Source: Schmidtea polychroa (taxonomy: Eukaryota). Taken from it: DNA of 64,000 nt. Position numbers and translations under genes: made by a program. The first letter of the stretch is position 1, and each line of letters begins with the position of its first letter. A model generated the notes under the pieces. It saw nothing but the letters and a program-made list of their open reading frames with translations. It was not told the origin of the DNA and did not search any database. The DNA is taken from assembly GCA_044892525.1 (NCBI GenBank), contig CM097885.1, forward strand, positions 16,804,001 through 16,868,000, given 5' to 3'. This document shows, in pieces, positions 1 through 64,000 of this stretch.

Positions 1-2709
<2,709 letters not shown>

Positions 2710-4290
2710 CGGTATACCCGGTCAATTAAATTAGGAATTTTCTCCAAGAAAATCTGGTTTAATAACTAGGTTAATTTCGAGTTAAGGTATTTATTTAATT
2801 TGTATTCTATTCGAATTTTTCTGTTGTGCGCATTTATCAATCTGATAAATTATCCCGCAGAATCCACTAGTCGCTCGCAATTCACATGAGTAAGGGGAAA
2901 TTTTTTTTAGCGGTAATTGACTGGTTTGTGATTGGTCTAATGAGTCGGTGTGGCAGAATCGCTCGCAGAAGCGCTGCATAACCAATTAACCAGTTACCAG
3001 AGTTAATGGGGGAGGGATGACGCGCTTCTGTGAGGTTGAGATATAATTCCTGTGTGCCACACATCAATTTGCAGATTGATTTGAACGGGTTGGGTTGAGT
3101 TTTGCTGGAAAAAAACAAAAACGTTAATCGAATTAGTTGTCATAAAATATTGATGTCTTCTTCCAGTGTTGATCAAGTGGAGACCAGCCGCAAGTTTATT
3201 TTTGTTAATTTATAAGATCCAATTTGCTACATTTGCCATTAGCATAGAGAGGGGGCCGGTTGAGTTTCCATCTATGAGTATAGGAATATTTTTTTTGATA
3301 AATGAATATAATCGATAACTCAAACCGTTTGAGATGAATTTGATTTTTCTTTTTTCCCCCAAACTCTGCCTCATCATTCATTACCCCCCAAAATGTTCTT
3401 CATCATCTTGATTGAACACTTGGATTTGGTATCAATAATTACGATTGTGTTCCCAATTTCACGTTCATTTTATTGCTAAGTCGATTTCATAATTTAATTA
3501 AAGATTTTTCCCCAGTTAAGGATAAGCTTGAGAGACGTGGAGAAATTTAAAAATTTATTCAATTACATTTTTTTTAAAAAAATATTGGTTAATCGATTTA
3601 AAAAAATCTCATTGATTTTTCCTCCCAGAAATCTATGAAAATTAAATCGTGAAAAATTTCTCTTTGTGCCCATTGATTATTTGTTAGGGAAATTTATATT
3701 TTTTAATTTTATTAATCGGAATTTTAATTAATCGTTTTTATACTTTGAATATTCATTAATGAAAAATAGAAATATTAATTAATAATTTATTAATTAAATC
3801 TGAAGTCTAATTTAAACAAAATTGAGAATAGTAAAAAATATTGAGAATTTCAATTGCAAAATATTTCAATTTCAGTATTTATATATTAAAATTGTTCAAA
3901 GCTTCGCCATCATCACAAGGAACTTTGTTTCACATGATGGTTAATTGTCGGAAGGTTTGGTGCCGTAACTAAGATGATACAGCAGTTGAAACGCAGAAAG
4001 TCAATGAAAAAGGACTGGGAGGGGGTCTTCATATGGAACCGGTGTACGTTAATTGTCAGTTTTCTTTTCTATAATGTGCTATTTTTAACATAAATAAATT
4101 ATACAAGTATTCTTATTAAGCTAATATATATGGCTGATATGTATATCGATATATTTACTGCTTCATAGTCAAGCCTTTTAATAAATACAATGTCAATTGA
4201 AAACAAATCAGTGGTGAATATTGAAAAAAATTCTTATAATGTATGTAAATAAATATTACAAAAAATATTTTTTTATATATCTTTTTTTTT

Positions 4291-4412
<122 letters not shown>

Positions 4413-5554
4413 TTATATATATTTATAAAAAGAAATGCAAAATATTAAATTTAAACTAAAATAATTTTAGCCTATTAATGGTAGCAACTTTTACCTTGCA
4501 CCTCAGCTCCAACGTACCTTGGCGCGGCCATGTTTACAATATATTTATTATCAATCTAAACTCTGTAAGAAATCACCACTCTACTTCCAGTTGCAATAAT
4601 AGTATGTTTTCTGTAATTTCCAAATCCTCTTTATGAGTTCTTCAAATTAATTTTCCAAAGGGGTCTGACTTTATTTATCTAAAACTAATCATCAATTTCT
4701 TATTTTACCTACCTAAAGTAAAATCCGAAATTGGAACCTTGAACTCTCTATTTGTAGTTTCAAAATCTTTGTTAATAATAACTTTCGCCAAAACAATAAT
4801 TTCCTTCACCATCTTCATATATGTCGTCCTAAAAATGAAATAATTAATGACTTACTTATAATAATCTTTCCTAATTCAGTCTCATCCATCAACTTGTTAT
4901 GATAGTGATTCTATATTAATATTTTTGTTTACCTACTCGGGTCCACGAAAACCTTGTTGTAACACTAGTGTAACCACTCGGTTTTATTTTTATATACATA
5001 ATTTATCAGTGACCTCTTATAAATGATATCTGACAATTCTTTTAACAATTATAAACAAAATTTTGATACAGAAGGATAATCGCCCAAATATCCGAAATTT
5101 CCCAATGAACTTAAGCAGTAAAAAATATATTTTTAATTTAATATTTCTTTTTTTTTACTTCTACAGTGCATCCTGCAAATGAGAATTAAGTTGAAATAAA
5201 TTTAATAAAATAAGTACAAATATCACATGAGATTCAATTTACATTTGGGTGTTTCTCTGAATAGGCAAAACTAGTAGCGACAAATCTGGACCTAGGAGCG
5301 GTAAAGATTACACAAGAATATTAACCCTAATAAAAATGCATTTCATACTAATCTTCAATAGCACTGTTTAAACATTTCCAACCTCTGGAATTTGGATTTC
5401 TATTATAAAAATGTTTGAAACTAAATTTAGATCGTGATCTTTGTCAATGCGAATTTGGTAGAACGCCTTTTCTTTCCATGCAGTTTGGCAATCAGAAAGG
5501 AATATGAGGATTTTCATATTATATATTTTGCTCGGTTTAATTTATTACCATTAC

Positions 5555-5681
<127 letters not shown>

Positions 5682-6057
5682 TTATTATTTTATTATTTTA
5701 TTATTATTCATGTTGTTTTTATACTAATATTTTTATACAAAGTAACTGTGCTCTTTTGTTCAAGTAGTCTTTTGACATATCCAATTCTTTGATTATAAAA
5801 CATTTAAAATAATTATTTTGACACTACTGCCAAATTTATTTTAAATTATTTCAATGACAGTGCCAAGATTTGCAACAGGCCCCGTAGTTGAGGGGAATAG
5901 AAATCTTTTGACGGATTTTTTGTCCGATAATTGAAAATGATTTGCATTAGCGGCAAATTGTAAAGGATCTTTATAATATTTCTGTAAAATATTTTGAATC
6001 ATTTTATAATTAAAATAATTGAAAGCAAAATAAATTGTTTATTAAACTTTTTACAAC

Positions 6058-6113
<56 letters not shown>

Positions 6114-6118
<5 letters not shown>

Positions 6119-6277
6119 CAATGAATTGATAATTTAAGCCTTTTGCTGCGAATAATATATTTAATGAAAAATTTTCGACTATAAGATAGTCCTTGTCAAT
6201 CTATCTTATAGTCGAAATTTTTTTCATTAAATACATTATTCGCAGCAAAAGGCTTAAATTATCACTTTATTGTTTTA
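6114..6277. repeat. Near-perfect ~164-bp palindrome (foldback/MITE-like)
   Basis: Arms ~6114-6189 and ~6201-6277 are reverse complements (GATAATTTAAGCCTTTTGCTGCGAATAAT / ATTATTCGCAGCAAAAGGCTTAAATTATC) around an 11-nt loop. Confidence 0.85.
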
Positions 6278-6360
6278 AATAATAAATGCTGCTACTAATA
6301 AATCATCACTTTATAATAATAATAATAATAATCATAATAATCATAATAATCATAGTAATA

Positions 6361-6422
<62 letters not shown>

Positions 6423-6990
6423 CAGATTTTTTTCATAATTTTGTGAATTTATAAGAATAAGAAAAAGAGAGTCACCTTTAGTAAGCCATTTTAAAGAGTG
6501 AAATATTGAAATAATATACCGGCTCAATCTGTCGATGTTTGCTGGTTGAATTTCATAGCAGCTGCTGGCAAGTTACTTGGAGCAATCCAGTGGTGATTGG
6601 TATGTCACTTTTACACTCGACTGATAGCAGAGAAGGATGCTCTATTTATTGTTGCTTTCTTATTTGAAAATTAATTGCACATCAACTCTCTGCCATTTCT
6701 CCCGAGTGACGATTCCTTTCTGTCAGCATAAAACCGTCCCAGATAGTAAGACACCAATTCATACGTATCATATTTCAGCACTTCTTAAATACATGACCAT
6801 ATGGATGTGACCTGTTCAATAACTATTCTATAAACTCATAGCCTTGTTCAAGACTCCAGGACTCTTAATCAAATATTCAGGAATTATTCATCCTTGAGAA
6901 AGAGAAGATAACCTACATTTTACAAAGTTCATGACATGAGCAATACAAATTTATATGTTATTTTTATTATAATTATTTTTATTATTATTA

Positions 6991-7030
<40 letters not shown>

Positions 7031-7033
7031 CAA

Positions 7034-7082
<49 letters not shown>

Positions 7083-7989
7083 TTTGATTATTTTTGATTA
7101 TTTTAATTAACTTTTATTATTTAGATTTTTTCGGCTGACTCAGAATTGTGTTGGACAAATATTTTGATAATTAATCTCAATCTTTCAAGGAAATGAATAT
7201 TTACGGTGCAATTTATTGATAATAAATAATAAATTAGCCCGTCTGTAGGCCACTGGAAACGTTTGGCAAGACTTCAATTTTTTGCATTCTTCAAATATAC
7301 GAATTGTCCTTGTTTCAATTTTCAGTTATTTATTTGTTTTATCGCATAGCACTAATAATTTCACTAACTTGATTAGGTAATTAAAATAATTAAATTGCTG
7401 GTTACAATAATTGTTTCGATTTTGATTATAATTTATCATTCTACTCGCTGCTTCCTCTGCTTAATATCTGATATAATTTATGTTCTCTTGTTGCAGGTTG
7501 CGGACCCATGGGAGATAATAAAATAGGAAACATGTCAACTCTCCATTTTTTTCGATTTTTTTTATTTTTCTATTCTTTAATGCCAAACGTCAGAACCAAT
7601 TTGGTGATCTACGAACGCTATCTGCTTCTTTACTAAAAAAACACGAATGGTTTTCGAGTAGCTGTCTGTAGATTTTGGAACCCTTTTAATGATAATTGAA
7701 AATTTTAGATTAAAGAGACATTCATTCGACAATAATATATCTCCCCTCTACCGCTGAAACTTGAATGAGCTGTGATACCATAACTGCCATGTAACCAGCG
7801 CTGCCATATAATACGAAAACACACACACACACGCCAGCTCCAATAGAGAATTTTTTGAGTGAGACGAACGACAGAACTTCTCATTTACGATTCAACGCTT
7901 TTACATATGTCATCTTCATGTTTATTTTGTTGAGATGAAATTAAATTTTTACAATTGTTACGTATTTTTTGAATTTATTTGCTTGACTT

Positions 7990-8291
7990 TGAAGAGTCGA
8001 TCTTAAGTTCTCGAAATAACTGATTGGATTGTTCTTTTGTTCACGATGGTTTGCTTCGAGATGTCAAATTACTTTGCTTAGATTCATTGATTCATTGCTG
8101 AAACCTTTTGCAAAAATGAGACAAAACGGCAGCGAGGGATCGTTTTCTAATGCAATAAATCCATATTGCAGATATTCATTCTTATTCTTTCGCATTTTTA
8201 CTTTTGATGATACAATCGCCTTATCATCGTTTTTTTCATCTGGCATATCTTTCTTCTCACTTGCATCTTTCTGAATAACAAAACTGTCCAT
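7990..8291 (-). mobile_element. hAT (Buster/Charlie-like) transposase N-terminal remnant
   Basis: RKNKNEYLQYGFI...PFCLIFAKGFSNESMNLSKVI*HLEANH...NPISYF matches the degenerate BED-finger N-terminus of this hAT group; internal stop. Confidence 0.75.
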
Positions 8292-11200
8292 CTAAGACTT
8301 AGATAACTAAAGTTAACTTAGTAACTAAGTAATTAATTATAAATTTTTATTTTGTAAATTTTAATTTTCAAACTTGTTTTCGAATCTTCAAATGTGAATA
8401 TAATTATTATACTACGTTAGAACATTTTTGCTATTTTTATTTAAATATTGTTAGAAGATGGACGAATATTAAAGATTTTGAAACTTAAACATTACGTAAT
8501 AGGAACAAATAAATATAGAATTCATATATAGAATAAATATAACATTCACATACACATACGCACGCACATAATGATAATTTATTATTTAGATTTTTTCGGC
8601 TGACTCAGAATTGTGTGATATATTATTATATATTATATATACAACACAAATTGAAATATATTTAAGGTGATTGTTATCTTTATATTTTTAACTTTATATT
8701 TTACAAAATTTGTAATTGTGATAATTAAATAAATTTATTGAACCAGTGTTTGTGTTCTTATTTATATAGGAACCATCAAGTTGAAATTTGATAACCTCAA
8801 CAATATTTAAATATTTTAAATTTTAAAATAAAAACATTTTATATTCACAATTCAATTTCAAACATTCCTTCTACCCATAATTACGCAAATCATTGGTCGC
8901 AAAACGCTTTACTATCATACCCGATTCAACCGTAATATATTTCGTACCCAATTCGACAATTCCAAGCTAGATCGGCGGCACAGGACCTGCCTGACACTGT
9001 AATAGAATAACAATAGTATAGTCCTTATGCTTACGACTTTGCTTAATGGTGTATGGTGTGATAAAGATGAGTTTGCTCATAGGAGTATCTGATAGCATCA
9101 GGGTAGTATTCTCGTAAACTCAGAATTAAAATGGCGATAAGTTTGATGGTTTTAATATTAACGGTTATTGAGATATAGATATTACTGATATATAAAAGCG
9201 ATAGGAATGATAATGATTACGAAAATGATAATAATATTGGCAGGCCTAGCAGTAACAATAGCGATAGTAAAGACAAAAGTCTTATAAGAAAACAATTTTC
9301 ATCTTGTTGTTTCTCTAAAGTTAACTCGGTGCAATTTTAATAGGTTCGTGATTCCAAAATTGTCCATGTCCTAAATTGCCTGCTGCTTCTCGCGTTTTTT
9401 TACTGGGTTCTGTGAAAACATCCATTCACTTAATTCTTTGAGTTTGAATTTCTTGAGTAAAGTTCTGTCCTAGTTGTAATTTAGTTCCATTTATTTCCAA
9501 GTTCTGAGTAATAATTAGTTTCTATCGAAGTTTACCGTAGTTGTACTCTTCCTTAAATACTTGGATTTATTTCTTGTGGGTATCCACTATCCTACCATTG
9601 GGTTGTCCTGACAAACCTACTGACAAATCTTCGGTACGGCCTTTATTAAGTTTTGGTTAAGATTTTCAGTTGAAATTTATATTAAAATCTTTTTGTGCTT
9701 TCACGAGAAAAAATAGGTGACATTAGCAAATTTATCTTCAATCTAACTGTGAGGAGTTTTCAGCTGAGAATTAAATATTTCAATGATTTATTAAGATAAT
9801 TTTAAATGATAAATAACAATCTTTTTAAAAAAAAGTTTTATTAGTAAATAAATTTTCAATAAATATATTTTAAATATTGAAATTTTAATAAATGGTTTTG
9901 AAAATATTTTATTCAACGCTGAAAATTTGCTTGAAAATTATGCAACATTTGATTAAATACGTGGAATTATGACGTTAACTTTTGAACCGGATTTAAAAAA
10001 TAATTTAGAAGATGTGTTAGCAGCTTTTAATACTAACATTAACCAGTAATCCCGATGAGGGGCGCATTTAAATCCTCAAGTAGCGCCGTCTCTTCCATTG
10101 TGCTAACTGTGCTAAGCACAGGGGGCGCCGTGAGTGAAAGGGCGCCGTAAATTTTATAAAAGCCATAAATTTGATAAAATTGAAAAAAAAAATTTGAAAA
10201 ATTATAAACAAAACAAAATTAAAGAAAATCGAAAAAAAATTAGTTTAATATATAAATTAAAATTTTAAAAATATGCAAAAATAATTATTATTTTTTGACA
10301 TTTTTGTTTATAAGTTTTAAAACTTTAAAAAATTGAGAAGAAAATTTTGTAATAATCTAGTTATCCACATTTACGAATTAATTTTGAAATAAGAGGTGAA
10401 AAGAATATATTTTTTTATTACAATTTATAACTTTACATTTTTTTAAAGATACCCTTGTAAAATAAAAATGGAAAAGAAAAAATTATCCGGATGTGCTAGA
10501 CGAAAACTGAATGCAACAAAAAGATTAAAAGACAAATCTATATAATGTGTAATATTATTAATAAACATAATATATTTTTGTAAAAATTGTTTTTTTAGGG
10601 GCGCATTATAGTTTATAGCACAGGGGCGACAAATTTCTAAAGACGCCTTTGTCCTCAAGTATGTTTTTATAATAAGGTTAATAATAAAATTATTAAACAT
10701 TATTGTTATGTTTAGTTATTTTTTACTTATCCATTTCCTCTACTGAGTAGAGATGGAGGCCCCAAAAATATATTAATGGGGCCGTGATTTATAGTTACGC
10801 CTCTGACAACAGTGACATTTCATTTCATTATTAAATATTATATTTATTTTTGAATTTTTTATAATGAAAAATTTTATCTATAATTATAAATAATTCTCAA
10901 TTATTTTTGTTGCAAATGGATTCCATGCATTCTGGGCCGCAGTGGCATTTGTTAACCACAAATTGTGCGACCTGTAAACAGAGTCATGATTAATTAATGA
11001 GATTTCCTCAGCCGCAGAGAGTTGGGCCCATTAATTGCAATTTCTAAATTGAAAGCGGGAGTTATTTTAGCAAAATACAAGTAAGTTTTATTTGAAATGT
11101 TTGCTTAATTATATGTCTACAATCCGAATGGGAATGGGAATCGTCACAGATAAATTTTAGGGGAATGTTTGGACTTTATGGTTGCTGTAATGGCAAAATA

Positions 11201-11438
11201 AACTTCAAATTAATATTAAAAATCTTTTGTATTATTTTCATTATTGCTTTATTCTTGAATTCATTTCACTCAATCTTCATTTCTTTTCAGACTGCAGATA
11301 AACGATGAGCAATAAAATTTGAACGCGAGCCCATTCGGAACTCTTAAAATATCTGGTGGACCATTTAATAATATTAACGACCTGAAAAACATTTTTCATG
11401 TGAAATACTATAATATTTATTTTCTAAAATATAATGTA

Positions 11439-11784
11439 CAGAAATATTTCTCAGTTGATGAGCTTGATCATCAACACCTTCTATTCAAACAAAGAAATCT
11501 TCCTTAGAGGATTGATTTCCAATGCTAATGGTGCTCTTGATAAAGTTCATTACAAGAACTTGATGGGCCAATCAGTCTTGGATAGCCAAAAGGAGTTAAT
11601 GATTAAAGTTATTCCAGATAAAGATTCCAATACTTTGATATTGTAGGATACTGGAGTCGATATGACCAAATCTGAACTCATCACCAATCTTGGTACAATC
11701 GCCAGATCAGGTATCAAAGCTTTCATGGAAGCCTTGACTTCTGTAGCAGATGTTTCTATGGTCGGTCAGTTTGGTGTCGCTTTC
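11439..11784 (+). pseudogene. HSP90: HSP90 N-terminal fragment
   Basis: [27 protein letters not shown]...[31 protein letters not shown]...MVGQFGVAF; stop at 11644-11646, truncated at both ends, no intron. Confidence 0.92.
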
Positions 11785-14700
11785 AATAAATATATTGAAC
11801 GAAATAGTTTTATGTTCCGATATTAATTGAAAAAAAATCAGAGGTGAAAATTGATTTGAAATGTATAATATAAGTTCAGCAAAAATTACATGAATGAATG
11901 TGAATGTATGTTTGGTAATTATAATTTAAATGATGAAACTTTAATTAAATTAGTTACAGTAATTAATTTTTAATAAACTTTTTAAATTAAATAATAATTA
12001 AACAATTAATGATGTTGCTTAAAATATTACATCAGATGTGAAATATTTCTGTTTGCTAAATGAAAATACTTATTCGATTGGACATAAAACATTATTAATT
12101 ATTAATGACAATGGGCATGTAATAAACGAAGCAGATGCCATTATAAAATAAGATACAATGGGAGGTCAGTCAAGTGCGAAGGTTACTATTAATGATCAAT
12201 GGTGGAGATGTTATTGGGTACAAGAGCTAAGATTAGTGACTTGGACTATAGTTTAATTGAAGAAACCCATTTGAACAAAATCAAATCGAGCAACACCATA
12301 GTCTTAACTATAGCATTAACAGTTAAAATTCAAAATACAGTCTACTTATGATGCATAAATTGGATGTTTTTCACCTCTGTTTTCTTTTCAATTGGCATTG
12401 TGCTCATTAAGAAATTGACTATGAACCTTAAAGATACACGACTTTTAGCAATTATTTCTAAATGGCAAATTAACTGAATTTTAAATCTAATTAATACCAC
12501 TATAAGCCTAAGTGACCCTCCCTTACGGACGCCCATGCTTTCAGGTAATTAACTGTCATTGTATTATGTTGGTGTTAAATAGTTTCCGGTTTCCAACCTT
12601 CAGTTTAGCTGCATACTTTTACACTTATACGCATTAGGGGGAATCCTTAATCGATAGTTTTAATATTATATTATACATTAACTTGTTGGGTTTTTGGTTA
12701 ATTTAAGTCGGTTACCTCTGACTCCTCGTGTCCTTTAAGTCAAAACAATAACGACCCAACGTATATTGAAATAACAAAATTCACAATCTTCTCTCAACAC
12801 TTTACAATCAATAATCAAAGTTACGTTTAACCGACTCTCCGCTCGGTGTTGATGCTTTGATAAAGATAATATTTACCTTTTATTCCGTTAAGTTCTCTTG
12901 ACCAACGTTTTCCTTTTGTTTCTTTGATTTGATCCTTTGTCACTCTTTTTATTCTTATTCAATCTCTTCTTTTTCCCTAATCTCCTAAATTCGTTTTGGC
13001 CTTTTCCTAAGCTCGATTTCTTCTTACCCTACCTGAGGCAAAATGCCGATTTGCTCTGATTTTTCCCTTCCTTATATACTCTTCGAAATCGGGATGACAA
13101 ATGGTTATTGCCGAGCCAATCTTTCACTTGACATTTGCTTCCACGTACCTGCTTCGGCTGTCACCCATAATGGTCCAACGAGCCAAGATAATTAATGGCC
13201 CTTCCGGTCTTTCTACACGCACAATCTTCTCCTTGCTCTTTTCCAATTAATCATTGTGTCAAGCTAATGGATCCAAATCTTCCTTCTGTTTACTTTTCTT
13301 CTTGTTTACCCAGCTTCTTGTTTTCCCATTAGCTCGGGTTTTCTATTAGTCAATTAATTAATTAATTAATGTTTTCTGTTTTTACACATTTGAATGCTTT
13401 TCGACCCTTCCTAACCATTTTCTGATAAATCCTTAATCATCATCTTGTTGACCATTAGCTAATCTATACATGTCCCGTTTTCCCAATTCGATTTCGATGA
13501 TTTTACCATTTATTGATTTTTCTCGGATTTCCGGATTCTTGCCTTTCTTAACTGCTTTTGCCATTTCCTAATACTGCTTCCATCGTACTTTCCTTTACTA
13601 TCAATTCTGTGCATGATCACGCTTTTATTTGTCTTTTTTCTTCACTTACTTTTTAATTAAATCCCCAACCTAAATTTCATTTACATTTTATTTTAATTTA
13701 CTGACCTCAACAAACTAATTAACAATCAATTAACAATAGAGTAAATAATAATATACATTAACTAATTGACAATGAATTAATAATAGAGTTAATAATAATG
13801 ATTAATAATAATACTAAGATGACAGGGTAGTGATAGGGTAGTGATAGTCATGATCCTAATAATAATAAAAATGATAATAATTTGGATAATAGCGCTAATC
13901 ATATTAATAATCATGCTAATAATAATACTAGTAATTGAAATTATGTAACCGTAGTGTATATATATTTTAGCTGACTAAGTATAACATTGTTCCCTATCAT
14001 CCTATAACCTAGGGGGGGGGGGGTATTTATGAAAAAAGTAATTTAGAATTTTATAAGTTACAGTTATATATATATATATATATTGTAGGGACATATAATT
14101 AATTTGAACAAAGAATTTATTGTACTTAACATTGTCGAAGATCTTGACAATCATCAGAGATATCATTGTTAATAAATCGAAGGTTTCTGTTTCCTGTATT
14201 TCTGGCATATTTGATCCATTGATTTTGACTCAATTTGATGAATATTCAACTTCTTTAGTAACTGCTTCAGTTTATTCGACTTGTTCAGTTTCTTCAACTT
14301 CTGCAACTTCTGCAACTTCTGCAACTTCTGCAACTTCTTCAACTTGTTCGACTTCAGTGACAACTTCAGTGACTTCGTTAGACGTGTAAGTTTTGGGTCC
14401 AGAGATCAGTTCTAGCCCAACACCAGGTTACTTTTTAAACTGCGGAATTGGCACACATACCAACAAGCATCATACACCAACAAGCATCATACACCAACAA
14501 GTTCTTGAACTCAAACATGTTCTAAAATTGGAAATGAAATAAATTTAGGTCAAACCTACAAACTCATGTTACGTCTTGAAATAACCTTGATCAATGTTTT
14601 TTATGCAATGGGTACTATTCCAAATTTTACTTTGTGGACACTTCTGGACAATTTATTTACAATTATGCTCCTTTTGATATCAAGTTTATTGTAAATCTTC

Positions 14701-15760
14701 GTGAACTTCTTCTTTATTAAGTTTCTAAAATTCTTTCCTATAACTTTCTCGTGGTTTCACTCAATTGAGCAGTAATCCGGCCTTTCTCATTACTGAGGTA
14801 CCATAATCTCAATTTGATGATCCTATATAATTAACAATGACAACACTCGTTACTTAAAGTTTGATTTAAAATAGTAAATAACAAAATATTACCTTTGCAA
14901 AAAAATTGAACAAAGATTTATATGTTTTTAAGTACTTTATTTTAAGTACCCTAAGAGACTGTTCTACCAAAATTATTCTTCTAAAATTCTGCTGATTTTC
15001 AAGTTAAATATATTATCAATTGTATGCGTGCGTGTTTAAGTTATATTGTATAAAATCATAAAATAAAATAAACAGGAATATATGTAAAGGAATGTATGAA
15101 AGAATAAACAGAAATTTGCCATGAACATTGTACTATATATAAATAAAATTGATAAATTAATTCATTTAACTGTTAATTAAGGGTGGGAGGAGGATTTCCG
15201 TCGGTATAATTTTTCATTATTTGACTTTAAAACAAATTCATATACAATAATACCTCACTTTCCAAAAAACACGACGCAAAGTGAATTATGATTTTCAATT
15301 GAATTGTGACTAACTATTGTGAAAAAAAATTAAAGACTCAGACCCAAAACATCGCAACTTCGAAAATCTAACGACGCACAGTGAAAATTAATACTAATTC
15401 AGCAGTGACGCATCTTCGAAAAAACGCAAAACGAAACGACGCAAAGCGAGATATTGGTATATATTAAAATGTTTCATTTGGTTTCATAGTAATTTATTAT
15501 AATTTTCTAAAGCTAATTTCACCATTCAAAATATTTTCAGTTAGAAATTGTTATATAATAATTAATTTAGTTTTCTGATTTATATTTATAATTTGAAAAT
15601 CGTATTAAAAATTTGATTAAAAATTGACAAAAATTTTACAATTATATTTATTTATTTATTAAATTAATTATTGGAAAATATCATTCCGAATCGGAGGTAT
15701 TTTCTTTTTGTTTATTTAATCGTTTCTATAGTATTGCACTCTGCAAGAATCTAAAAATAT

Positions 15761-22109
<6,349 letters not shown>

Positions 22110-22949
22110 TCTTTTTTTAATTTTGCACAACAAACCTCAAATCTGCTGATTTTATTATTGTTATTATATTTGCTCTTTTACTCTATTCAATATTTTATAA
22201 TAAAATAATTTTTATATTTTGTTTTAATTATGTGTAAAATTTTGGATAAAATGAAACTTTAATCTGCCTATCTACATTTATTATGAATAAATTTAAAGTA
22301 TTAACTCCCGAATACACCACCTCACTTCTTAATTCTGTTAGGTTCGTATAATAACGCAGTTCGTGTAAAGTAGCTCTAAAGAAACGCGCAAATAGATAAA
22401 ATGTAAAAATTTTAAAAATTAATGTATTTGGCAAATGATGAGACGAATTCAAATATATTAATATAAATCAATGCGGAATCCCCAGAAAAAAAATATTAAA
22501 GAAAAACAAACTAAGGTATTTCTAAGAAGCGAAAGATGGTACCGATATGTATTTAAATAACCCGCTTGCATATTCATGAATGCTAATAAAGTTTTTTTTA
22601 TCTAAAAGAAATTGACAAAAACACAAATATGGCTTTAAATATTATTTTTAATTACCAAAATATTACTAGAATATTTCTTATAAAATCTGAAAATTCATGC
22701 ATAATTTAATTTTTACTACTTATTACGAAATGTCAGTAGTAAACAAAAAATAAATAAGGATAGTTTTCATTTATAAATAAAATGTGCGAGGAATATTTGG
22801 AGCATCTGAAAAAAAGTTACTAAAAGGCTATATATAAGCAAAAACCAGGCACTATGTTCTATGGTTTAATACGTTTGAATATTAAAACCAAATTTAAATC
22901 AATTAAAAGGCAAAATAATTTCTTTACATTTATTAAAATAAACATGAAA

Positions 22950-23471
22950 TCACATATCCATTTGGGTATCTTTAATTATTTCCTCCATTTTTGATAAATT
23001 ATTTGTAAAATCATCCATAGTATTATTAACAAATTCAGAAATAATATCTTCGTCATATGCTCCTTTAATTTCATCTGATATCACTTGGAAAATTTCACAT
23101 TCTATATTTTCTTTGATTTTCTCTGCACTATAACCTCTATTTAAAAGTCTTTGATAAAGAAATGAATTTTCAGTTCTCAAAACAAATACAAATTGAAACC
23201 ATCTTTCAGGGAAAAAATCTCCACCGTGGTATTCAACTATGTTACCACCTTCACACATTTTATCTTCAAGGAAATCTATTATTTTGTCTTCATCAATTAT
23301 ATGACATTGCCTTTCTTCATCGTACGACTCATAAAAATTATTAGCTTTCACAACATCGCCAATATTTATATGATTGTAATTTATTTTATTTGCTAATTCT
23401 GTTGAAATAGTTGTCTTGCCAGTTCCTGGTGTACCAACGATAAGTACATTTGATTTCAATGGATTAGCCAT
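22950..23471 (-). CDS. AK6: Adenylate kinase isoenzyme 6 (AK6/CINAP/Fap7)
   Basis: Intact 173-aa ORF; P-loop GTPGTGKTT, GGNIVEYHG.DFFPERWF, RGYS..KI.ENIECEIFQ. Confidence 0.95.
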   Translation of the reverse strand: MANPLKSNVLIVGTPGTGKTTISTELANKINYNHINIGDVVKANNFYESYDEERQCHIIDEDKIIDFLEDKMCEGGNIVEYHGGDFFPERWFQFVFVLRTENSFLYQRLLNRGYSAEKIKENIECEIFQVISDEIKGAYDEDIISEFVNNTMDDFTNNLSKMEEIIKDTQMDM

Positions 23472-23981
23472 AATTCTATAATATTAATAAGTAAATTAAC
23501 ACACTAATATTTGACAAATATTTCAATTATTCATATTATTTAAACAAAAATAAAAAGTCAAAAAATTATTAATTTTAATTAAGATATAAATTTGATTGAG
23601 CTTTAAAAATTCTAAGAAAATGCGTGATCAAAATAAAGTATAGGTTCTAAAATATGTAGTTATATATTTTATATTGATGTTTTTATTATCATTTTGGGGT
23701 CCAACTTATTTAGGACGGGCGCAAAAATTTTACCGATGTAAGGAACTAAATTATTCTTAATATATAATATTCGAATATTCGAACTATTTTTTATTAAATT
23801 GGGTCGATGAGGTAACTAATCGAAATAATTTCTATCTCAATTGGATATAAATTAGAACTTTCATTTGGCTCTCGTTACTAGGAAACTTTAGTAATTTAAT
23901 GATAGGGCCAAAAAAATGGAGAGCTTTTTTAAATGAATCGGAAACAATTTTTATGGAAACGGTACCAAGTTGAATTAAGTA

Positions 23982-24052
23982 ATTGTAATTTATTTTATTT
24001 GCTAATTCTGTTGAAATAGTTGTCTTGCCAGTTCTTAGTGTACCAACGATAA
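23982..24052 (-). pseudogene. ~70-bp duplicate of the AK6 P-loop segment (23373-23443)
   Basis: Near-identical DNA; encodes IVGTLRTGKTTISTELANKINYN. Confidence 0.85.
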
Positions 24053-24834
24053 TGCACACAGGTAAATAAAACACTTATAATAAAATTGATAAACGCAAGA
24101 AGTTACAATCACCAACATAATTAAGAGAGAAACAACTCAATGGGAAAATCTGTCAACTGGAAAATCAAAGAATAATAAATAAAAAACATAATTAATAATA
24201 TCAAAAGTTAAGAATGACTATTAGTCGTATTCACATACGTAGGAGCTTTGACAATAAGTGCAGAATTTAAGGAAAAGAATAAGATAAAACGACTAATTAA
24301 AAAATATACAAAAAAAACCATGAAAATCGCTAAAAAATAACGAAATAAGATTATTAAATCATTCTATTGTTTAAAATAATCAACTAAATACAAAAAAGTC
24401 TTTCAAATTAAATGAAACTAAAAATTCATTTATTCAAATTGATTAAATAATCAAAAATTTGCTCTCAATTTTTCAGCGATACATAAATTTTATTTTGATA
24501 CTGGTTTGGTAGTAAGTTATATTCACGTATGATTTAAAAGTCATGTTTTGCTTTGATTTTTGTTTCTTTTGAATGTGCATTCTCTAAACAATATTCCTAT
24601 TAATGATTTAGATTTTAATTAAATTAAATAAATTAACGGCGCCTCAATTTTGATTGGCCCGCTCATCTCACAATTAACTATTTAATCCTTTCTAAGGTTG
24701 CGGCAATATACTGTACACCATTTTAAACTAATAAAAATATCTAAGTGTAACGTTGCTGGTAACATCCATGACAGCTAGTCAACACACTTGGTCGATGATT
24801 AGATAAAAAAAGACTAGATGACTATTAGAACGGG

Positions 24835-25570
24835 AGTAGATGGATTGGGCACCGCTAGCACACCCTCCCCGGCAGAAAATTAAAAAAATTTTTTTCAAGG
24901 TCAAACTTTAAACAAAGACATATGACTCATCAAGGACATTTAAACAAAGACCATGACTCATCCAATGACTCATCAAGGTCATTCTCAAGGTCATGTGACT
25001 CACACTATGACTCACCAAGACAAAAAATTTTCAAGGTCATTTAAACAAAGCCCATGACTCATCAGGGTCACCTGAGTCATCCTATAACTAACCAAGGTCA
25101 TTTTCAAGGCCGCATGGCTTATCCAGGGTCATATGACTCATCGCGATGACTCATCAAGGTCATATTATTATTTTGAAAAAATATTATTATTTTTACTATT
25201 ATTTTTCAAAAATATTATTAAGTGTGCAAGCGGTGCCCTACTATTTGGCATGCAAAAAGTTATCGTTCTCATCAATTTATTTCATCGATCGATAGATTAT
25301 TTTGAAGCTTGGTGCAAGACCTTTCGAATGAGCTATAGTGGTCATCAACATCATTAATATAGGCAAAGTTATTAACATTTTCCGGAGACCATTTTCAAGG
25401 TCATTTCACTATTTTATTATTATTTTTAAAAATAGTATTTTTTCAAGGTCAAATTTTTTCAAGTTCATATTTTAAAATTTAAATTTACAGAGTTCCCGCC
25501 TACGAAAATTATTCCACGATAGCTCATTTTAAAGCCCAATCCAAGACCTTTCAAATGAGCCATATATCTC

Positions 25571-25571
<1 letters not shown>
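24835..25571 (+). repeat. Left TIR of Polinton A; the right TIR survives as pieces ~35578-35846, 50030-50077 and 56303-56671
   Basis: Each piece is the reverse complement of consecutive parts of the left TIR. Confidence 0.92.
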
Positions 25572-25655
<84 letters not shown>

Positions 25656-26222
25656 GTATTAATATATATATATATATATATATACTCCGAGTTTATCCGA
25701 CAAAATATTCTGCCCCCCTATGGGTAATGCTCACAAGGGTACTGCTCACGCTCAACAACTCGCAAGGGTATTATTAAACAAATCAACAAAACATACATTT
25801 ATTTAAACAATTAAATAATTTAAAATTAACAAAGGTAAACTAAATATTGATGTACTAGTATTCGCAGCAATATTGTTTGAAATTGGTAACGTTGAATTGA
25901 TTTTCAGATATTCTATTGATCCTTTGATTGTTTGAATTTCGCTTAATAATAATTCAATATTTTTAACAAATAATCATGCTTCTTATCAAAAATTTTCATA
26001 TTCTTTTTATTTTCGACAATAGAATTATTGAAAATAGAGTTATTATTACTGTTCTCATATTATTATTACTGTTCTTATATTATTATTAATGTGTCATATT
26101 ATTGTTCTCAAATTATTACTATTTATTAATTATATTACTATTTATATTATTACTATTTTTTATTATTACTATTATTTGAAATATAAAAACAAAACAATAG
26201 AAACACAATAAAAAAAAATTTA

Positions 26223-26634
26223 TTAACATCCAAAATCCAAAACTCGGGAGTAATGAAACCTTCTAAGAGTTTTCACTAACTCCCATTCATCATATCGCCG
26301 ATAACGATCGGCACAGCATGAGCATCCGATGATGCACTGATATTCTGATTCCATGTGCTTCATCGCCCTATTGATTTTGAGATGCCATAGAAATTGATGA
26401 AAGACCTCAAATATCCGGATCTGTGTCGGATAAAATAGGAGATCCGGAATGATCTCTGGTTCTCGATCATTCAAAATTTCATTTAATTGTGGATAGAAGA
26501 ATTTTATGCGGTTCATCATAACTTCTGAAGATTTTTCTGAAAATAAAATTATAAAAATGAAAATAATAAATTTAAAATTTACCATAGTCATCGATATCCT
26601 TCATCAAATGTGCTGCGCTTGGAATCTTTTACAT
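26223..26634 (-). pseudogene. Polinton A unknown gene with a probable 46-nt intron (26537-26582)
   Basis: Removing GTAAAT...TTTCAG joins KIPSAAHLMKDIDDY-EKSSEVMMNRIKF in frame; CxxxCxCC near the C-terminus; stop at codon 2, or start at the Met at 26604. Confidence 0.5.
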
Positions 26635-26705
26635 TCTAAAAAATGAATTCTAAACAAAAAAACAGTTTGTTTAAATCAATCAATAACCAATTAGAAATTA
26701 ACCGA

Positions 26706-27142
26706 TTAGAAATCGACCAAAGAAATTATCTCATTTCGAAAATTGTCAACAAATTCTCTATATTCCAAATTTCTCAACCCCAGCATGACAACCTTTCCAC
26801 TAGCAAACACGTTGACATATATAGGGTTATATTTTAATAGTTTTAGTGCAGGAAACAATTCCACTTCAAACATACAATCACATTTTTTCGACATGTTATA
26901 TAAATTGATACTATGTCCCATATCCATAGTAACGGTAATTGATTGGATTTTAATATTATTTATTCGATATTGTAATTTATTAATATCCAAGGTTTCTTAC
27001 ATCCCATGATTCTACATTTACCTGTCTTGAAAAATATTATCGGGTATTTCATGCTTCTATCGATAATTTGCTGGAGTTTTCCTGGTGGGAACCTCCTATT
27101 CAACACATCAAAATTTCCTCGATAATTTATATCTGCTAACAT
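26706..27142 (-). pseudogene. TATA-binding-protein (TBP)-like gene of Polinton A, one frameshift at ~26990
   Basis: Two TBP-type repeats: PIIFFKTGKCRIMGCK and NIKIQSITVTMDMGHSINL...FEVELFPALKLLKYNPIYVNVFASGKVVMLGLR (cf. TBP FKIQNMVGSCDV.FPIRL, YEPELFPGL, LLIFVSGKVVLTGAK). Confidence 0.8.
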
Positions 27143-27243
27143 TATTAAATCATTTATAAAAATTAGTCTTTATATACAAATTGAGCACGAGTTCATTAAA
27201 TCATCGTATATAAACAAATACACATATATTTATAAAATTTGAA

Positions 27244-27870
27244 ATGGAATTAAGAAATGATGCAGTATACCAAATCGTTGGTCCGAGTGGTAGTGGAAAA
27301 ACATTATTTGTTTGCAAATTACTAAAATCAAATTTATTCAAAACCAAATTCAACAGGATTTATTGGCATAGGGGTGCTGATGAAGAACATGGATTAACTC
27401 AATCAAGTTTCTGTAAATTAAAAAACATGAAAATAGTAAAGGGATTCGATAAAAACTGGTCCAGCCGATTAAAGAAAGGTGATGTCATTATTATCGATGA
27501 TTTTTATCAAGAAGCTAATAAAGAAAAAGATTTTAATAATTTATTTACAAAGATTAGCCGACATGTTGGTGTAACAGTTATTTTCATAACACAAAATCTA
27601 TTTCATCAAGGTGGGGCACATCGAACACGTAATTTAAATGTACAATATTTAGTTATTTTCAAGAATCCTAGAGATGCAACAGTGATTGATTTTCTTACAC
27701 GTCAAGCATACACTAACAATCGTAATTTTCTTATCAGTGCATTTCAAGATGAATCAAAAATACCTCATGGATATATATTTCTTGATTTCACATAACAATG
27801 TCCCGAATATTTACGAGTAAAAACAGATATTTTCAACCCAAAATGTGCCATGGTTTATAAACAAAGTTGA
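27244..27870 (+). pseudogene. Polinton A packaging ATPase (A32/FtsK-like); premature stop at 27793
   Basis: Walker A GPSGSGKT, Walker B VIIIDD, SRH...IFITQN, FKNPRD; the frame continues QCPEYLRVKTDIF after the stop. Confidence 0.92.
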
Positions 27871-27888
27871 AAACCTCTATGAATAATA

Positions 27889-28422
27889 ATGTTTCTAAAA
27901 GCAAGTGTGAAAAATATTAGGAAATTAAGAAAAAGTATTAGAGAGAGTATTAAAGTTCCAAAAGTTCCACCAACAACTAGCTATACACCATCTAAAAAAC
28001 TTGTAACTGAAAATTTCTCTGCAATGAATCTTATTTCGAAAAATCCTAAACCTAAACGTAAAACCCGTAAAACCCGTAAAACCGGTAAAAAAGTAGTTAA
28101 AAATCATCGCAGTTTTCCATTTTTTAATGCATTGTTAAAGGCCCCGAGTATGAAAAGAATGAATATATTGCAATCATTCCCAAATTTTGTTGTCGATGAT
28201 TTACTCAATATTACACTTAAAGTAGTCAAAGGCAAAATTAAAATCAGTAAATCAAAAAAGCATTTATTGAGCAAACATAGGAAACCTTTGTTATCATTAG
28301 TAAATAATAAAAATCGTAAGCAAATGAGGGAAATTATATATAAACAACAAGGTGGATTTATTGGTGCATTGATACCTCTTGCATTATCATTATTAGGTGG
28401 AGTTGTAGGAAATCAATCATAA
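27889..28422 (+). CDS. Basic core-like protein with an adenovirus pX-like C-terminus
   Basis: Very K/R-rich; ends QQGGFIGALIPLALSLLGG, resembling the adenoviral pX GG(F/I)LP.LIP hydrophobic tail. Confidence 0.7.
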   Translation: MFLKASVKNIRKLRKSIRESIKVPKVPPTTSYTPSKKLVTENFSAMNLISKNPKPKRKTRKTRKTGKKVVKNHRSFPFFNALLKAPSMKRMNILQSFPNFVVDDLLNITLKVVKGKIKISKSKKHLLSKHRKPLLSLVNNKNRKQMREIIYKQQGGFIGALIPLALSLLGGVVGNQS

Positions 28423-28425
28423 ACA

Positions 28426-28614
28426 ATGGGTGCTAATCCTTCATTGCCCGACATTAAATTTAATTTTAAATCTTCTTGTTGTAATGGAGAAGATTTGGAC
28501 GAACCCAGAAGACGAAGCCGGTTTCGGTGGAGTGGAAAAATTAAAGAAAAGAGTTCCGAATTCGAAAATAAGAAACCCAGAAGTGGTTATCAGATCAGCT
28601 TGCGTACAGTTTGA
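28426..28614 (+). CDS. Small putatively acylated protein overlapping the integrase start
   Basis: MGANPS (MGxxxS myristoylation consensus) plus SSCC; starts just after the previous stop. Confidence 0.45.
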   Translation: MGANPSLPDIKFNFKSSCCNGEDLDEPRRRSRFRWSGKIKEKSSEFENKKPRSGYQISLRTV

Positions 28615-28871
28615 ACAAACCAATGCGGAAAAGATTTCCAACAAGAGCATATAAAACATTTGGTATTGACGATTTATGGCAAATGGATTTGATGGAGATG
28701 ATACCGTATTCGAAAATTAACAATGAGAATAAATATATTTTAACATGTATTAATGTATTCAGCAGGTTTGCAAGAGCAATACCAGTCAAGGCAAAATCTG
28801 CAGATGAAATGTCCAAGGCAATTAATATTTTATTTACAGATGGACATCCTAATAACTTGAAACAGATTTAG

Positions 28872-28957
<86 letters not shown>

Positions 28958-29590
28958 TTAGGTAAAGAATTCTACAATAGCAAAGTTAAGCAAATCTTCA
29001 ATAAACTGAAAATAAATCACTACTCGGTACATTCTCAATACAAAGCTGCCCATGTTGAAAGATTTAATCGAACATTGAGAGATAGATTAAAGAAATGGTT
29101 CGTGCATCAAAGTAATAAAAAATGGGTAAATGTTTTACAGAAAATAAAAACAAGTTATAATCATTCATCACATCGAGGACTGAATGGATTGAGACCGGTT
29201 GATATTACATCACAAACATCATTGTCTTCTAAAAAATCTGTAAAAATTGCAAAACCTAAATATAAAGTCGGTGACCATGTTAGAATTAGTAAAATTAGTG
29301 CATCACCATTTATTAAAAATTTTGATACAAATTGGAGTGATGAAGTCTTTGTAATTTCAAAAATAAATAATAAACAGAATCCTGTAATATATGTCATCAA
29401 AGATAATGATAATAATATTGTACAAGGGAAATTTTATGAGCAGGAATTACAAGTCATTCCTCCCCCAAAAGTATTTAGAATTCAAAAAATATTGAAAACT
29501 AAAAAGGTCGGCAAGGATAAACAATACTATGTCAAATGGCATGGTTATCAAAACCCGTCATGGATATCAGCAAAAGACCTAGTAAAGCGA
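28484..29590 (+). pseudogene. Polinton A rve integrase with C-terminal chromodomain; frameshifts; 90-nt intron-like insert 28872-28961
   Basis: AGFGGVEKL, DDLWQMDL, TDLG|KEFYN, KAAHVERFNRTL, YKVGDHVRI, GKFYEQELQ, IQKILK...YYVKWHGY..PSWI. Confidence 0.93.
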
Positions 29591-30578
29591 ATTTTTATAC
29601 TATTTTACCGAGCAATAGTTGCCCATTAATTCATCCAGACAATCAAGCAAGCAAATTCATCATCGAACTCCAAAACTCCATCTATTTGGATAATGACTGG
29701 GAAGTTGCACTGTTGGATTTTACATTTGTATACAATTTATTCCCAATCTATAGCAAATCAGTTATTGAATGTAATAAGAAAGTAGCAGTAACGGAATAGG
29801 TTAAAACTTAACGAGTTCATCGAAATCAAGGAAACCCATAATTTATGATGATGGTCAATATTTATACGTGAATTGCTTGAATAAGCCATTCGAAATTTTA
29901 TTTTCTACAATGGTTGATGCTAAACGTTTTGGATTTACTGATTTACGTAATGTATTTCATGATACAGTCAAAATAAATCTCGCTACACTTCCAAAAACTA
30001 ATAATTTAGTGGAATTCAAATTTAAGCTATCATACTTTGAAATAACAGAGCATGCATATACTTTTAAAGATAATTTATATATTACAGAACTCGAACAATT
30101 ACAAACTTATTTAGCTGACAATTGTAGCGAGATTTTAACAGTTTTCGAGCTTCAAAAAGATAAAGTATTTAGATTTAGTATAAATTCTAATCTTAGTCAA
30201 GTTAAATTTGACTCAAATTTGACAAAAATATTAGGATTGTCTAAACCGATAAGTACACAAAATGAACAAATTTGTGAAGGAACAAACAAACCGAAAATCC
30301 TTAAACATCATCAGCAAATGTTCATTTACAGTAATATTGTGGAACCAGTTATTGTTGGCGATTCTAGTGTTCCTTTAATGAAATCTATATGGATTGAAAA
30401 ACATGATCATGATGAAGTTGTACAAATCAATGTAGAAAATCCCATGTATTTACCTGTTTCAACATCTTGTATAAACAATATAGAAATAAATATAAGAGAT
30501 GATTCTGGTCAATTAATCGAATTTCCAAAAGGTTCAAAATCTCATTTGACATTACATTTTCGTAAAATAAATGGCTAA
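29587..30578 (+). pseudogene. Polinton A minor capsid (penton-like) protein, disrupted
   Basis: N-terminal FYTILPSNS...PDNQASKF.I.L...I.L...WEVAL; C-terminal MFIYSNIVEPVIVGDS.VPLM...PMYLPV...IEINIRDDSGQLIEF...LTLHFR. Confidence 0.85.
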
Positions 30579-30843
30579 TTCTGGTATTATGAGTATGTAT
30601 AATGGTAGCCAATCTGGTGGTAAATTACCATATTTTATTGGTAAATAGTACGGATCAGGATGGTTGAGAACAATTGATAGATTTGCCCTGCCTCTTCTTA
30701 AACGTATTGGCAGTTTTGGTATGAAAACTGCAAAAGATGTTATTATGAATGAACAGAAAATATTACCATCTCTAAAATCAAATGCTTTAGCTGAATTAGG
30801 GAAAGTTGTAAAAATATTATGTTATTATGACGAAATTATGTAA
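30571..30843 (+). pseudogene. Polinton A small Gly-rich/amphipathic virion protein, truncated
   Basis: QSGGKLPYFIGK*YGSGWLRTIDRFALPLLKRIG resembles the conserved small ORF that follows the penton in many Polintons. Confidence 0.6.
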
Positions 30844-30919
30844 ATGTTTAAAAAGTGATTAAGAAACTACAGCTTTAAAATATTCCATGTAGTTTGCAAT
30901 GAACATCTACATTAGTTAA

Positions 30920-31013
<94 letters not shown>

Positions 31014-31266
31014 CTTTGTCCTATTTAATGTATTCTCTCTTAAATATTGAATTATAACCTAATTTCTACAAGTATTTATCATCATTTGTTATTATTAATG
31101 ATAACAAATGATGATAAAGACCTATGCAATATAGATGCAACATGTTTGCATTATACAAAACTTTATAATTTATATACAAATACTTTAATAATATTATTTA
31201 TCAGGTCGACTTTATCCCAATTATTGTCAATCGGCAATTGGGCATAGTGACGAATGTCATTGTGAC

Positions 31267-34200
31267 ATGAAGAAATATTATAGAAAAATCTTTAACGGCA
31301 TCAACTTTTTTATATGCCCCAAATGCATAATTAGCGAAAAAATAAAATATAATGCATTTTTTAATAAACACCGTAATCACTTAGGGCAATTTTCGAGACC
31401 AAAAAATGAACTATTTCGAAAAATAAATAAAAAAATAAATAAAAATTTACAAAAAAATATAAAAAGATTCTATTAAAAATATTATTAAAAAAGATTCTAT
31501 TAAAAAAGATATTATTATTAAAAAAGATGTTAAAATCACAAAAAGACCTGATGATTTAATTAAAAATATTGTTCCGAATAAATTATCGCGACCAGAAGTG
31601 ATAGTCATCAGCAAAGATGAATGTGTAGCTTCAACATCGTTAAAACCGCAATAATTTACACGACATTCATGTACACAACAAGAAGTGATAGTCATCAGTG
31701 ATAATGAACGTGTAGCTTCAACTTCTTCCAACATAAATCAAATAGTTGGCTGTTTATTCGAACCTATCATGGAATCCGATTTGAATGGAACACGAAAAAC
31801 CATAAAATTTGATATAAGAAATGAAAATTTAATTTATATAGGCTTAACCTCTAAAATAGAGCAAAAACTACGAACTGAAATCGAAAAGATGGGTAAGGTA
31901 AAAATACAGTTCGCAATTTTAATAAAATTTGAAAAAGATGGGAAGATCCGGGATAATTATTTTTCGAACAACGCACAAGTTTTTACCGATAATTTTATAA
32001 ATGAGGGGGTGAGCAAATTAAATGAAAAAATTGAACAATTCACTTTGTTTAGGAAGCGGGTGGCGTGTAATTAATATATTTGAAATCGATTTTATTTTAA
32101 CAAAATTCGCACCCGTTAGTAGATTATCCGGACATAGTTATATAAAAACCCCATCAGCATTAAAATTAAAACACGCAATAATTAACGTAAAAAACAACAA
32201 CCATAAGTGCTGCTTATATAGCATTCTAGCACTTTTAAAAAGAGAAGAAATAGGTCGTAATCATCAAAGAGCCGCCAAATATTACGAATTTTTAAATCTA
32301 TTAAATTATGATGAAGACACAGATTGTCAATGAGACTGTGTAACATTCCCAAATTTGAGAGGAAAAATCCTGACTTAAACTTGTCCATAAACGTTCTGTC
32401 TTATAATCCAGCCAGTTCTGATTCTGATATTTCTGAGGATTATGTAGCTCACCGCCCTCATCTTAATATTATTCATCGTTCTAAGGTTATCGATGGTAGG
32501 CCGATTTATTTATTACTTTTGAGTAATAAAGATAAATATCACTATACGGCCGTTACAGACTTGGACAAGTTAATGAATTGTCATTTAAATGAAAATGTAA
32601 ATGTTCAAATAAGGTGTAACTGGTGCCCACATTGTCTTAATGGGTTTAGATATAAGAATGCTTTTGATCAGCATGTTGCTCTATGCTGTAAGAATCAGAC
32701 TGGCACAACACTCTACACACTTCCTAAAAATAAAGATTTATTATTTACAGATTACGCAAAAACCGTTATACCTCCCTTCGTAATTTATGCCGATTTTGAA
32801 TCGGTTTTACCTCAACATGAAACACATCATCAAATACATTTACCTATCTCAGCAGGTCTTTTACTTATAAATAATTATACTAATACTAAATTTTATTTTT
32901 TTGGACCGAATTGTGTTTTGGATTTTTTAAGGAAAGTGGAGGAAATTGCTGTCACAATTTTCCTGCCATATTATGAACTCGAAAGTCATAAAGGCATGTC
33001 TACTTTGTCTTTTGCTCAGGAGCGTGCCTTTCGATCTAGTACTATTTGTTATTTATGTAAGAAAGATATTATTAGTCCTGTAAGAAATCATTGCCATTTT
33101 ACTGGCAGATATGTCGGAGCGGCATGTAGGAGATGCAATGTCTCTCGCAGGATTAATAAGTTATTTCCCGTTGTATTTCATAATTTAAGAGGCTATGATT
33201 TACATCATATTTTAAAACATGGCTTCAGTGATTTTCCCCTTTGGGAATTAAATATTATACCTACCTCTACAGAGAAATTTATTTCTTTAATTGCTTATAT
33301 TAACAAATTGCCTGTTCGTTTTATTGACAGCATGCAATTTGTTAATTGTTCTTTAGCTAAAGCTGTGAAAACTCTTACTACTTTTCCTTTAACTTCGTCT
33401 GTCTTTCAAGGGTCAATGATTCATTCTAAAGGTGTCTTTCCGTACGATTTTGCTACTTCTTTGGATGTTCTTGAATCGACTTTGGAATTACCTCCTATTT
33501 GGTCTGATATTACGGAAGATCAGTACACTGAGGCTCTACTAATTTGGAGTCAGCATAACTTTAATAATTTGTTAGATTATATGCTAATCTACCTAAAATT
33601 AGACATATACCTCCTCGCAGACTATTTTCAGCAATTCCGCGGTAAGGCAATTGCTTACAATGGTCTGGATCCACTTAATTTTTATGGGATTCCCGGTATG
33701 TCATGGGCCTCAGCGCTTATGACATTAACGGAACCTATAGAACTTTTGCAGGACATGGAAATGTACAATTTCTATGAGGGAGGTATCCGGGGTGGGTTAA
33801 CATTTGTTAACAAACATTACACGGCTACTTCAGATGACACAGATTTATTGTACATAGATATAAATAATCTGTATGGTTGGGCTCTTAGCCAAAATCTTCC
33901 GTATGGTTATTTTTCTTGGGTGAATGATAATTTGAATGATGTTTTGCTTGAATGTATGAACACGGATATTGATAACCTTCCATATGGGTACACTATGGAG
34001 GTTGATATCGATATTCCGGAATGTGTGCATGATTTTTTGAATGATTTTCCGCTTGCGCCGGAAAAGTTGTGCCCACCTAATTCAAAGGTTGAGAAGCTTA
34101 TGCTTACGCATTGGCCAAAGAGGAACTATGTTCTTCATTGGAGGCTTCTCAAATTGTATATAGAATTAGGTAAATATTCATAGATGTATAAAATTTAAAC

Positions 34201-35133
34201 AAGGACCTATATTTAAATCGTATATAGACACTAATACGACTTTAAGATCACAGTCTACTAGTGAAATATATAGGGACTTGTTTAAATTATATAATAATAG
34301 CCTGTACGGTAAATCCGTTGAGAATCTCAAAAAACCTATGAATTTGAGGTTGTGTAATTCATCCAAAAAGATGATAATATACTCCTCAAAGCCGACTTTC
34401 AGAAAGTCTATAAGAATCGATGGCGATCTGATAGCCGCACATTTGGAGGACTCAATTTGTTTAGATAGACCTAGCTACATTGGTCAAACAGTACTAGATC
34501 TATCTAAACTGCGGATGTACTAGCTCCAATATATTGATTTGGAGAAGTCAATTCAATTGCATAATAAATATTATAGCCGGTGATACCGATAGTTTCTTTC
34601 TTGAGAATAAAAATTAAAAATTATCAACTTTATTAACTCAGATGATCTCAGATAATTTATTGGATACATCTAATTATGATCCAACACACCCCTTGTATAA
34701 TAGGAACCTTGACTCTGTCATCGGGAAGTTTAAAGATGAGAGCAAGGGATTAGGTTACTCTGAATGGGTTTTCTTACGCCCTAAATGTTATAGTCTTTTA
34801 GGTAGTAAGGAAACAGTGAAAGCAAAGGGGGTAAATTACCTGGGACATCAATAAATCATGAATCTTATTTAAATTGCTTTAATAATAATCAGGTGATTTC
34901 TGTACCACAGACTAGAATAGGTACTAGAAATCACCAACTTTTCACATTTAAAAACTCGAAAAATTGCCCTAAGTAATAACGATGATAAGCGCGCATGGCT
35001 AGGAAAAAACAAAAGTTATGCATTTGGGTTTTATTTAGGAGTTGATGACCTTAGCGAGTATGATGATGAGGAATTCGGTCCAGCTCCAAGTCTCAGTTTC
35101 GATGATAGTTCGTGGGACGAAGATGAAATGTGA
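31267..35133 (+). pseudogene. Polinton A protein-primed DNA polymerase B with an endonuclease-VII-like Zn insert; multiple frameshifts and stops
   Basis: IYADFES, CYLC...NHCHFTGRYVGAACRRCN, FHNLRGYD, FIDS, KGVFPY, YIDINNLYG, KLYNNSLYGK, GDTDS, GKFKDE, LRPKCYS, DDKR. Confidence 0.95.
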
Positions 35134-35364
35134 AATGAACAATTTGTATAAAAACTTATATTTTGAATTATAAAAAAATTTGTATATATATTTAATTTAT
35201 AAAAAGTTGTATATATTGAATTTATAAGAAGTTGTAAATATATTGAATAAAAATTTCTAAAAATTTCTAAAAATATTGCTTTCTATTTTTTTTATATAGT
35301 TTAAAGTTTTTTAGTTTAATAGTGTTTTTATATAGTCTGCAGTATATATCTGATAGAACTTTTA

Positions 35365-35413
<49 letters not shown>

Positions 35414-35458
35414 TAAAAATATTAATAATAATATCAATAATAATATTAATGAAACTTT

Positions 35459-35491
<33 letters not shown>

Positions 35492-36147
35492 GTAATAATA
35501 ATAATATAATAATAATATTAATAATAATAATATCAATAATAATATTATTGAAACTTTGTAATAATAATAATAATGATGAGATAATTGGCTCATTCGAAAG
35601 GTCTTGGATTGGGCTTTAAAATGAGCTATCGTTGAATAATTTTCGTTGGCGGAAACTCTGTAAATTGAAATTTTAAAATATGACCTTGAAAAAAAATTTG
35701 ACCTTAAAAAAATTTGTCCTTGAAAAAAATGACCTTGAAAAAATTATATTTTTAAAAATAATAATAAAATAGTCAAATGACCTTTAAAATGGTCTCGCGA
35801 AAATGTTAATAACTTTGCCAATATTAATGATGGTGATGATCACTATAGTAGTGGATGTATGGCCTTCGCGGACCCAACCCACCCTAGCCCCCAATGTCAA
35901 ACCCCTTCACATTCAGCCTAAAAAACTAAACTTTTTCATCTTTTAACCCCCTATTTCTACATCTTTTAGTCATAAAACCCTCAAATACACCAATCCAAAA
36001 CCTCACAGATCCAAGCGATCGAAGGGGGAAACATGAAATGGGTCAGCCTCCGTGAAGGCCATACATCCACTACTATAAAAACATAAAAATTTTAAATACT
36101 AGCAAATTGCGCAGTTTGCATACCCAATAAAAAATTTTTTTAAAAAA

Positions 36148-39100
36148 ATGAATATTATCAATTTTCAAATTTTGAATATGTATAATTGTAACATGTGTAA
36201 TAAAAGATTTAAAAATAGAACAGCACTAATATCACATGAAAAATCTAAAGAGCATTTATTAAAGACGGTTGGACTAAATGATTCAAACTCAAAACTTTGT
36301 CCTAAATGTAAACAAAGATATTTACTTTTAGGATATGATAAACATTTTAAAAACTGTAGTGGGATTAAAAGAAATAGAAAAAAATTTGAATGCCCTATAT
36401 GTAGATCAAAATTCACCACAGAATCTTATTATTTAAAACATTTAAAAGAATGTGCTATTGTTAAAAGAGATCCTGAAGACCTTGAAGAAGAAGATATAAA
36501 AGTTAGAGAAGAAGAAAAAGAATATGAAGAAGAAGAGATTGAAAAAGAAAAAAATAATTGGGACAACTTTAACCATGTAGATAAATTTGAACAAACATTT
36601 ATATCCTCTTCATCTTTAGAGTATATAAATAAAAATAAAAAAAACATAAAAAAATCAATGGAAGATGCTATAAAAAAATTTGGTAAATCAAGATTTAATA
36701 TTATTAAATATAAAATTAGAATCCATTCAAGATATTGGAGAGGAGAAGATATAAACACAACACTCTTGGATGCTATAATTGAAACATCTTATGATTATTT
36801 ATTCTCAACCGATGGATTTAATAAAAAAATCAAAGAGATTATTCATAAAGTTGCAGATGAGCATAGAGTGGTTGAACAAGAATTAGGAGAGTCAAACCTA
36901 AAATTCCTTTCATTTCAATCACTTGAAATTGAATATTGGAGAGGAGCACCTCCAAATCCTAAATCATATATCCCTACTCCCTTTACTTCTATTCACATAA
37001 TAAATATTCGAAATAAGGATAATAAATGTTTCCAATGGTCAATCCTTGCACACTTACATCCTCAAGAAAATCATAAAGAAAGACCTGCAAAATATAAGCA
37101 ATATGAAAATGAATTAATATATCCAAAAGGATTTAAACACCCGATGAAGATTGAATACATTCCAATTTTTGAAAAATTAAATAATATTAAACTTAGCATT
37201 TATGAATACATTTGCCAGGTGGGTGATAGGAAACATATTATTCCTATCCATGTTTCAGATAGAGAATTATCAGAACAAGATAGAAATAGAGAAATATATC
37301 TTTTAATATTACAAGAACATAAAAGAGAACAAGTCTATAAGGAATATGATGATCTGGATGAGGAAGAACAATATTTAAATATTGAAGATGATCAAGAAGA
37401 AGACCTTGAAGAGGAAGATGAGGGGAAACAACATTATATTCTAATAAAAAACTTTAAAAGCTTTATGAGATCGAAAAATCACCACAGTGGTGGAACAACA
37501 TGTAAACGGTGTTTATATTATTCAGCTTCAGACATTGCAGAATTTAAACATGAAAGATTATGTTGTAAGAACTTGCCAGCATTAATTAAAATGCCGAGTA
37601 AGGAAAAATCTAACATGCATTTTAAAAACTTTTCAAACCTATTAGAAACAATAGGAGTAATATATGGAGACTTTGAGGCAATTAACATAAAACAGGATTT
37701 AGACCAAGAATATTTAAAAATAATAGAAAAAAATAATTTATTAGACTCTTGGAACCAAAGGACTGAAGGGATCTCCATGAAAAACTTTTTAAAATTAAAT
37801 AATAAATCATACACCATAAAACTAACAAAACAGGTAGCATCAACATATAAATTATTTTTTAAAAGTAATTACCCAGACCTCATAGAATCTGAAGAATTTT
37901 CATTTAGAGGATCCTCAGAAGAAGAAACTCTAAATCATTTTACTAAAGACATAAATGATTTAGAACATAAAATTTTTAAAACTTTAAAAACAAACTTTCC
38001 AATAAATTTTCAGAACAACAATGGGAAGAATATGAAAATTGCACAACTTGCTGGATGTGCAAACGGCTATTTGAGGATCAACTCTTTGAGAATCCTGAAG
38101 GTCTTCCCGAGTCTATTGAAGAAGAAGAACAAAGATTATTTCATCAACAACAAACTCAAAACATAAAAGTTCCTGATCATGACCACTTTAAAAAAGAAAA
38201 TAATTATAGAGGAGCAGCCCATAAGAATTGTAATATAAATTGTAAAAGACCTGCATTTGTACCAGTTATATTTCACAATCTTTTTGGTTATGACATCCAC
38301 CTATTTATAAAATGTCTAGCTGTAAATGCTAAAAATTCCTTTAAAGTCATAGGTTTGACAAAAGAAAAATATAAATGTGTTCAATATGGACGACTAAAAT
38401 TTATAGATTCATTAAACTTTCTATCAATGTCCTTGGATGGAATAGCAAAAACTATGAAACCTGAAGACTTCACCCACACAATTGAAAAAGTATTAGTAAA
38501 AAATAATATTCCCCAGGAGGAATATAAAACCTGTTTGGCAAAAGGAATCTATCCTTATGATTACATCAACTCATTTGATTGTTATAATGAAACATCTTTA
38601 CCCCCTCAAGACTTGTTTTTTTCAATATTAAATCAAACGGATATAAGCGATCAAGAATATGCCCGAGGGAATAAAATGTGGGAACTTTTCAAATGTAAAA
38701 ACATTGGGGATTATACTGACATGTATTTATCCCTTGATGTTTATATCCTTGCAGATTGTTTCGAGGGATTCACAAAAGCCTTTACTCTTAAACCTTATAA
38801 TTATATAACATCTCCATCTTTAGCTTGGGATATATCATTATATACAATGTGGGCCTCTGGAACAGAGTCCATAGAACTATTAACTGAAATCGACATGTTT
38901 AATGTACTTAAAGAAAATATTCGTGGAGGTGTTAGCTCCGTGATGGGAGATAGAAATATAACTGCAAACAACTTTATATCTCTATACAAGAAATTCTTTA
39001 GTGAATATCCTGAAGCAAATGCTATAGAAATAAAAACCGATGAGGATTTAAATTTCATAATGGAAGGTTTAAATAATCCATCAGAGATTATGTATATAGA

Positions 39101-40616
39101 TGCAACAGCTTTATATTCAGGAATAATGACTCAATACCTTCCAATTGATAACTTCATTCAGGTGGATATCCCCACGGAGGCTGATCTCCTAAGAAAACTT
39201 ATGAATGAAATATTATCAACTGAAAAAGATTCAGAAGTGGGATATATAATAGAATGTGATTTAGAATATCCTAATGATATAAAATATGTAACTAGATACT
39301 TTCCATTTGCGCCAGTGAAAAGAAAAGTAGATTCTAATGAATTATCACCCCAACAAGATAGACCTACAACTGTAAAACTTTTATGTGATCAAACTGATAA
39401 AACTTGGTATCTTTGTCATTATAGATTATTACAATTTTATCTTTCACATGGAATGAAAATAAAAAATATACATTCTATAATAAAGTTTAGACAACTTCCA
39501 TTCATGAAAACCTTTATAGAGGGAAATATTAAATCTAGGAATGAAGCAAAAAGAAATGGAAACGCTTTCCTTGATATGATTTATAAACTTTTAAATAATT
39601 CAGTCTTTGGAAAGACAATGGAAAATGTTGACAAATATACTCGTGTAGAATTATTGACAAATAGTTCAAAGGATTTTGCAAGGTATAATCGAATGCTTTC
39701 AAAACCTACATTTAAAAATGCAGAAGTATTCTCAGAGAACCTTGTAGCCGTTGAACTAAAAAATAGTGAAAAGACTTATAACAAACCAATCTTTATAGGC
39801 TTTACCATTTTAGAATTATCAAAACTTCAAATGTATGAAACCTATTATGATATTCTACTACCACATTTTAAAAATAGAATATCTATGCATGCATTGGATA
39901 CCGACAGTATGTTTTTAAAAATATATACTAAAAACCTAAAAGAGGAAATATCTGAAAATGAAATCCTAAGGAATTAAATAAATTCATCAGGAGAATTATT
40001 CACCTTTAAAGATGAAAAGCCAAATACAGCAATAATTGATGCTGTCTTTATTAGATCTAAACAATATTCACTAGAAATGATTGAAGCCCCAAAGATTGAA
40101 ACCCATTCAATTAAAATCATGGATCAAACATTTGATATACCAGTATTAATACCTTCAAAACTTAAAACATCTAAAGATAATAAAAATAAAGGTATACAGA
40201 AATCAGTTTCTAGAACTATACCCCATCAAGACTATAAGGATATTCTAAATAAAAATCAACCAGATAAAATAGTTGAGGTTCATCAACTTAAATCTGAAAA
40301 GCATAACATGTATTTATAAGAATCAAATAAAATATCATTATCTAATTATGATGATAAGAGGTATATTTTATCAGATTTAAAAAAGACACTTCCAATTGGA
40401 AATGATATGATTCCTCATATAAAAAATTTAAAGAACATTTCAGATCTTCAACTGTATGAACTTCGAATACTTTACCCTGAAAGCCGAAATAACTATTTGG
40501 AATTACATCTTGAACAAAATCCTATAAACCTAAATGATTACATCTTAGACGTTAAAACCATATCATCTTCAGTCATCAATGAAGGAAAGTCTCTGGAAGT
40601 CATTCTGAAAGCTTAA
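36148..40616 (+). pseudogene. Polinton B pPolB with three N-terminal zinc fingers and an endo-VII-like insert; frameshift ~38010, stops at 39975 and 40317
   Basis: CNMC..H..H and CPKC/CPIC fingers; IYGDFEA, DHDH...YRGAAHKNCN, FHNLFGYD, KGIYPY, YIDATALYS, KLLNNSVFGKTMEN, LDTDS, FKDE, YDDKR. Confidence 0.95.
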
Positions 40617-41044
40617 AAATGACTGAAATACCCTTAAAATCCATTTTTGAAAACTTAAAGTCTTTAACAGATGACAAAGTATTGATTGATATTATTAAAG
40701 CTTTGAATAAATTAAAAAACAAACCATCTGTTTCAATAATAAAAATTTTTTCTTTTATAGTTATAACATCTTTTTTATTTTCTCTTTTATTTTCTTTTGG
40801 TTTACCTTGGCTAAAGTCTTTCTGGCTTTAATCTCTTTATGGACTTCGTTCAACTGTTGTTTTAGATGATCTCTTTCAATCTCGATATCATTTATAATCC
40901 AAAGTAATACAGGCTCTCGAATGGCAAGTTGCACAGTGAGCAAGGCTTTATCCTCTGAAGATTTCTCATTATATTCTTTTAATGCAAGACTTGATTGCTT
41001 TTTAATAATAGGATTACTTTTTATCAAATTTAAAACACGTTCAT

Positions 41045-41491
41045 TCATTTATTAAAGCTTTTAAACATGATACTAGTTCGATCTAAAATATCTTCAACAT
41101 CTTCAGGTTCAGTTGTAGAGACTCCTGTTCCAGAGGCTAAAGGATCTTTTCTTTGACCTTCGGACCTTTTATATTTCTTAGACTTGATGCATTTATGATT
41201 TTGTTGAAGTACATTAGTTGAACAATCATTACAATAAACACCCTTTTTCTCTATAACCCTCTTCTTTTTATTTGCATGCCTATAAGGAGAATCAATTCCT
41301 AAATCTTTTCTAATTCTTCTCATTGTAGAATCTGAAGTACCAATCATTTTACAAATTTGAGTTTGAGAAAAAGTAGGGTTTTCACTCTTTATTCTAGCAA
41401 ATTCAAAAGCCTTCTCTTTTTGTTGAATCTTATTTAATATTAAAGGATCAATTATTGAAAGTTGTTCAATTTTTTTTATAAAGCCATCCAT
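41045..41491 (-). CDS. Polinton B small helix-turn-helix protein
   Basis: SQTQICKMIGTSDSTMRRIRKDLG HTH-like pattern plus a CxxC..H.C cluster; part of a tightly overlapping run of minus-strand ORFs (40761-41702). Confidence 0.55.
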   Translation of the reverse strand: MDGFIKKIEQLSIIDPLILNKIQQKEKAFEFARIKSENPTFSQTQICKMIGTSDSTMRRIRKDLGIDSPYRHANKKKRVIEKKGVYCNDCSTNVLQQNHKCIKSKKYKRSEGQRKDPLASGTGVSTTEPEDVEDILDRTSIMFKSFNK

Positions 41492-41738
41492 TTATTAGTT
41501 GAGGAAATAAAGCAAAATAATATTCTCCTTTTCCAATTTGGTCTTGTATACTTAAAGATTTAAAGTCATTTATTTTATTTAAATAATCAGGGTCATTAAT
41601 TCCTACAAGATAAAATATATAACACTTTTCACCTATTCTAATTTTATCCTCTAATGATAAACTTCTAAAATCATTCAATCTAGATTTCATTATTTCTTCC
41701 ATTTTTTAAATTAAAAATTATACAGGTCTTACGAAGTC

Positions 41739-42287
41739 TTACGTCGAAGTCTTTAACCATTTCTCTTGTTGTATTTTTTTAGAATATTCATCACCTTTAA
41801 CCTTTGTAGTTTTCAACTTTATAACTTCATTTTTAATATCCCTTATTATTTGATTTGATTTCATTATTTCTTCATCTGTTAGGATTCCATCTTCCAAGGC
41901 TTTTAATTGAAATAAAAATAATTTTGATATCCCCAAGTCGATTGTCAAACAAACTTCACGATATAAACTTTTCTTTTTTGAAGTATAAGATAAAGAAAGT
42001 ATTTCAGTCAAGAAAGAATCTGCAACAGAAATACTTCCAAGTATTACGGGTGCAAGAGTAACAACTGGTAAAGTTATAGGTAAAACAATTGTAAGTATTG
42101 CAGATGAAAATCATAAGGAGTAACCTATAATCTTTAAAGCTGTATTCCCTTTATTCCATCTTTTTTTAATTTTTTTATAATGCTTCAGTAAGTCTTGTAA
42201 ATGTAAAGTTTCTGATTTAAATTCTTTCACTCTCATGACTTCAAGTTCTGTAGGAGCTGATGGAATCTTTGGATATCTTGTTTCCAT
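41739..42287 (-). pseudogene. Polinton B membrane protein with a central hydrophobic hairpin; one internal stop (42111-42113)
   Basis: METRYPKIPSAPTE...ALKIIGYSL*FSSAILTIVLPITLPVVTLAPVILGSISVA...KALEDGILTDEEI read in one frame. Confidence 0.65.
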
Positions 42288-42295
42288 TTTAATAA

Positions 42296-43144
42296 TTAAA
42301 AAAATAAGACTTTATTATTTGGTACCAACGCTCGCATATCATAAGAAACTCTTTTTGAGAGAATGTCTTTATACAATTCTATCAACGCTTTACGAACTTC
42401 ATCAACATCAACCTTTTTTTCATAAAATATTAAATCTATATATTGTACAAGTGTGCTTTTAAAAATAATATTCTTACTTTTAACTTTATGTGTTTTATGT
42501 GAATCAGTTTTGTCATGCCAATGTCCATGTGGTAAATCATAACCAGTTATTATAACGTCATTCTTTTCAAACTTACTATTATAATCACATTTTACAAACC
42601 ATTTCATTGTTTCACCATCATCATTAAATAAAAAGAAATAAGGATCAATAATCTTTACAACCATAAAACAAGACCATTCTTTACTATTTGTAATTATTAA
42701 AGTTGGTTCTATAAAATGTTTATATCTATTGGGTAATAATGTATTATTCTGTTCTAATTCAGCAGCTCTTTTTCTAATAGTGTGTGTTGTGTTAATGTGT
42801 GTTGTATGAGACTCTAATTTAACAAGTCTTACATTAAATGATGTAATCATCTCATTTATTATATTATATATTGTATTAATTTTATTATCCATAAGTTGTT
42901 TATTAAGCTTGGATTCTATAGAATTACTCGATTTAGGAAACTTAAGCTTTTCATCTACATATTTTTTATTAGCTGCATCAAAATCATTAATTGGAGAAGA
43001 TAATTCTTTTATCTTGTGTCCATTTAAACTTAAATCACCCTTCATTGAATCTCCTTTTTCATTAACAAATCTTTTTTCTGTAAGAGCTATAACATCTTCA
43101 TCTTTTAATCCATCATTATATAATCCTAATTTATTATAATTCAT
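42296..43144 (-). CDS. Putative fibre/spike-like protein of Polinton B
   Basis: Intact 282 aa; GDSMKGDLSLNGHKIKELSSP..DFDAANKKYVD motif typical of trimeric fibre/adhesin shafts, then coiled coil and a beta-rich head; directly downstream of the penton. Confidence 0.6.
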   Translation of the reverse strand: MNYNKLGLYNDGLKDEDVIALTEKRFVNEKGDSMKGDLSLNGHKIKELSSPINDFDAANKKYVDEKLKFPKSSNSIESKLNKQLMDNKINTIYNIINEMITSFNVRLVKLESHTTHINTTHTIRKRAAELEQNNTLLPNRYKHFIEPTLIITNSKEWSCFMVVKIIDPYFFLFNDDGETMKWFVKCDYNSKFEKNDVIITGYDLPHGHWHDKTDSHKTHKVKSKNIIFKSTLVQYIDLIFYEKKVDVDEVRKALIELYKDILSKRVSYDMRALVPNNKVLFF

Positions 43145-43146
43145 TT

Positions 43147-43899
43147 TTATAGTAATAATCTAACTTGTTTCAAATGTAAACACAATGAAATCTTTTCTCC
43201 ATTAAAATTAATCAATTTCCCATTTTCATCAACAATTTTAAAACTAATACTCATCAAGTTTTTTCTACATAAAGGTAAATAGTTTGGAGGATTCATTCTT
43301 TCAACCATTTTATATCCAACTCGAACATTAGAAGGAAAGGAATATAAAATATTTGCATGTTTACCATTATTATATGAACCCGTTATACAATCACACTCTA
43401 TATTTATAGAATTTGTATTTGTTATTTGAATAATATTTTTAGATTTAATAGGTGACTCACCACTATTATATTTTTTAACTTCAAAACCTAAAATAGTATG
43501 AAAGAAACTAGAAGCTTCAATATTAAGTCCAATATTTTTTTTTAAAGTCATAATATATTTTGAAGTTGGAAAATCTACTTTTATTTCTATATTTCCATTT
43601 GTTTCTTTTAAAATTGTTTTAGCTAAATCCATTAATTCATATGCTCCTGGTTCAATTGTTGTACCCGTGTATACACCAAAGCCCTCCTCCTCATTATCTT
43701 GCTTCTTATATACAGTAAAGTTATTATTATTATTATTTATATTAAAAATAGTATTAAAACAGCTAAACCACAAGAGTGCTAATTCATAATTTAAATTTTG
43801 ATCTAAATTTATTGAATCTTCAAAATTTATAGTAAAATCTGATTCATTTGAATTTACTAATAAACTTCTTGAATATTTATCTGACATTATGTTTACCAT
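43147..43899 (-). CDS. Polinton B minor capsid (penton-like) protein
   Basis: IEPGAYEL, INIECDCITGSYNNG...ILYSF, YLPL...ISFKIVDENGKLINFNGEKISLCLHLK. Confidence 0.85.
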   Translation of the reverse strand: MVNIMSDKYSRSLLVNSNESDFTINFEDSINLDQNLNYELALLWFSCFNTIFNINNNNNNFTVYKKQDNEEEGFGVYTGTTIEPGAYELMDLAKTILKETNGNIEIKVDFPTSKYIMTLKKNIGLNIEASSFFHTILGFEVKKYNSGESPIKSKNIIQITNTNSINIECDCITGSYNNGKHANILYSFPSNVRVGYKMVERMNPPNYLPLCRKNLMSISFKIVDENGKLINFNGEKISLCLHLKQVRLLL

Positions 43900-43921
43900 T
43901 TTTTAAAATTATCTTCCATTT

Positions 43922-44311
43922 TTATAATAGAGGTTTTAGATCATTATAAATTTCTTGGATTATAGATTCAAAGCCCTCTCCTTTGGACACATTCAATCTA
44001 TACAAAACATATAAACTTAAAATACCACATATTTTAGTATTATTAGGTTGAACTTGTAAAGAATTAAAGGTGTAGCCTTTTTCAAGATAGTCTTCTACTT
44101 CTTTATTAGGTTTAATCCCAAAAGAATCAAAGTATATAGATTTATTATATATACAAACCCAATGAGATCCTTTTTCATTTGAATCTTGATAATTGATTAT
44201 TATATTATCCTTTAGTCCTTTCAGACTTGACAATTCATCATTCATTAATATTTTAATTTTTAAATTTAAATAATCTGCATAATCTTTTAAATCAAAATTT
44301 GTTTTTTACAT
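43922..44311 (-). pseudogene. Adenain-like cysteine maturation protease (stop at codon 2; downstream 107 aa open)
   Basis: IINYQD...GSHWVC, YFDSFG, QVQ...ICG catalytic H-D-Q-C pattern. Confidence 0.9.
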
Positions 44312-44352
44312 TTATTCCAAATGTTTTTAAAAAATCTAATATCTTCGGAGGA

Positions 44353-45168
44353 CTAGTCATTTGTATATTTATTAAATTTATCTTTTGAAATTATTCCTTG
44401 TTTAAATAAATCTTTTGAAATCTTTAAAATATCAGAATTTAAATTATTATGTCCTGCTTTTTTAGCAGCTAATAGTTTTCTCAATTCTATAAACTTAGAG
44501 ATTGGATCTATCCCCTCACCCTCTTTAACAATATAACCCCTTTCATTTTTATTTAAATAATTCTTTAAATCTTGAATATGTTTTGCTTTTGGACTACCTC
44601 TTATTAATTTTATAAAATTTAAATATTTTTCAATTTCTTTAATATCATCTGAAGGATATCCACAAATTAATCTATAAAAATCATCTGTAAATTCAAAGTC
44701 TAAATATTCATAATTATAAACATTTTGTGAATGAATATGTGATTTATTTTCTGGAGTTATATATAAAGTAAAGTTTTGTTTATTAATTGTTATAATTTGA
44801 TATCCTTCAGGATTAATATTAAATATAGGTTTAATTGTTTCACTTAAACCCTCTCTAATTTTAGGATCAACTTTAAGAGGTTTTGTTTTTAAAAACATTT
44901 CTTCTTCTTCTACACTTGAGAGTTTTCTACGTTTTCTTTGATTCCTTTAAGTTGGTCCTTCTATGGCTTTAATACTTGGATTCTCTATAGTTTTAGGCTT
45001 TATGGCTTCTATAGCTTTAATTATTGGTTGTTGTTGTTGTGTCATTTCTTCATTTGCTGTTATAGATTCACTATGTTGGGTTATATCTTTTATATCATAC
45101 TTGTCTTGTTCTGATTGTAATTTTTTTAAAAGTGCTAATCTTTCTTCATATACCATTTTATATACCAT
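44353..45168 (-). pseudogene. Polinton B uncharacterised protein (in-frame stop at 44947)
   Basis: Two track ORFs lie in the same frame; C-terminal LRKLLAAKKAGHNN...I...L...GII resembles a recurrent Polinton motif. Confidence 0.55.
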
Positions 45169-45172
45169 CAAT

Positions 45173-45730
45173 TTACCATTCTTCTTCTTCTTCTTCAGAT
45201 TCTGATTCAACAAGTTGTAAATATAAACCTTTACCATTTTTAAGTTTACAAAGGCATCCTTTCTTCAAAGATTTACACATTTTTTTAAAATCATCTTTAT
45301 CTTTTGATGATAAAGATTCAGATGTTGAAATTTGATTTTTTAAAAAATCATTTAAACCTCTGCCTTTATATGGATCAAGATAGAGACCTTTGCCCTGATA
45401 TGGATTGAGATAGAGACCTTTTCCTTTAGCTTGCCCTACCTTCATTTTCTCGATTTCAGTTTGTAGTTTTTCTTTTTCAAGGTCTGTCTTTTGAGATTCT
45501 TTAGCTTTTTGAACTGTAGTTGCAATTCCTCCAGCTATTCCAGCAGCACCTGATAAAGCAGCAATGATTGCAGGTATTAAAGCAGCTAATGGAAGAATGC
45601 CACCTTCTCTAATACGTTCTTTAACTTGTTCTTTTACATGTTTTCCAATAAAATATTTTTTACCATCAATTACTACTGATTTATTTTTATTTGAATTTAT
45701 TAATTCTTGTAAAGATTCTTCAGTTGTCAT
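45173..45730 (-). CDS. pX-like core/membrane-active precursor
   Basis: REGGILPLAALIPAIIAALSGAAGIAG resembles the adenovirus pX tail; repeated GKGLYL motifs. Confidence 0.7.
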   Translation of the reverse strand: MTTEESLQELINSNKNKSVVIDGKKYFIGKHVKEQVKERIREGGILPLAALIPAIIAALSGAAGIAGGIATTVQKAKESQKTDLEKEKLQTEIEKMKVGQAKGKGLYLNPYQGKGLYLDPYKGRGLNDFLKNQISTSESLSSKDKDDFKKMCKSLKKGCLCKLKNGKGLYLQLVESESEEEEEEW

Positions 45731-45746
45731 TTTATAATAAATAAAA

Positions 45747-46505
45747 ATGGATATTTGGAAACCAATTTTAAATCGACACAAGAGTAAATTTAATAATAAA
45801 TTATTTCCTGATAATTTTAGATTATTAATCGTTGGGTCTTCAGGATGTGGTAAGAATGTACTTCTTTTGAGAATATTACTAGAAGAAGGTTTTTTAGATT
45901 ATAATAATTTAATCTTTTATTCTACAACCATAAATCAACCAGAGTTACAACTTTTGAAATGTGGATTTGAAAATAAATTAACTAAAAAAGTTATAATTGA
46001 TATTTTTAAAAATCAACATAGATGTCCTGACGAGGTTTTTCAACCTTGTGATATGATTGATTGGTATAAGGAAAAGATTTTAGAATCAGATATTGATAAT
46101 AAAAGTGATTACATTTCTGAAAATGAACCTGAAGATGTTTTACATTGTGATTTACTTCCTAAAGATGTAAAGAATCTAGTTATATTTGATGATGTTGTCA
46201 ATATGAAAAACCAAGAGATTCAAAAGAGTTACTTTACACGAGGTCGACATAATAATTGTAATGTTATTTATATATCTCAAACCTATTATGCTTTGGATAA
46301 AAACTCTATAAGAAATAATTCTAATTGTTTTATATTTTTTAAATTAGAAAAGCGTGATAAGAATATGATTTATAGTGATTTATTTTCAAATGTTGAACCT
46401 GATAAGCAAATGTTTGATATGTTTGTTGATAATCATTGGAAAGAAAAATATAATTATATTTATTTGGATAGAGAAGAAACTGAAATATGGAAATGTTTAT
46501 TTTAG
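45747..46505 (+). CDS. Polinton B packaging ATPase
   Basis: GSSGCGKN Walker A variant, LVIFDD, FTRGRHNNCNVIYISQTY, SIRNN. Confidence 0.92.
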   Translation: MDIWKPILNRHKSKFNNKLFPDNFRLLIVGSSGCGKNVLLLRILLEEGFLDYNNLIFYSTTINQPELQLLKCGFENKLTKKVIIDIFKNQHRCPDEVFQPCDMIDWYKEKILESDIDNKSDYISENEPEDVLHCDLLPKDVKNLVIFDDVVNMKNQEIQKSYFTRGRHNNCNVIYISQTYYALDKNSIRNNSNCFIFFKLEKRDKNMIYSDLFSNVEPDKQMFDMFVDNHWKEKYNYIYLDREETEIWKCLF

Positions 46506-46516
46506 AGCTTGTCGAC

Positions 46517-47867
46517 TTAGAAATCTGTTTTCTGTAGTTCATTATTATAAAATCTACCTAATATTTTTTCATTATTTAAATCAATGATGCTATATGTTAT
46601 TGGAATTGTATAATGTATTTTATTTATAATAAAAATTTCATTTGTCCATTTTGCTGTGAATCCTTTTTCAAATTTATTTTTATATTTAAATATTCTTACT
46701 CGGTCACCAATTTTAAACTTTGGTTTTTCATTTACCACTTTAACGGTTTCAGGATTTATAAGTTTTAAAGGATTCAAGGAAGCATTTAAAGGTGTTGATT
46801 TTATAGAACTATGTACATCATTATTATATTCATTTACAATCTTTTGTAACAATTCATTGTTCCATTTTTGTTTTCCAATAGCAGTAAAATATTTCCACAT
46901 TTTATTTTTTAATGTTCTATTTAATCTTTCAACTACGACTGCTTTTCCTTCGTTTTCTGTTGAATATAATTTAATATCATTTTCATTTAAAAACTTTGTT
47001 ATAAAATTCTGTTCTTTTATCACACCATAAATATTTTGGAATTCTTTGATGTTCTTCAAATATATTTTCAAATGCTTCTGTAATTGAATATCCTGTTTTG
47101 CTTTCTAAACATCTTGCAAAAGCAAATCTTGTATATAAATCTATTACTGTTAAAATTATTTTATATTTTTCAGGGTCTGATGATTTTGTTGGCATAAAGA
47201 CTAAATCTGCAGACCATGTTTGATCTTTTTCATGTACTTGAACTTTTAAATATTTTTTATTTTTTCTAAATTCATAGTGAAATTCGTTGGCATATTTTAT
47301 TTGTGATTCTGTTGGGAATAATAAACTAGTCTTGGATGCACTCTCGAGTTGATTCTCAATCTCTGCTTGTTGAATAATCTTTTTATTAGCAACATCTTTT
47401 GCTATTCTAGGGTGTCCGGCTCCAAAGAAGATCTTACCTTTCATTGCTAATTTAACTAGAGCTCTTTGAATCTTTTCTTGGGTTGATGGGTTTTGAATAC
47501 TATTTAAATCATGTATTAAATTAACATCTGCAAGATGTCTATCCCTAAGGTCTTGAGAATAATAAGCAATATCATGTTTTAAAGCTGCTTGATCAATTCT
47601 ATTCACTGGTTCTTCTCCGGGTTTGGGATTATTATTTTCATCAAGTCTAATATCTAGACGTGTTCCTGGTCCAGTATAGTTGTGATGGAATAAATGTCTT
47701 TCACTTGGATATTTTTCAGTAGTAAAGGGTTTTAATATTGAAGATGTTTTTTTGAAGATTGTAGGTCACCACCAACTCGAGATGTATGTTTTTTTAGTTT
47801 TAACATGACTTGCTTTATGATGTTTTCTAACTTGACAATTACAAATTTCACATTTCCAATAAGACAT
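46517..47867 (-). pseudogene. Zn finger - parvovirus-type PLA2 - rve integrase gene; disrupted near 47766 and ~46990
   Basis: CEICNC...H...; NYTGPGT...PVNRIDQAALKHDIAY; WSADL, VIDLYTRFA, LWCDKRTEFYN; KAVVVERLNRTLK; FKIGDRVRI; GRFYNNELQ; no chromodomain. Confidence 0.9.
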
Positions 47868-47883
47868 TTTTAAAAGTTAAAAA

Positions 47884-49155
47884 CTATGAATCGCCTCGTA
47901 CATTTTCAATTATTGAAATCTTTCCACCATATAATTTCATTTCTATTTTCTTTTCTTCTAATATTAATGTATATATTTTTGCCTTAAAATTAGAATCCTT
48001 TGTTATATGAAGAGTAACATCAACATTATTTATAGCTAGACGATCATCTTGATCTGATACATTTATACAAAATATAGAATATAAATTTTTGAAATCTTCT
48101 AAACTTAATTGTGGTTCAACTTTAAAATCATAACATGTTTCAATATAATTTAGATATGGAAATATGTTTTCATTATTTTCAATATTAAATTCCATTCTAT
48201 TTATTGGATAATAAGAACTATTTAATTGAATTTGTATTGATTTTAAATTATCATCTCCAATCTTTTGAATAAACAAGTTGTTATTTTTTTGGAAAGATGA
48301 ATCTACTTCTTTGAATCCAATAAAGATATATCTCGGTCGGTATGCTAAATTTGCTACCTTTATAGAATATGTTGAACCCTCTGTCATACTAAATTCACTA
48401 CAGACTCTATTTAAATAATTTACATTTATAGATTTGTTGGAATTTAATCTTTTAAGGAGTTTGATTTCAGATTGAGGATTTTAAGTCCATTCAGGTATAT
48501 GTAATTCAAGTGTTGATAATTTTAATTTAGCTTTTGTATCCTTGTCTCCATAGAACAATCTTTTATCACCTTCTATTCTATTACAGGTTAATTCTATAAA
48601 AACATTATGAAGTATACGGTTATAGTTTTGAAGGAATCCAAATAAGTGTTTTAATTCAAAATAACCTTCAAATTTTTTAGATTTATAAAGTTCAACTCTT
48701 TTATAGTATCCAAAATTTACATCTAAACCATCTTTATCTAAATCCCCTTCATTAACATCAGGAATCCAACCTGTTAATTCACCATATTCATTTTTATAAT
48801 CACAACCAGTTAAAATAAAATTTAACATTGTAGAATATACTCCTGGATGTAAAACAGTTTCAATTTCTGATGATCCTAGTTTTAATCTCATGTTGGAGAA
48901 TAAATTTGGAAAGAAATTATTTTCTAGGGTTATATCTTTGTTTGCTTCAATTTCTAATTCAATTTTATAATATAATTTAGCATTACAAATATCTATTGGG
49001 TTTGATGTTTGAAGAGATTGAAAAACTATATCAGCCCTACGATTTAAGTTTGCGATAGATCCCGAGGTTGGAGAGATTTTTAAAACATCAATTTTTTTAA
49101 TTTCATGCATAAATTCTTTATTATAATCAAGATTTAATTTATTTTTATTAGCCAT
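47884..49155 (-). pseudogene. Polinton B major capsid protein (double jelly roll), frameshift ~48480
   Basis: ~420 codons; LENNFFPNLFSNMRLKLGSSEIE, LKHLFGF..Y.RIL, RPRYIFIGF, IQIQLNSSYYP, FKNLYSIFCINVS. Confidence 0.8.
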
Positions 49156-49259
49156 TTTTTATATTACTAAATTAGAAATTGCGCAGCTTGCTAGTTTTTA
49201 AGATTTAAAATTTTTAGAATTTTATAAATATAAAATTTTAAAAAATGACAAAAATCCGA

Positions 49260-49341
49260 ACCCTAATAGCGCAGTGGGAATAGACTGGCACAGTGGTTCA
49301 AATGGATAGTGGTTCAAATCCCAACTGACATTATTTTTTTT
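49260..49341 (+). ncRNA. Candidate Pol III small RNA 1 (not a foldable tRNA)
   Basis: A boxes TAGCGCAGTGG (49267) and TGGCACAGTGG (49286), B box GGTTCAAATCCC (49311), T8 terminator 49334-49341. Confidence 0.55.
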
Positions 49342-49412
49342 CAACATAAAATAATATTAAAAATTTGAAAATAATTTTGAAAATAGTGTGTGAAAAAAAA
49401 AATTATTGAAAC

Positions 49413-49506
49413 GGGTATGGTGGCGAACCGGTAATTATCGCCACCAGTCTTTCGAACACACCCCGGATCGATCCCATAATGTGCACATTTATTTCTCAGT
49501 TGTTTT
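49413..49506 (+). ncRNA. Candidate Pol III small RNA 2
   Basis: A-box-like TGGCGAACCGG (49421), B-box-like GGATCGATCCC (49465), 9-bp stem TGGTGGCGA/TCGCCACCA. Confidence 0.35.
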
Positions 49507-50077
49507 CGGACCTCTTTCGGATTCGCTTTCGAATTCATTTGTACTTTCGAGCAGCACGCTTAAAACCGAGAAGCGAATAATAAGGTGTGCTGCTATTATC
49601 AAATTGATTCTGATGTATGAGTCTGGCCAGCTTGTATATTGGAAGAGATTTGATAAACGAAAGAGGTTGAAATTGATCCGGATCAAAAAAACTGTTGAGA
49701 GGACATTGAAAAAAAAAAAACAAATACCACTGTCCCCTCAGAGCAGTTTTACTATTTCATAAATTTTTTTATTCTTCAAGGCATCAAGATTAAGATTTAA
49801 AATTTTTATAGTTTTTTATAGTAGTGGACGTAACGGACGTAACCTTTTTCCGCGGTTCCCTGTCAAGGGGATGGGGGGATTACAGATTTGGGTTGGTAAA
49901 TTAGGGGTTTTTATGAATAAAAGATGTAAAAATAAAGGGTTAAAAAGATGAAAAGGTTTAAAATTTATTAGGTTTTGAGACGGGCGTCCGAGGGTGGGTT
50001 GGGTCCGTGAAGGCCATACTACTCACTATAGCTCATTTGAAAGGCCTTGCACTAAACTTTAAAATAAGTTATCGATC

Positions 50078-53000
50078 TGGTGTGTTACAAGTAATCTAAA
50101 GTTTCCAGCGTAACCCAGAATACAATTGACAGCTGACCACTTGATACCCGTTGAGCAATCAACGTTGGTACTGTATCAAGGGTTTGAGTACTAGCAAAAA
50201 TTGAGCATGCTTAGCATACTATAATTGTCTAGTACCCACTGGGGTTCACGGACTGCCGATAGAAGGCTTATGTCCGATTTTTTTAGGTCCCCGTTACGAC
50301 AATTAACGTTATTGAAAAATCAGAAGACCCGAACGCTAACATAACAACAATTTTATTCGGATCGCACAATTCGCATCGGAGTTCATTATATCCTGGTAGA
50401 CTCCTTCGGGGTTGTCACTAGTAGTGTCGTTGAAATGGTATTTGGGCCAGACTGGCTTGTCTTATCTTAGCCTGTGCAGCATTGCCCGGCCGAATCTTTT
50501 TCCTGGGGGGAATTGAAGGTACGCACTCCTTCGGCTCGTGGAGTAATTCGCTCATAGGTCGAATCTTGGAGATTACCTCTTGATCGATGGCCTGTTGATG
50601 TATCCTGGTCTCCAGCTCCTTCACCCTCAGATGGAGAGCCCGCAACTCGACCTGGTCCTGAGCGCTCTGCAATTTTTATTTAAAAACAAAACACTTCTTC
50701 TTCATGGTACTGGCGACAATGCCATCTGGGAGCTTCTGGTATGATGTGGACGAGCTGAAAACATGCCACAGAGAACTAAATGACACCAAGGGATTTCGAA
50801 ACATTTGAATGTCAAAATATCGTAGAATTGAACTGTGGGAACCACAATGAGGATTTTGTGAGATTTAAATTGATGCAAGGATGAAATATTAAACGAAAAT
50901 GATTGAAGATAATGAGTCATCATTCCCGAAATCCAGATGACATGGTCGCTAGGTGAATTTTCATTTATCGATCTATTTTATTTATGCATTTATTTCGTGC
51001 TGATTTTCATTGGATTGAAGTGAATTGGGTCGATTTGTCCCTCATGACGATACAAGAGTAGTGGGCAGAAATGCGTACTATTCTTGGGTGAGTCGTGAGG
51101 GGTGAAGAAACTCTGTGATGAATGGTAGGGATAGAACACGATAATGACTTCATTGAGTGCGATCGATAGGATCTTTCTCCATAATTTCCATCATCAGAAC
51201 ATGAATTTCCAACAGCTTTGAAGTTAAATTGAATAGATTCCACGAGAAACATGATTTGCACTGTAATTGATAGAACATCTCGTCTTGGCATTTTTGACAA
51301 CCAGTATAGATCTGAATGATTCTTTTCTTGCGAAACATGACTGTTAGAGAATTCAGCCGGAGGTATTGTTAGCAATTGTAATTCACAAGTAGTTCCAACA
51401 CCTTTCGTAGCAAACTTCATGTTTCTGAGACATTTCCGAGAAATAAAGCATCTCGAGTGCATTAGCGACTAAACCCGTGTGTTCATCTATCTGCAGGTCC
51501 AGAGCAGACTCGGTAATCGATTCCTTGACAGGCGACTATCTCCGATAACGAGCCCATCTAGACAGAAATCTCAATATTTTCTGATAATTAACAAAAATAT
51601 TTACCGTAGTCATGAGGAAAACTGCTGTCGGCAACTTCACGAGATATCTTACTTCAGTTTTATCTTGCCCGGGAAATAACTGTAGCCTACTGATAAATAG
51701 TTTCCGAGAAAACATCCAGCGAACGGATTACTGAGTGTCTACCATTGTATAGATGAGATTGCCAATATTTATTGAGGATAAACACTGGCTGAGAAAATCT
51801 TAGACTTAGAATAAACCTCCAAAAGATAAAGCGATAAGTAACGTCAACAATTAGGGAAATCGCGCATCCAGACCATTCATCAGGCAAAAATTCTATCCGT
51901 CGTAAAAATCAAATCATGGTGAGAGGCGCAGGATAAATCATGCACAGCAGCACACGCAGACAAATTTGCCAAATCCTAGCATAGTAGGTGTGCCAGTTTC
52001 GTCATCATGTTGAGGTGAAGCAAGTTATTTCCAGCTTGCATGCACAGGATAGACGATGTTGTTACGGCATAATTAAACGTAGTTGAGATCTCCCTGACAT
52101 TTTCGACGATAATGATTATAATAATTTTATTTTCATCCCTTTCCGTGTATTATAATGTTAAGTGCGTTGAGAGAATTTTTTAACACATTTACCATATAGA
52201 ATGAATAACCATGAATAAGATACATAATGAATTAAATCAAATATAGTTAGAAGTCAGTGACGATAAAGAATAAATGCAAGAATATCTATATATGAAATTT
52301 ATGAATATAATAAAATACTGATTGTCAACCTAAAATATACATATTAGTGATAATATCGACAATGGATTTGATACTTCTCGTTTTCTTTTGGGTTGCATGA
52401 ATTTAGTTGATTGAGGGTAACTGTTGAATGGCTGCGAGGGGTTGAAATCTGTTGAATGACTGCGAGGGGTTGAAATCTGCCGAGGGTCGCAGGGGAGAAC
52501 GGCCGACGATACTACGCAAACCTTAGTTGATCTGTAAATGATACATAAACGATTGCTACCGATTTTTATAGGGATGTTTCTTTAACTTTAGATGACCGTA
52601 CCTACCAGCTCTAGAAAGGATCTTCGTCCGTGTTTTTCTTGTTCCGACAAGAATGAGGACATCAAGAAGTTACATGTCTGTATAAGGGCTTTGAAAAAAC
52701 GTATTGACCTATACGAAGGCACGTGGTTCTCCCCGCCACAGATGAAGGAAGAACGTAATAAAGTCTTGCGTCTGGAGCACTGTCGCGACAGCCTCCTCGA
52801 AGAGAGTAGATGCCAGCGGCTAACCATTAAAGCCCAATCAGAGGCACTACACAAAGTATATACCGAAGCAGAAGTCGCGAAACGCGTCCGAGAATACCCC
52901 ATTCAGGACGGGACCAACGTCTTCCCGGTCCATCACCAGGCATATGGGGCCTCAACATCGTCGACCAGCCGCCCCTTCTCGCACCAGTTCTTTCGGACAC

Positions 53001-56000
53001 TAGGCCAATGACCACTGGTCCGTCGTACCCTATCCTAGCTCCCATCCTTCTTCCTCAGAGTGTCCAGCCTTCCACAGAAGTTGCATCGTCGATCCGGAAG
53101 CGTAAGAGGCCTACGCGTTCCGAGAAAAATCAGAAGCGTCGAAACGCTATCGCGACGTTGGAAGCCTCGCTGTCAGTAGCACATTCAAAGATACAGGAAA
53201 TCACAGCTTCCCACTGGGTATTTGTGATTATGATCCGTGTCTTACTTAAACTCTATTTGTGTATTTTGTTTATGTCTATTACTTACTTGGCGAATTTAAT
53301 ATAATTTTGTCTGTGTTTAGCCTGTTGGTTTGAGATTATTATGTAGTTCATATGAGTTGAATGATCGTCTGGCAATGCAACCGACTGATAGAAGTCGTCC
53401 CCTTGGACCAGGGTCGTACCAAATTTTATGTATGAATACGGGTAAGTCCTTCTATGGCATCTTAGAACCCGAACAGCGAGTCCTAAGATAGGGGCTCACC
53501 TGTTAGCGGACTCCGACCCATGTACGCAGAACCAGAGTGTAACATCACCACGGGCACACATGCGGGAAATTGACAAGATCATCTTGGATATGCCGGGAGT
53601 GTACACTGAGCGGGTTAGAACGATTGTATCCTATTTTTAATTTTCTTCCTCCCCGGATATCCAACAATACTTTGAACCTCGCAAAATAGAGACGGGTAAA
53701 AAAAGAAAAATTGAAATCCCAAACTTTTGTTTATTTATTCCAAAATTGATTTCACAATTATATTAATTAATCGATATTTTAAATATGTTTATATTTATCT
53801 CATTTCCTTTGGCTTTTGTTATCAGTCCTTAGAGAAAATAATGCCACTCAGACCCCCAATGGGAGGGGTATTGCTATGCGTCTTGGATCTGTATCTGGTC
53901 CCTAGCAATTCCCAACCGTTGTGGTAGTGGGTGGCTCCATCGTCAGCAGTTATAACAAGTAATTTCTTTTGTAATTTTAACATGGTTTGGTTTTAGAAGT
54001 TGCAATCTATTGGATACACTGCTTTATTAGAATTGCTCAGTTAATTAATCGTTATTATGTTATGCTATGGACTAATCCTGGTGTGATTTTGTTGATTCCT
54101 GTATCAAGGTAATTTGTTAGGTGATTATAGTAATCTTGCCATCTAAATTAATTGATGAATTTACACAGTCCGAAAATGTTGACTCGTTATCGTGTCAAGG
54201 TGGTGCATATAGAATTAAATCATTTACAGAAGTGCTATAGTTTTAACAGGCAGACAATTCATTAAATAAATCAGGGGTATTTTTACCAACCCAAAATCAT
54301 CGTAGGTGTAACAGCAGGCCGAACAATTAGAATGATCCGGCGATAAGTGATATTGATAACGATCTCTATACGTGGAATTTTATTTATTGACTAATTCATG
54401 TAGAAATACTGTTGCCCTATTCGTGTGAGTTATCACGTCACTACCTGGTGTGTGTATGTGGTGTGCGACTAGTTCTACTGCATGGGGGTCAATATCGGTT
54501 AAATCAACTGGTGATAGTGTGAGGTGTTTCGGCAGCTATGAATTGATGTTTCCAGCGTGGGAGTTAGTATTCTAGTGTGCTGCTTTCATTATGCTTAGAT
54601 GTGAATTCTCATAATTCAATTCAATTGTCAAATCTGAATGTTGCTCCCTCATCAAATCGGAATTATCATATGCCCTTTTCTCAGTGCTATTTTTTAATAT
54701 TATCTGTATTTTGATTCTTGCAGGATGTTCATCCACAGGATATTTCACCCTCGCAATTGCAATGGTAGAACCTTCTATTGACAATTCGTGGAAAATCTCG
54801 ACGTTTATTGGATTCTTATTAAAATGCTTCAAAGCTTAATGGAAAAATACTTCGACACAGTTCTTAGTCTGTGTGCTTGTTGTGATAGTAGGTATTTTGT
54901 GATATCGTTTTCATGCAATAAAACTATATTCATGTGTTATTTTATAACTAAGTTATTTTTAATGGTGTTCTTAAATTATTTCTAATGTAAGACATTTACG
55001 AAGAATGGACTTAAGCTGAACTTAAGCAGTGGATGAGATAGCATTTGTGAAGTTTGATGACGAAAATTACAAGAATGACTTGGAGTGGGATTAGAGTATG
55101 CCTAATATGATGATGATAATCAGAAAAGAATTTACGAACTTTTATGTAGATTTTTCGACAAAACGGATGACCTAAATTTAGTCAAGATAGTACTAATATG
55201 ACGATTGTGTGACATCCCCAATCACTGTGCGAATTCTCTAACGAACTTTCCACCTTTTATACGATTAAACTCTAAATAAGTGTTACTTTCCCAGAATATC
55301 ACTCGTGAATTTTATGTGCATCTTCAGCGACGGACCCGTGAGGAAGCCCCCACATTTCGGCCCGAATCAGCTGCGTGATTGAAATGTTCCATACCCACCG
55401 GCTGAGCACCCGAAGGCCCCTAACACCATGGTAAGAAACATTTCAACTCCACGTTTCTCATAAATTTTAATGAAGCCATAAAATATAAGAATATAAATTA
55501 AAAAAATTATCGACTATTACTACACTATTTAAACTATCTTAACCATAGAAAATTCATTATTACTATTCATATTACGGTAAATTAAATCAAAATGAAGAGA
55601 AAGAAGTTTAATTACATTAAATTTTACTCGAAATAGGTTACATATCGAAATTTAGTTATTCATATAATAATGCTGAATAAAACTTTACAGAAATGTTTTC
55701 CAAAGGTTTTCAGTCAAAAGTTTGATCCGCGGGCTGAGTTGAATGATCGATCTACCTCGTGCTAAATTGATTGTGAAAGTGATTTATTACTAGATTGTCG
55801 TATCTCGAAATTCCTATCTGTGAATTGGCTCTCTAAATGGTTAGATTTTTTAACACTGAAATTTTGATTTCAGTGTTTGACTTATATACTAATTTCCTAT
55901 ATGTGCGGACCAATCAGAATTGAGTACCGCTTAATTATTTAATTTTGATGTTTCTTAGTTGCTTTTCTTATTTTTTCCTTATTTTTATTATATTTTTTAT

Positions 56001-56298
56001 TTATTTCTTTAATTTTCTTATTAATTACTGGGTTTTGTATTATTTTATTTATTATTGTAGTTTTTCCTTATCTTAATTTCTTATTTTTATTCTTTGTTTT
56101 AATTCTCATTTCTTAATTTATTATTTCTTTTGTATACTGAATCTTGTTTATTTTTAAATTTTTGTTTATTTTTATTTATCTATAATCATGCTTATCTTAT
56201 TTCCCTAATTTCTTGTTTCAACTCAGCCCAACACTATGTACCTACGCACCTTAGTCACAATTAGAGTTTTGGGTCTAGAAATCAGTTCTAGCCCAACA
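50078..56298. mobile_element. 6.2-kb TG...CA insertion with a 4-bp TSD; probably an LTR-retroelement derivative (giant solo LTR or non-autonomous element)
   Basis: GATC at 50074-50077 and 56299-56302; removing it restores the TIR sequence TATCGATCGATGAAAT; no gag/pol motifs seen. Confidence 0.75.
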
Positions 56299-57169
56299 GA
56301 TCGATGAAATAAAATTATGGCACTTAATAATATTTTTGAAAAATAATAATAAAAATAATATTTTTTGAAAAATAATAATATGACCTTGATAAGTCATCGC
56401 AATGAGTCATATTACCTTGGGAATGATCCTGGATGAGTCATGCGACCTTGAAAATGACCTTGATGAGTCATTGTTTAAACGATCTTGAAAAAAATTTGAC
56501 CTTGATAAGTCATGGTCGTTGTTTAAATTACCTTGAAAAGTTTGATGAGTCATCGAATGAGCCATGGGCTTTGTTTCAATGACCTTGATGAGTTATATGT
56601 CTTTGTTTAAAATTTGACATTGAAAATTTTCTACCGGGGGGGGTGTGCTAGCGGTGCCCAATCCATCTACTAGCAGGGAATCAAGTTTTCAAATCATAAA
56701 GACGAGCACATCATCAGAAAATGAATTTTGACGTTCACCAAAGCAATAATCCGCTTCACAGACAAAGTACAGAACAAATATTGAGATACGGTAAATGTAT
56801 TGTTTATGATGGAAACGCAAACAGCATTGAGGGACACGTATTTTTCTATCATCCAATCTCTCACAGCCGAAGAACAGTATGAACAATAAAGTGAAAAAAG
56901 AGGCCAGTGGGGAGCAAGACATCAACTAGATAAAATAACGCCAAAAAAACCAAAAGTGACAAAGACAAGAACAATAGATGAAGATCAAGCAATAATAATA
57001 CGAAAGGCAAGAGAAAGCATTTATCCTTAGATCAACCGAGATAAAGGTTTTTTCTGTTAGTCCTCGTCTTAAGTGTTTGCTTAATATAAATAATCGTTCA
57101 GGTAAAACAAATTTTAAAATTTAGTTTATGAATAAATCGTTTCATAGACCCAATGGCTTGTTATTAAAT

Positions 57170-57466
57170 CATTCATTTGTCATAATTGGAGCGATATTAA
57201 ACAGATTAACCGTAAAGATTGGAAGACCAGCGTTATTGTTTATTGGAAGATTTTTTATTGGCATTAATTTTGGAATAACAATTGGTCTATTTCGATATCT
57301 CACTAAAATTGGTCCAACGAAGAGTCGTAGGGCAATTGGTTTTTGCCACAAGTTGGCAGTTACTTTTGGTATAGTGGTAAGTTACTCGTTAACAACGACA
57401 AACTTCGAACACGGATATTTTTTCGGCATGTTGCATGTCCGTGTACAGCTATTATTACAGCATTAG
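57170..57466 (+). pseudogene. GLUT/SLC2-type sugar transporter fragment
   Basis: LLFIGRFFIGINFGITIG..YLTKIGPTKSRRAIGFCHKLAVTFGIVVS matches TM4-5 with a deletion. Confidence 0.7.
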
Positions 57467-57599
57467 GTAACACAATAAAACTTTTATTTTTCGGTCTGCC
57501 AGACATGGTCTTTATTTGTTAATAAGATTTATTTTAACAACCGACGCTGACCTAGTTTATGAATTAAAAAAAATGATTATACACATATATATGGAAGCT

Positions 57600-57999
57600 C
57601 CAAGGGGTAAGGGAAAAGGACAACAGGCCAAAGATGGGAAAGGCACAACAGTAATTAGTCCAGCATTTTACTCTTGGAAGATTGGTTACAAAATGAGATT
57701 GAAAATATACCTGGATGAAGATGGAACGGGAAAAGGAACACACGTCTCAATTTTCTTTCTATTATGTAAAGGAGAGAACGATGAAATTTTAGAATGGTCA
57801 TTCCGAGCTAAAATCGATAAGTATATTGAACGACAGAGCCATCCACGAAGATAGTTTCAAAGCTACGGGCAACCACCTATGTTATCAAAGACCCGTATGG
57901 CAAGAAGGAACTGGAACAGGAGCACCCAACTTCATTACCCAAGAAAAGTTTGAAAAGATGGTGAAGGATAACACAGTATACATGAAGGTGTCATTATAA
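57600..57999 (+). pseudogene. TRAF MATH-domain fragment
   Basis: SPAFYSWKIGYKMRLKIYLDEDGTGKGTHVSIFFLLCKGENDEILEWSF and, in another frame, GAPNFIT...VKDNTVYMKV. Confidence 0.85.
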
Positions 58000-60900
58000 A
58001 AAGAAGGAATTCGCAGAATGGAGTAGTGAAAGGAGAATAAATTGTATATAAATAATTGTACATATCGGTGTATATATCCGAACAAAGTGTTATATAATAC
58101 TGTAGAAAACCGACCACCACAAATAAAAATAAAATAATGCGTAAAATTCAGAAAAATCGACGACGGCACAAATGTAAAAACAAACGAATCTAACCGAATT
58201 AATTCTGTGTAAATATTGTAGAATGACTCAATAGAAGCTCATAGAGAATGAGAAACCCAAAATTCACCAGACAGTAGCGGAGGCCACCGAAAGGCAGTGG
58301 GAGAACGTACACCAATAAATGAACCTAGTGAGAGGTGAAATTGAAGAAACGCGTGAATGGGATAGTAATCAGTCCCAATGGTTACACCAAAACTTAAGAA
58401 CAGAAGCAGAGGCTTGCAAACGAGTGGCAAAATGGTCAGCACTAGACGCCACGAGACAGGAACCGCATGGACAATACCTGAAACAACTGGTAAACGAATC
58501 AAGGAAAAGAATACAAGACGTTTTTGATATATCTTAGGTCACCTTTCAGTTGTAAAATAGTTAAGATGGAAGATGATTTTAAGATTTCGGCTGACAGAAA
58601 AAGGACCTTAGTATTTCAGCTTTCTCAGGCATTTCATTAAGGTTTAGTAAGCCAATGTTAAACATAATGTCTGACTGGCTTTCAATATTTTAAGCCTCTT
58701 TGTTTTTAATTTTAGTAGATTTTATGAGTTTACCACAAATGAGATCTGCTCGGGAAACCCTTTTCTGATTTTAGTTTTTGAATTAGCTGGAATAATTTTT
58801 CAGGATTCTCCGTGATAATTTTTGGGGAAAAAAATTCAGCCATCTCTGGAAAAGATTTATATAGAACTTGTGATCGAAAGTTCTGATGTCTCAACAGTTG
58901 AATTCACACTATTGTGAACAGTCAAAAAGGTCTAGCATGACAATGTCACCCTCCTGATATTTTATCTGACTTTACTAAGTAGTCCGGAGAGTCCTTTGCT
59001 TTTTCAGTGTGTTTAGAGAAATATATATTTGTTGAGGTCTCGGAAAGCTTAGTGGATAGAACAAACAAAAATTTCCTGATTGTTACAGGTGCCTTTGGAA
59101 ATTCGCCTCTATTATTGAATGATGTTACAATACCCGAGTCAATAATAGAGGTCGGTCTGAGTTTCTTTTTTTTTATAGTAACGCACACATTGCCATTCCT
59201 ATAAAAATAGCCAGAAAATCCTTCTATTTTTAAAGTATTGGCAACGGCAGTTATGCTGCTCAACTCAGCATTTACTTTTTCAAATTTTAGAGGGGTCTCC
59301 TTTAATTTGAGGGCTTTAAAGACCGTTGGGAAATTCTTAAAAAAAATGTTCTTCTCTTTAGACTTTAAAGTCCGAACCATATTTAAATTCATCCCACTAT
59401 CAGATTTAGATTTTTGGCGATATTCCAAATTTTAGGAACTTATATTTACTTTGATCTTTAATTTTATAGTTTGATAAAATTTCCGTTTCAGGTTTAATTT
59501 CGCTACAAAATGTTACAGAATTTTCTAATTTAGAAATTTTTATACTTAAAATTATTATAATCTAAATTGGAATTGTTCCCATTTATCCCATTTAGTATTT
59601 TGTAAATCATGATTTTTAAAATCTGGTTTAATTTAACTCTGCGTGTATTATTATTAATTATAACTTTTAGTCCAGAATTCCGCAAATCAGAAAGGACTCT
59701 AAGAGCAGCAGCAGAGTTATTATGAAACTGGACATTTTGAGAGTTTAAAAATAAATCATTTTTATGAAATTTTTGATATTTGTTTTTTAATTAATTTCTA
59801 TGAAATTTAGAAAGATGTTCATCATTAGGATTAAATCACGGGTTTTTATTTAAATAGAATTTACCAAGGCTCTCAACGTTCTTATTTACATTTGTATAAC
59901 ATGGCAAATTCTCTGATGAATAATTTTATTTGAATCATGATTTAAACTTAAATCATTTTTATTTATATTTGCATTATAAGAAAAAAATTTCATCAAATTA
60001 GCTTTCAAATTCCCTCTATGGTATGGAAATTTTTTCTTATTATTAGAATAAGATCCAAAAGACTTCTGGTTATATAAATCAGCAGATAAATTCCCCTTAT
60101 CGGCATTATCATTAAACTTCACATTTATAAAATCAATTATTAAATTAAGTTTATAATTAAACTTACTAATTTCCTTTTCATAACGACTAATTCTCCTATA
60201 GATCCAATCTTCATCAGCCATTAAGATAAATAATTAAATTAATTCAAATTTTTAATCATCATTTTTATCACGACTATTATCGATCGTCCGAGAGCGGCAT
60301 GAGACCGGCTTGCTGAGGAAGAAAATTGACAATTTGGAGGGCACCTGTTTAACCACCGTCCTGATGAAAGAATCAACACAGAAAATGCTAAAACTAGAGC
60401 GTTGTCTCCACAAGCTCTTGGAAGACGTATACCAAGAAATAGCTCGAAGCTCGGATCAAAGGACTATCCTCAGCCGAGAAAAATAATCGATTCCCCACCC
60501 ATCATCGGGTATACGGAATGCAAAATGACTTTAATTGATCAAAAAGAAAATCCTTATTAAATCTAAAAATAAAACAGACACGACAGAAAGGTGTAACAAG
60601 TTAGCATTAAATAGTAGGAAAGCCAAATCAACGAGTTTGACAGGCGTGACAGCGTTCTGTTTAACTACGATCTAATAATTAAATTTATAGTTTTCAAATT
60701 AGAGATTTGATTTGTCAGATATTGCTTGTCAGATTTGCAAGTATTTTCTTACACAAAATAAGGTTAGGAGTGAACTTTGTCAGATTTTTTACCCGAAGTA
60801 TTAAACTATATTTTTGTATTAAAATTGAACAAAAAAATTTGGATTTTGATAATAAACCTTAATTGTGTTAAGTCTTGTTATTTTCGATAGAAACATCTGA

Positions 60901-62976
60901 TAATGAGATAAAATTCTTATAAATAGATTTATTATAGTATATCTTTTTTCTCAAAAAAATATTTTAACATTAAGATATTTTTTCAAATTTGATTATTTTA
61001 GTAATTTAAAAAAAATTTAAATGTCCACTAAAGCTCTAAACATTTTTTGTGTGTGTCAAACAAAATGGGTGATAAAGATGTTTTATACTCCATGGAGTGG
61101 CAGATATATTAGGCAATCGATTTAAAGAAAAAGGATACGACAAAGCCTATGTATTATTCAGACAATATCTGATGTTCAAACGAAATAAATGTTATTTTGA
61201 AGAGTGGATTGATTTGTTTTAAAATCATCATTCTTAACATCATATTCTGTTTATAACACAAAAAATAATATTGATTAATTTAGTATTTGTCGTTTTATTG
61301 TCCTACATGATCTTTGTTAATTAAATAAAATGGATAATTATCATTTGCGATAAGCATGTATTTAAGTTTTAAAATTTATAACTTTGAATTTTTTGATATT
61401 AAATTTGAATTTCTATATTTAGATATTATATAATAAGATTTTTTTATCTCTTAATTGGCTAGTGCTTTAGTAGAGTGAAGAGGAATAAAAAATGCATAAA
61501 AAATTATGTGAAAAAAAAATTCAAAATTAATTTAAAATATGAAAAATCAATATTTCTAGGAAAAGTATGTGAGTAGCAAATAAAATAAAGGATTCGAATT
61601 TGATAAGTGGTCCCTAGACTTCTGAACCAAATAAGGAGACACTCGGATAATTATTAAAATAATAATTGAATTTGCTTCAGAAAATCACAATAATGAAAAA
61701 TAAAAAAGAATTACAACACTTTCAAAAATTATTAAACGAGAAATTACGTCTAATCTATTATTAAAAAGGATTGATAGATTTTTATTGATTAGTGGCAATT
61801 CAGATTTGCATTAGTTTAAGGTGGTCTTCAGTCAAAAGGAAATGATTAGTTGTATAATATTGTGGGTATTGTTATATGAAAAATTAAATACTTGTTAATA
61901 ATAAATCTTACACTATAACCTTAAAATAAATAAATTGCATTTTTGAAAAAGAATTTTGTTGTTAATAATAAACAACCTCTTATTATCATAATAATAGAAT
62001 TTAATTTATTCATTTTTATTTTCCTCATTGCTAATTTAATTCCACTTTCAATCGAGATAACTCAATTCTCTCATTCCCAGAAAGTGCCCCTGACGAGGAT
62101 TTCTGTAATTTAATTTAGATTTGCGAGATAACTTTTCATTAGTAATCTAATTTAGATTTGATAGATAATTTAGTTTTTGCTCATGAGAGGTTTGCGAGCA
62201 TCAACCAGACATAACTGAAGGAAATTTCCTTTCAAGTTTGCAGAATTGATGCATACACACACAGTAAGATTTAGTTGTTATTTATTATTCATTTGTTTGA
62301 ATTTCAGAATTTTAAAAGTTATTATTTATCAAGTAAGAGAAATTACCATAGAAAGCCAACAAATCTCCCAATAAAATCCATTCCAAAACAGAAGACAATA
62401 CACGGGATGGCGAAGAGATGTATCCTCCTCGTCACCGTGACCATGCCTATATACGGTTGGCTATAAATGGAAATTTGCAGAAATTTAAATCAAGTTTTTT
62501 TTCTTTTAGAGGATTATTTAACACTTTACTATGGTGGTCAGAACTTATTAATTTATTGTATTGTCATTTCTGAAATAAATTTAAACGAAGATCTCGTGAT
62601 ATTTGAAATATATTGTTACATTAATATATCTGAATGGATAATTTTATCAAAAATCAATTGTTTGGGTTTGTAAATTTTAAATAAATTACTTTTGTAAATG
62701 CTTTTTTTAGTGAAACAATAAAAAGTCCATTTAACTGAAATCGATAAAATTATTTTTTTTGATTTTTCACCTCATTTTTACCTCTTTTGTGAACCCCAAC
62801 AATTGTAACTTTTGAGTTTTGAAATTTATAACTTTGAATTTTTACGAATTTCTAAATTTAGATATTATATAGTAGAATTTTTCATCTCTTAATTGGTTAG
62901 TAATATTGAGGTTATAACTTTTAACAAGGTAAATTGTATATTATAGATAAATAATAACTTTTAAAATCTTTAATAA

Positions 62977-63114
<138 letters not shown>

Positions 63115-63300
63115 GAGTAAGACAACGTAAGTGTGGCAATATGCAAAAAGTGATCAATTCCTAAACTAAAGTAGATCCTATTTCATTCTCACAAGTGAAA
63201 AAAATTTCGAAAAAATTTTATTATCAGAACAATGCGTAATAAGAATATACAAGAATAAAAGTCTGGAAACTATTTTCTAGAATACACCTGGAAGATAGAT

Positions 63301-64000
63301 TCATTTATTGGTCTGAGAAATACGATTCTGTAAAGCTTTGACAGTATTTTCATCAACAGATTGATAATCTACTACACAAAGTTTATCGTAGCCCTCACAG
63401 ATTTGCAAAGTAAACAGTCCACAATTACATTTTACGATATATGTCTGAAAGTCGATGAAAGATTTTTTTAAATTGTCTATAGATTTGGATTTCTTCATTT
63501 CCTGGAAATGTTGAGCAGTGAATCCGATTTCTTTGGTAATGAATTCATCAGCCAAGAAACAATCAACAGTTGCCGTTCCATCGCCTAAAAGTATTTGCAA
63601 ATCCCATCGAAAAAGCTTATTGGCGTCTTCAACAATTTTCAATTTACTGACAAAGGTGAAAATTAACCCCTTGATTTTAAACTGTTTATCAAGAATGTTC
63701 TCCGCGTCAGGCTGGGATAATTCATTGAACACATCAACCAAATAAACAAACGGTTCACTTTTATCAAATGGTTTTTCAGTAGAACTACATGAATTTTCCT
63801 TTTTAATATCTGGTTGAATTAATGAAATATCTTCTGTTTTGATCGATTTTTCAATATCAATCTCATTTGTCAACTCATCCAAAGGGATATTCAAAAATAA
63901 TTCTTCTCCTTCCTCATCGAAATTTTCGACGACCTGTGGAATATCATTGGAAAATGAATTTATTTCGTTTGAGTTTTTAATCCAATCACTTAAATGTAAG
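63301..64000 (-). CDS. RMI1: RMI1 C-terminal OB-fold region (5' part outside window)
   Basis: PFVYL...KIKGLIFTFVSKL...W.LQILLGDGTATVDCFLADEFITKEIGFT; frame open to the window edge. Confidence 0.85.
   Translation of the reverse strand, partial: LHLSDWIKNSNEINSFSNDIPQVVENFDEEGEELFLNIPLDELTNEIDIEKSIKTEDISLIQPDIKKENSCSSTEKPFDKSEPFVYLVDVFNELSQPDAENILDKQFKIKGLIFTFVSKLKIVEDANKLFRWDLQILLGDGTATVDCFLADEFITKEIGFTAQHFQEMKKSKSIDNLKKSFIDFQTYIVKCNCGLFTLQICEGYDKLCVVDYQSVDENTVKALQNRISQTNK

Follow-up and report, generated by a model that had tools for sequence, protein, structure and literature searches.

A conserved mini-TBP gene in a Polinton clade, with a YATAAACA box ahead of the element's other genes

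Polintons are regarded as ancestors of several eukaryotic DNA virus groups. The cellular TATA-box binding protein (TBP, PF00352) has paralogues, TRF1 and TRF2/TBPL1, with altered or lost TATA specificity, and the Polinton-borne mini-TBP described here may be likened to these as a candidate TBP-fold factor for a separate promoter class. TRF1 and TRF2/TBPL1 are, however, host genes with full-length repeats, and the six host TBP-family loci considered here group apart from the mini-TBPs. With cellular TBP itself, mini-TBP shares two tandem repeats, a predicted ten-stranded saddle, the E-P-E-L-F motif and three of the four wedge phenylalanines. It differs in size (145 aa as opposed to a core of ~180 aa), in sequence (~25% identity), in a first repeat without helices H1 and H2, and in being carried by a mobile element; furthermore, an invariant Pro takes the place of the first stirrup Phe, and of the four central Asn/Thr positions three carry other residues. 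TBP folds are also encoded by giant viruses and asfarviruses (e.g. ASFV pB263R), with 22 BFVD entries matching mini-TBP at E ≤ 1e-3. These proteins are 186–608 aa long with 7–20% identity to mini-TBP, and the viruses concerned bring their own RNA polymerase, whereas no RNA polymerase domain was found among the ORFs scanned in an intact copy of the present element and 11 related contigs.

A gene of this kind has been labelled before. In Starrett et al. 2021 (PMC8502044; preprint 10.1101/697771), the legend to Fig. 5 labels a 'TBP' gene in adintovirus-like MELD viruses, which the preprint calls a homologue of a host protein. As far as the accessible part of that paper goes, the element combines a TBP-similar gene with an adintovirus-like PolB, as does the mini-TBP element; its 'TBP' is known from the label, with no size, fold, conservation or promoters given there, and it may or may not belong to the mini-TBP family. 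The text supplements of PMC8502044, in the part available, contain neither 'TBP' nor 'TATA'. Beyond Starrett et al. 2021, no mention of a TBP-like gene in such elements was found in the literature searched, nor, among the papers listed, was the sequence YATAAACA found together with Polinton terms. Of the initial annotation of this locus, which proposed a Polinton carrying its own TBP-like gene, the assignment to a Polinton and the homology over two repeats both stand. That such a gene exists at all, however, is not entirely a novelty, being partly known through the 'TBP' figure label. What is new is the YATAAACA box ahead of the element's other genes. According to the accessible part of the literature on virophages as well as polinton-like viruses (PLVs), their promoters copy giant-virus late motifs. 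The likeness to the present case lies in one short shared motif ahead of most genes of a small DNA element; the reader of the virophage/PLV motif belongs to the helper virus, whereas here the candidate reader is element-encoded and the motif is TATA-like.

The mini-TBP gene in the window and its element

The 64-kb window, i.e. the whole stretch of Schmidtea polychroa DNA analysed, contains one mini-TBP gene, a broken copy on the minus strand at 26706–27142. Its first piece spans 26960–27142 (60 aa). The second minus-strand ORF (26706–26927, 73 aa) lies in another frame, the stop-to-stop extent of which (26709–26996, 96 codons, stop at 26706–26708) overlaps the first piece. Comparison with seven intact copies of the same family, each encoding an uninterrupted protein of 145 aa, reveals that the window gene is one base short at about codon 51 (position 153 in an ORF of 438 nt). 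The annotation's joining of two minus-strand ORFs through a single 1-nt frameshift into ~145 aa is thus confirmed, both for the place of the missing base and for the exact length. The window gene also carries 21 substitutions over 437 aligned bases; of these, 10 are synonymous and 11 are non-synonymous, and dN/dS is 0.25. Taken by itself, the second piece is accepted by Pfam PF00352 (E = 1.6e-6, 28.3 bits with a cut-off of 22.9), whereas the first has zero Pfam matches and is recognised by the mini-TBP family's own profile at E = 4e-15. The window gene is therefore a decayed, frameshifted copy of a 145-aa mini-TBP gene, located inside an internally deleted element.

Two other readings of the interrupted frame were considered and rejected. 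An intron is excluded because the sole GT...AG pair would delete a conserved strand, the first of repeat 2, and the intact copies have no such gap. A programmed frameshift is excluded by the existence of intact copies, given that 142 of 150 scored genomic copies read straight through.

The element is bounded by terminal inverted repeats (TIRs) that were delimited by repeat comparison at 25333–25681, which includes a (TTA)n run, and at 35471–35848. The pair (25333–25681 against 35848–35471) matches at 82% over 383 nt; the six bases beside each assigned boundary differ, with no target-site duplication found there and the boundaries themselves uncertain. Downstream of mini-TBP, a 122-aa ORF of no known family (26223–26591, minus strand) is homologous to the 98-aa ORF that follows mini-TBP in intact copies. 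Upstream, a divergent intergenic region of 101 bp (27143–27243) separates the mini-TBP start from that of an A32/FtsK-type packaging ATPase (27244–27795, plus strand; Pfam Pox_A32, E = 4.4e-7), 183 aa long here and 208 aa in the intact copy. This agrees with the earlier description of the gene as lying inside the TIRs, head-to-head with the ATPase block across a gap with several TATA-like words. The intergenic region holds a canonical TATA word at ~27168–27178 (minus strand), ~34 nt ahead of the mini-TBP ATG, as well as TATAAACAA at 27209–27217 (plus strand), 34 nt ahead of the ATPase ATG. In four sequencing runs guessed to be RNA, contigs cover the gene, and one contig reaches from the start of the ATPase through the intergenic region to the far end of mini-TBP; they are uninformative on transcription.

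The plus strand continues with a ATAAACAA box at 27857–27864, followed 32 nt later by an ORF for a 177-aa basic protein (27889–28422), and with a second ATAAACAA box at 28419–28426 and integrase fragments (rve at 28623–28871) that are ended by a (TTA)n run at 28873–28957. A third ATAAACAA box at 29517–29524 is located ahead of two virion-region ORFs of unrecognised fold (29536–29799 and 29910–30578), with a further box at 30471–30478, and a fragment of a protein-primed family B DNA polymerase (pPolB) occupies 32330–34183 (617 aa here, 1334 aa intact; DNA_pol_B_2, E = 4.1e-17). Long (TTA)n/(TAA)n runs occur within the element at 25572–25669, 28873–28957, 30912–31011 and 35365–35570, one of which breaks the integrase gene.

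An intact copy elsewhere in the genome is ~15.5 kb long. One strand encodes a RING protein, the 1334-aa pPolB, an adenovirus-type cysteine protease (Peptidase_C5, E = 4.6e-6), three unrecognised ORFs, an integrase with a chromodomain, the basic 177-aa protein and the ATPase, with mini-TBP and the 98-aa ORF divergently placed on the opposite strand. The window element is inverted relative to this copy, 88–93% identical, and lacks ~5 kb that include the protease region. The Polinton hallmarks pPolB and retroviral-type integrase are present as fragments in the window, the integrase as rve with chromodomain in the intact copy, and both likewise in relatives. Presumed capsid ORFs of 406, 236 and 123 aa gave zero Pfam matches even at E ≤ 1, and one relative displays a weak Capsid_N match (E = 0.0073).

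Other features of the window surround the element. Just beyond its right TIR, at 36148–39977, overlapping plus-strand ORFs of 672 and 640 aa encode C2H2 zinc fingers and then a second pPolB; these probably belong to another Polinton copy. A second, unrelated Polinton is located at ~41000–49400, with an ATPase (45747–46505), an integrase (46983–47444) and pieces of a double jelly-roll capsid protein (47884–49155). It belongs to a high-copy family (2527 first-look candidates, PF21738) and was found by window scan to contain neither a mini-TBP nor YATAAACA boxes. To the left of the element are a 13-nt tandem array of ~22 registers (20361–20853), an inverted repeat pair (21025–21792) in which two 160-nt arms, 91% complementary, flank a spacer of 448 nt, and an AAA_18/adenylate-kinase-like ORF (22950–23471, E = 4.6e-34), of which a 78-nt partial duplicate, 94% identical, is found 609 nt away at 23975–24052.

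Fold and conservation of the mini-TBP family

The intact natural protein matches Pfam TBP with E = 1.6e-15 (57.1 bits, cut-off 22.9) in two stretches, in keeping with the two TBP repeat signatures noted in the initial annotation. Among PDB sequence matches at E ≤ 10, 35 of 36 are TBPs, the best being an archaeal TBP (1.8e-11), and hhalign against canonical TBPs yields 99.5% probability (E = 1.7e-22). An AlphaFold2 model built from a 66-sequence alignment displays a TBP saddle (pLDDT 95.3, pTM 0.84), for which all 44 Foldseek matches in the PDB at E ≤ 1e-3 are TBPs. Superposition by VIA-align on human TBP in the pre-initiation complex gives Z 12.7 with an rmsd of 2.6 Å over 144 of the 145 residues; 38 TBP entries score Z 10.7–12.7, and the next fold 6.3. 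Profile and structure prediction, as proposed for the repaired protein, hence both point to TBP.

The two repeats differ in the model. Repeat 2 has the full S1-H1-S2-S5-H2 pattern and conforms to the S1-H1-S2-S3-S4-S5-H2 topology, to which repeat 1 does not. Repeat 1 consists of strands alone (residues 2–10, 25–28, 35–38 and 42–48) with a three-residue helical turn, both helices being lost, which accounts for the ~30 residues fewer than in the canonical core. Fourteen columns are invariant among the 66 sequences, including F38, F97, F113, P94, E95 and the C43-R44-x-M46-G47 strand. The E-P-E-L-F stirrup, which aligns to YEPELFPGL, combines the invariant P94, E95 and F97 with E93, conserved in at least 90%; we take it to correspond to the TFIIB-contact surface of canonical TBP. 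Two pairs of phenylalanines presumably wedge the DNA, a role we adopt from the yeast and human TBP structures. According to hhalign, F38, F97 and F113 are kept, while the invariant P23 stands in for the first stirrup Phe of repeat 1, a repeat for which the alignment is less certain than for repeat 2. With one of four wedge phenylalanines missing, TATA-type bending is not assured. The same alignment places N4, M46, S68 and L121 at the four central polar positions, compared to N, T, N and T in canonical TBP. The model thus depicts mini-TBP as a genuine two-repeat TBP saddle with a canonical C-terminal and a derived N-terminal repeat.

Searching the 781-Mb Schmidtea polychroa genome with the second frame returned 3632 first-look candidates. 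The 150 places that were scored are all about 94–100% identical to the query: 142 have a frame of 154 codons, four have frames of 146–502 codons and four are shorter, the window's own among them. The mini-TBP locus is far beyond chance. The same genome harbours two or more additional families of mini-TBP, with products of 156 and 170 aa. Public data contain 109 homologous clusters of 96–232 aa with 37–97% identity, the names of which are automatic 'TATA-box binding protein' labels from JGI without taxa. When 1.84 billion representatives were scanned in full with HMMER, 59 proteins matched at E ≤ 1e-30 and 751 at E ≤ 1e-10; at E ≤ 1e-3 the number rises to 3399, ordinary TBPs included. IMG/VR contains one weak TBP relative and four distant relatives of the ATPase, and yielded no usable set of elements lacking mini-TBP to serve as control. 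From metagenomes, 103 loci with mini-TBP were found and 80 kept. In all of the 11 longest of these, mini-TBP is accompanied by one or more Polinton hallmarks (rve in nine, A32 ATPase in five, pPolB in four and protease in one). The ATPases of mini-TBP elements are 65–76% identical to that of the window element, compared to 27% for the ATPase of the second Polinton in the window.

The family evolves under constraint, with a median Nei-Gojobori dN/dS of 0.165 over 42 pairs of 72–98.5% nucleotide identity, which share lineages and are non-independent; all but one of the 42 stay under 0.5, with a range of 0.06 to 0.24 for pairs of genomic copies. In a tree of 53 rows (quick search, midpoint root for drawing only), a long branch of SH-aLRT 100 sets the 39 mini-TBPs apart, and six host TBP-family rows group with the eukaryotic TBPs. 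Besides its canonical TBP (124 bits), the host genome contains five or more additional loci of the TBP family, of which three are single-exon with 166–215 codons (L095–L101, own genome). The earlier judgement that the gene is too divergent to be a recent host capture is upheld by this branch and by the grouping of the host loci. The proposed comparisons with intact copies, with host TBPs and by dN/dS all came out in its favour, in that most scored copies keep their frame, the mini-TBPs form their own clade and the median ratio is low. As a family, mini-TBP has both fold and profile match and is no one-off pseudogene; the window copy itself is decayed. We conclude that mini-TBP is a conserved, selected gene of one Polinton/Maverick (adintovirus-like) clade.

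The YATAAACA box ahead of element genes

Within the 100 nt ahead of each ORF of the intact copy, TATAAACAA recurs. The core word ATAAACAA is present eight times in the 10-kb locus of this copy compared to 2.43 expected, a count reached by none of 200 shuffles, and seven of the eight are on the gene strand. Between the TIRs in the window, all six ATAAACAA words are on the gene strand, at 34, 32, 7 and 19 nt and further ahead of ORF starts. The boxes precede the ATPase, the integrase, virion-region and other genes.

The survey was extended to ORFs of at least 100 aa, with the first ATG taken as start, in 15 mini-TBP-bearing elements, which correspond to about five or six lineages and are non-independent. 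ATAAAC[AG] occurs in sense within 120 nt of the ATG for 61 of 125 ORFs and in antisense for five, with shuffles giving ~0.1–0.5 per element; the other 64 ORFs have no such box within 120 nt. The distance from box to ATG is mostly 32–41 nt, with 26 of 61 at 30–40 nt. The base ahead of the core is T in 37, C in 22, G in three and A in none of 62 cases, extending the motif to the 8-bp word YATAAACA. When C is not presupposed, the base following NATAAA is C in 72 of 131 upstream cases compared to 140 of 965 elsewhere. The 7-mers most enriched de novo between −60 and −20 are CATAAAC, ATAAACA and TATAAAC (18–21 fold). ATAAACA is also the forkhead core (RYAAAYA), and TATAAA is found in many of the instances, so that a host FOX factor or host TBP could read the box.

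The mini-TBP gene itself has a different upstream region. Among 63 non-redundant mini-TBP genes, two are preceded by the box and 24 by a canonical TATAWAWR, mostly 34–47 nt from the ATG and often together with a CCAAT box and a TCAYT-like word. In three copies of a Polinton family without mini-TBP from the same genome, the single family that serves as control, the box precedes 0 of 11, 0 of 8 and 0 of 13 ORFs. The mini-TBP contigs L017 and L021 likewise have the box ahead of 0 of 7 and 0 of 5 ORFs, both contigs containing only the accessory-gene arm. In these two metagenome relatives and in L023, the mini-TBP arm holds several genes for small acidic proteins, every one of which has a CCAAT box along with GTATATAAGG and a word resembling TCATTATTT. 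Judged by these words, the accessory-arm promoters make up a putative class distinct from that of the YATAAACA genes, with the same host-type promoter as mini-TBP.

Candidate roles of mini-TBP

The best overall explanation, on which our confidence is evenly balanced, is that the window contains a decayed copy of a selected mini-TBP, a factor that would be made early, read the element's YATAAACA and recruit RNA polymerase II. In this model, mini-TBP would be transcribed early from a host-type promoter with a canonical TATA, in many cases accompanied by a CCAAT box and an initiator resembling TCAYT. The protein made from it would then bind YATAAACA, situated where a TATA box is expected, ~30 nt before very short leaders, and host RNA polymerase II would be recruited via the kept C-terminal E-P-E-L-F stirrup, the TFIIB surface. 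In canonical complexes, we assume, the N-terminal repeat covers the 3' half of the TATA box; the derived N-terminal repeat of mini-TBP would thus face the half of the box in which C at position 7 departs from TATAWAWR. This match of a rebuilt repeat 1 with a divergent 3' half suggests, at the level of sequence, that the two belong together, and that mini-TBP reads YATAAACA as its private box seems to us a proposition just short of even. Furthermore, the loss of both helices from repeat 1 may remove surfaces for host TBP regulators, allowing the factor to escape host control. The late-gene factor envisaged in the initial annotation hence receives correlative support from the YATAAACA box, which suggests such a role.

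Tentatively, these elements can be combined into a two-tier programme in an animal-type Polinton clade, in which host-type TATA promoters would lead to mini-TBP and mini-TBP to the replication, integration and virion genes behind YATAAACA, with C:G at position 7 tolerated or demanded by the remodelled N-terminal repeat, host polymerase II fed in through TFIIB, and the factor blind to host TBP regulators. Mini-TBP and the box together suggest that the element brings its own promoter-recognition factor. If true, an element-borne TBP with its own TATA-like box would form a self-contained early-to-late switch, which would explain how thousands of copies could be silent yet inducible. Mini-TBP would then be the smallest known functional TBP, as well as the first TBP with redesigned sequence specificity to be encoded by an element without its own polymerase. 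It would also constitute a natural experiment in TBP design, indicating what the saddle can do without and in what way the reading of the minor groove can be adapted to a G:C pair.

Chief among the rivals is a reading of the box by host proteins. Here mini-TBP is equally real and selected, and would serve as a decoy, as the initial annotation also envisaged, or as a competitor that occupies canonical TATA boxes or titrates TFIIB/Brf and so dampens or redirects the transcription of the host, with the box read by host TBP or a forkhead factor. The kept stirrup is compatible with such a role, as is a repeat 1 without helices, with which cofactor surfaces may have gone too; ATAAACA equals the forkhead core, and 37 of 62 boxes start with TATAAA. 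We nevertheless regard it as doubtful, given the strong enrichment of C at position 7 (72 of 131 compared to 140 of 965 elsewhere), the 22 of 62 boxes that start with C, the strictly sense orientation at a fixed distance to the ATG, and the absence of the box from a same-host Polinton family without mini-TBP, counter-points that are not decisive.

Less likely is a recruitment of the saddle outside transcription, where it would bend or mark DNA at the element ends for protein-primed replication, integration or packaging. The gene is indeed located near one terminus, relatives have a conserved OB-fold, SSB-like gene adjoining it, and TBP-like half-saddles are known from non-transcription proteins (glycosylase, RepD-type, Z 5–6). 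Such a role is nonetheless improbable: the TFIIB-contact E-P-E-L-F is strictly kept across sequences that are 35–63% divergent, something difficult to account for unless there is a partner of TFIIB type, and an informal reading of the TIRs showed neither YATAAACA nor TATA repeats.

Also less likely, and in our estimate very improbable, is a virophage-like dependence on a helper giant virus, with YATAAACA as the helper's promoter and mini-TBP serving foreign machinery. Giant viruses do encode TBP-like proteins, and virophages and polinton-like viruses, from the part of the literature available, copy giant-virus promoter motifs. The present element, however, has an integrase with chromodomain and thousands of germline copies, the mini-TBPs do not group with the one viral TBP in the tree, and no helper is in evidence. 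Finally, a recent capture of host TBP, or a chance ORF left as a one-off pseudogene, in favour of which stands the frameshift in the window copy, is refuted by the own clade of the mini-TBPs, the at least 142 intact frames at 150 scored places, the 109 clusters, the Polinton neighbours in 11 of 11 loci and a dN/dS of 0.165.

A conserved gene of 103–189 aa adjoins mini-TBP in at least 22 other loci (L013:8319–8726, plus strand; L015–L044, L105, L106) and belongs to no Pfam family. Its product is predicted by AlphaFold2 to adopt an OB fold (pLDDT 91.4), with best matches of middling Z to single-stranded-DNA-binding proteins, namely ASFV CP312R (7.5), phage DUF2815 (7.2), Enc34 SSB (7.1) and T7 gp2.5 (6.9); in the window copy, no such gene was seen. 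The mini-TBP clade also has accessory genes, which encode a RING finger, a ubiquitin-conjugating enzyme, a parvovirus-type phospholipase A2, KilA-N and C2H2 zinc fingers (L012:1276–1764; L029:225–719; L070, L078, L064, L068, L075, L077).

Intronless TFIIB paralogues of 301–310 codons, with zinc ribbon and cyclin repeats, were found at 13 scored places at C3:38.2–39.1 Mb and C1:23.8–24.2 Mb (L119:4571–5476). No link to Polintons was seen in the one locus read. The canonical host TFIIB is split by introns, the best single-exon match being BRF1, and the TFIIB core P0250 is 92% identical to a host exon.

Follow-up and report, generated by a model that had tools for sequence, protein, structure and literature searches.

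We analysed a window of 64,000 nucleotides from Schmidtea polychroa (assembly GCA_044892525.1, contig CM097885.1, positions 16,804,001 to 16,868,000 of the forward strand). In the assembly sequence, the right TIR of one Polinton (A) is split into three pieces by a second Polinton (B) and by a third element (C). The inner piece (35,578-35,846, minus strand) terminates in the first copy of CACTAT, the middle piece (50,024-50,077, minus strand) consists of CACTAT, 44 bp and GATC, and the outer piece (56,299-56,671, minus strand) runs from the second copy of GATC to the terminal TCTACT. Polinton B (35,847-50,023, 14,177 bp) has AGTAGT...ACTACT termini bordered by exact copies of its TSD CACTAT at 35,841-35,846 and 50,024-50,029. 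Element C (50,078-56,298, 6,221 bp, 37.8% GC) has TG...CA termini and degenerate 24-bp inverted ends, and is bordered by exact copies of its TSD GATC at 50,074-50,077 and 56,299-56,302. The start of C lies 54 bp from the right end of B. The initial annotation had described B and a 6.2-kb TG...CA element interrupting this TIR, and both of the TSDs it named are present in the assembly as exact duplications.

The left TIR of A (24,835-25,571, plus strand, about 737 bp) is intact, starts with AGTAGA and stops at a TTA/TA microsatellite. It carries a motif array and both empty targets, with one copy each of ATAGTG (25,335-25,340) and GATC (25,287-25,290). The two targets are 44 bp apart, which agrees with the spacing of about 50 bp proposed earlier for two independent insertions, and the left TIR does serve, as also proposed, as the empty-site sequence for both. 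This reference, which has diverged by about 10% and differs by several indels, is a paralogue rather than a true empty allele. Aligned separately to it, the three right-TIR pieces gave 334/365, 47/54 and 319/357 matched columns (91.5, 87.0 and 89.4%), and they are collinear with it across both insertion sites. Two independent insertions are supported, the nesting of B and C in the right TIR of A is confirmed as real in the assembly, and A is earlier than B and C, which may have followed in either order. A second possible boundary of C, with a 6-bp duplication, is present. We rejected it: the empty site would then fall 4 bp short of the left TIR, and a second copy of the end of C likewise stops at CA (14,422).

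Polinton A encodes a short TBP-like ORF (26,706-26,996, minus strand; PF00352, E 2.7e-10), a packaging-type ATPase (27,244-27,795, plus strand; Pox_A32, E 4e-7), an rve integrase with a chromodomain (28,572-29,629, plus strand) interrupted by a TAT microsatellite (28,873-28,957), and a protein-primed DNA polymerase B (31,832-35,121, plus strand) with four frame changes and C-terminal stops. An ORF spread over two frames (29,521-30,578, plus strand) is a probable minor capsid (penton) gene; it had no Pfam match and resembles a B ORF at 43,147-43,899 (E 1.5e-4). No major capsid or protease Pfam hit was found in the 13 A ORFs scanned, and the capsid and protease matches of B's proteins to A by tblastn were at E 0.39 or worse. 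No exact duplication of at least 5 bp was found within 8 bp of either end of A. Its left flank AACGGG (24,829-24,834) and right flank AGCAGG (56,672-56,677) are identical at 4/6 bases, and both mismatches are transitions. We read the missing TSD as that of a decayed or chimeric copy, and class A as an internally deleted, Polinton-derived copy rather than an intact member. The polymerase has four frame changes in A and one in B; this greater decay of A agrees with the nesting order. The TIRs of A have diverged by 9-13%, whereas the number of stops in A points to decay of about 0.7-4% per copy.

Polinton B carries a DNA polymerase B with N-terminal zinc fingers (36,148-40,460, plus strand; PF03175; one frame change and two in-frame stops), a packaging ATPase (45,747-46,505, plus strand; Pox_A32, PF04665, E 4.5e-10), an rve integrase split across two frames with a parvovirus-type phospholipase A2-like domain ahead of it (46,517-47,765, minus strand; PF00665, at 30.7 bits below the cut-off of 32.6), and a double-jelly-roll major capsid gene split by one in-frame stop (47,884-49,155, minus strand; PF21738). 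Candidate ORFs for the protease, minor capsid, PZ and PW fit in size and motifs, without a convincing Pfam hit. The probable protease (43,922-44,245, minus strand) shows His, Asp, Gln and Cys motifs by eye, had no supporting Pfam hit, and is presumably adenain-like. Viral contigs searched with the B and A polymerases gave no confirmed locus. The DNA similarity between A and B is limited to two AT-rich matches of 31-38 bp, and their earlier description as Polintons of different families holds.

The TIRs of B (about 250 bp) are imperfect, with numerous indels and 83-87% matched columns (214/259 or 213/246 under different gap costs). At the left end (35,847-36,074, plus strand) bases 1-26 form a hairpin with an inverted copy of the terminus that lies further in; this hairpin has a z of -6.1, equalled by 0/200 shuffles, and a decayed equivalent lies at 49,820-50,023. 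The divergence of the TIRs exceeds what the age of B explains, and the genes of B look young; the two ends must have been unlike each other already at insertion. An upstream motif is common to both ends, at 36,098 and 49,195. A tRNA-like stretch at 49,262-49,345 folds no better than shuffles (z 0.37), and no tRNA genes were found in the window.

Both Polintons were compared with the Polinton/Maverick definition in the excerpted text of PMC8097293, which gives a decayed state in 96% of its vertebrate loci. B resembles it in its (AGT)2...(ACT)2 termini, exact 6-bp TSD, TIRs, polymerase B, integrase, ATPase and major capsid, and A in its TIRs, polymerase B, integrase and ATPase; both are decayed. 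Relative to the same excerpt, A differs in its AGTAGA ends, its TBP-like gene and the absence of an exact TSD and of a detectable major capsid or protease, and B in TIRs just 83-87% alike and an inner inverted copy of the terminus at each end.

TG...CA ends, a short TSD and a short imperfect symmetry of the ends are hallmarks of LTRs. Besides TG...CA and a short TSD, element C has short imperfect inverted ends (15/24 matches overall, and 13/22 after TG, a value as good at 1/763 control positions) and no internal gag/pol. No paired LTRs, second LTR or long TIR were found in C, whose longest internal direct repeat is one 28-bp tandem; its five longest-looking ORFs matched 0 Pfam families, with no gag, pol or transposase hit. 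Although no full-length two-LTR parent was seen, C is most likely a giant solo LTR, judging by its structure. In descriptive features it resembles giant Gypsy-like LTRs (Ogre, Burro/GYPSM1), with its TG...CA ends, its short TSD and a fitting length; Ogre LTRs measure 1.9-6.5 kb according to the excerpt of PMC6431247, which also notes accessory ORFs in the planarian Burro (GYPSM1). C differs from the LTRs described there in holding an ORF of an unnamed family.

Two other identities were rejected. Ginger elements, as excerpted in PMC2836005, encode a transposase, insert at CCGG/CCGT or RTATAY, and carry TIRs of 40-270 bp with TGTNR at each end; C shares TG...CA ends, a 4-bp TSD and a length within about 2.6-7 kb, but its ends match at 15/24 positions, its left end is TGGTG and it has no transposase hit. 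Ngaro elements in EMALEs (PMC8547959) and retroelements in cryptophyte PLVs (PMC12220804) are, in the available portions of both sources, likewise elements of about 6 kb that are GC-richer than the AT-rich Polinton-like element around them, and EMALEs contain solo repeats too (PMC8547959, same portion). Compared with Ngaro as described there, C has a 4-bp TSD and TG...CA ends, lacks split repeats and gave no hit to a reverse transcriptase or a recombinase. A literature search of mostly non-subscription papers found none on a Maverick inserted into another Maverick, none on Gypsy solo LTRs of planarians (Schmidtea), and, among the titles listed, none on Polinton-in-Polinton targeting.

Within C, an ORF of 139 aa (52,592-53,011, plus strand) encodes a helical protein of a repeat-borne family without a name, with 10 homologues and a highly variable alignment. 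The arginine-rich tail of the homologues sits in a different frame in C (52,831-53,304). The predicted structure has three helices (pTM 0.36). A word-based protein search confirmed 0/6 candidates, Atlas matches were uninformative, and the one PDB match (E 0.25) was disregarded. Two C-related remnants, at 14.2-14.4 kb and 60.3-60.5 kb, lie outside A and are diverged kin. Metagenome contigs searched for the end motif of C gave 0 matches. Over 49,000-56,300, Rfam returned a single sub-threshold snoRNA match (24 bits, cut-off 50), taken as chance, and the left flank of A was rejected as part of a C-like LTR (score 111, shuffle maximum 116). Part of the query 49,000-57,000 is present in 6/7 listed sequencing runs, with shares of 0.76-0.78 in four runs (one study, three samples, which may be the source of the assembly) and 0.23 in two; these shares compare query content only, not junctions. 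C accounts for 0.78 of the query and the remaining sequence for 0.22; the shares would fit presence or absence of C, but a divergence of about 5% likewise gives about 0.2, and we draw no conclusion from them.

The left TIR of A is rich in short motifs. TGACTCA occurs 9 times in its 737 bp and 9 times in 62.6 kb elsewhere, and TCAAGGTCA occurs 7 times and 0 times, respectively. We take motifs of this array to be AP-1-like and nuclear-receptor-like, and the counts support an enhancer-like make-up of the TIR. Both target sites lie within 25,157-25,395, a stretch between motif clusters with none of the three counted motifs. An adenylate kinase 6 ORF that looks intact begins about 1.35 kb from the left end of A. 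No insertion is present in the left TIR, the one closer to this host gene.

The probable explanation is ordinary nesting, in which three integrase reactions took place separately and the closeness of B and C is due to chance. The boundaries, both TSDs, the nesting order of A before B and C, the gene content and the decay are read directly from the assembly. From integrase mechanisms that are established knowledge, we infer the following course. Once integrated, Polinton A would have decayed and lost the genes for capsid and protease. B would then have been inserted by a Polinton integrase whose 6-bp staggered cut duplicated CACTAT. Separately, the parent of C would have been inserted by an LTR-type integrase at the palindrome ATCGATCGAT, where a 4-bp cut duplicated GATC. 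The two long LTRs of that parent would later have recombined and left a single 6.2-kb LTR between the GATC duplications. Insertions into dead elements would carry no cost. We likewise infer chance behind the closeness of B and C; in a genome full of Polintons and LTR elements, such an outcome is to be expected at some site.

Under a model of uniform insertion with a rough insertion count, a pair within 50 bp arises in 3.5, 9.9, 21.8 and 35.9% of windows at 6, 10, 15 and 20 insertions; by rough count, our window holds about 10 insert-like pieces. Over 31 windows of this genome, the probability of such a pair is 0.67-1.00. Several points speak against this explanation. Given two insertions in the 11.4-kb A, both fall within 50 bp with p = 0.009 under uniform insertion; both sites lie in the motif-free gap of a strongly motif-rich TIR; no TSD-flanked insertions were noticed, on incidental inspection, in the 9.6-kb interior of A; no two-LTR parent of C was seen; and the flanks of A have no exact TSD.

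The first two of these points suit a hotspot, in which host bZIP and nuclear-receptor factors would bind the TIR of A and the open, motif-free linker would be favoured by unrelated integrases. The motif enrichment of the left TIR and the adenylate kinase 6 ORF nearby also fit. Against it, this is one locus, the motif names are tentative and binding is putative, and the left TIR, nearer the host gene, was spared. In addition, planarian SMEDWI-2 keeps piRNA-targeted, transposon-rich loci closed, with Polintons among the most affected, according to the excerpt of PMC8532177. We regard the hotspot as possible but doubtful. Of the earlier claim of an open, enhancer-like integration hotspot, the enhancer-like motif make-up stands; the hotspot does not follow from a single locus chosen after the fact. 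In an animal genome full of transposons, a single case of this kind amounts to ordinary nesting and demonstrates no landing hotspot.

A broader reading, which we consider unlikely, would make the A-family TIR an enhancer bound by host factors, its motif-free linker a landing pad shared by unrelated integrases, A+B+C a composite, and C a 6.2-kb solo LTR of an undescribed giant retroelement. The outer 370 bp keep the terminus of A, so that a 31.8-kb A+B+C unit could be copied as one. The LTR itself would encode the small helical protein, and the arginine-rich tail of its relatives would be Rev-like.

Alternatively, an end of B (promoter, hairpin) or C (LTR enhancer) may have opened adjacent DNA and drawn in the second element, regardless of A. 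The 54 bp between the two elements and the hairpins and common motif of the ends of B are compatible with such attraction. Against it, either of B and C may have come first, and one copy of each is considered. We judge it very unlikely.

It is highly improbable that the arrangement partly reflects mis-joined junctions, or recombination that brought together ends of different A-family copies. The junctions are known from the assembly alone, and the TIRs of A differ by 9-13%, against the roughly 0.7-4% decay per copy that its stop count points to. For the 4/6 identity of the flanks, the chance of at least 4/6 between random flanks is 0.067, while at 2-10% divergence a true TSD would show two or more mismatches with a probability of 0.006-0.11. 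Mis-joining, however, would not yield a pair of exact TSDs that, once removed, leave the left-TIR sequence restored in its proper order. That A is chimeric is in itself a serious possibility, if the less probable one, and a chimeric A would still keep the double insertion intact.

Specific choice of other Polintons or their TIRs by B-family Polintons, as claimed earlier, has B's position in the TIR of A and a precedent in type 1 Ngaros and virophages in its favour (91% of type 1 Ngaros lie inside EMALEs, according to the portion of PMC8547959 available), but that preference rests on 80 elements and here n = 1, the locus was chosen post hoc, C is left unexplained, and we deem it just as improbable as an artefact. 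As A and B share almost no DNA similarity, homology-guided targeting is without basis here.

As found, the locus offers a clear case of mobile elements nested in one another, complete with its own empty-site control, and one B and one complete C are the copies at hand for the question of target preference. If genome-wide enrichment were true, it would give a first handle on Polinton target choice in an animal, and Polinton ends would act as open regulatory DNA in which other elements collect. Two side results, the dissimilar ends of B and element C together with its unnamed ORF family, may outweigh the nesting itself in worth.

Self-comparison of the masked window showed that the left arm of the inverted repeat of A, a Polinton at 24,835-56,671, starts at 24,835, and that the right arm is divided among three pieces (35,578-35,848, 50,024-50,077, and one ending at 56,671). 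Aligned separately with the left arm, the pieces were identical at 334/365, 47/54 and 319/357 ungapped columns, respectively. CACTAT closes the first piece and opens the second, and GATC closes the second and opens the third. In the left arm, GATC and CACTAT occur once each, 44 bp apart, at about positions 453-456 and 501-506 of the TIR. Being a paralogue, the left TIR does not represent the true empty allele, yet as a control it fixes both boundaries. The initial annotation had proposed that a second Polinton (B, 35,847-50,023) and a TG...CA element (C, 50,078-56,298) were both inserted in the right TIR of A; with target words at the joints that are single in the left arm, this holds for the assembly. 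The double nesting within A is real and clean.

After subtraction of B and C, A is 11,429 bp long and encodes a TBP-like protein (26,706-26,996, minus strand; PF00352, E 2.7e-10), a packaging ATPase, an integrase with a chromodomain, and polymerase B. Compared with intact homologues, the polymerase carries four frame changes and 1-5 terminal stops, and the integrase is disrupted by a microsatellite. The scan of 13 ORFs from A detected neither a major capsid nor a protease, and tblastn with the B proteins gave the same result. Therefore, A is a deleted and dead copy. The flanks of A (AACGGG and AGCAGG) agree at 4/6 bases, with no exact duplication of at least 5 bp nearby. This agreement has a p of 0.067 for random flanks, and the mismatch level a p of 0.006-0.11 for a true TSD at 2-10% divergence; thus, the two ends may derive from different copies. 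A TATAAAC box was observed upstream of the ATPase gene and of the ORF at 27,889 (2/5 upstream regions). Long TAA microsatellites sit at the inner edge of both TIRs (25,572-25,684 and 35,365-35,577) and within the integrase (28,873-28,957), and a further one separates the capsid-side genes from the polymerase (30,920-31,011).

To the left of A, at about 1.35 kb from its end, we found a single-ORF adenylate kinase 6 gene (22,950-23,471, minus strand), of which a 71-bp coding piece is duplicated upstream (23,982-24,052, 97%). Further out lie a tandem array of about 29 copies of a 13-bp unit (20,422-20,801) and a 768-bp element (21,025-21,792) with long inverted ends, TTAA-like termini and a short ORF remnant (21,319-21,615). 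This remnant, which we take to resemble a GIY-YIG tail, had no match in the Pfam search. Immediately to the right of A, in DNA of higher GC content, a sugar transporter and a TRAF MATH domain are represented by intron-less fragments (57,125-57,990); these may have been carried by a retroelement that became the insertion site of A.

B has (AGT)2/(ACT)2 termini and an exact 6-bp TSD, and in both it resembles Mavericks as described in the excerpted text of PMC8097293. It matches polymerase, integrase, ATPase and double-jelly-roll capsid. The polymerase, with 49-51% identity to the best two of 746 long homologues, is damaged by one frame change and two stops. B is less decayed than A, as the nesting requires. 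Because translated matches between A and B are mostly at 27-52% identity and at the DNA level they share no more than two AT-rich segments, 31-38 bp long, the two are, judged from sequence, members of different families. A parvovirus-type phospholipase A2-like domain (PF08398; 46,986-47,765, minus strand) is in frame with the start of the B integrase, and the CpG observed/expected ratio is 0.44 in B versus 0.91-1.07 in the A interior, C and the flanks.

In the alignment of the B TIRs (35,847-36,110 and 49,790-50,023), 13-17% of columns are mismatched and indels are numerous; these TIRs are thus more diverged than those of A, although B is younger. Across 2,843 codons of the B genes there are three to five stops, from which decay is estimated at about 0.6-1.5%, and at most 3.5%; the number expected at 8.5% decay is 29-45. 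So the termini of B were dissimilar already at insertion or were later exchanged with other copies. At both ends the terminus recurs further in as an inverted copy, which on the left gives a 26-bp stem, and 6 bp of the left terminus are missing from the right. A 573-bp stretch in 49,198-49,808, bounded by perfect 19-bp direct repeats, sits between the right TIR and a motif common to the left end (36,098 and 49,195). It includes words that we take to be A-box/B-box-like, with a T run (49,262-49,345), and a hairpin (49,405-49,480, z -2.4), and gave neither a tRNA nor an Rfam call. Either the stretch is itself an insertion, the third here, or it belongs to B as a Pol III-like unit.

C spans 6,221 bp with a GC content of 37.8%, versus 27-30% in its surroundings. 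Neither paired LTRs nor a long TIR was found. Of 15 ORFs listed with at least 70 aa, 5 were scanned, and none of these matched Pfam. Its ends form a degenerate inverted repeat, identical at 13/22 positions after TG, a level equalled at 1/763 control positions. A second, diverged copy of the right end (14,226-14,422) shares 34 bp at 94% and the same CA stop at 14,422; its opposite end was not found. Weak similarity over about 60 bp, including a CCAAT, connects the left flank of A (24,621-24,683, minus strand) with the right end of C (55,884-55,945); homology extending beyond it was no better than in shuffles. Ginger was ruled out by its defining TIRs and transposase, as given in the excerpt of PMC2836005. 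The best fit is probably a solo LTR of a giant Gypsy-like element, because Ogre LTRs can be as long as 6.5 kb and Burro is longer than 30 kb, of which up to 25 kb is internal (PMC6431247). No full-length parent was seen in the window.

C also carries an ORF of an unnamed helical family marked by a GTW..P motif (52,592-53,304), and a decayed homologue lies outside A at 60.3-60.5 kb (60,304-60,526). The 139-aa ORF had 10 homologues among 1.84 billion proteins (E 1e-8 to 1e-5). In 8/10 the domain is fused to an unrelated host domain, different each time, which would fit a repeat swept into gene models. Several homologues carry a run rich in arginine at the C-terminus; one of them has a weak match to REV (E 0.0013).

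The closeness of B and C had been ascribed to a hotspot of open, enhancer-like chromatin or to targeting of Polintons by B. If two insertions are placed uniformly in A, the probability that they land at most 50 bp apart is 0.009, a value to be read knowing that the locus was picked post hoc. About ten insert-like pieces were roughly counted; with 6-20 insertions placed uniformly on the collapsed window of 43.6 kb, 3.5-36% of windows had a pair no more than 50 bp apart. Over 31 windows of this genome, the probability of such a pair was 0.67-1.00, and for 100 A-like copies with two inserts each it was 0.58. Chance within a crowded genome is the likeliest cause, and we favor it with some reserve.

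A preference for open chromatin ranks second and is rather improbable. In favor of the hotspot proposal, the TIR has a high density of motifs: TGACTCA occurs 9 times in the 737-bp left TIR versus 9 times in 62.6 kb elsewhere in the window, and TCAAGGTCA 7 times versus 0. We presume these to be AP-1 and NR5A-type motifs, respectively. Both insertion sites also lie within the gap separating the outer and inner motif clusters, and the within-element p points the same way, but the post hoc choice and the frequency of chance pairs take weight from this evidence. Family-specific targeting by B is very unlikely, as it leaves C unexplained.

No report of Polintons targeting Polinton TIRs was found in the literature searched, most subscription papers lying outside it. 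Ngaro elements are nested in EMALEs, with a real preference demonstrated across 80 elements (PMC8547959, in excerpt), and retroelements in cryptophyte PLVs (PMC12220804). Nesting of mobile elements in Polinton-like elements is already documented, and A, B and C are a further example.

What the first reader, a model, noticed from the sequence alone, without database searches (positions are those of the whole stretch)
46517..47867. Zn-finger + phospholipase A2 + integrase encoded as one polypeptide
Seen: the parvovirus-VP1-type PLA2 motifs (YTGPG calcium loop, HD catalytic pair, downstream D) run in frame without a stop into the integrase core up to CDKRTEFYN. Known: PLA2 domains mediate endosomal escape in parvoviruses and occur in some adintovirus-like Polintons. 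Inference: an entry enzyme fused to the integrase would be virion-packaged and perhaps released by the protease (G-A-G / V-G-G sites nearby), coupling entry to integration.
Basis: partly seen in the sequence, partly recalled or inferred. Interest (0 to 1): 0.7.

Follow-up and report, generated by a model that had tools for sequence, protein, structure and literature searches.

The report
Polinton phospholipase–integrase fusion gene
A decayed virus-like jumping gene carries a membrane-breaking enzyme joined to its DNA-inserting enzyme; the join is real and widespread in relatives, and in many of them the second enzyme seems reachable only by a reading-frame slip, much as retroviruses pack their integrase.

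Summary
The gene lies in a 14-kb Polinton/adintovirus-like element. This copy is not one polypeptide: a stop cuts off the zinc finger and a frame change cuts off the third catalytic residue.

The fusion is no decay artefact: 106 of 120 best hits carry both Pfam domains, and a natural relative (P0001) is open from finger to end. It is already labelled 'PLA2-Integrase' on two records in a 2024 preprint supplement, without discussion.

Not found in the papers searched: (1) PLA2 is bracketed by conserved GG/GxG sites resembling viral-protease cut sites; (2) of 25 related loci with both domains intact, 15 have the integrase in the -1 frame behind an A-rich slippery run, 13 of them without an AUG, 5 with a strong hairpin; (3) other relatives fuse the integrase behind the protease.

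Best reading: the integrase rides into the particle as the tail of a virion protein and is cut free, with gag-pol-like dosage control in some lineages. Packaging, cleavage and slippage are inferred, not shown.

The parts
47790..47867 (-). N-terminal C2H2-type zinc finger of the gene; separated from PLA2 in this copy
   Evidence: Translation; matches N-terminus of P0001; no Pfam hit for this 33-aa piece
47750..47790 (-). Broken stretch between two A-runs: in-frame stop at 47,768-47,766; the V-G-G site (47,776-47,768) reads in another frame
   Evidence: contigs of other copies differ in length at these places (table 4)
47451..47699 (-). Parvovirus-VP1-type phospholipase A2 domain (calcium loop, HD pair, downstream Asp)
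   Evidence: PF08398 E 2.9e-9; model pLDDT 83.9; best viral fold matches are densovirus/parvovirus VP1; top PDB match rice PLA2, Z 7.6, rmsd 3.7, 96 aligned (middling)
47415..47423 (-). G-A-G at the end of PLA2; candidate protease site
   Evidence: First Gly aligned in 114 of 114 fused proteins; followed by a second Gly at +1 or +2 in 104 of 114; low-confidence loop in the model, residues 153-155 of P0001
46986..47290 (-). Integrase N-half, in frame with PLA2; first two catalytic Asp at 47,207 and 47,021
   Evidence: rve E 3.8e-7; alignment A1
46517..47000 (-). Integrase C-half in another frame; catalytic Glu at 46,930; no chromodomain
   Evidence: 90% identical to P0001 residues 299-463; no chromodomain hit for P0001
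47884..49158 (-). Double-jelly-roll major capsid gene, interrupted by a stop at 48,483-48,481
   Evidence: PF21738 E 9e-13 and 2.4e-9
45741..46505 (+). A32-like packaging ATPase
   Evidence: PF04665 E 4.5e-10
45173..45898 (-). Separate pX-like core protein gene without PLA2; six GG/GxG sites
   Evidence: Adeno_PX E 5.7e-4, below cut-off
43922..44305 (-). Cysteine protease (adenain-like); His, Asp, Gln and Cys motif residues visible
   Evidence: Sequence; no Peptidase_C5 hit; matches syntenic genes of many related loci, one of which hits Peptidase_C5 at E 0.0079
43147..43902 (-). Probable minor capsid (penton) gene
   Evidence: No Pfam hit; homologous genes at the same kind of position in related elements; identity inferred
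36103..40319 (+). Protein-primed DNA polymerase B gene, in pieces
   Evidence: PF03175 E 1.7e-14; ORF list
35847..36074 (+). Left terminal inverted repeat, starts AGTAGT
   Evidence: 74% identity over 146 nt to the right end, inverted
49820..50027 (-). Right terminal inverted repeat

Best explanation
The gene is a decayed copy of a conserved precursor: [metal finger]-GG-[PLA2]-GxG-[integrase]. SHOWN: the architecture, intact active-site residues of both enzymes in relatives, conserved glycine sites on both sides of PLA2, and a protease and capsid genes in the same element. INFERRED: the precursor is made late and packed into the particle through its PLA2/finger part, as Polinton lipases are thought to be. 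The element's protease cuts it at the glycine sites. PLA2 then breaches the endosome and the freed integrase arrives with the genome, so integration needs no new gene expression. In the window's lineage the two enzymes are made 1:1. In other lineages a short finger-PLA2 protein is the main product and the integrase is added only by a -1 slip on an A-rich heptamer, lowering its dose as gag-pol does. Sub-claims: fusion is real and selected 0.97; split relatives use a programmed slip 0.75; cut at the glycine sites 0.65; integrase is packaged 0.55.
For: Both Pfam domains in 106 of 120 best hits (116 of 120 with own profiles) and in 32 of 150 best 50%-identity clusters. In 114 fused proteins PLA2 His/Asp/Tyr/Asp are 114/114 and integrase D/D/E 114/114/113. 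The linker Gly is 114/114, followed by GxG 90, GG 10, both 4, neither 10 (either-or pattern, Fisher p 2e-6, rows related). An upstream GG/GxG occurs in 70 of 77 versus 7 of 981 windows inside the integrase. Both sites fall in low-confidence loops of the model. Five loci and two clusters fuse the integrase behind the protease, each with GG or GxG just before the integrase, independent of the PLA2 helix. Split relatives: 15 in -1, 2 in +1 (binomial p 0.002). A-run of 6 or more in 17 of 17 split versus 0 of 8 fused; canonical heptamer in 12 of 15 versus 0 of 8; no AUG before the first catalytic Asp in 13 of 15. Background per 45-nt window is 3.7% and 5.1%. An 11-12-bp hairpin lies 5-8 nt downstream in 5 of 15 (z -2.9 to -4.1). 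102 of 107 short finger-PLA2 proteins have K-K/K-N within 8 residues of GxG and end a median 8 residues later, versus 12 of 113 fused ones.
Against: No particle, proteomic or expression data. P4 of the linker site is Lys in 66 and Leu in only 7 of 114, unlike the adenovirus consensus. The same KxxxGxG ends stand-alone PLA2 proteins too (101 of 109), so it may be an inherited helix-end motif. 10 of 15 split loci have no strong hairpin, and 8 of them share no consensus structure. Hairpin covariation rests on 3 distinct sequences and is reached by 122 of 500 shuffles. L002 shifts frame downstream of its A-runs, L059 looks concatenated, and L134/L135 are near-identical, so the 15 are about 12 independent cases. 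In-frame forms with poly-Lys junctions occur inside the slip clades (P0115-P0126, cluster of 134). A one-base loss in an A-run also gives -1. Insect-type elements make a stand-alone integrase with its own Met, so packaging is not universal or is achieved otherwise.
Confidence: 0.58

Rival explanations
1. The fusion is real but stays uncut: a bifunctional protein in which PLA2 tethers the integrase to the capsid or to membranes, and the glycine motifs are only flexible helix ends.
For: P4 does not fit the adenovirus consensus; the motif also ends stand-alone PLA2; 10 of 114 lack the second Gly; linker as short as 6 residues.
Against: Either-or GG/GxG pattern matches the two adenain site classes; the same motif precedes the integrase in protease-integrase fusions; almost absent inside the integrase (7 of 981 windows).
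Confidence: 0.17
2. The link is only an economy of gene expression: both enzymes are made from one transcript in the infected cell, the integrase works there and is not packaged, and PLA2 may serve exit rather than entry.
For: No direct evidence of packaging; many Polintons keep the integrase as a separate gene (34 stand-alone rows); lipase packaging in Polintons is itself an analogy in the literature (PMC4642659, passage).
Against: The partners found upstream of the integrase are predicted virion proteins (PLA2, protease). One more extension (P0334) looks like a diverged protease by eye and was not tested. PLA2- or protease-linked forms recur in several parts of the tree.
Confidence: 0.17
3. 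For the split relatives: not ribosomal but transcriptional slippage on A6-A8 runs, or several mechanisms in different clades.
For: All 17 split loci have A6 or longer; 10 of 15 lack a strong hairpin; 2 intact loci are +1.
Against: 15:2 bias to -1; in-frame heptamers in 12 of 15; hairpin at canonical spacing in two separate clades.
Confidence: 0.15
4. For the split relatives: homopolymer sequencing errors or decay of an in-frame fusion.
For: A one-base loss gives -1; degraded loci show 0, +1 and -1 (19 dropped rows); in-frame poly-Lys versions exist.
Against: In the -1 loci the other marker genes are single unbroken ORFs although they span 54 A/T runs of 6 or more (only unbroken stretches were counted). 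1,434 short finger-PLA2 proteins were found, with clusters up to 350 members. Fused loci lack the run altogether (0 of 8).
Confidence: 0.12
5. The window's PLA2-integrase frame is a decay artefact of two separate genes.
For: This copy is broken elsewhere.
Against: Open in over a hundred distinct natural proteins; P0001 sits in a 98%-supported group of 21 rows, all in-frame fusions (its one other-labelled row, L036, is a contig-cut fusion).
Confidence: 0.02

Closest known systems
'PLA2-Integrase' records Adinto15303 and Adinto6405 in the supplement of Buck et al. 2024 (PMC11071296)
   Same: Same in-frame PLA2 + rve architecture, same GG before and GxG after PLA2 (sequences seen in supplementary file 2).
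   Different: Labels only; the main text has no 'PLA2'. No breadth, cut-site or frameshift analysis was seen. Record Adinto13074 there is annotated as PLA2X followed by a separate integrase that starts after the first catalytic Asp, which looks like an unrecognised split junction (inference). The file was cut at 4 million characters.
PLA2X gene of Alpha adintoviruses (Starrett et al. 2021, PMC8502044); 'CAP' of Spodoptera Mavericks (Geisler 2018, PMC5803895)
   Same: Parvovirus-type PLA2 in a Polinton, proposed membrane-active virion protein (passages).
   Different: There PLA2 is joined to a pX-like domain and the integrase is a separate gene; here pX is separate and PLA2 is joined to the integrase.
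Retroviral Gag-Pol strategy (recalled knowledge)
   Same: Integrase at the C-terminus of a structural precursor, released by a viral protease, dosed by a -1 frameshift; integrase fold closest to foamy-virus and other retroviral integrases.
   Different: DNA virus with jelly-roll capsid, cysteine protease, PLA2 or protease as carrier, no reverse transcriptase. Works-like claim only; packaging unshown.
Predicted -1 frameshifts in adintovirus penton and hexon-adenain genes (PMC11071296, passage)
   Same: Slippery sequences proposed in the same virus group.
   Different: Different genes; the PLA2-to-integrase junction is not mentioned in the passages seen.

Membership tests
Polinton/Maverick (Polintoviricetes) | Protein-primed DNA polymerase B | tested here: met
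   PF03175 E 1.7e-14; gene in pieces
Polinton/Maverick (Polintoviricetes) | rve integrase | tested here: met
   P0001 rve E 6.5e-12; best viral fold match MELD-virus integrase E 1.3e-22
Polinton/Maverick (Polintoviricetes) | [quoted passage not shown] | tested here: met
   PF21738, PF04665
Polinton/Maverick (Polintoviricetes) | Minor capsid protein and cysteine protease | tested here: inconclusive
   No Pfam hit for either; motif residues and homologues in related elements
Polinton/Maverick (Polintoviricetes) | Terminal inverted repeats starting with AGT (motif recalled) | tested here: met
   35,847-36,074 and 49,820-50,027
Polinton/Maverick (Polintoviricetes) | Target-site duplication (6 bp, recalled) | tested here: inconclusive
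   No matching flanks seen by eye; the left end abuts another element
Alpha adintovirus PLA2X gene | PLA2 with C-terminal pX-like domain | tested here: not met
   pX-like gene is separate at 45,173-45,898
Adintovirus (as defined in PMC11071296) | Integrase with C-terminal chromodomain | tested here: not met
   None in P0001 or the window piece; present in some fused relatives such as P0100
Adintovirus (as defined in PMC11071296) | OTU-like domain in PolB; Alpha or Beta clade of PolB and hexon | not tested
   No PolB or capsid tree was built
Parvovirus-type PLA2 | Calcium loop, HD pair, Tyr and downstream Asp | tested here: met
   Window; H/D/Y/D 114 of 114 in fused relatives; fold matches
Parvovirus-type PLA2 | Calcium-dependent phospholipase activity | not testable with these tools
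   Needs an assay
Adenovirus-protease substrate site | Gly at P2 and Gly at P1 or P1' | tested here: met
   104 of 114; consensus from PMC4246237 passage
Adenovirus-protease substrate site | Met, Ile or Leu at P4 | tested here: not met
   Lys 66, Ala 12, Arg 11, Leu 7 of 114; the hydrophobic residue sits at P3. The Polinton protease's own preference is unknown.
Programmed -1 ribosomal frameshift (relatives, not the window) | In-frame X XXY YYZ heptamer inside the overlap | tested here: met
   12 of 15 versus 5.1% background and 0 of 8 fused
Programmed -1 ribosomal frameshift (relatives, not the window) | Stimulatory RNA structure a few bases downstream | tested here: inconclusive
   Strong hairpin in 5 of 15; none shared by 8 others; pseudoknots not tested
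Programmed -1 ribosomal frameshift (relatives, not the window) | Trans-frame product | not testable with these tools
   Needs reporter, ribosome profiling or peptides

The most novel reading that the evidence does not exclude
Polintons have repeatedly evolved a gag-pol-like logic: the integrase is delivered inside the particle as the cleavable tail of a virion protein (PLA2 or the maturation protease), and whole lineages set its dose by a programmed -1 frameshift that gene callers have been reading as a truncated integrase.
Probability: 0.45. Interest if true: 0.8.

Novelty: new variant of a known kind. Interest (0 to 1): 0.62.

Why it matters
How a Polinton integrase reaches the incoming genome, and whether animal Polintons make particles at all, are open questions. 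A precursor that ties the integrase to an entry enzyme or to the protease predicts that it is packaged and names the cut sites, which can be tested with purified proteins. The candidate -1 junction is a 60-base cassette testable in a reporter. If real, it means that many annotated Polinton integrases lack their first catalytic residue only because the slip was missed. The window's copy itself is dead and ordinary; the value lies in the family.

Tried and rejected
No genome is held for the window, so copies in the host could not be listed. P0001 alone found no relative in viral contigs. Two integrase-start DNA patterns gave 0 and 1 (already held) viral matches and 0 in genome contigs. Loci L138-L148 added no new intact pair: one duplicate, one fused fragment. 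No RNA holder is on record for the stretch, and contigs from a run only guessed to be RNA say nothing on expression. Sequence search of PDB with the PLA2 part gave only E 0.35. My first hairpin string was out of register by two columns and was redone. No shared structure was found in 8 slip loci of the larger clade. An intron was considered for split loci and rejected: the gap from the end of PLA2 to the integrase profile start is 36-78 nt in 14 of 15, largely conserved coding sequence. A slippery site in the window's own junction was looked for by eye; only a non-canonical A5 run is there. The tree is the quick version; 2 rows were left out and 2 are under half filled, and no test of single origin was run. 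No complex prediction was run (enzyme-substrate pair). Four look-ups in earlier findings gave nothing on this fusion. Literature: 10 searches. Repbase reports and subscription journals are not covered. The supplements of PMC8502044 and PMC11071296 were cut when stored and their figure labels are only partly readable, so the frameshift may be noted somewhere unseen.

Full report
OBSERVATION. On the - strand a stop-free frame runs from 47,765 to 46,986 and holds the PLA2 motifs, a G-A-G, and the first two integrase aspartates. Pfam gives PF08398 E 2.9e-9 and rve E 3.8e-7. The gene is broken twice in this copy. A stop at 47,768-47,766 separates the zinc finger, with a short stretch between two A-runs (containing V-G-G) reading in another frame. 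A frame change near 47,000 puts the catalytic Glu and the C-half in another frame. Contigs of other copies from public runs differ from the window at these places and at the capsid stop (the 46,987 difference is in one contig of one run only; no piece spans the gene).

CONTEXT. The gene sits in an element of about 14.2 kb between inverted repeats (35,847-50,027). It carries polymerase B, jelly-roll capsid, ATPase, a separate pX-like gene, and a probable protease and penton. It is a Polinton/Maverick in an AT-rich, microsatellite-rich eukaryotic genome; the host was not identified.

THE FUSION IS REAL. A search for longer relatives gave 14 hits, 7 with both domains. The best, P0001, is open from finger to end. 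With P0001 as query, 106 of the 120 listed hits (of 1,122) carry both Pfam domains. Among the best 150 clusters at 50% identity, 32 have both. In the 114 of 120 proteins kept for having an HD..Y motif, the aligned PLA2 Asp/Asp and integrase D/D/E are 114/114 and 114/114/113, so both enzymes look selected. The finger is optional: C2H2 in 12, C4 ribbon in 15 of 114 (some entries are N-truncated). Models support separate domains (pLDDT 84.6, pTM 0.54). The integrase matches retroviral and MELD-virus integrases. The PLA2 matches parvoviral VP1 and, weakly, rice PLA2 (Z 7.6). In a quick integrase tree of 102 rows, P0001 lies in a 98%-supported group of 21 in-frame fusions.

GLYCINE SITES. PLA2 ends in K-x-x-x-G in 114 of 114, followed by GxG (90), GG (10), both (4) or neither (10). 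A GG/GxG lies 14-40 residues before the domain in 70 of 77, against 7 of 981 windows inside the integrase. These are the two site classes of adenovirus protease, (M/I/L)XGG/X and (M/I/L)XGX/G (PMC4246237, passage), but P4 is mostly Lys, so the consensus is only half met. The motif also ends stand-alone PLA2 (101 of 109). Independent support: seven protease-integrase fusions have the same motif just before the integrase.

A SECOND STATE IN RELATIVES. Among loci L001-L137 (5 duplicates removed), 44 PLA2-integrase pair rows were found. 19 with a partial or broken domain were dropped and 25 kept: 15 with the integrase in -1, 8 in frame, 2 in +1. All 17 split loci have an A-run of 6 or more within 45 nt after PLA2; none of the 8 fused do. 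12 of 15 have an in-frame X XXY YYZ heptamer, and 13 of 15 have no AUG before the first catalytic Asp. Background is 3.7% and 5.1% per window. The other marker genes of these loci are unbroken across 54 homopolymer runs. Five loci carry an 11-12-bp hairpin 5-8 nt downstream. In four aligned loci (3 distinct) all 12 pairs hold, with 2 double changes, though 122 of 500 shuffles do as well. Eight others share no structure. Short finger-PLA2 proteins are abundant (1,434 hits, a length-limited search); 102 of the 107 with the motif, among 120 listed, have K-K/K-N right after it. Slip forms fall in at least three places on the tree, with some in-frame forms among them. Against: about 12 independent cases, L002 atypical, in-frame poly-Lys variants, and a one-base loss would look the same.

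MECHANISM. Best reading (0.58): a virion precursor cut by the element's protease, giving an entry lipase and an integrase delivered with the genome; 1:1 in the window's lineage, dosed by a -1 slip in others. Shown: architecture, conservation, motifs, frame statistics. Inferred: packaging, cleavage, slippage, role in entry. Rivals: uncut bifunctional protein (0.17); co-expression without packaging (0.17); for split forms, transcriptional slippage (0.15) or error (0.12); decay artefact (0.02).

WHAT IS KNOWN. I read passages, not whole texts, of PMC8502044 (PLA2X; supplement search 24), PMC5803895, PMC3671162, PMC4642659 (lipases proposed to be packaged; 17), 10.64898/2026.06.19.733378 (25), PMC11161782, PMC11071296 (supplement searches), 10.1101/2023.08.22.554363 (65), PMC11296320, PMC4246237, PMC11131425 and PMC7805220. 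None of the passages discusses a PLA2-integrase fusion. But supplementary file 2 of PMC11071296 labels two records 'PLA2-Integrase' among 59 PLA2 mentions, so the architecture has been seen and named. Its main text proposes -1 slips for penton and hexon-adenain only. The PLA2-to-integrase frameshift and protease-integrase fusions were not found in ten searches or in the supplement parts held. The gag-pol comparison, the heptamer rule and the AGT/target-site features of Polinton ends are recalled knowledge.

VERDICT. Observation partly confirmed; interpretation partly supported. A real, widespread variant of Polinton gene organisation, already labelled but apparently unanalysed, with an apparently unreported frameshift counterpart that makes integrase packaging directly testable. 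Novelty: new variant of a known kind. Interest 0.62.

Noticed in passing
window 25,300-35,850: A second, different Polinton abuts the first: ATPase, pX-like gene, chromodomain integrase split by an ATT microsatellite, minor capsid, polymerase; inverted ends 25,333-25,665 and 35,477-35,848; no PLA2 detected.
   Followed up: partly
window 35,847-36,074 and 49,820-50,027: The left terminal repeat is itself bounded by an inverted sequence of about 21 nt, and the right one by a weaker version, so each end could fold back.
   Followed up: no
L011:2740-4248, L052:274-1803, L056:128-1471, L080:1787-3145, L083:535-1899; P0348, P0375: Protease and integrase in one ORF with GG or GxG just before the integrase; 'Adenain-Integrase' gave 0 hits in the part of the Buck 2024 supplement held.
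   Followed up: partly
L004, L006, L010, L016, L092, L109, L136 (-1); L009 (+1); L005, L007 (fused): PLA2X overlaps the protease gene in the -1 frame in 7 of 8 distinct split loci, several with long A-runs. 'PLA2X-Adenain' labels exist in the Buck 2024 supplement. Several of these proteases have their own Met, so a slip is not required.
   Followed up: partly
L068:1395-3007: A -1 junction with an 11-bp hairpin leads into an integrase that keeps the YY..P-type N-terminal region and groups with stand-alone integrases: possibly an independent origin.
   Followed up: partly
L133-L138, L140: Polinton contigs filed in bacterial or archaeal genome bins, probably misbinned.
   Followed up: no
P0008-P0014 (Lottia gigantea gene models): PLA2 joined to unrelated regions; P0009 keeps the first residues of the integrase, which suggests gene-model splicing across decayed copies.
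   Followed up: no
L115-L121, L123, L124; L125-L132: Related PLA2 genes on 3.3-kb viral contigs and inside long ORFs of other viral contigs without Polinton markers (L128 has a polymerase).
   Followed up: no
window 46,400-48,600: High-copy family in 'organism A': 19,968 contig pieces laid from one run. Other copies differ from the window at the capsid stop and at the other break places, so the breaks are mostly particular to this copy or its assembly.
   Followed up: partly

Follow-up and report, generated by a model that had tools for sequence, protein, structure and literature searches.

Adenoviruses are related to Polintons, and foamy viruses carry Pol III pre-miRNA clusters. PKR, the main target of the adenoviral VA-I RNA, is a vertebrate protein. 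In the published text available, VA-I is described as a wobble-rich dsRNA decoy, whose apical stem of ~20 bp is stacked on a GGGU/ACCC tetrastem (PMC6599070). The TMERs of murine gammaherpesvirus 68 are viral units arranged in clusters, with internal Pol III promoters of type 2 (PMC3482243, PMC8223928), in which Pol III tRNA-like heads, cut by RNase Z, are followed by downstream hairpins (PMC3482243). Similarly, bovine leukemia virus (BLV) is reported to have a Pol III pre-miRNA cluster of type-2 units (PMC12498455). In a planarian, Polintons themselves are described as subject to nuclear PIWI silencing (PMC8532177). In the literature searched, to the extent of its available text, there was no report of a Polinton with a structured RNA or one made by Pol III, and supplementary small-RNA catalogues could already list the hairpin described below. 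The available text of the adintovirus paper (PMC8502044) does not contain "non-coding", "noncoding" or "microRNA", and mentions "tRNA" in one passage, a legend dealing with viruses whose hosts are not animals.

The cassette described here lies at the end of a Polinton and contains two units of tRNA-promoter geometry, unit 1 and unit 2, the second of which continues into a predicted multi-arm fold. As far as the available descriptions allow comparison, and on its predicted fold, unit 2 shares with VA RNA I and II an intragenic promoter of type 2, long helices rich in wobble pairs, and a Polinton-related virus lineage. In a fuller copy of the cassette (L091), the head hairpin has a predicted GGGU/ACCC pairing at its base; however, the stem above it has 8 bp, whereas VA-I, as described, needs ~20. 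In addition, the predicted unit-2 RNA has ~340 nt against ~160 nt for VA, its 5' and 3' ends do not form a terminal stem with each other, and the cassette is terminal in its element whereas VA genes are internal. The Rfam VA model gave no match to the block at E up to 10 or 1.

Like the TMERs in the published portions consulted, unit 2 has a type-2 promoter head of tRNA geometry directly upstream of predicted hairpins. In contrast, the TMER head has a tRNA-like fold, whereas no cloverleaf was found in unit 2, whose B box is predicted to be engaged in pairs with the distal 3' portion; moreover, the TMER carries one or two free pre-miRNA hairpins while the body of unit 2 is a branched 220-nt domain. 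No TMER sequence match for the cassette was found in Rfam. With BLV and with the foamy viruses, the cassette has in common an integrating element with Pol III type-2 units and pre-miRNA-sized hairpins, but its own 61-nt hairpin is predicted to be embedded in a larger fold. The tRNA-derived A/B-box head also recalls tRNA-derived SINEs and TFIIIC barriers, and unit 1 resembles pseudo-tRNA units of the rDNA spacer; unlike a SINE, the cassette has no solo copies among 30 consecutive sites and no target duplication or tail, and it moves only with the DNA element. Finally, the host 7SL RNA is of similar length and Pol III type and has extended helices, but no homology. A 7SL (SRP) origin of unit 2 was rejected, with a local score of 25 against 22.8 +/- 3.3 for shuffles. 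The best reading of these comparisons is that the cassette may work like the VA and TMER RNAs, yet it belongs to neither family as tested.

A terminal cassette of family-B Polintons

The window, that is, the whole 64-kb stretch of DNA analysed (G000:C1:16804001-16868000), comes from a 781-Mb AT-rich animal assembly. It contains element B (35847-50023), a Polinton/adintovirus-like element with AGTAGT...ACTACT ends, which is itself nested in another Polinton, element A, within the right terminal repeat of the latter. Element B encodes PolB, an integrase, a PLA2-like domain, a packaging ATPase, a protein X-like peptide and a double-jelly-roll (DJR) capsid, with Pfam matches to DNA_pol_B_2, Pox_A32 and DJR-like, and rve below cut-off (E 4e-7). 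It is flanked by a 6-bp target duplication, CACTAT (35841-35846 and 50024-50029), and the combination of PolB, integrase, ATPase, capsid, terminal inverted repeats and 6-bp target duplication identifies it as a Polinton/adintovirus. The major capsid gene (DJR-like, PF21738; 47884-49155, minus strand) is broken by a stop in this copy; its ATG, at 49155, faces away from the cassette, and the block of interest is located between this ATG and the right terminal repeat. This repeat, with the 19-bp motif on its inner side, occupies 49790-50023 and ends in ACTACT at 50023. Compared with most other copies, the block has a deletion of ~50-77 bp near 49395, which the initial annotation did not mention.

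Some further features of the surroundings were recorded. The family-B terminal repeats (35847-36074 and 49820-50023 in the window) are each an inverted block, AGTAGT...ACTACT, with paired arms of 20-25 bp and a variable middle, and family-B sub-lineages have unrelated terminal blocks beside near-identical capsid genes. Beyond element B, a GC-richer insert of ~6 kb (50078-56320) splits the right terminal repeat of element A. An intronless adenylate-kinase-like (AAA_18) open reading frame at 22950-23471, on the minus strand and with a partial duplicate near 23975, is possibly a host gene or a retrocopy.

The initial annotation described the block as bracketed by a 19-bp direct repeat. The 19-mer TTAAGATTTAAAATTTTTA is indeed found exactly at 49198 and 49790, with no third site in the window, but it does not bracket the cassette as such: the motif is present on both sides in 6 of 116 copies, its upstream occurrence starts ~45 nt ahead of unit 1, and a copy that lacks the cassette (L143) has it a single time. 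The upstream occurrence (49198-49216, plus strand) is an incidental duplicate of the AT-rich inner-terminal motif (49790-49808), which was likely doubled by recombination.

Across the genome, a unit-1 21-mer has 1523 exact matches and a unit-2 hairpin 20-mer has 2631, against 0 for controls, and many of these matches form inverted pairs ~13 kb apart. Forty unit-1 sites, taken as stretches around the matches listed in the first 16 Mb of contig 1, were inspected for neighbouring genes; 39 have a Polinton gene within 1.5 kb (capsid or PolB upstream in 38, integrase plus ATPase in one) and one has none. All of the first 30 consecutive hairpin sites (of 2631), which overlap the 40 unit-1 loci, have unit 1 upstream; capsid or PolB lies within 1.5 kb of 25, and the remaining five are broken ends retaining a whole or partial terminal repeat. 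When distinct copies were selected by their capsid instead (n = 39), 32 had both units and the core, six had none of them, and one had spacer-type units only. The family-B cassette occupies the space that separates the outermost gene (capsid or PolB) from the terminal repeat. It points outward and is found at one or both ends, while some sub-lineages lack it. These three surveys therefore define an optional, outward-pointing terminal module of family B rather than a SINE, and the cassette is intrinsic to the Polinton family. According to the initial annotation, a host SINE or tRNA pseudogene, found outside Polintons and missing from other B copies, would have spoken against its proposal; the opposite was observed, since 30 of 30 sites are at Polinton ends and 32 of 39 copies carry the cassette.

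The left end of element B has no cassette, and a look at 16 stretches around eight sampled family-A elements revealed no units. Because these eight elements, this left end and six of the 39 capsid-selected copies are all without it, the cassette is not needed for spreading. Among viral contigs, searched both by capsid and by DNA pattern, there were no related loci; similarly, 18 metagenome loci with capsids 31-53% identical contained no units, although their gene order differs and most stop short of the element end. A search for other capsid families in this genome returned only that of family B. Two cassette-less copies (L128, L134) have an apparent reading frame upstream of the capsid in the place of the cassette. 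In another copy, an 89-codon open reading frame (L085:1983-2252, plus strand), charged, coiled-coil-like and without Pfam match, fills one array period between a Cys-like unit and unit 1, as it does in many copies.

Unit 1 and similar units in the host genome

Unit 1 (49260-49341, plus strand) has an A box, TAGCGCAGTGG, at 49267-49277, a B box, GGTTCAAATCC, at 49311-49321, 44 nt from the A-box start, and a T8 run at 49334-49341. A second A-like box at 49286-49296 and an extra B-like box derive from an internal 16-bp duplication of variable copy number. No other A-B-T unit was found by a box scan across the 64-kb window, and dinucleotide shuffles of the block, scanned on both strands, gave a strict unit in 0 of 5000 and a relaxed one in 2 of 1000. 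The consensus A boxes, B box at tRNA-like spacing and T8 run described for this unit were thereby confirmed.

Conservation was measured in 106 unique copies. The B core is nearly invariant, with a minor-letter fraction of 0.003 against 0.14-0.16 in the 5' flank and in the segment preceding the T run; the A box varies chiefly at the purine position, and the T run is of at least 7 in 100 copies. The AT-rich stretch behind the T run is likewise conserved (minor-letter fraction 0.018). A lack of box conservation had been named in advance as an outcome that would count against the proposal, and boxes, spacing and T run were all found to be conserved.

The structure of unit 1 is a different matter. 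Its fold is close to that of shuffles (z -0.6), and the possible terminal stem, CAGT-GGGA/TCCCAACTG, although present in this copy, has all 8 pairs intact in only 18 of the 106 copies and shows zero compensating changes; as a conserved RNA structure, this stem was rejected. The absence of a cloverleaf, already noted in the initial annotation, was corroborated: ARAGORN found no tRNA in the window and none in 30 of 30 related loci. In the tRNA register, unit 1 forms 3 of 7 acceptor pairs and 2 of 5 T-stem pairs, and the pairing found for a tRNA gene cloverleaf (acceptor 3/7 and 5/7, T stem 2/5) was incomplete. The conservation of unit 1 is that of a promoter rather than of a structure, and the idea that unit 1 is the VA-like RNA is not supported, in view of its fold and its unconserved stem. 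Unit 1 would instead work as DNA, as a TFIIIC/TFIIIB loading or barrier site, and would give at most an unstructured transcript of ~80 nt. The insulator reading may hold for unit 1, which has its look-alikes in the spacer of the host rDNA.

These look-alikes are known from fuller copies of the cassette, in which two further units of the same geometry follow one another in steps of ~240 bp (230-250). One of the two is derived from tRNA-Cys (Rfam tRNA model, 26.7 bits for a cut-off of 29; 1 of 5000 shuffles when compared with the host gene). Both extra units are also found in the host rDNA spacer at C1:12488-13283, between 18S and 28S and on the strand opposite to the rRNA. In this spacer, the one examined, neither unit 1 nor unit 2 is present. 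Unit 1 matches the two spacer-type units at 47-50 of 74 nt, versus 27-37 for three host tRNAs. A native array of four units was considered and had to be cut back, two of its units being present in the host rDNA spacer too. The simpler reading, from sequence comparison, is that the spacer-type units were captured by the Polinton from the rDNA spacer.

The pseudo-tRNA A/B-box units of the host intergenic spacer (L248:2251-3283, equivalent to G000:C1:12251-13283) stand in a row, repeating every ~243 bp and oriented against rRNA transcription. Many Polinton ends have units nearly identical to two of them, and one more unit is located at L248:2251. Elsewhere on this contig (L080, L250; G000:C1:140001-167200), a 1244-bp tandem repeat carries in each period a diverged tRNA-Cys-like A/B unit with ~230 bp of spacer-type flank. 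Host tRNA and 7SL genes also occur in long tandem arrays, with periods of 281, 424, 278, 593 and 398 bp (L071, L094, L117, L124 and L244), and the tRNA-Cys and tRNA-Asp patterns have 1005 and 1727 genome matches.

Unit 2 and its predicted structured extension

The head of unit 2 (49414-49487, plus strand) has an A-like box at 49421-49431, set in a hairpin of 8-9 bp, and a B-like box, GGATCGATCCC, at 49465-49475, which has an A where the consensus has T; the A-B spacing is 44 nt, as in unit 1. Both units have the arrangement of a type-2 Pol III internal promoter, with consensus boxes in unit 1 and a non-consensus B box in unit 2, and a box spacing of 43-44 nt is kept among copies. The weaker boxes and perfect 9-bp hairpin attributed to unit 2 were recovered in this copy (hairpin 49418-49446), and the outer pair of the hairpin is T-T in 37 of 99 copies. 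The head bears a weak likeness to host tRNA-Asp(GTC), equalled by 18 of 5000 shuffles for one variant and 132 of 5000 for this copy, several units and tRNAs having been tried.

Overlooked in the initial annotation was a multi-arm fold of ~340 nt that continues unit 2 (49414-49750). The segment 49409-49775 is predicted to fold at -113.5 kcal/mol with a z of -7.1, against -3.2 for the opposite strand, and in the fuller copy L091 the z is -9.3; 0 of 100 shuffles were as good as these folds. In random copies, the plus strand had the lower energy in 6/6 and the lower z in 5/6, and the best plus-strand 200-nt folding windows of element B are in the unit-2 region. The predicted structure, on the plus strand throughout, comprises a closed multi-arm domain (49463-49681), with a closing stem (49463-49472/49672-49681), a trunk (49505-49518/49659-49671) and, as side arms, a small hairpin (49519-49536) and an arm (49550-49594). 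It also includes a 61-nt hairpin (49596-49656) with 25 pairs, 8 of them G-U, a 2x2 internal loop and a 7-nt loop, which fits the 60-70 nt and the ~22-nt duplex expected of a microRNA-gene hairpin. A terminal hairpin (49688-49750) follows, ending in T4, whose loop contains an A-run of 8-27 nt among copies. RNAalifold on 40 copies gave the same helices as the single-copy fold.

Variation among copies was then compared with this structure, which was derived from the window copy itself. Among the recurrent variant types (seen in at least 2 of 99 unique copies), 20 of 33 keep the pair, whereas 28% would be expected (p 8e-5; the copies are close kin and the statistic ignores kinship). Among singletons the figure is 17 of 58 (p 0.44). 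Recurrent variants likely arose in replicating elements, and singletons after insertion. Protection differs between helices: 8 of 9 recurrent variants keep the pair in the 61-nt hairpin, while 3 of 7 recurrent changes break pairing in the closing stem and 5 of 6 do so in the head (A-box) hairpin, the least protected helix. In 40 copies, 99.2% of the cells are paired, versus 41-45% with slid partners. The single compensatory pair, A-U to G-C in 11 of 40 copies, is in the terminal hairpin, is mismatched in the window copy, and possibly reflects one event. Contigs from runs labelled as another organism contain a diverged block, with 12-17 differences per 100-110 nt, and a capsid piece differs at 33 of ~196; among the 15 differences listed, eight fall on pairs and seven of these keep the pair, partner letters being assumed unchanged. 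By these comparisons, the unit-2 region is under selection for pairing. As to conservation and covariation across copies, suggested as a check of the original idea, boxes are kept, and unit-2 pairs are kept by recurrent variants, but there is only one compensatory pair and the unit-1 stem is not conserved.

Since the boxes are followed by a strongly folding, pair-keeping sequence of ~340 bases, a Pol III transcript is likely, and unit 2 is likely a Pol III structured-RNA gene. In the proposed mechanism, TFIIIC would bind the internal A and B boxes of unit 2 and Pol III would start near 49412. An internal T4 at 49503-49506, 90 nt in, is a candidate leaky stop, and a T7 at 49764-49770 is the candidate final terminator. 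Four host Pol III genes that were examined end in T7, T6, T5 and T4, the tRNA-Cys gene having T4 runs only, so that T4 may stop Pol III in this host. In human cells, according to the available text, one internal T4 about halved the output of a Pol III reporter (PMC8223928). Short and long RNA forms are therefore expected: part of the transcripts would stop at the T4 at 49503 (~90 nt), and the rest would reach the T4/T7 at 49747-49770. The long form would bind or feed Dicer/Argonaute-type machinery, by analogy with VA RNAs and TMERs; this is the weakest step of the scheme, and we regard it as somewhat doubtful. The VA-like candidate, on the predicted fold, is the ~340-nt structured extension of unit 2 and not unit 1.

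The Pol III signals also bear on an unlikely competitor, in which the fold would be part of an outward Pol II transcript, started at a two-way promoter beside capsid/PolB, with the A/B boxes as relics or DNA sites. At least one internal T4 is present in the unit-2 body in 109 of 111 copies, which counts against Pol III and would suit Pol II; the same applies to the non-consensus B box, and the A-run of 8-27 nt in the last loop and the poor protection of the head hairpin would also suit Pol II. However, the 43-44-nt box spacing is kept, the body is free of T5 or longer runs in 105 of 111 copies although the AT-rich spacers of the element abound in T runs, and the cassette closes with a hairpin and T runs, a T5 or longer being present within 30 nt behind the body in 107 of 111 copies.

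A search of Rfam with the block gave nothing at gathering score, mir-15 and others being at chance level. Contigs from seven runs guessed to be RNA (none is on record as RNA), selected for containing the block, fall mostly on 49465-49734, and a 294-nt contig spans 49467-49724; contig depth cannot rank the parts of the block in such runs, so this pattern is given no weight. Among the rows listed, contigs from two studies begin at 49465-49467, a position for which no RNA end is claimed. In one run, whose kind is not stated, contigs cover the capsid gene and the block about evenly.

Competing readings and the meaning of the cassette

Together, we consider it reasonably probable, with moderate confidence, that the family-B cassette is an optional module in which unit 2 is a gene read by host Pol III, giving an RNA of ~340-360 nt with a predicted G-U-rich multi-arm fold; this RNA would counter small-RNA silencing by the host, either as a double-stranded-RNA decoy or as a substrate for Dicer. 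In its action, this RNA may resemble the anti-defence RNAs of adenoviruses and herpesviruses. Of the VA-like small-RNA system initially proposed for a Polinton, the conserved boxes, spacing and T run and the element-intrinsic nature of the cassette are upheld; unit 1 as its RNA is not, and the candidate has moved to the unit-2 extension.

It is quite improbable that the cassette as a whole is a TFIIIC barrier array, which shields the promoters of the element from host heterochromatin and makes RNA as a by-product. This idea accounts for conserved unit-1 boxes without a conserved fold, for the resemblance of unit 1 (47-50 of 74 nt) to two units also present in the rDNA spacer, opposite to the rRNA genes, for the repetition of units at ~230-250 bp, and for the location of the cassette between promoter and host DNA; in addition, Polintons are nuclear PIWI targets in a planarian, in the text available (PMC8532177). 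Yet a strand-specific 340-nt fold with pair-keeping variants would be superfluous for a barrier, which may thus hold for unit 1 alone.

Alternatively, it may be as single-stranded DNA that the hairpins act, while the element is replicated by strand displacement, integrated or packaged. The subterminal position at either end would fit such a role, the plus strand of unit 2 folds as DNA as well (z -5.5), and pair-keeping variants cannot separate RNA from one DNA strand. G-U/G-T pairs are, however, more typical of RNA, and they make up 16 of the 98 majority pairs of the unit-2 fold; moreover, the cassette is optional, opens with Pol III boxes and closes with T runs. We give the single-stranded DNA reading a low probability.

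A host SINE or tRNA-pseudogene insertion, with the 19-bp repeat as target duplication, is largely refuted and very improbable. The tRNA-like heads, the exact repeat in this copy and the two other units common to the element and the host rDNA spacer first gave it some appeal, but of the hallmarks of a SINE (dispersed solo copies, target duplications, tail), no solo or free-standing copy was seen in 30 consecutive sites (30 of 2631 classified), the repeat is on both sides in 6 of 116 copies only and begins ~45 nt ahead of unit 1, and units 1 and 2 are absent from the one spacer examined.

Least credible of all, and rejected, is a small protein: a plus-strand frame (49394-49762, 122 codons) is open in this copy, and an ATG stands ahead of it in most other copies, but in 84 of 117 copies a stop cuts it off short of 20 codons and in six it extends to 120, net indels fall in all three frames, there is no Pfam match, and the ~55-codon minus-strand frame shifts register beyond residue ~22-27 from one common variant to another. 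With frames broken and indels in all three, the block is non-coding, as it had first appeared.

To return to the Pol III gene of unit 2, a structured-RNA gene of this kind is likely new for Polintons as far as searched. Annotation of Polintons is almost wholly protein-based, and the literature searched, in its available text, describes no non-coding gene that is under selection in them. If the RNA is made, it would be a second, independent case of a Pol III structured RNA in the lineage that includes adenoviruses, and it would allow a direct test of a large DNA element against small-RNA silencing in an animal with ~2600 copies of the gene. The comparison would be easy, since one genome holds sub-lineages with and without the cassette. 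A bolder proposal, possible but rather unlikely in our judgement, is that Polintons encode their own VA-like counter-silencing RNA: abundant, transcribed by Pol III from a captured tRNA promoter and flanked by barrier units borrowed from the rDNA spacer, it would decoy or feed Dicer/PIWI and would have aided the spread to thousands of copies. If true, the Polinton-adenovirus lineage would have its first non-coding effector from outside the adenoviruses themselves, which would suggest that the VA strategy is older than adenoviruses or has arisen repeatedly.
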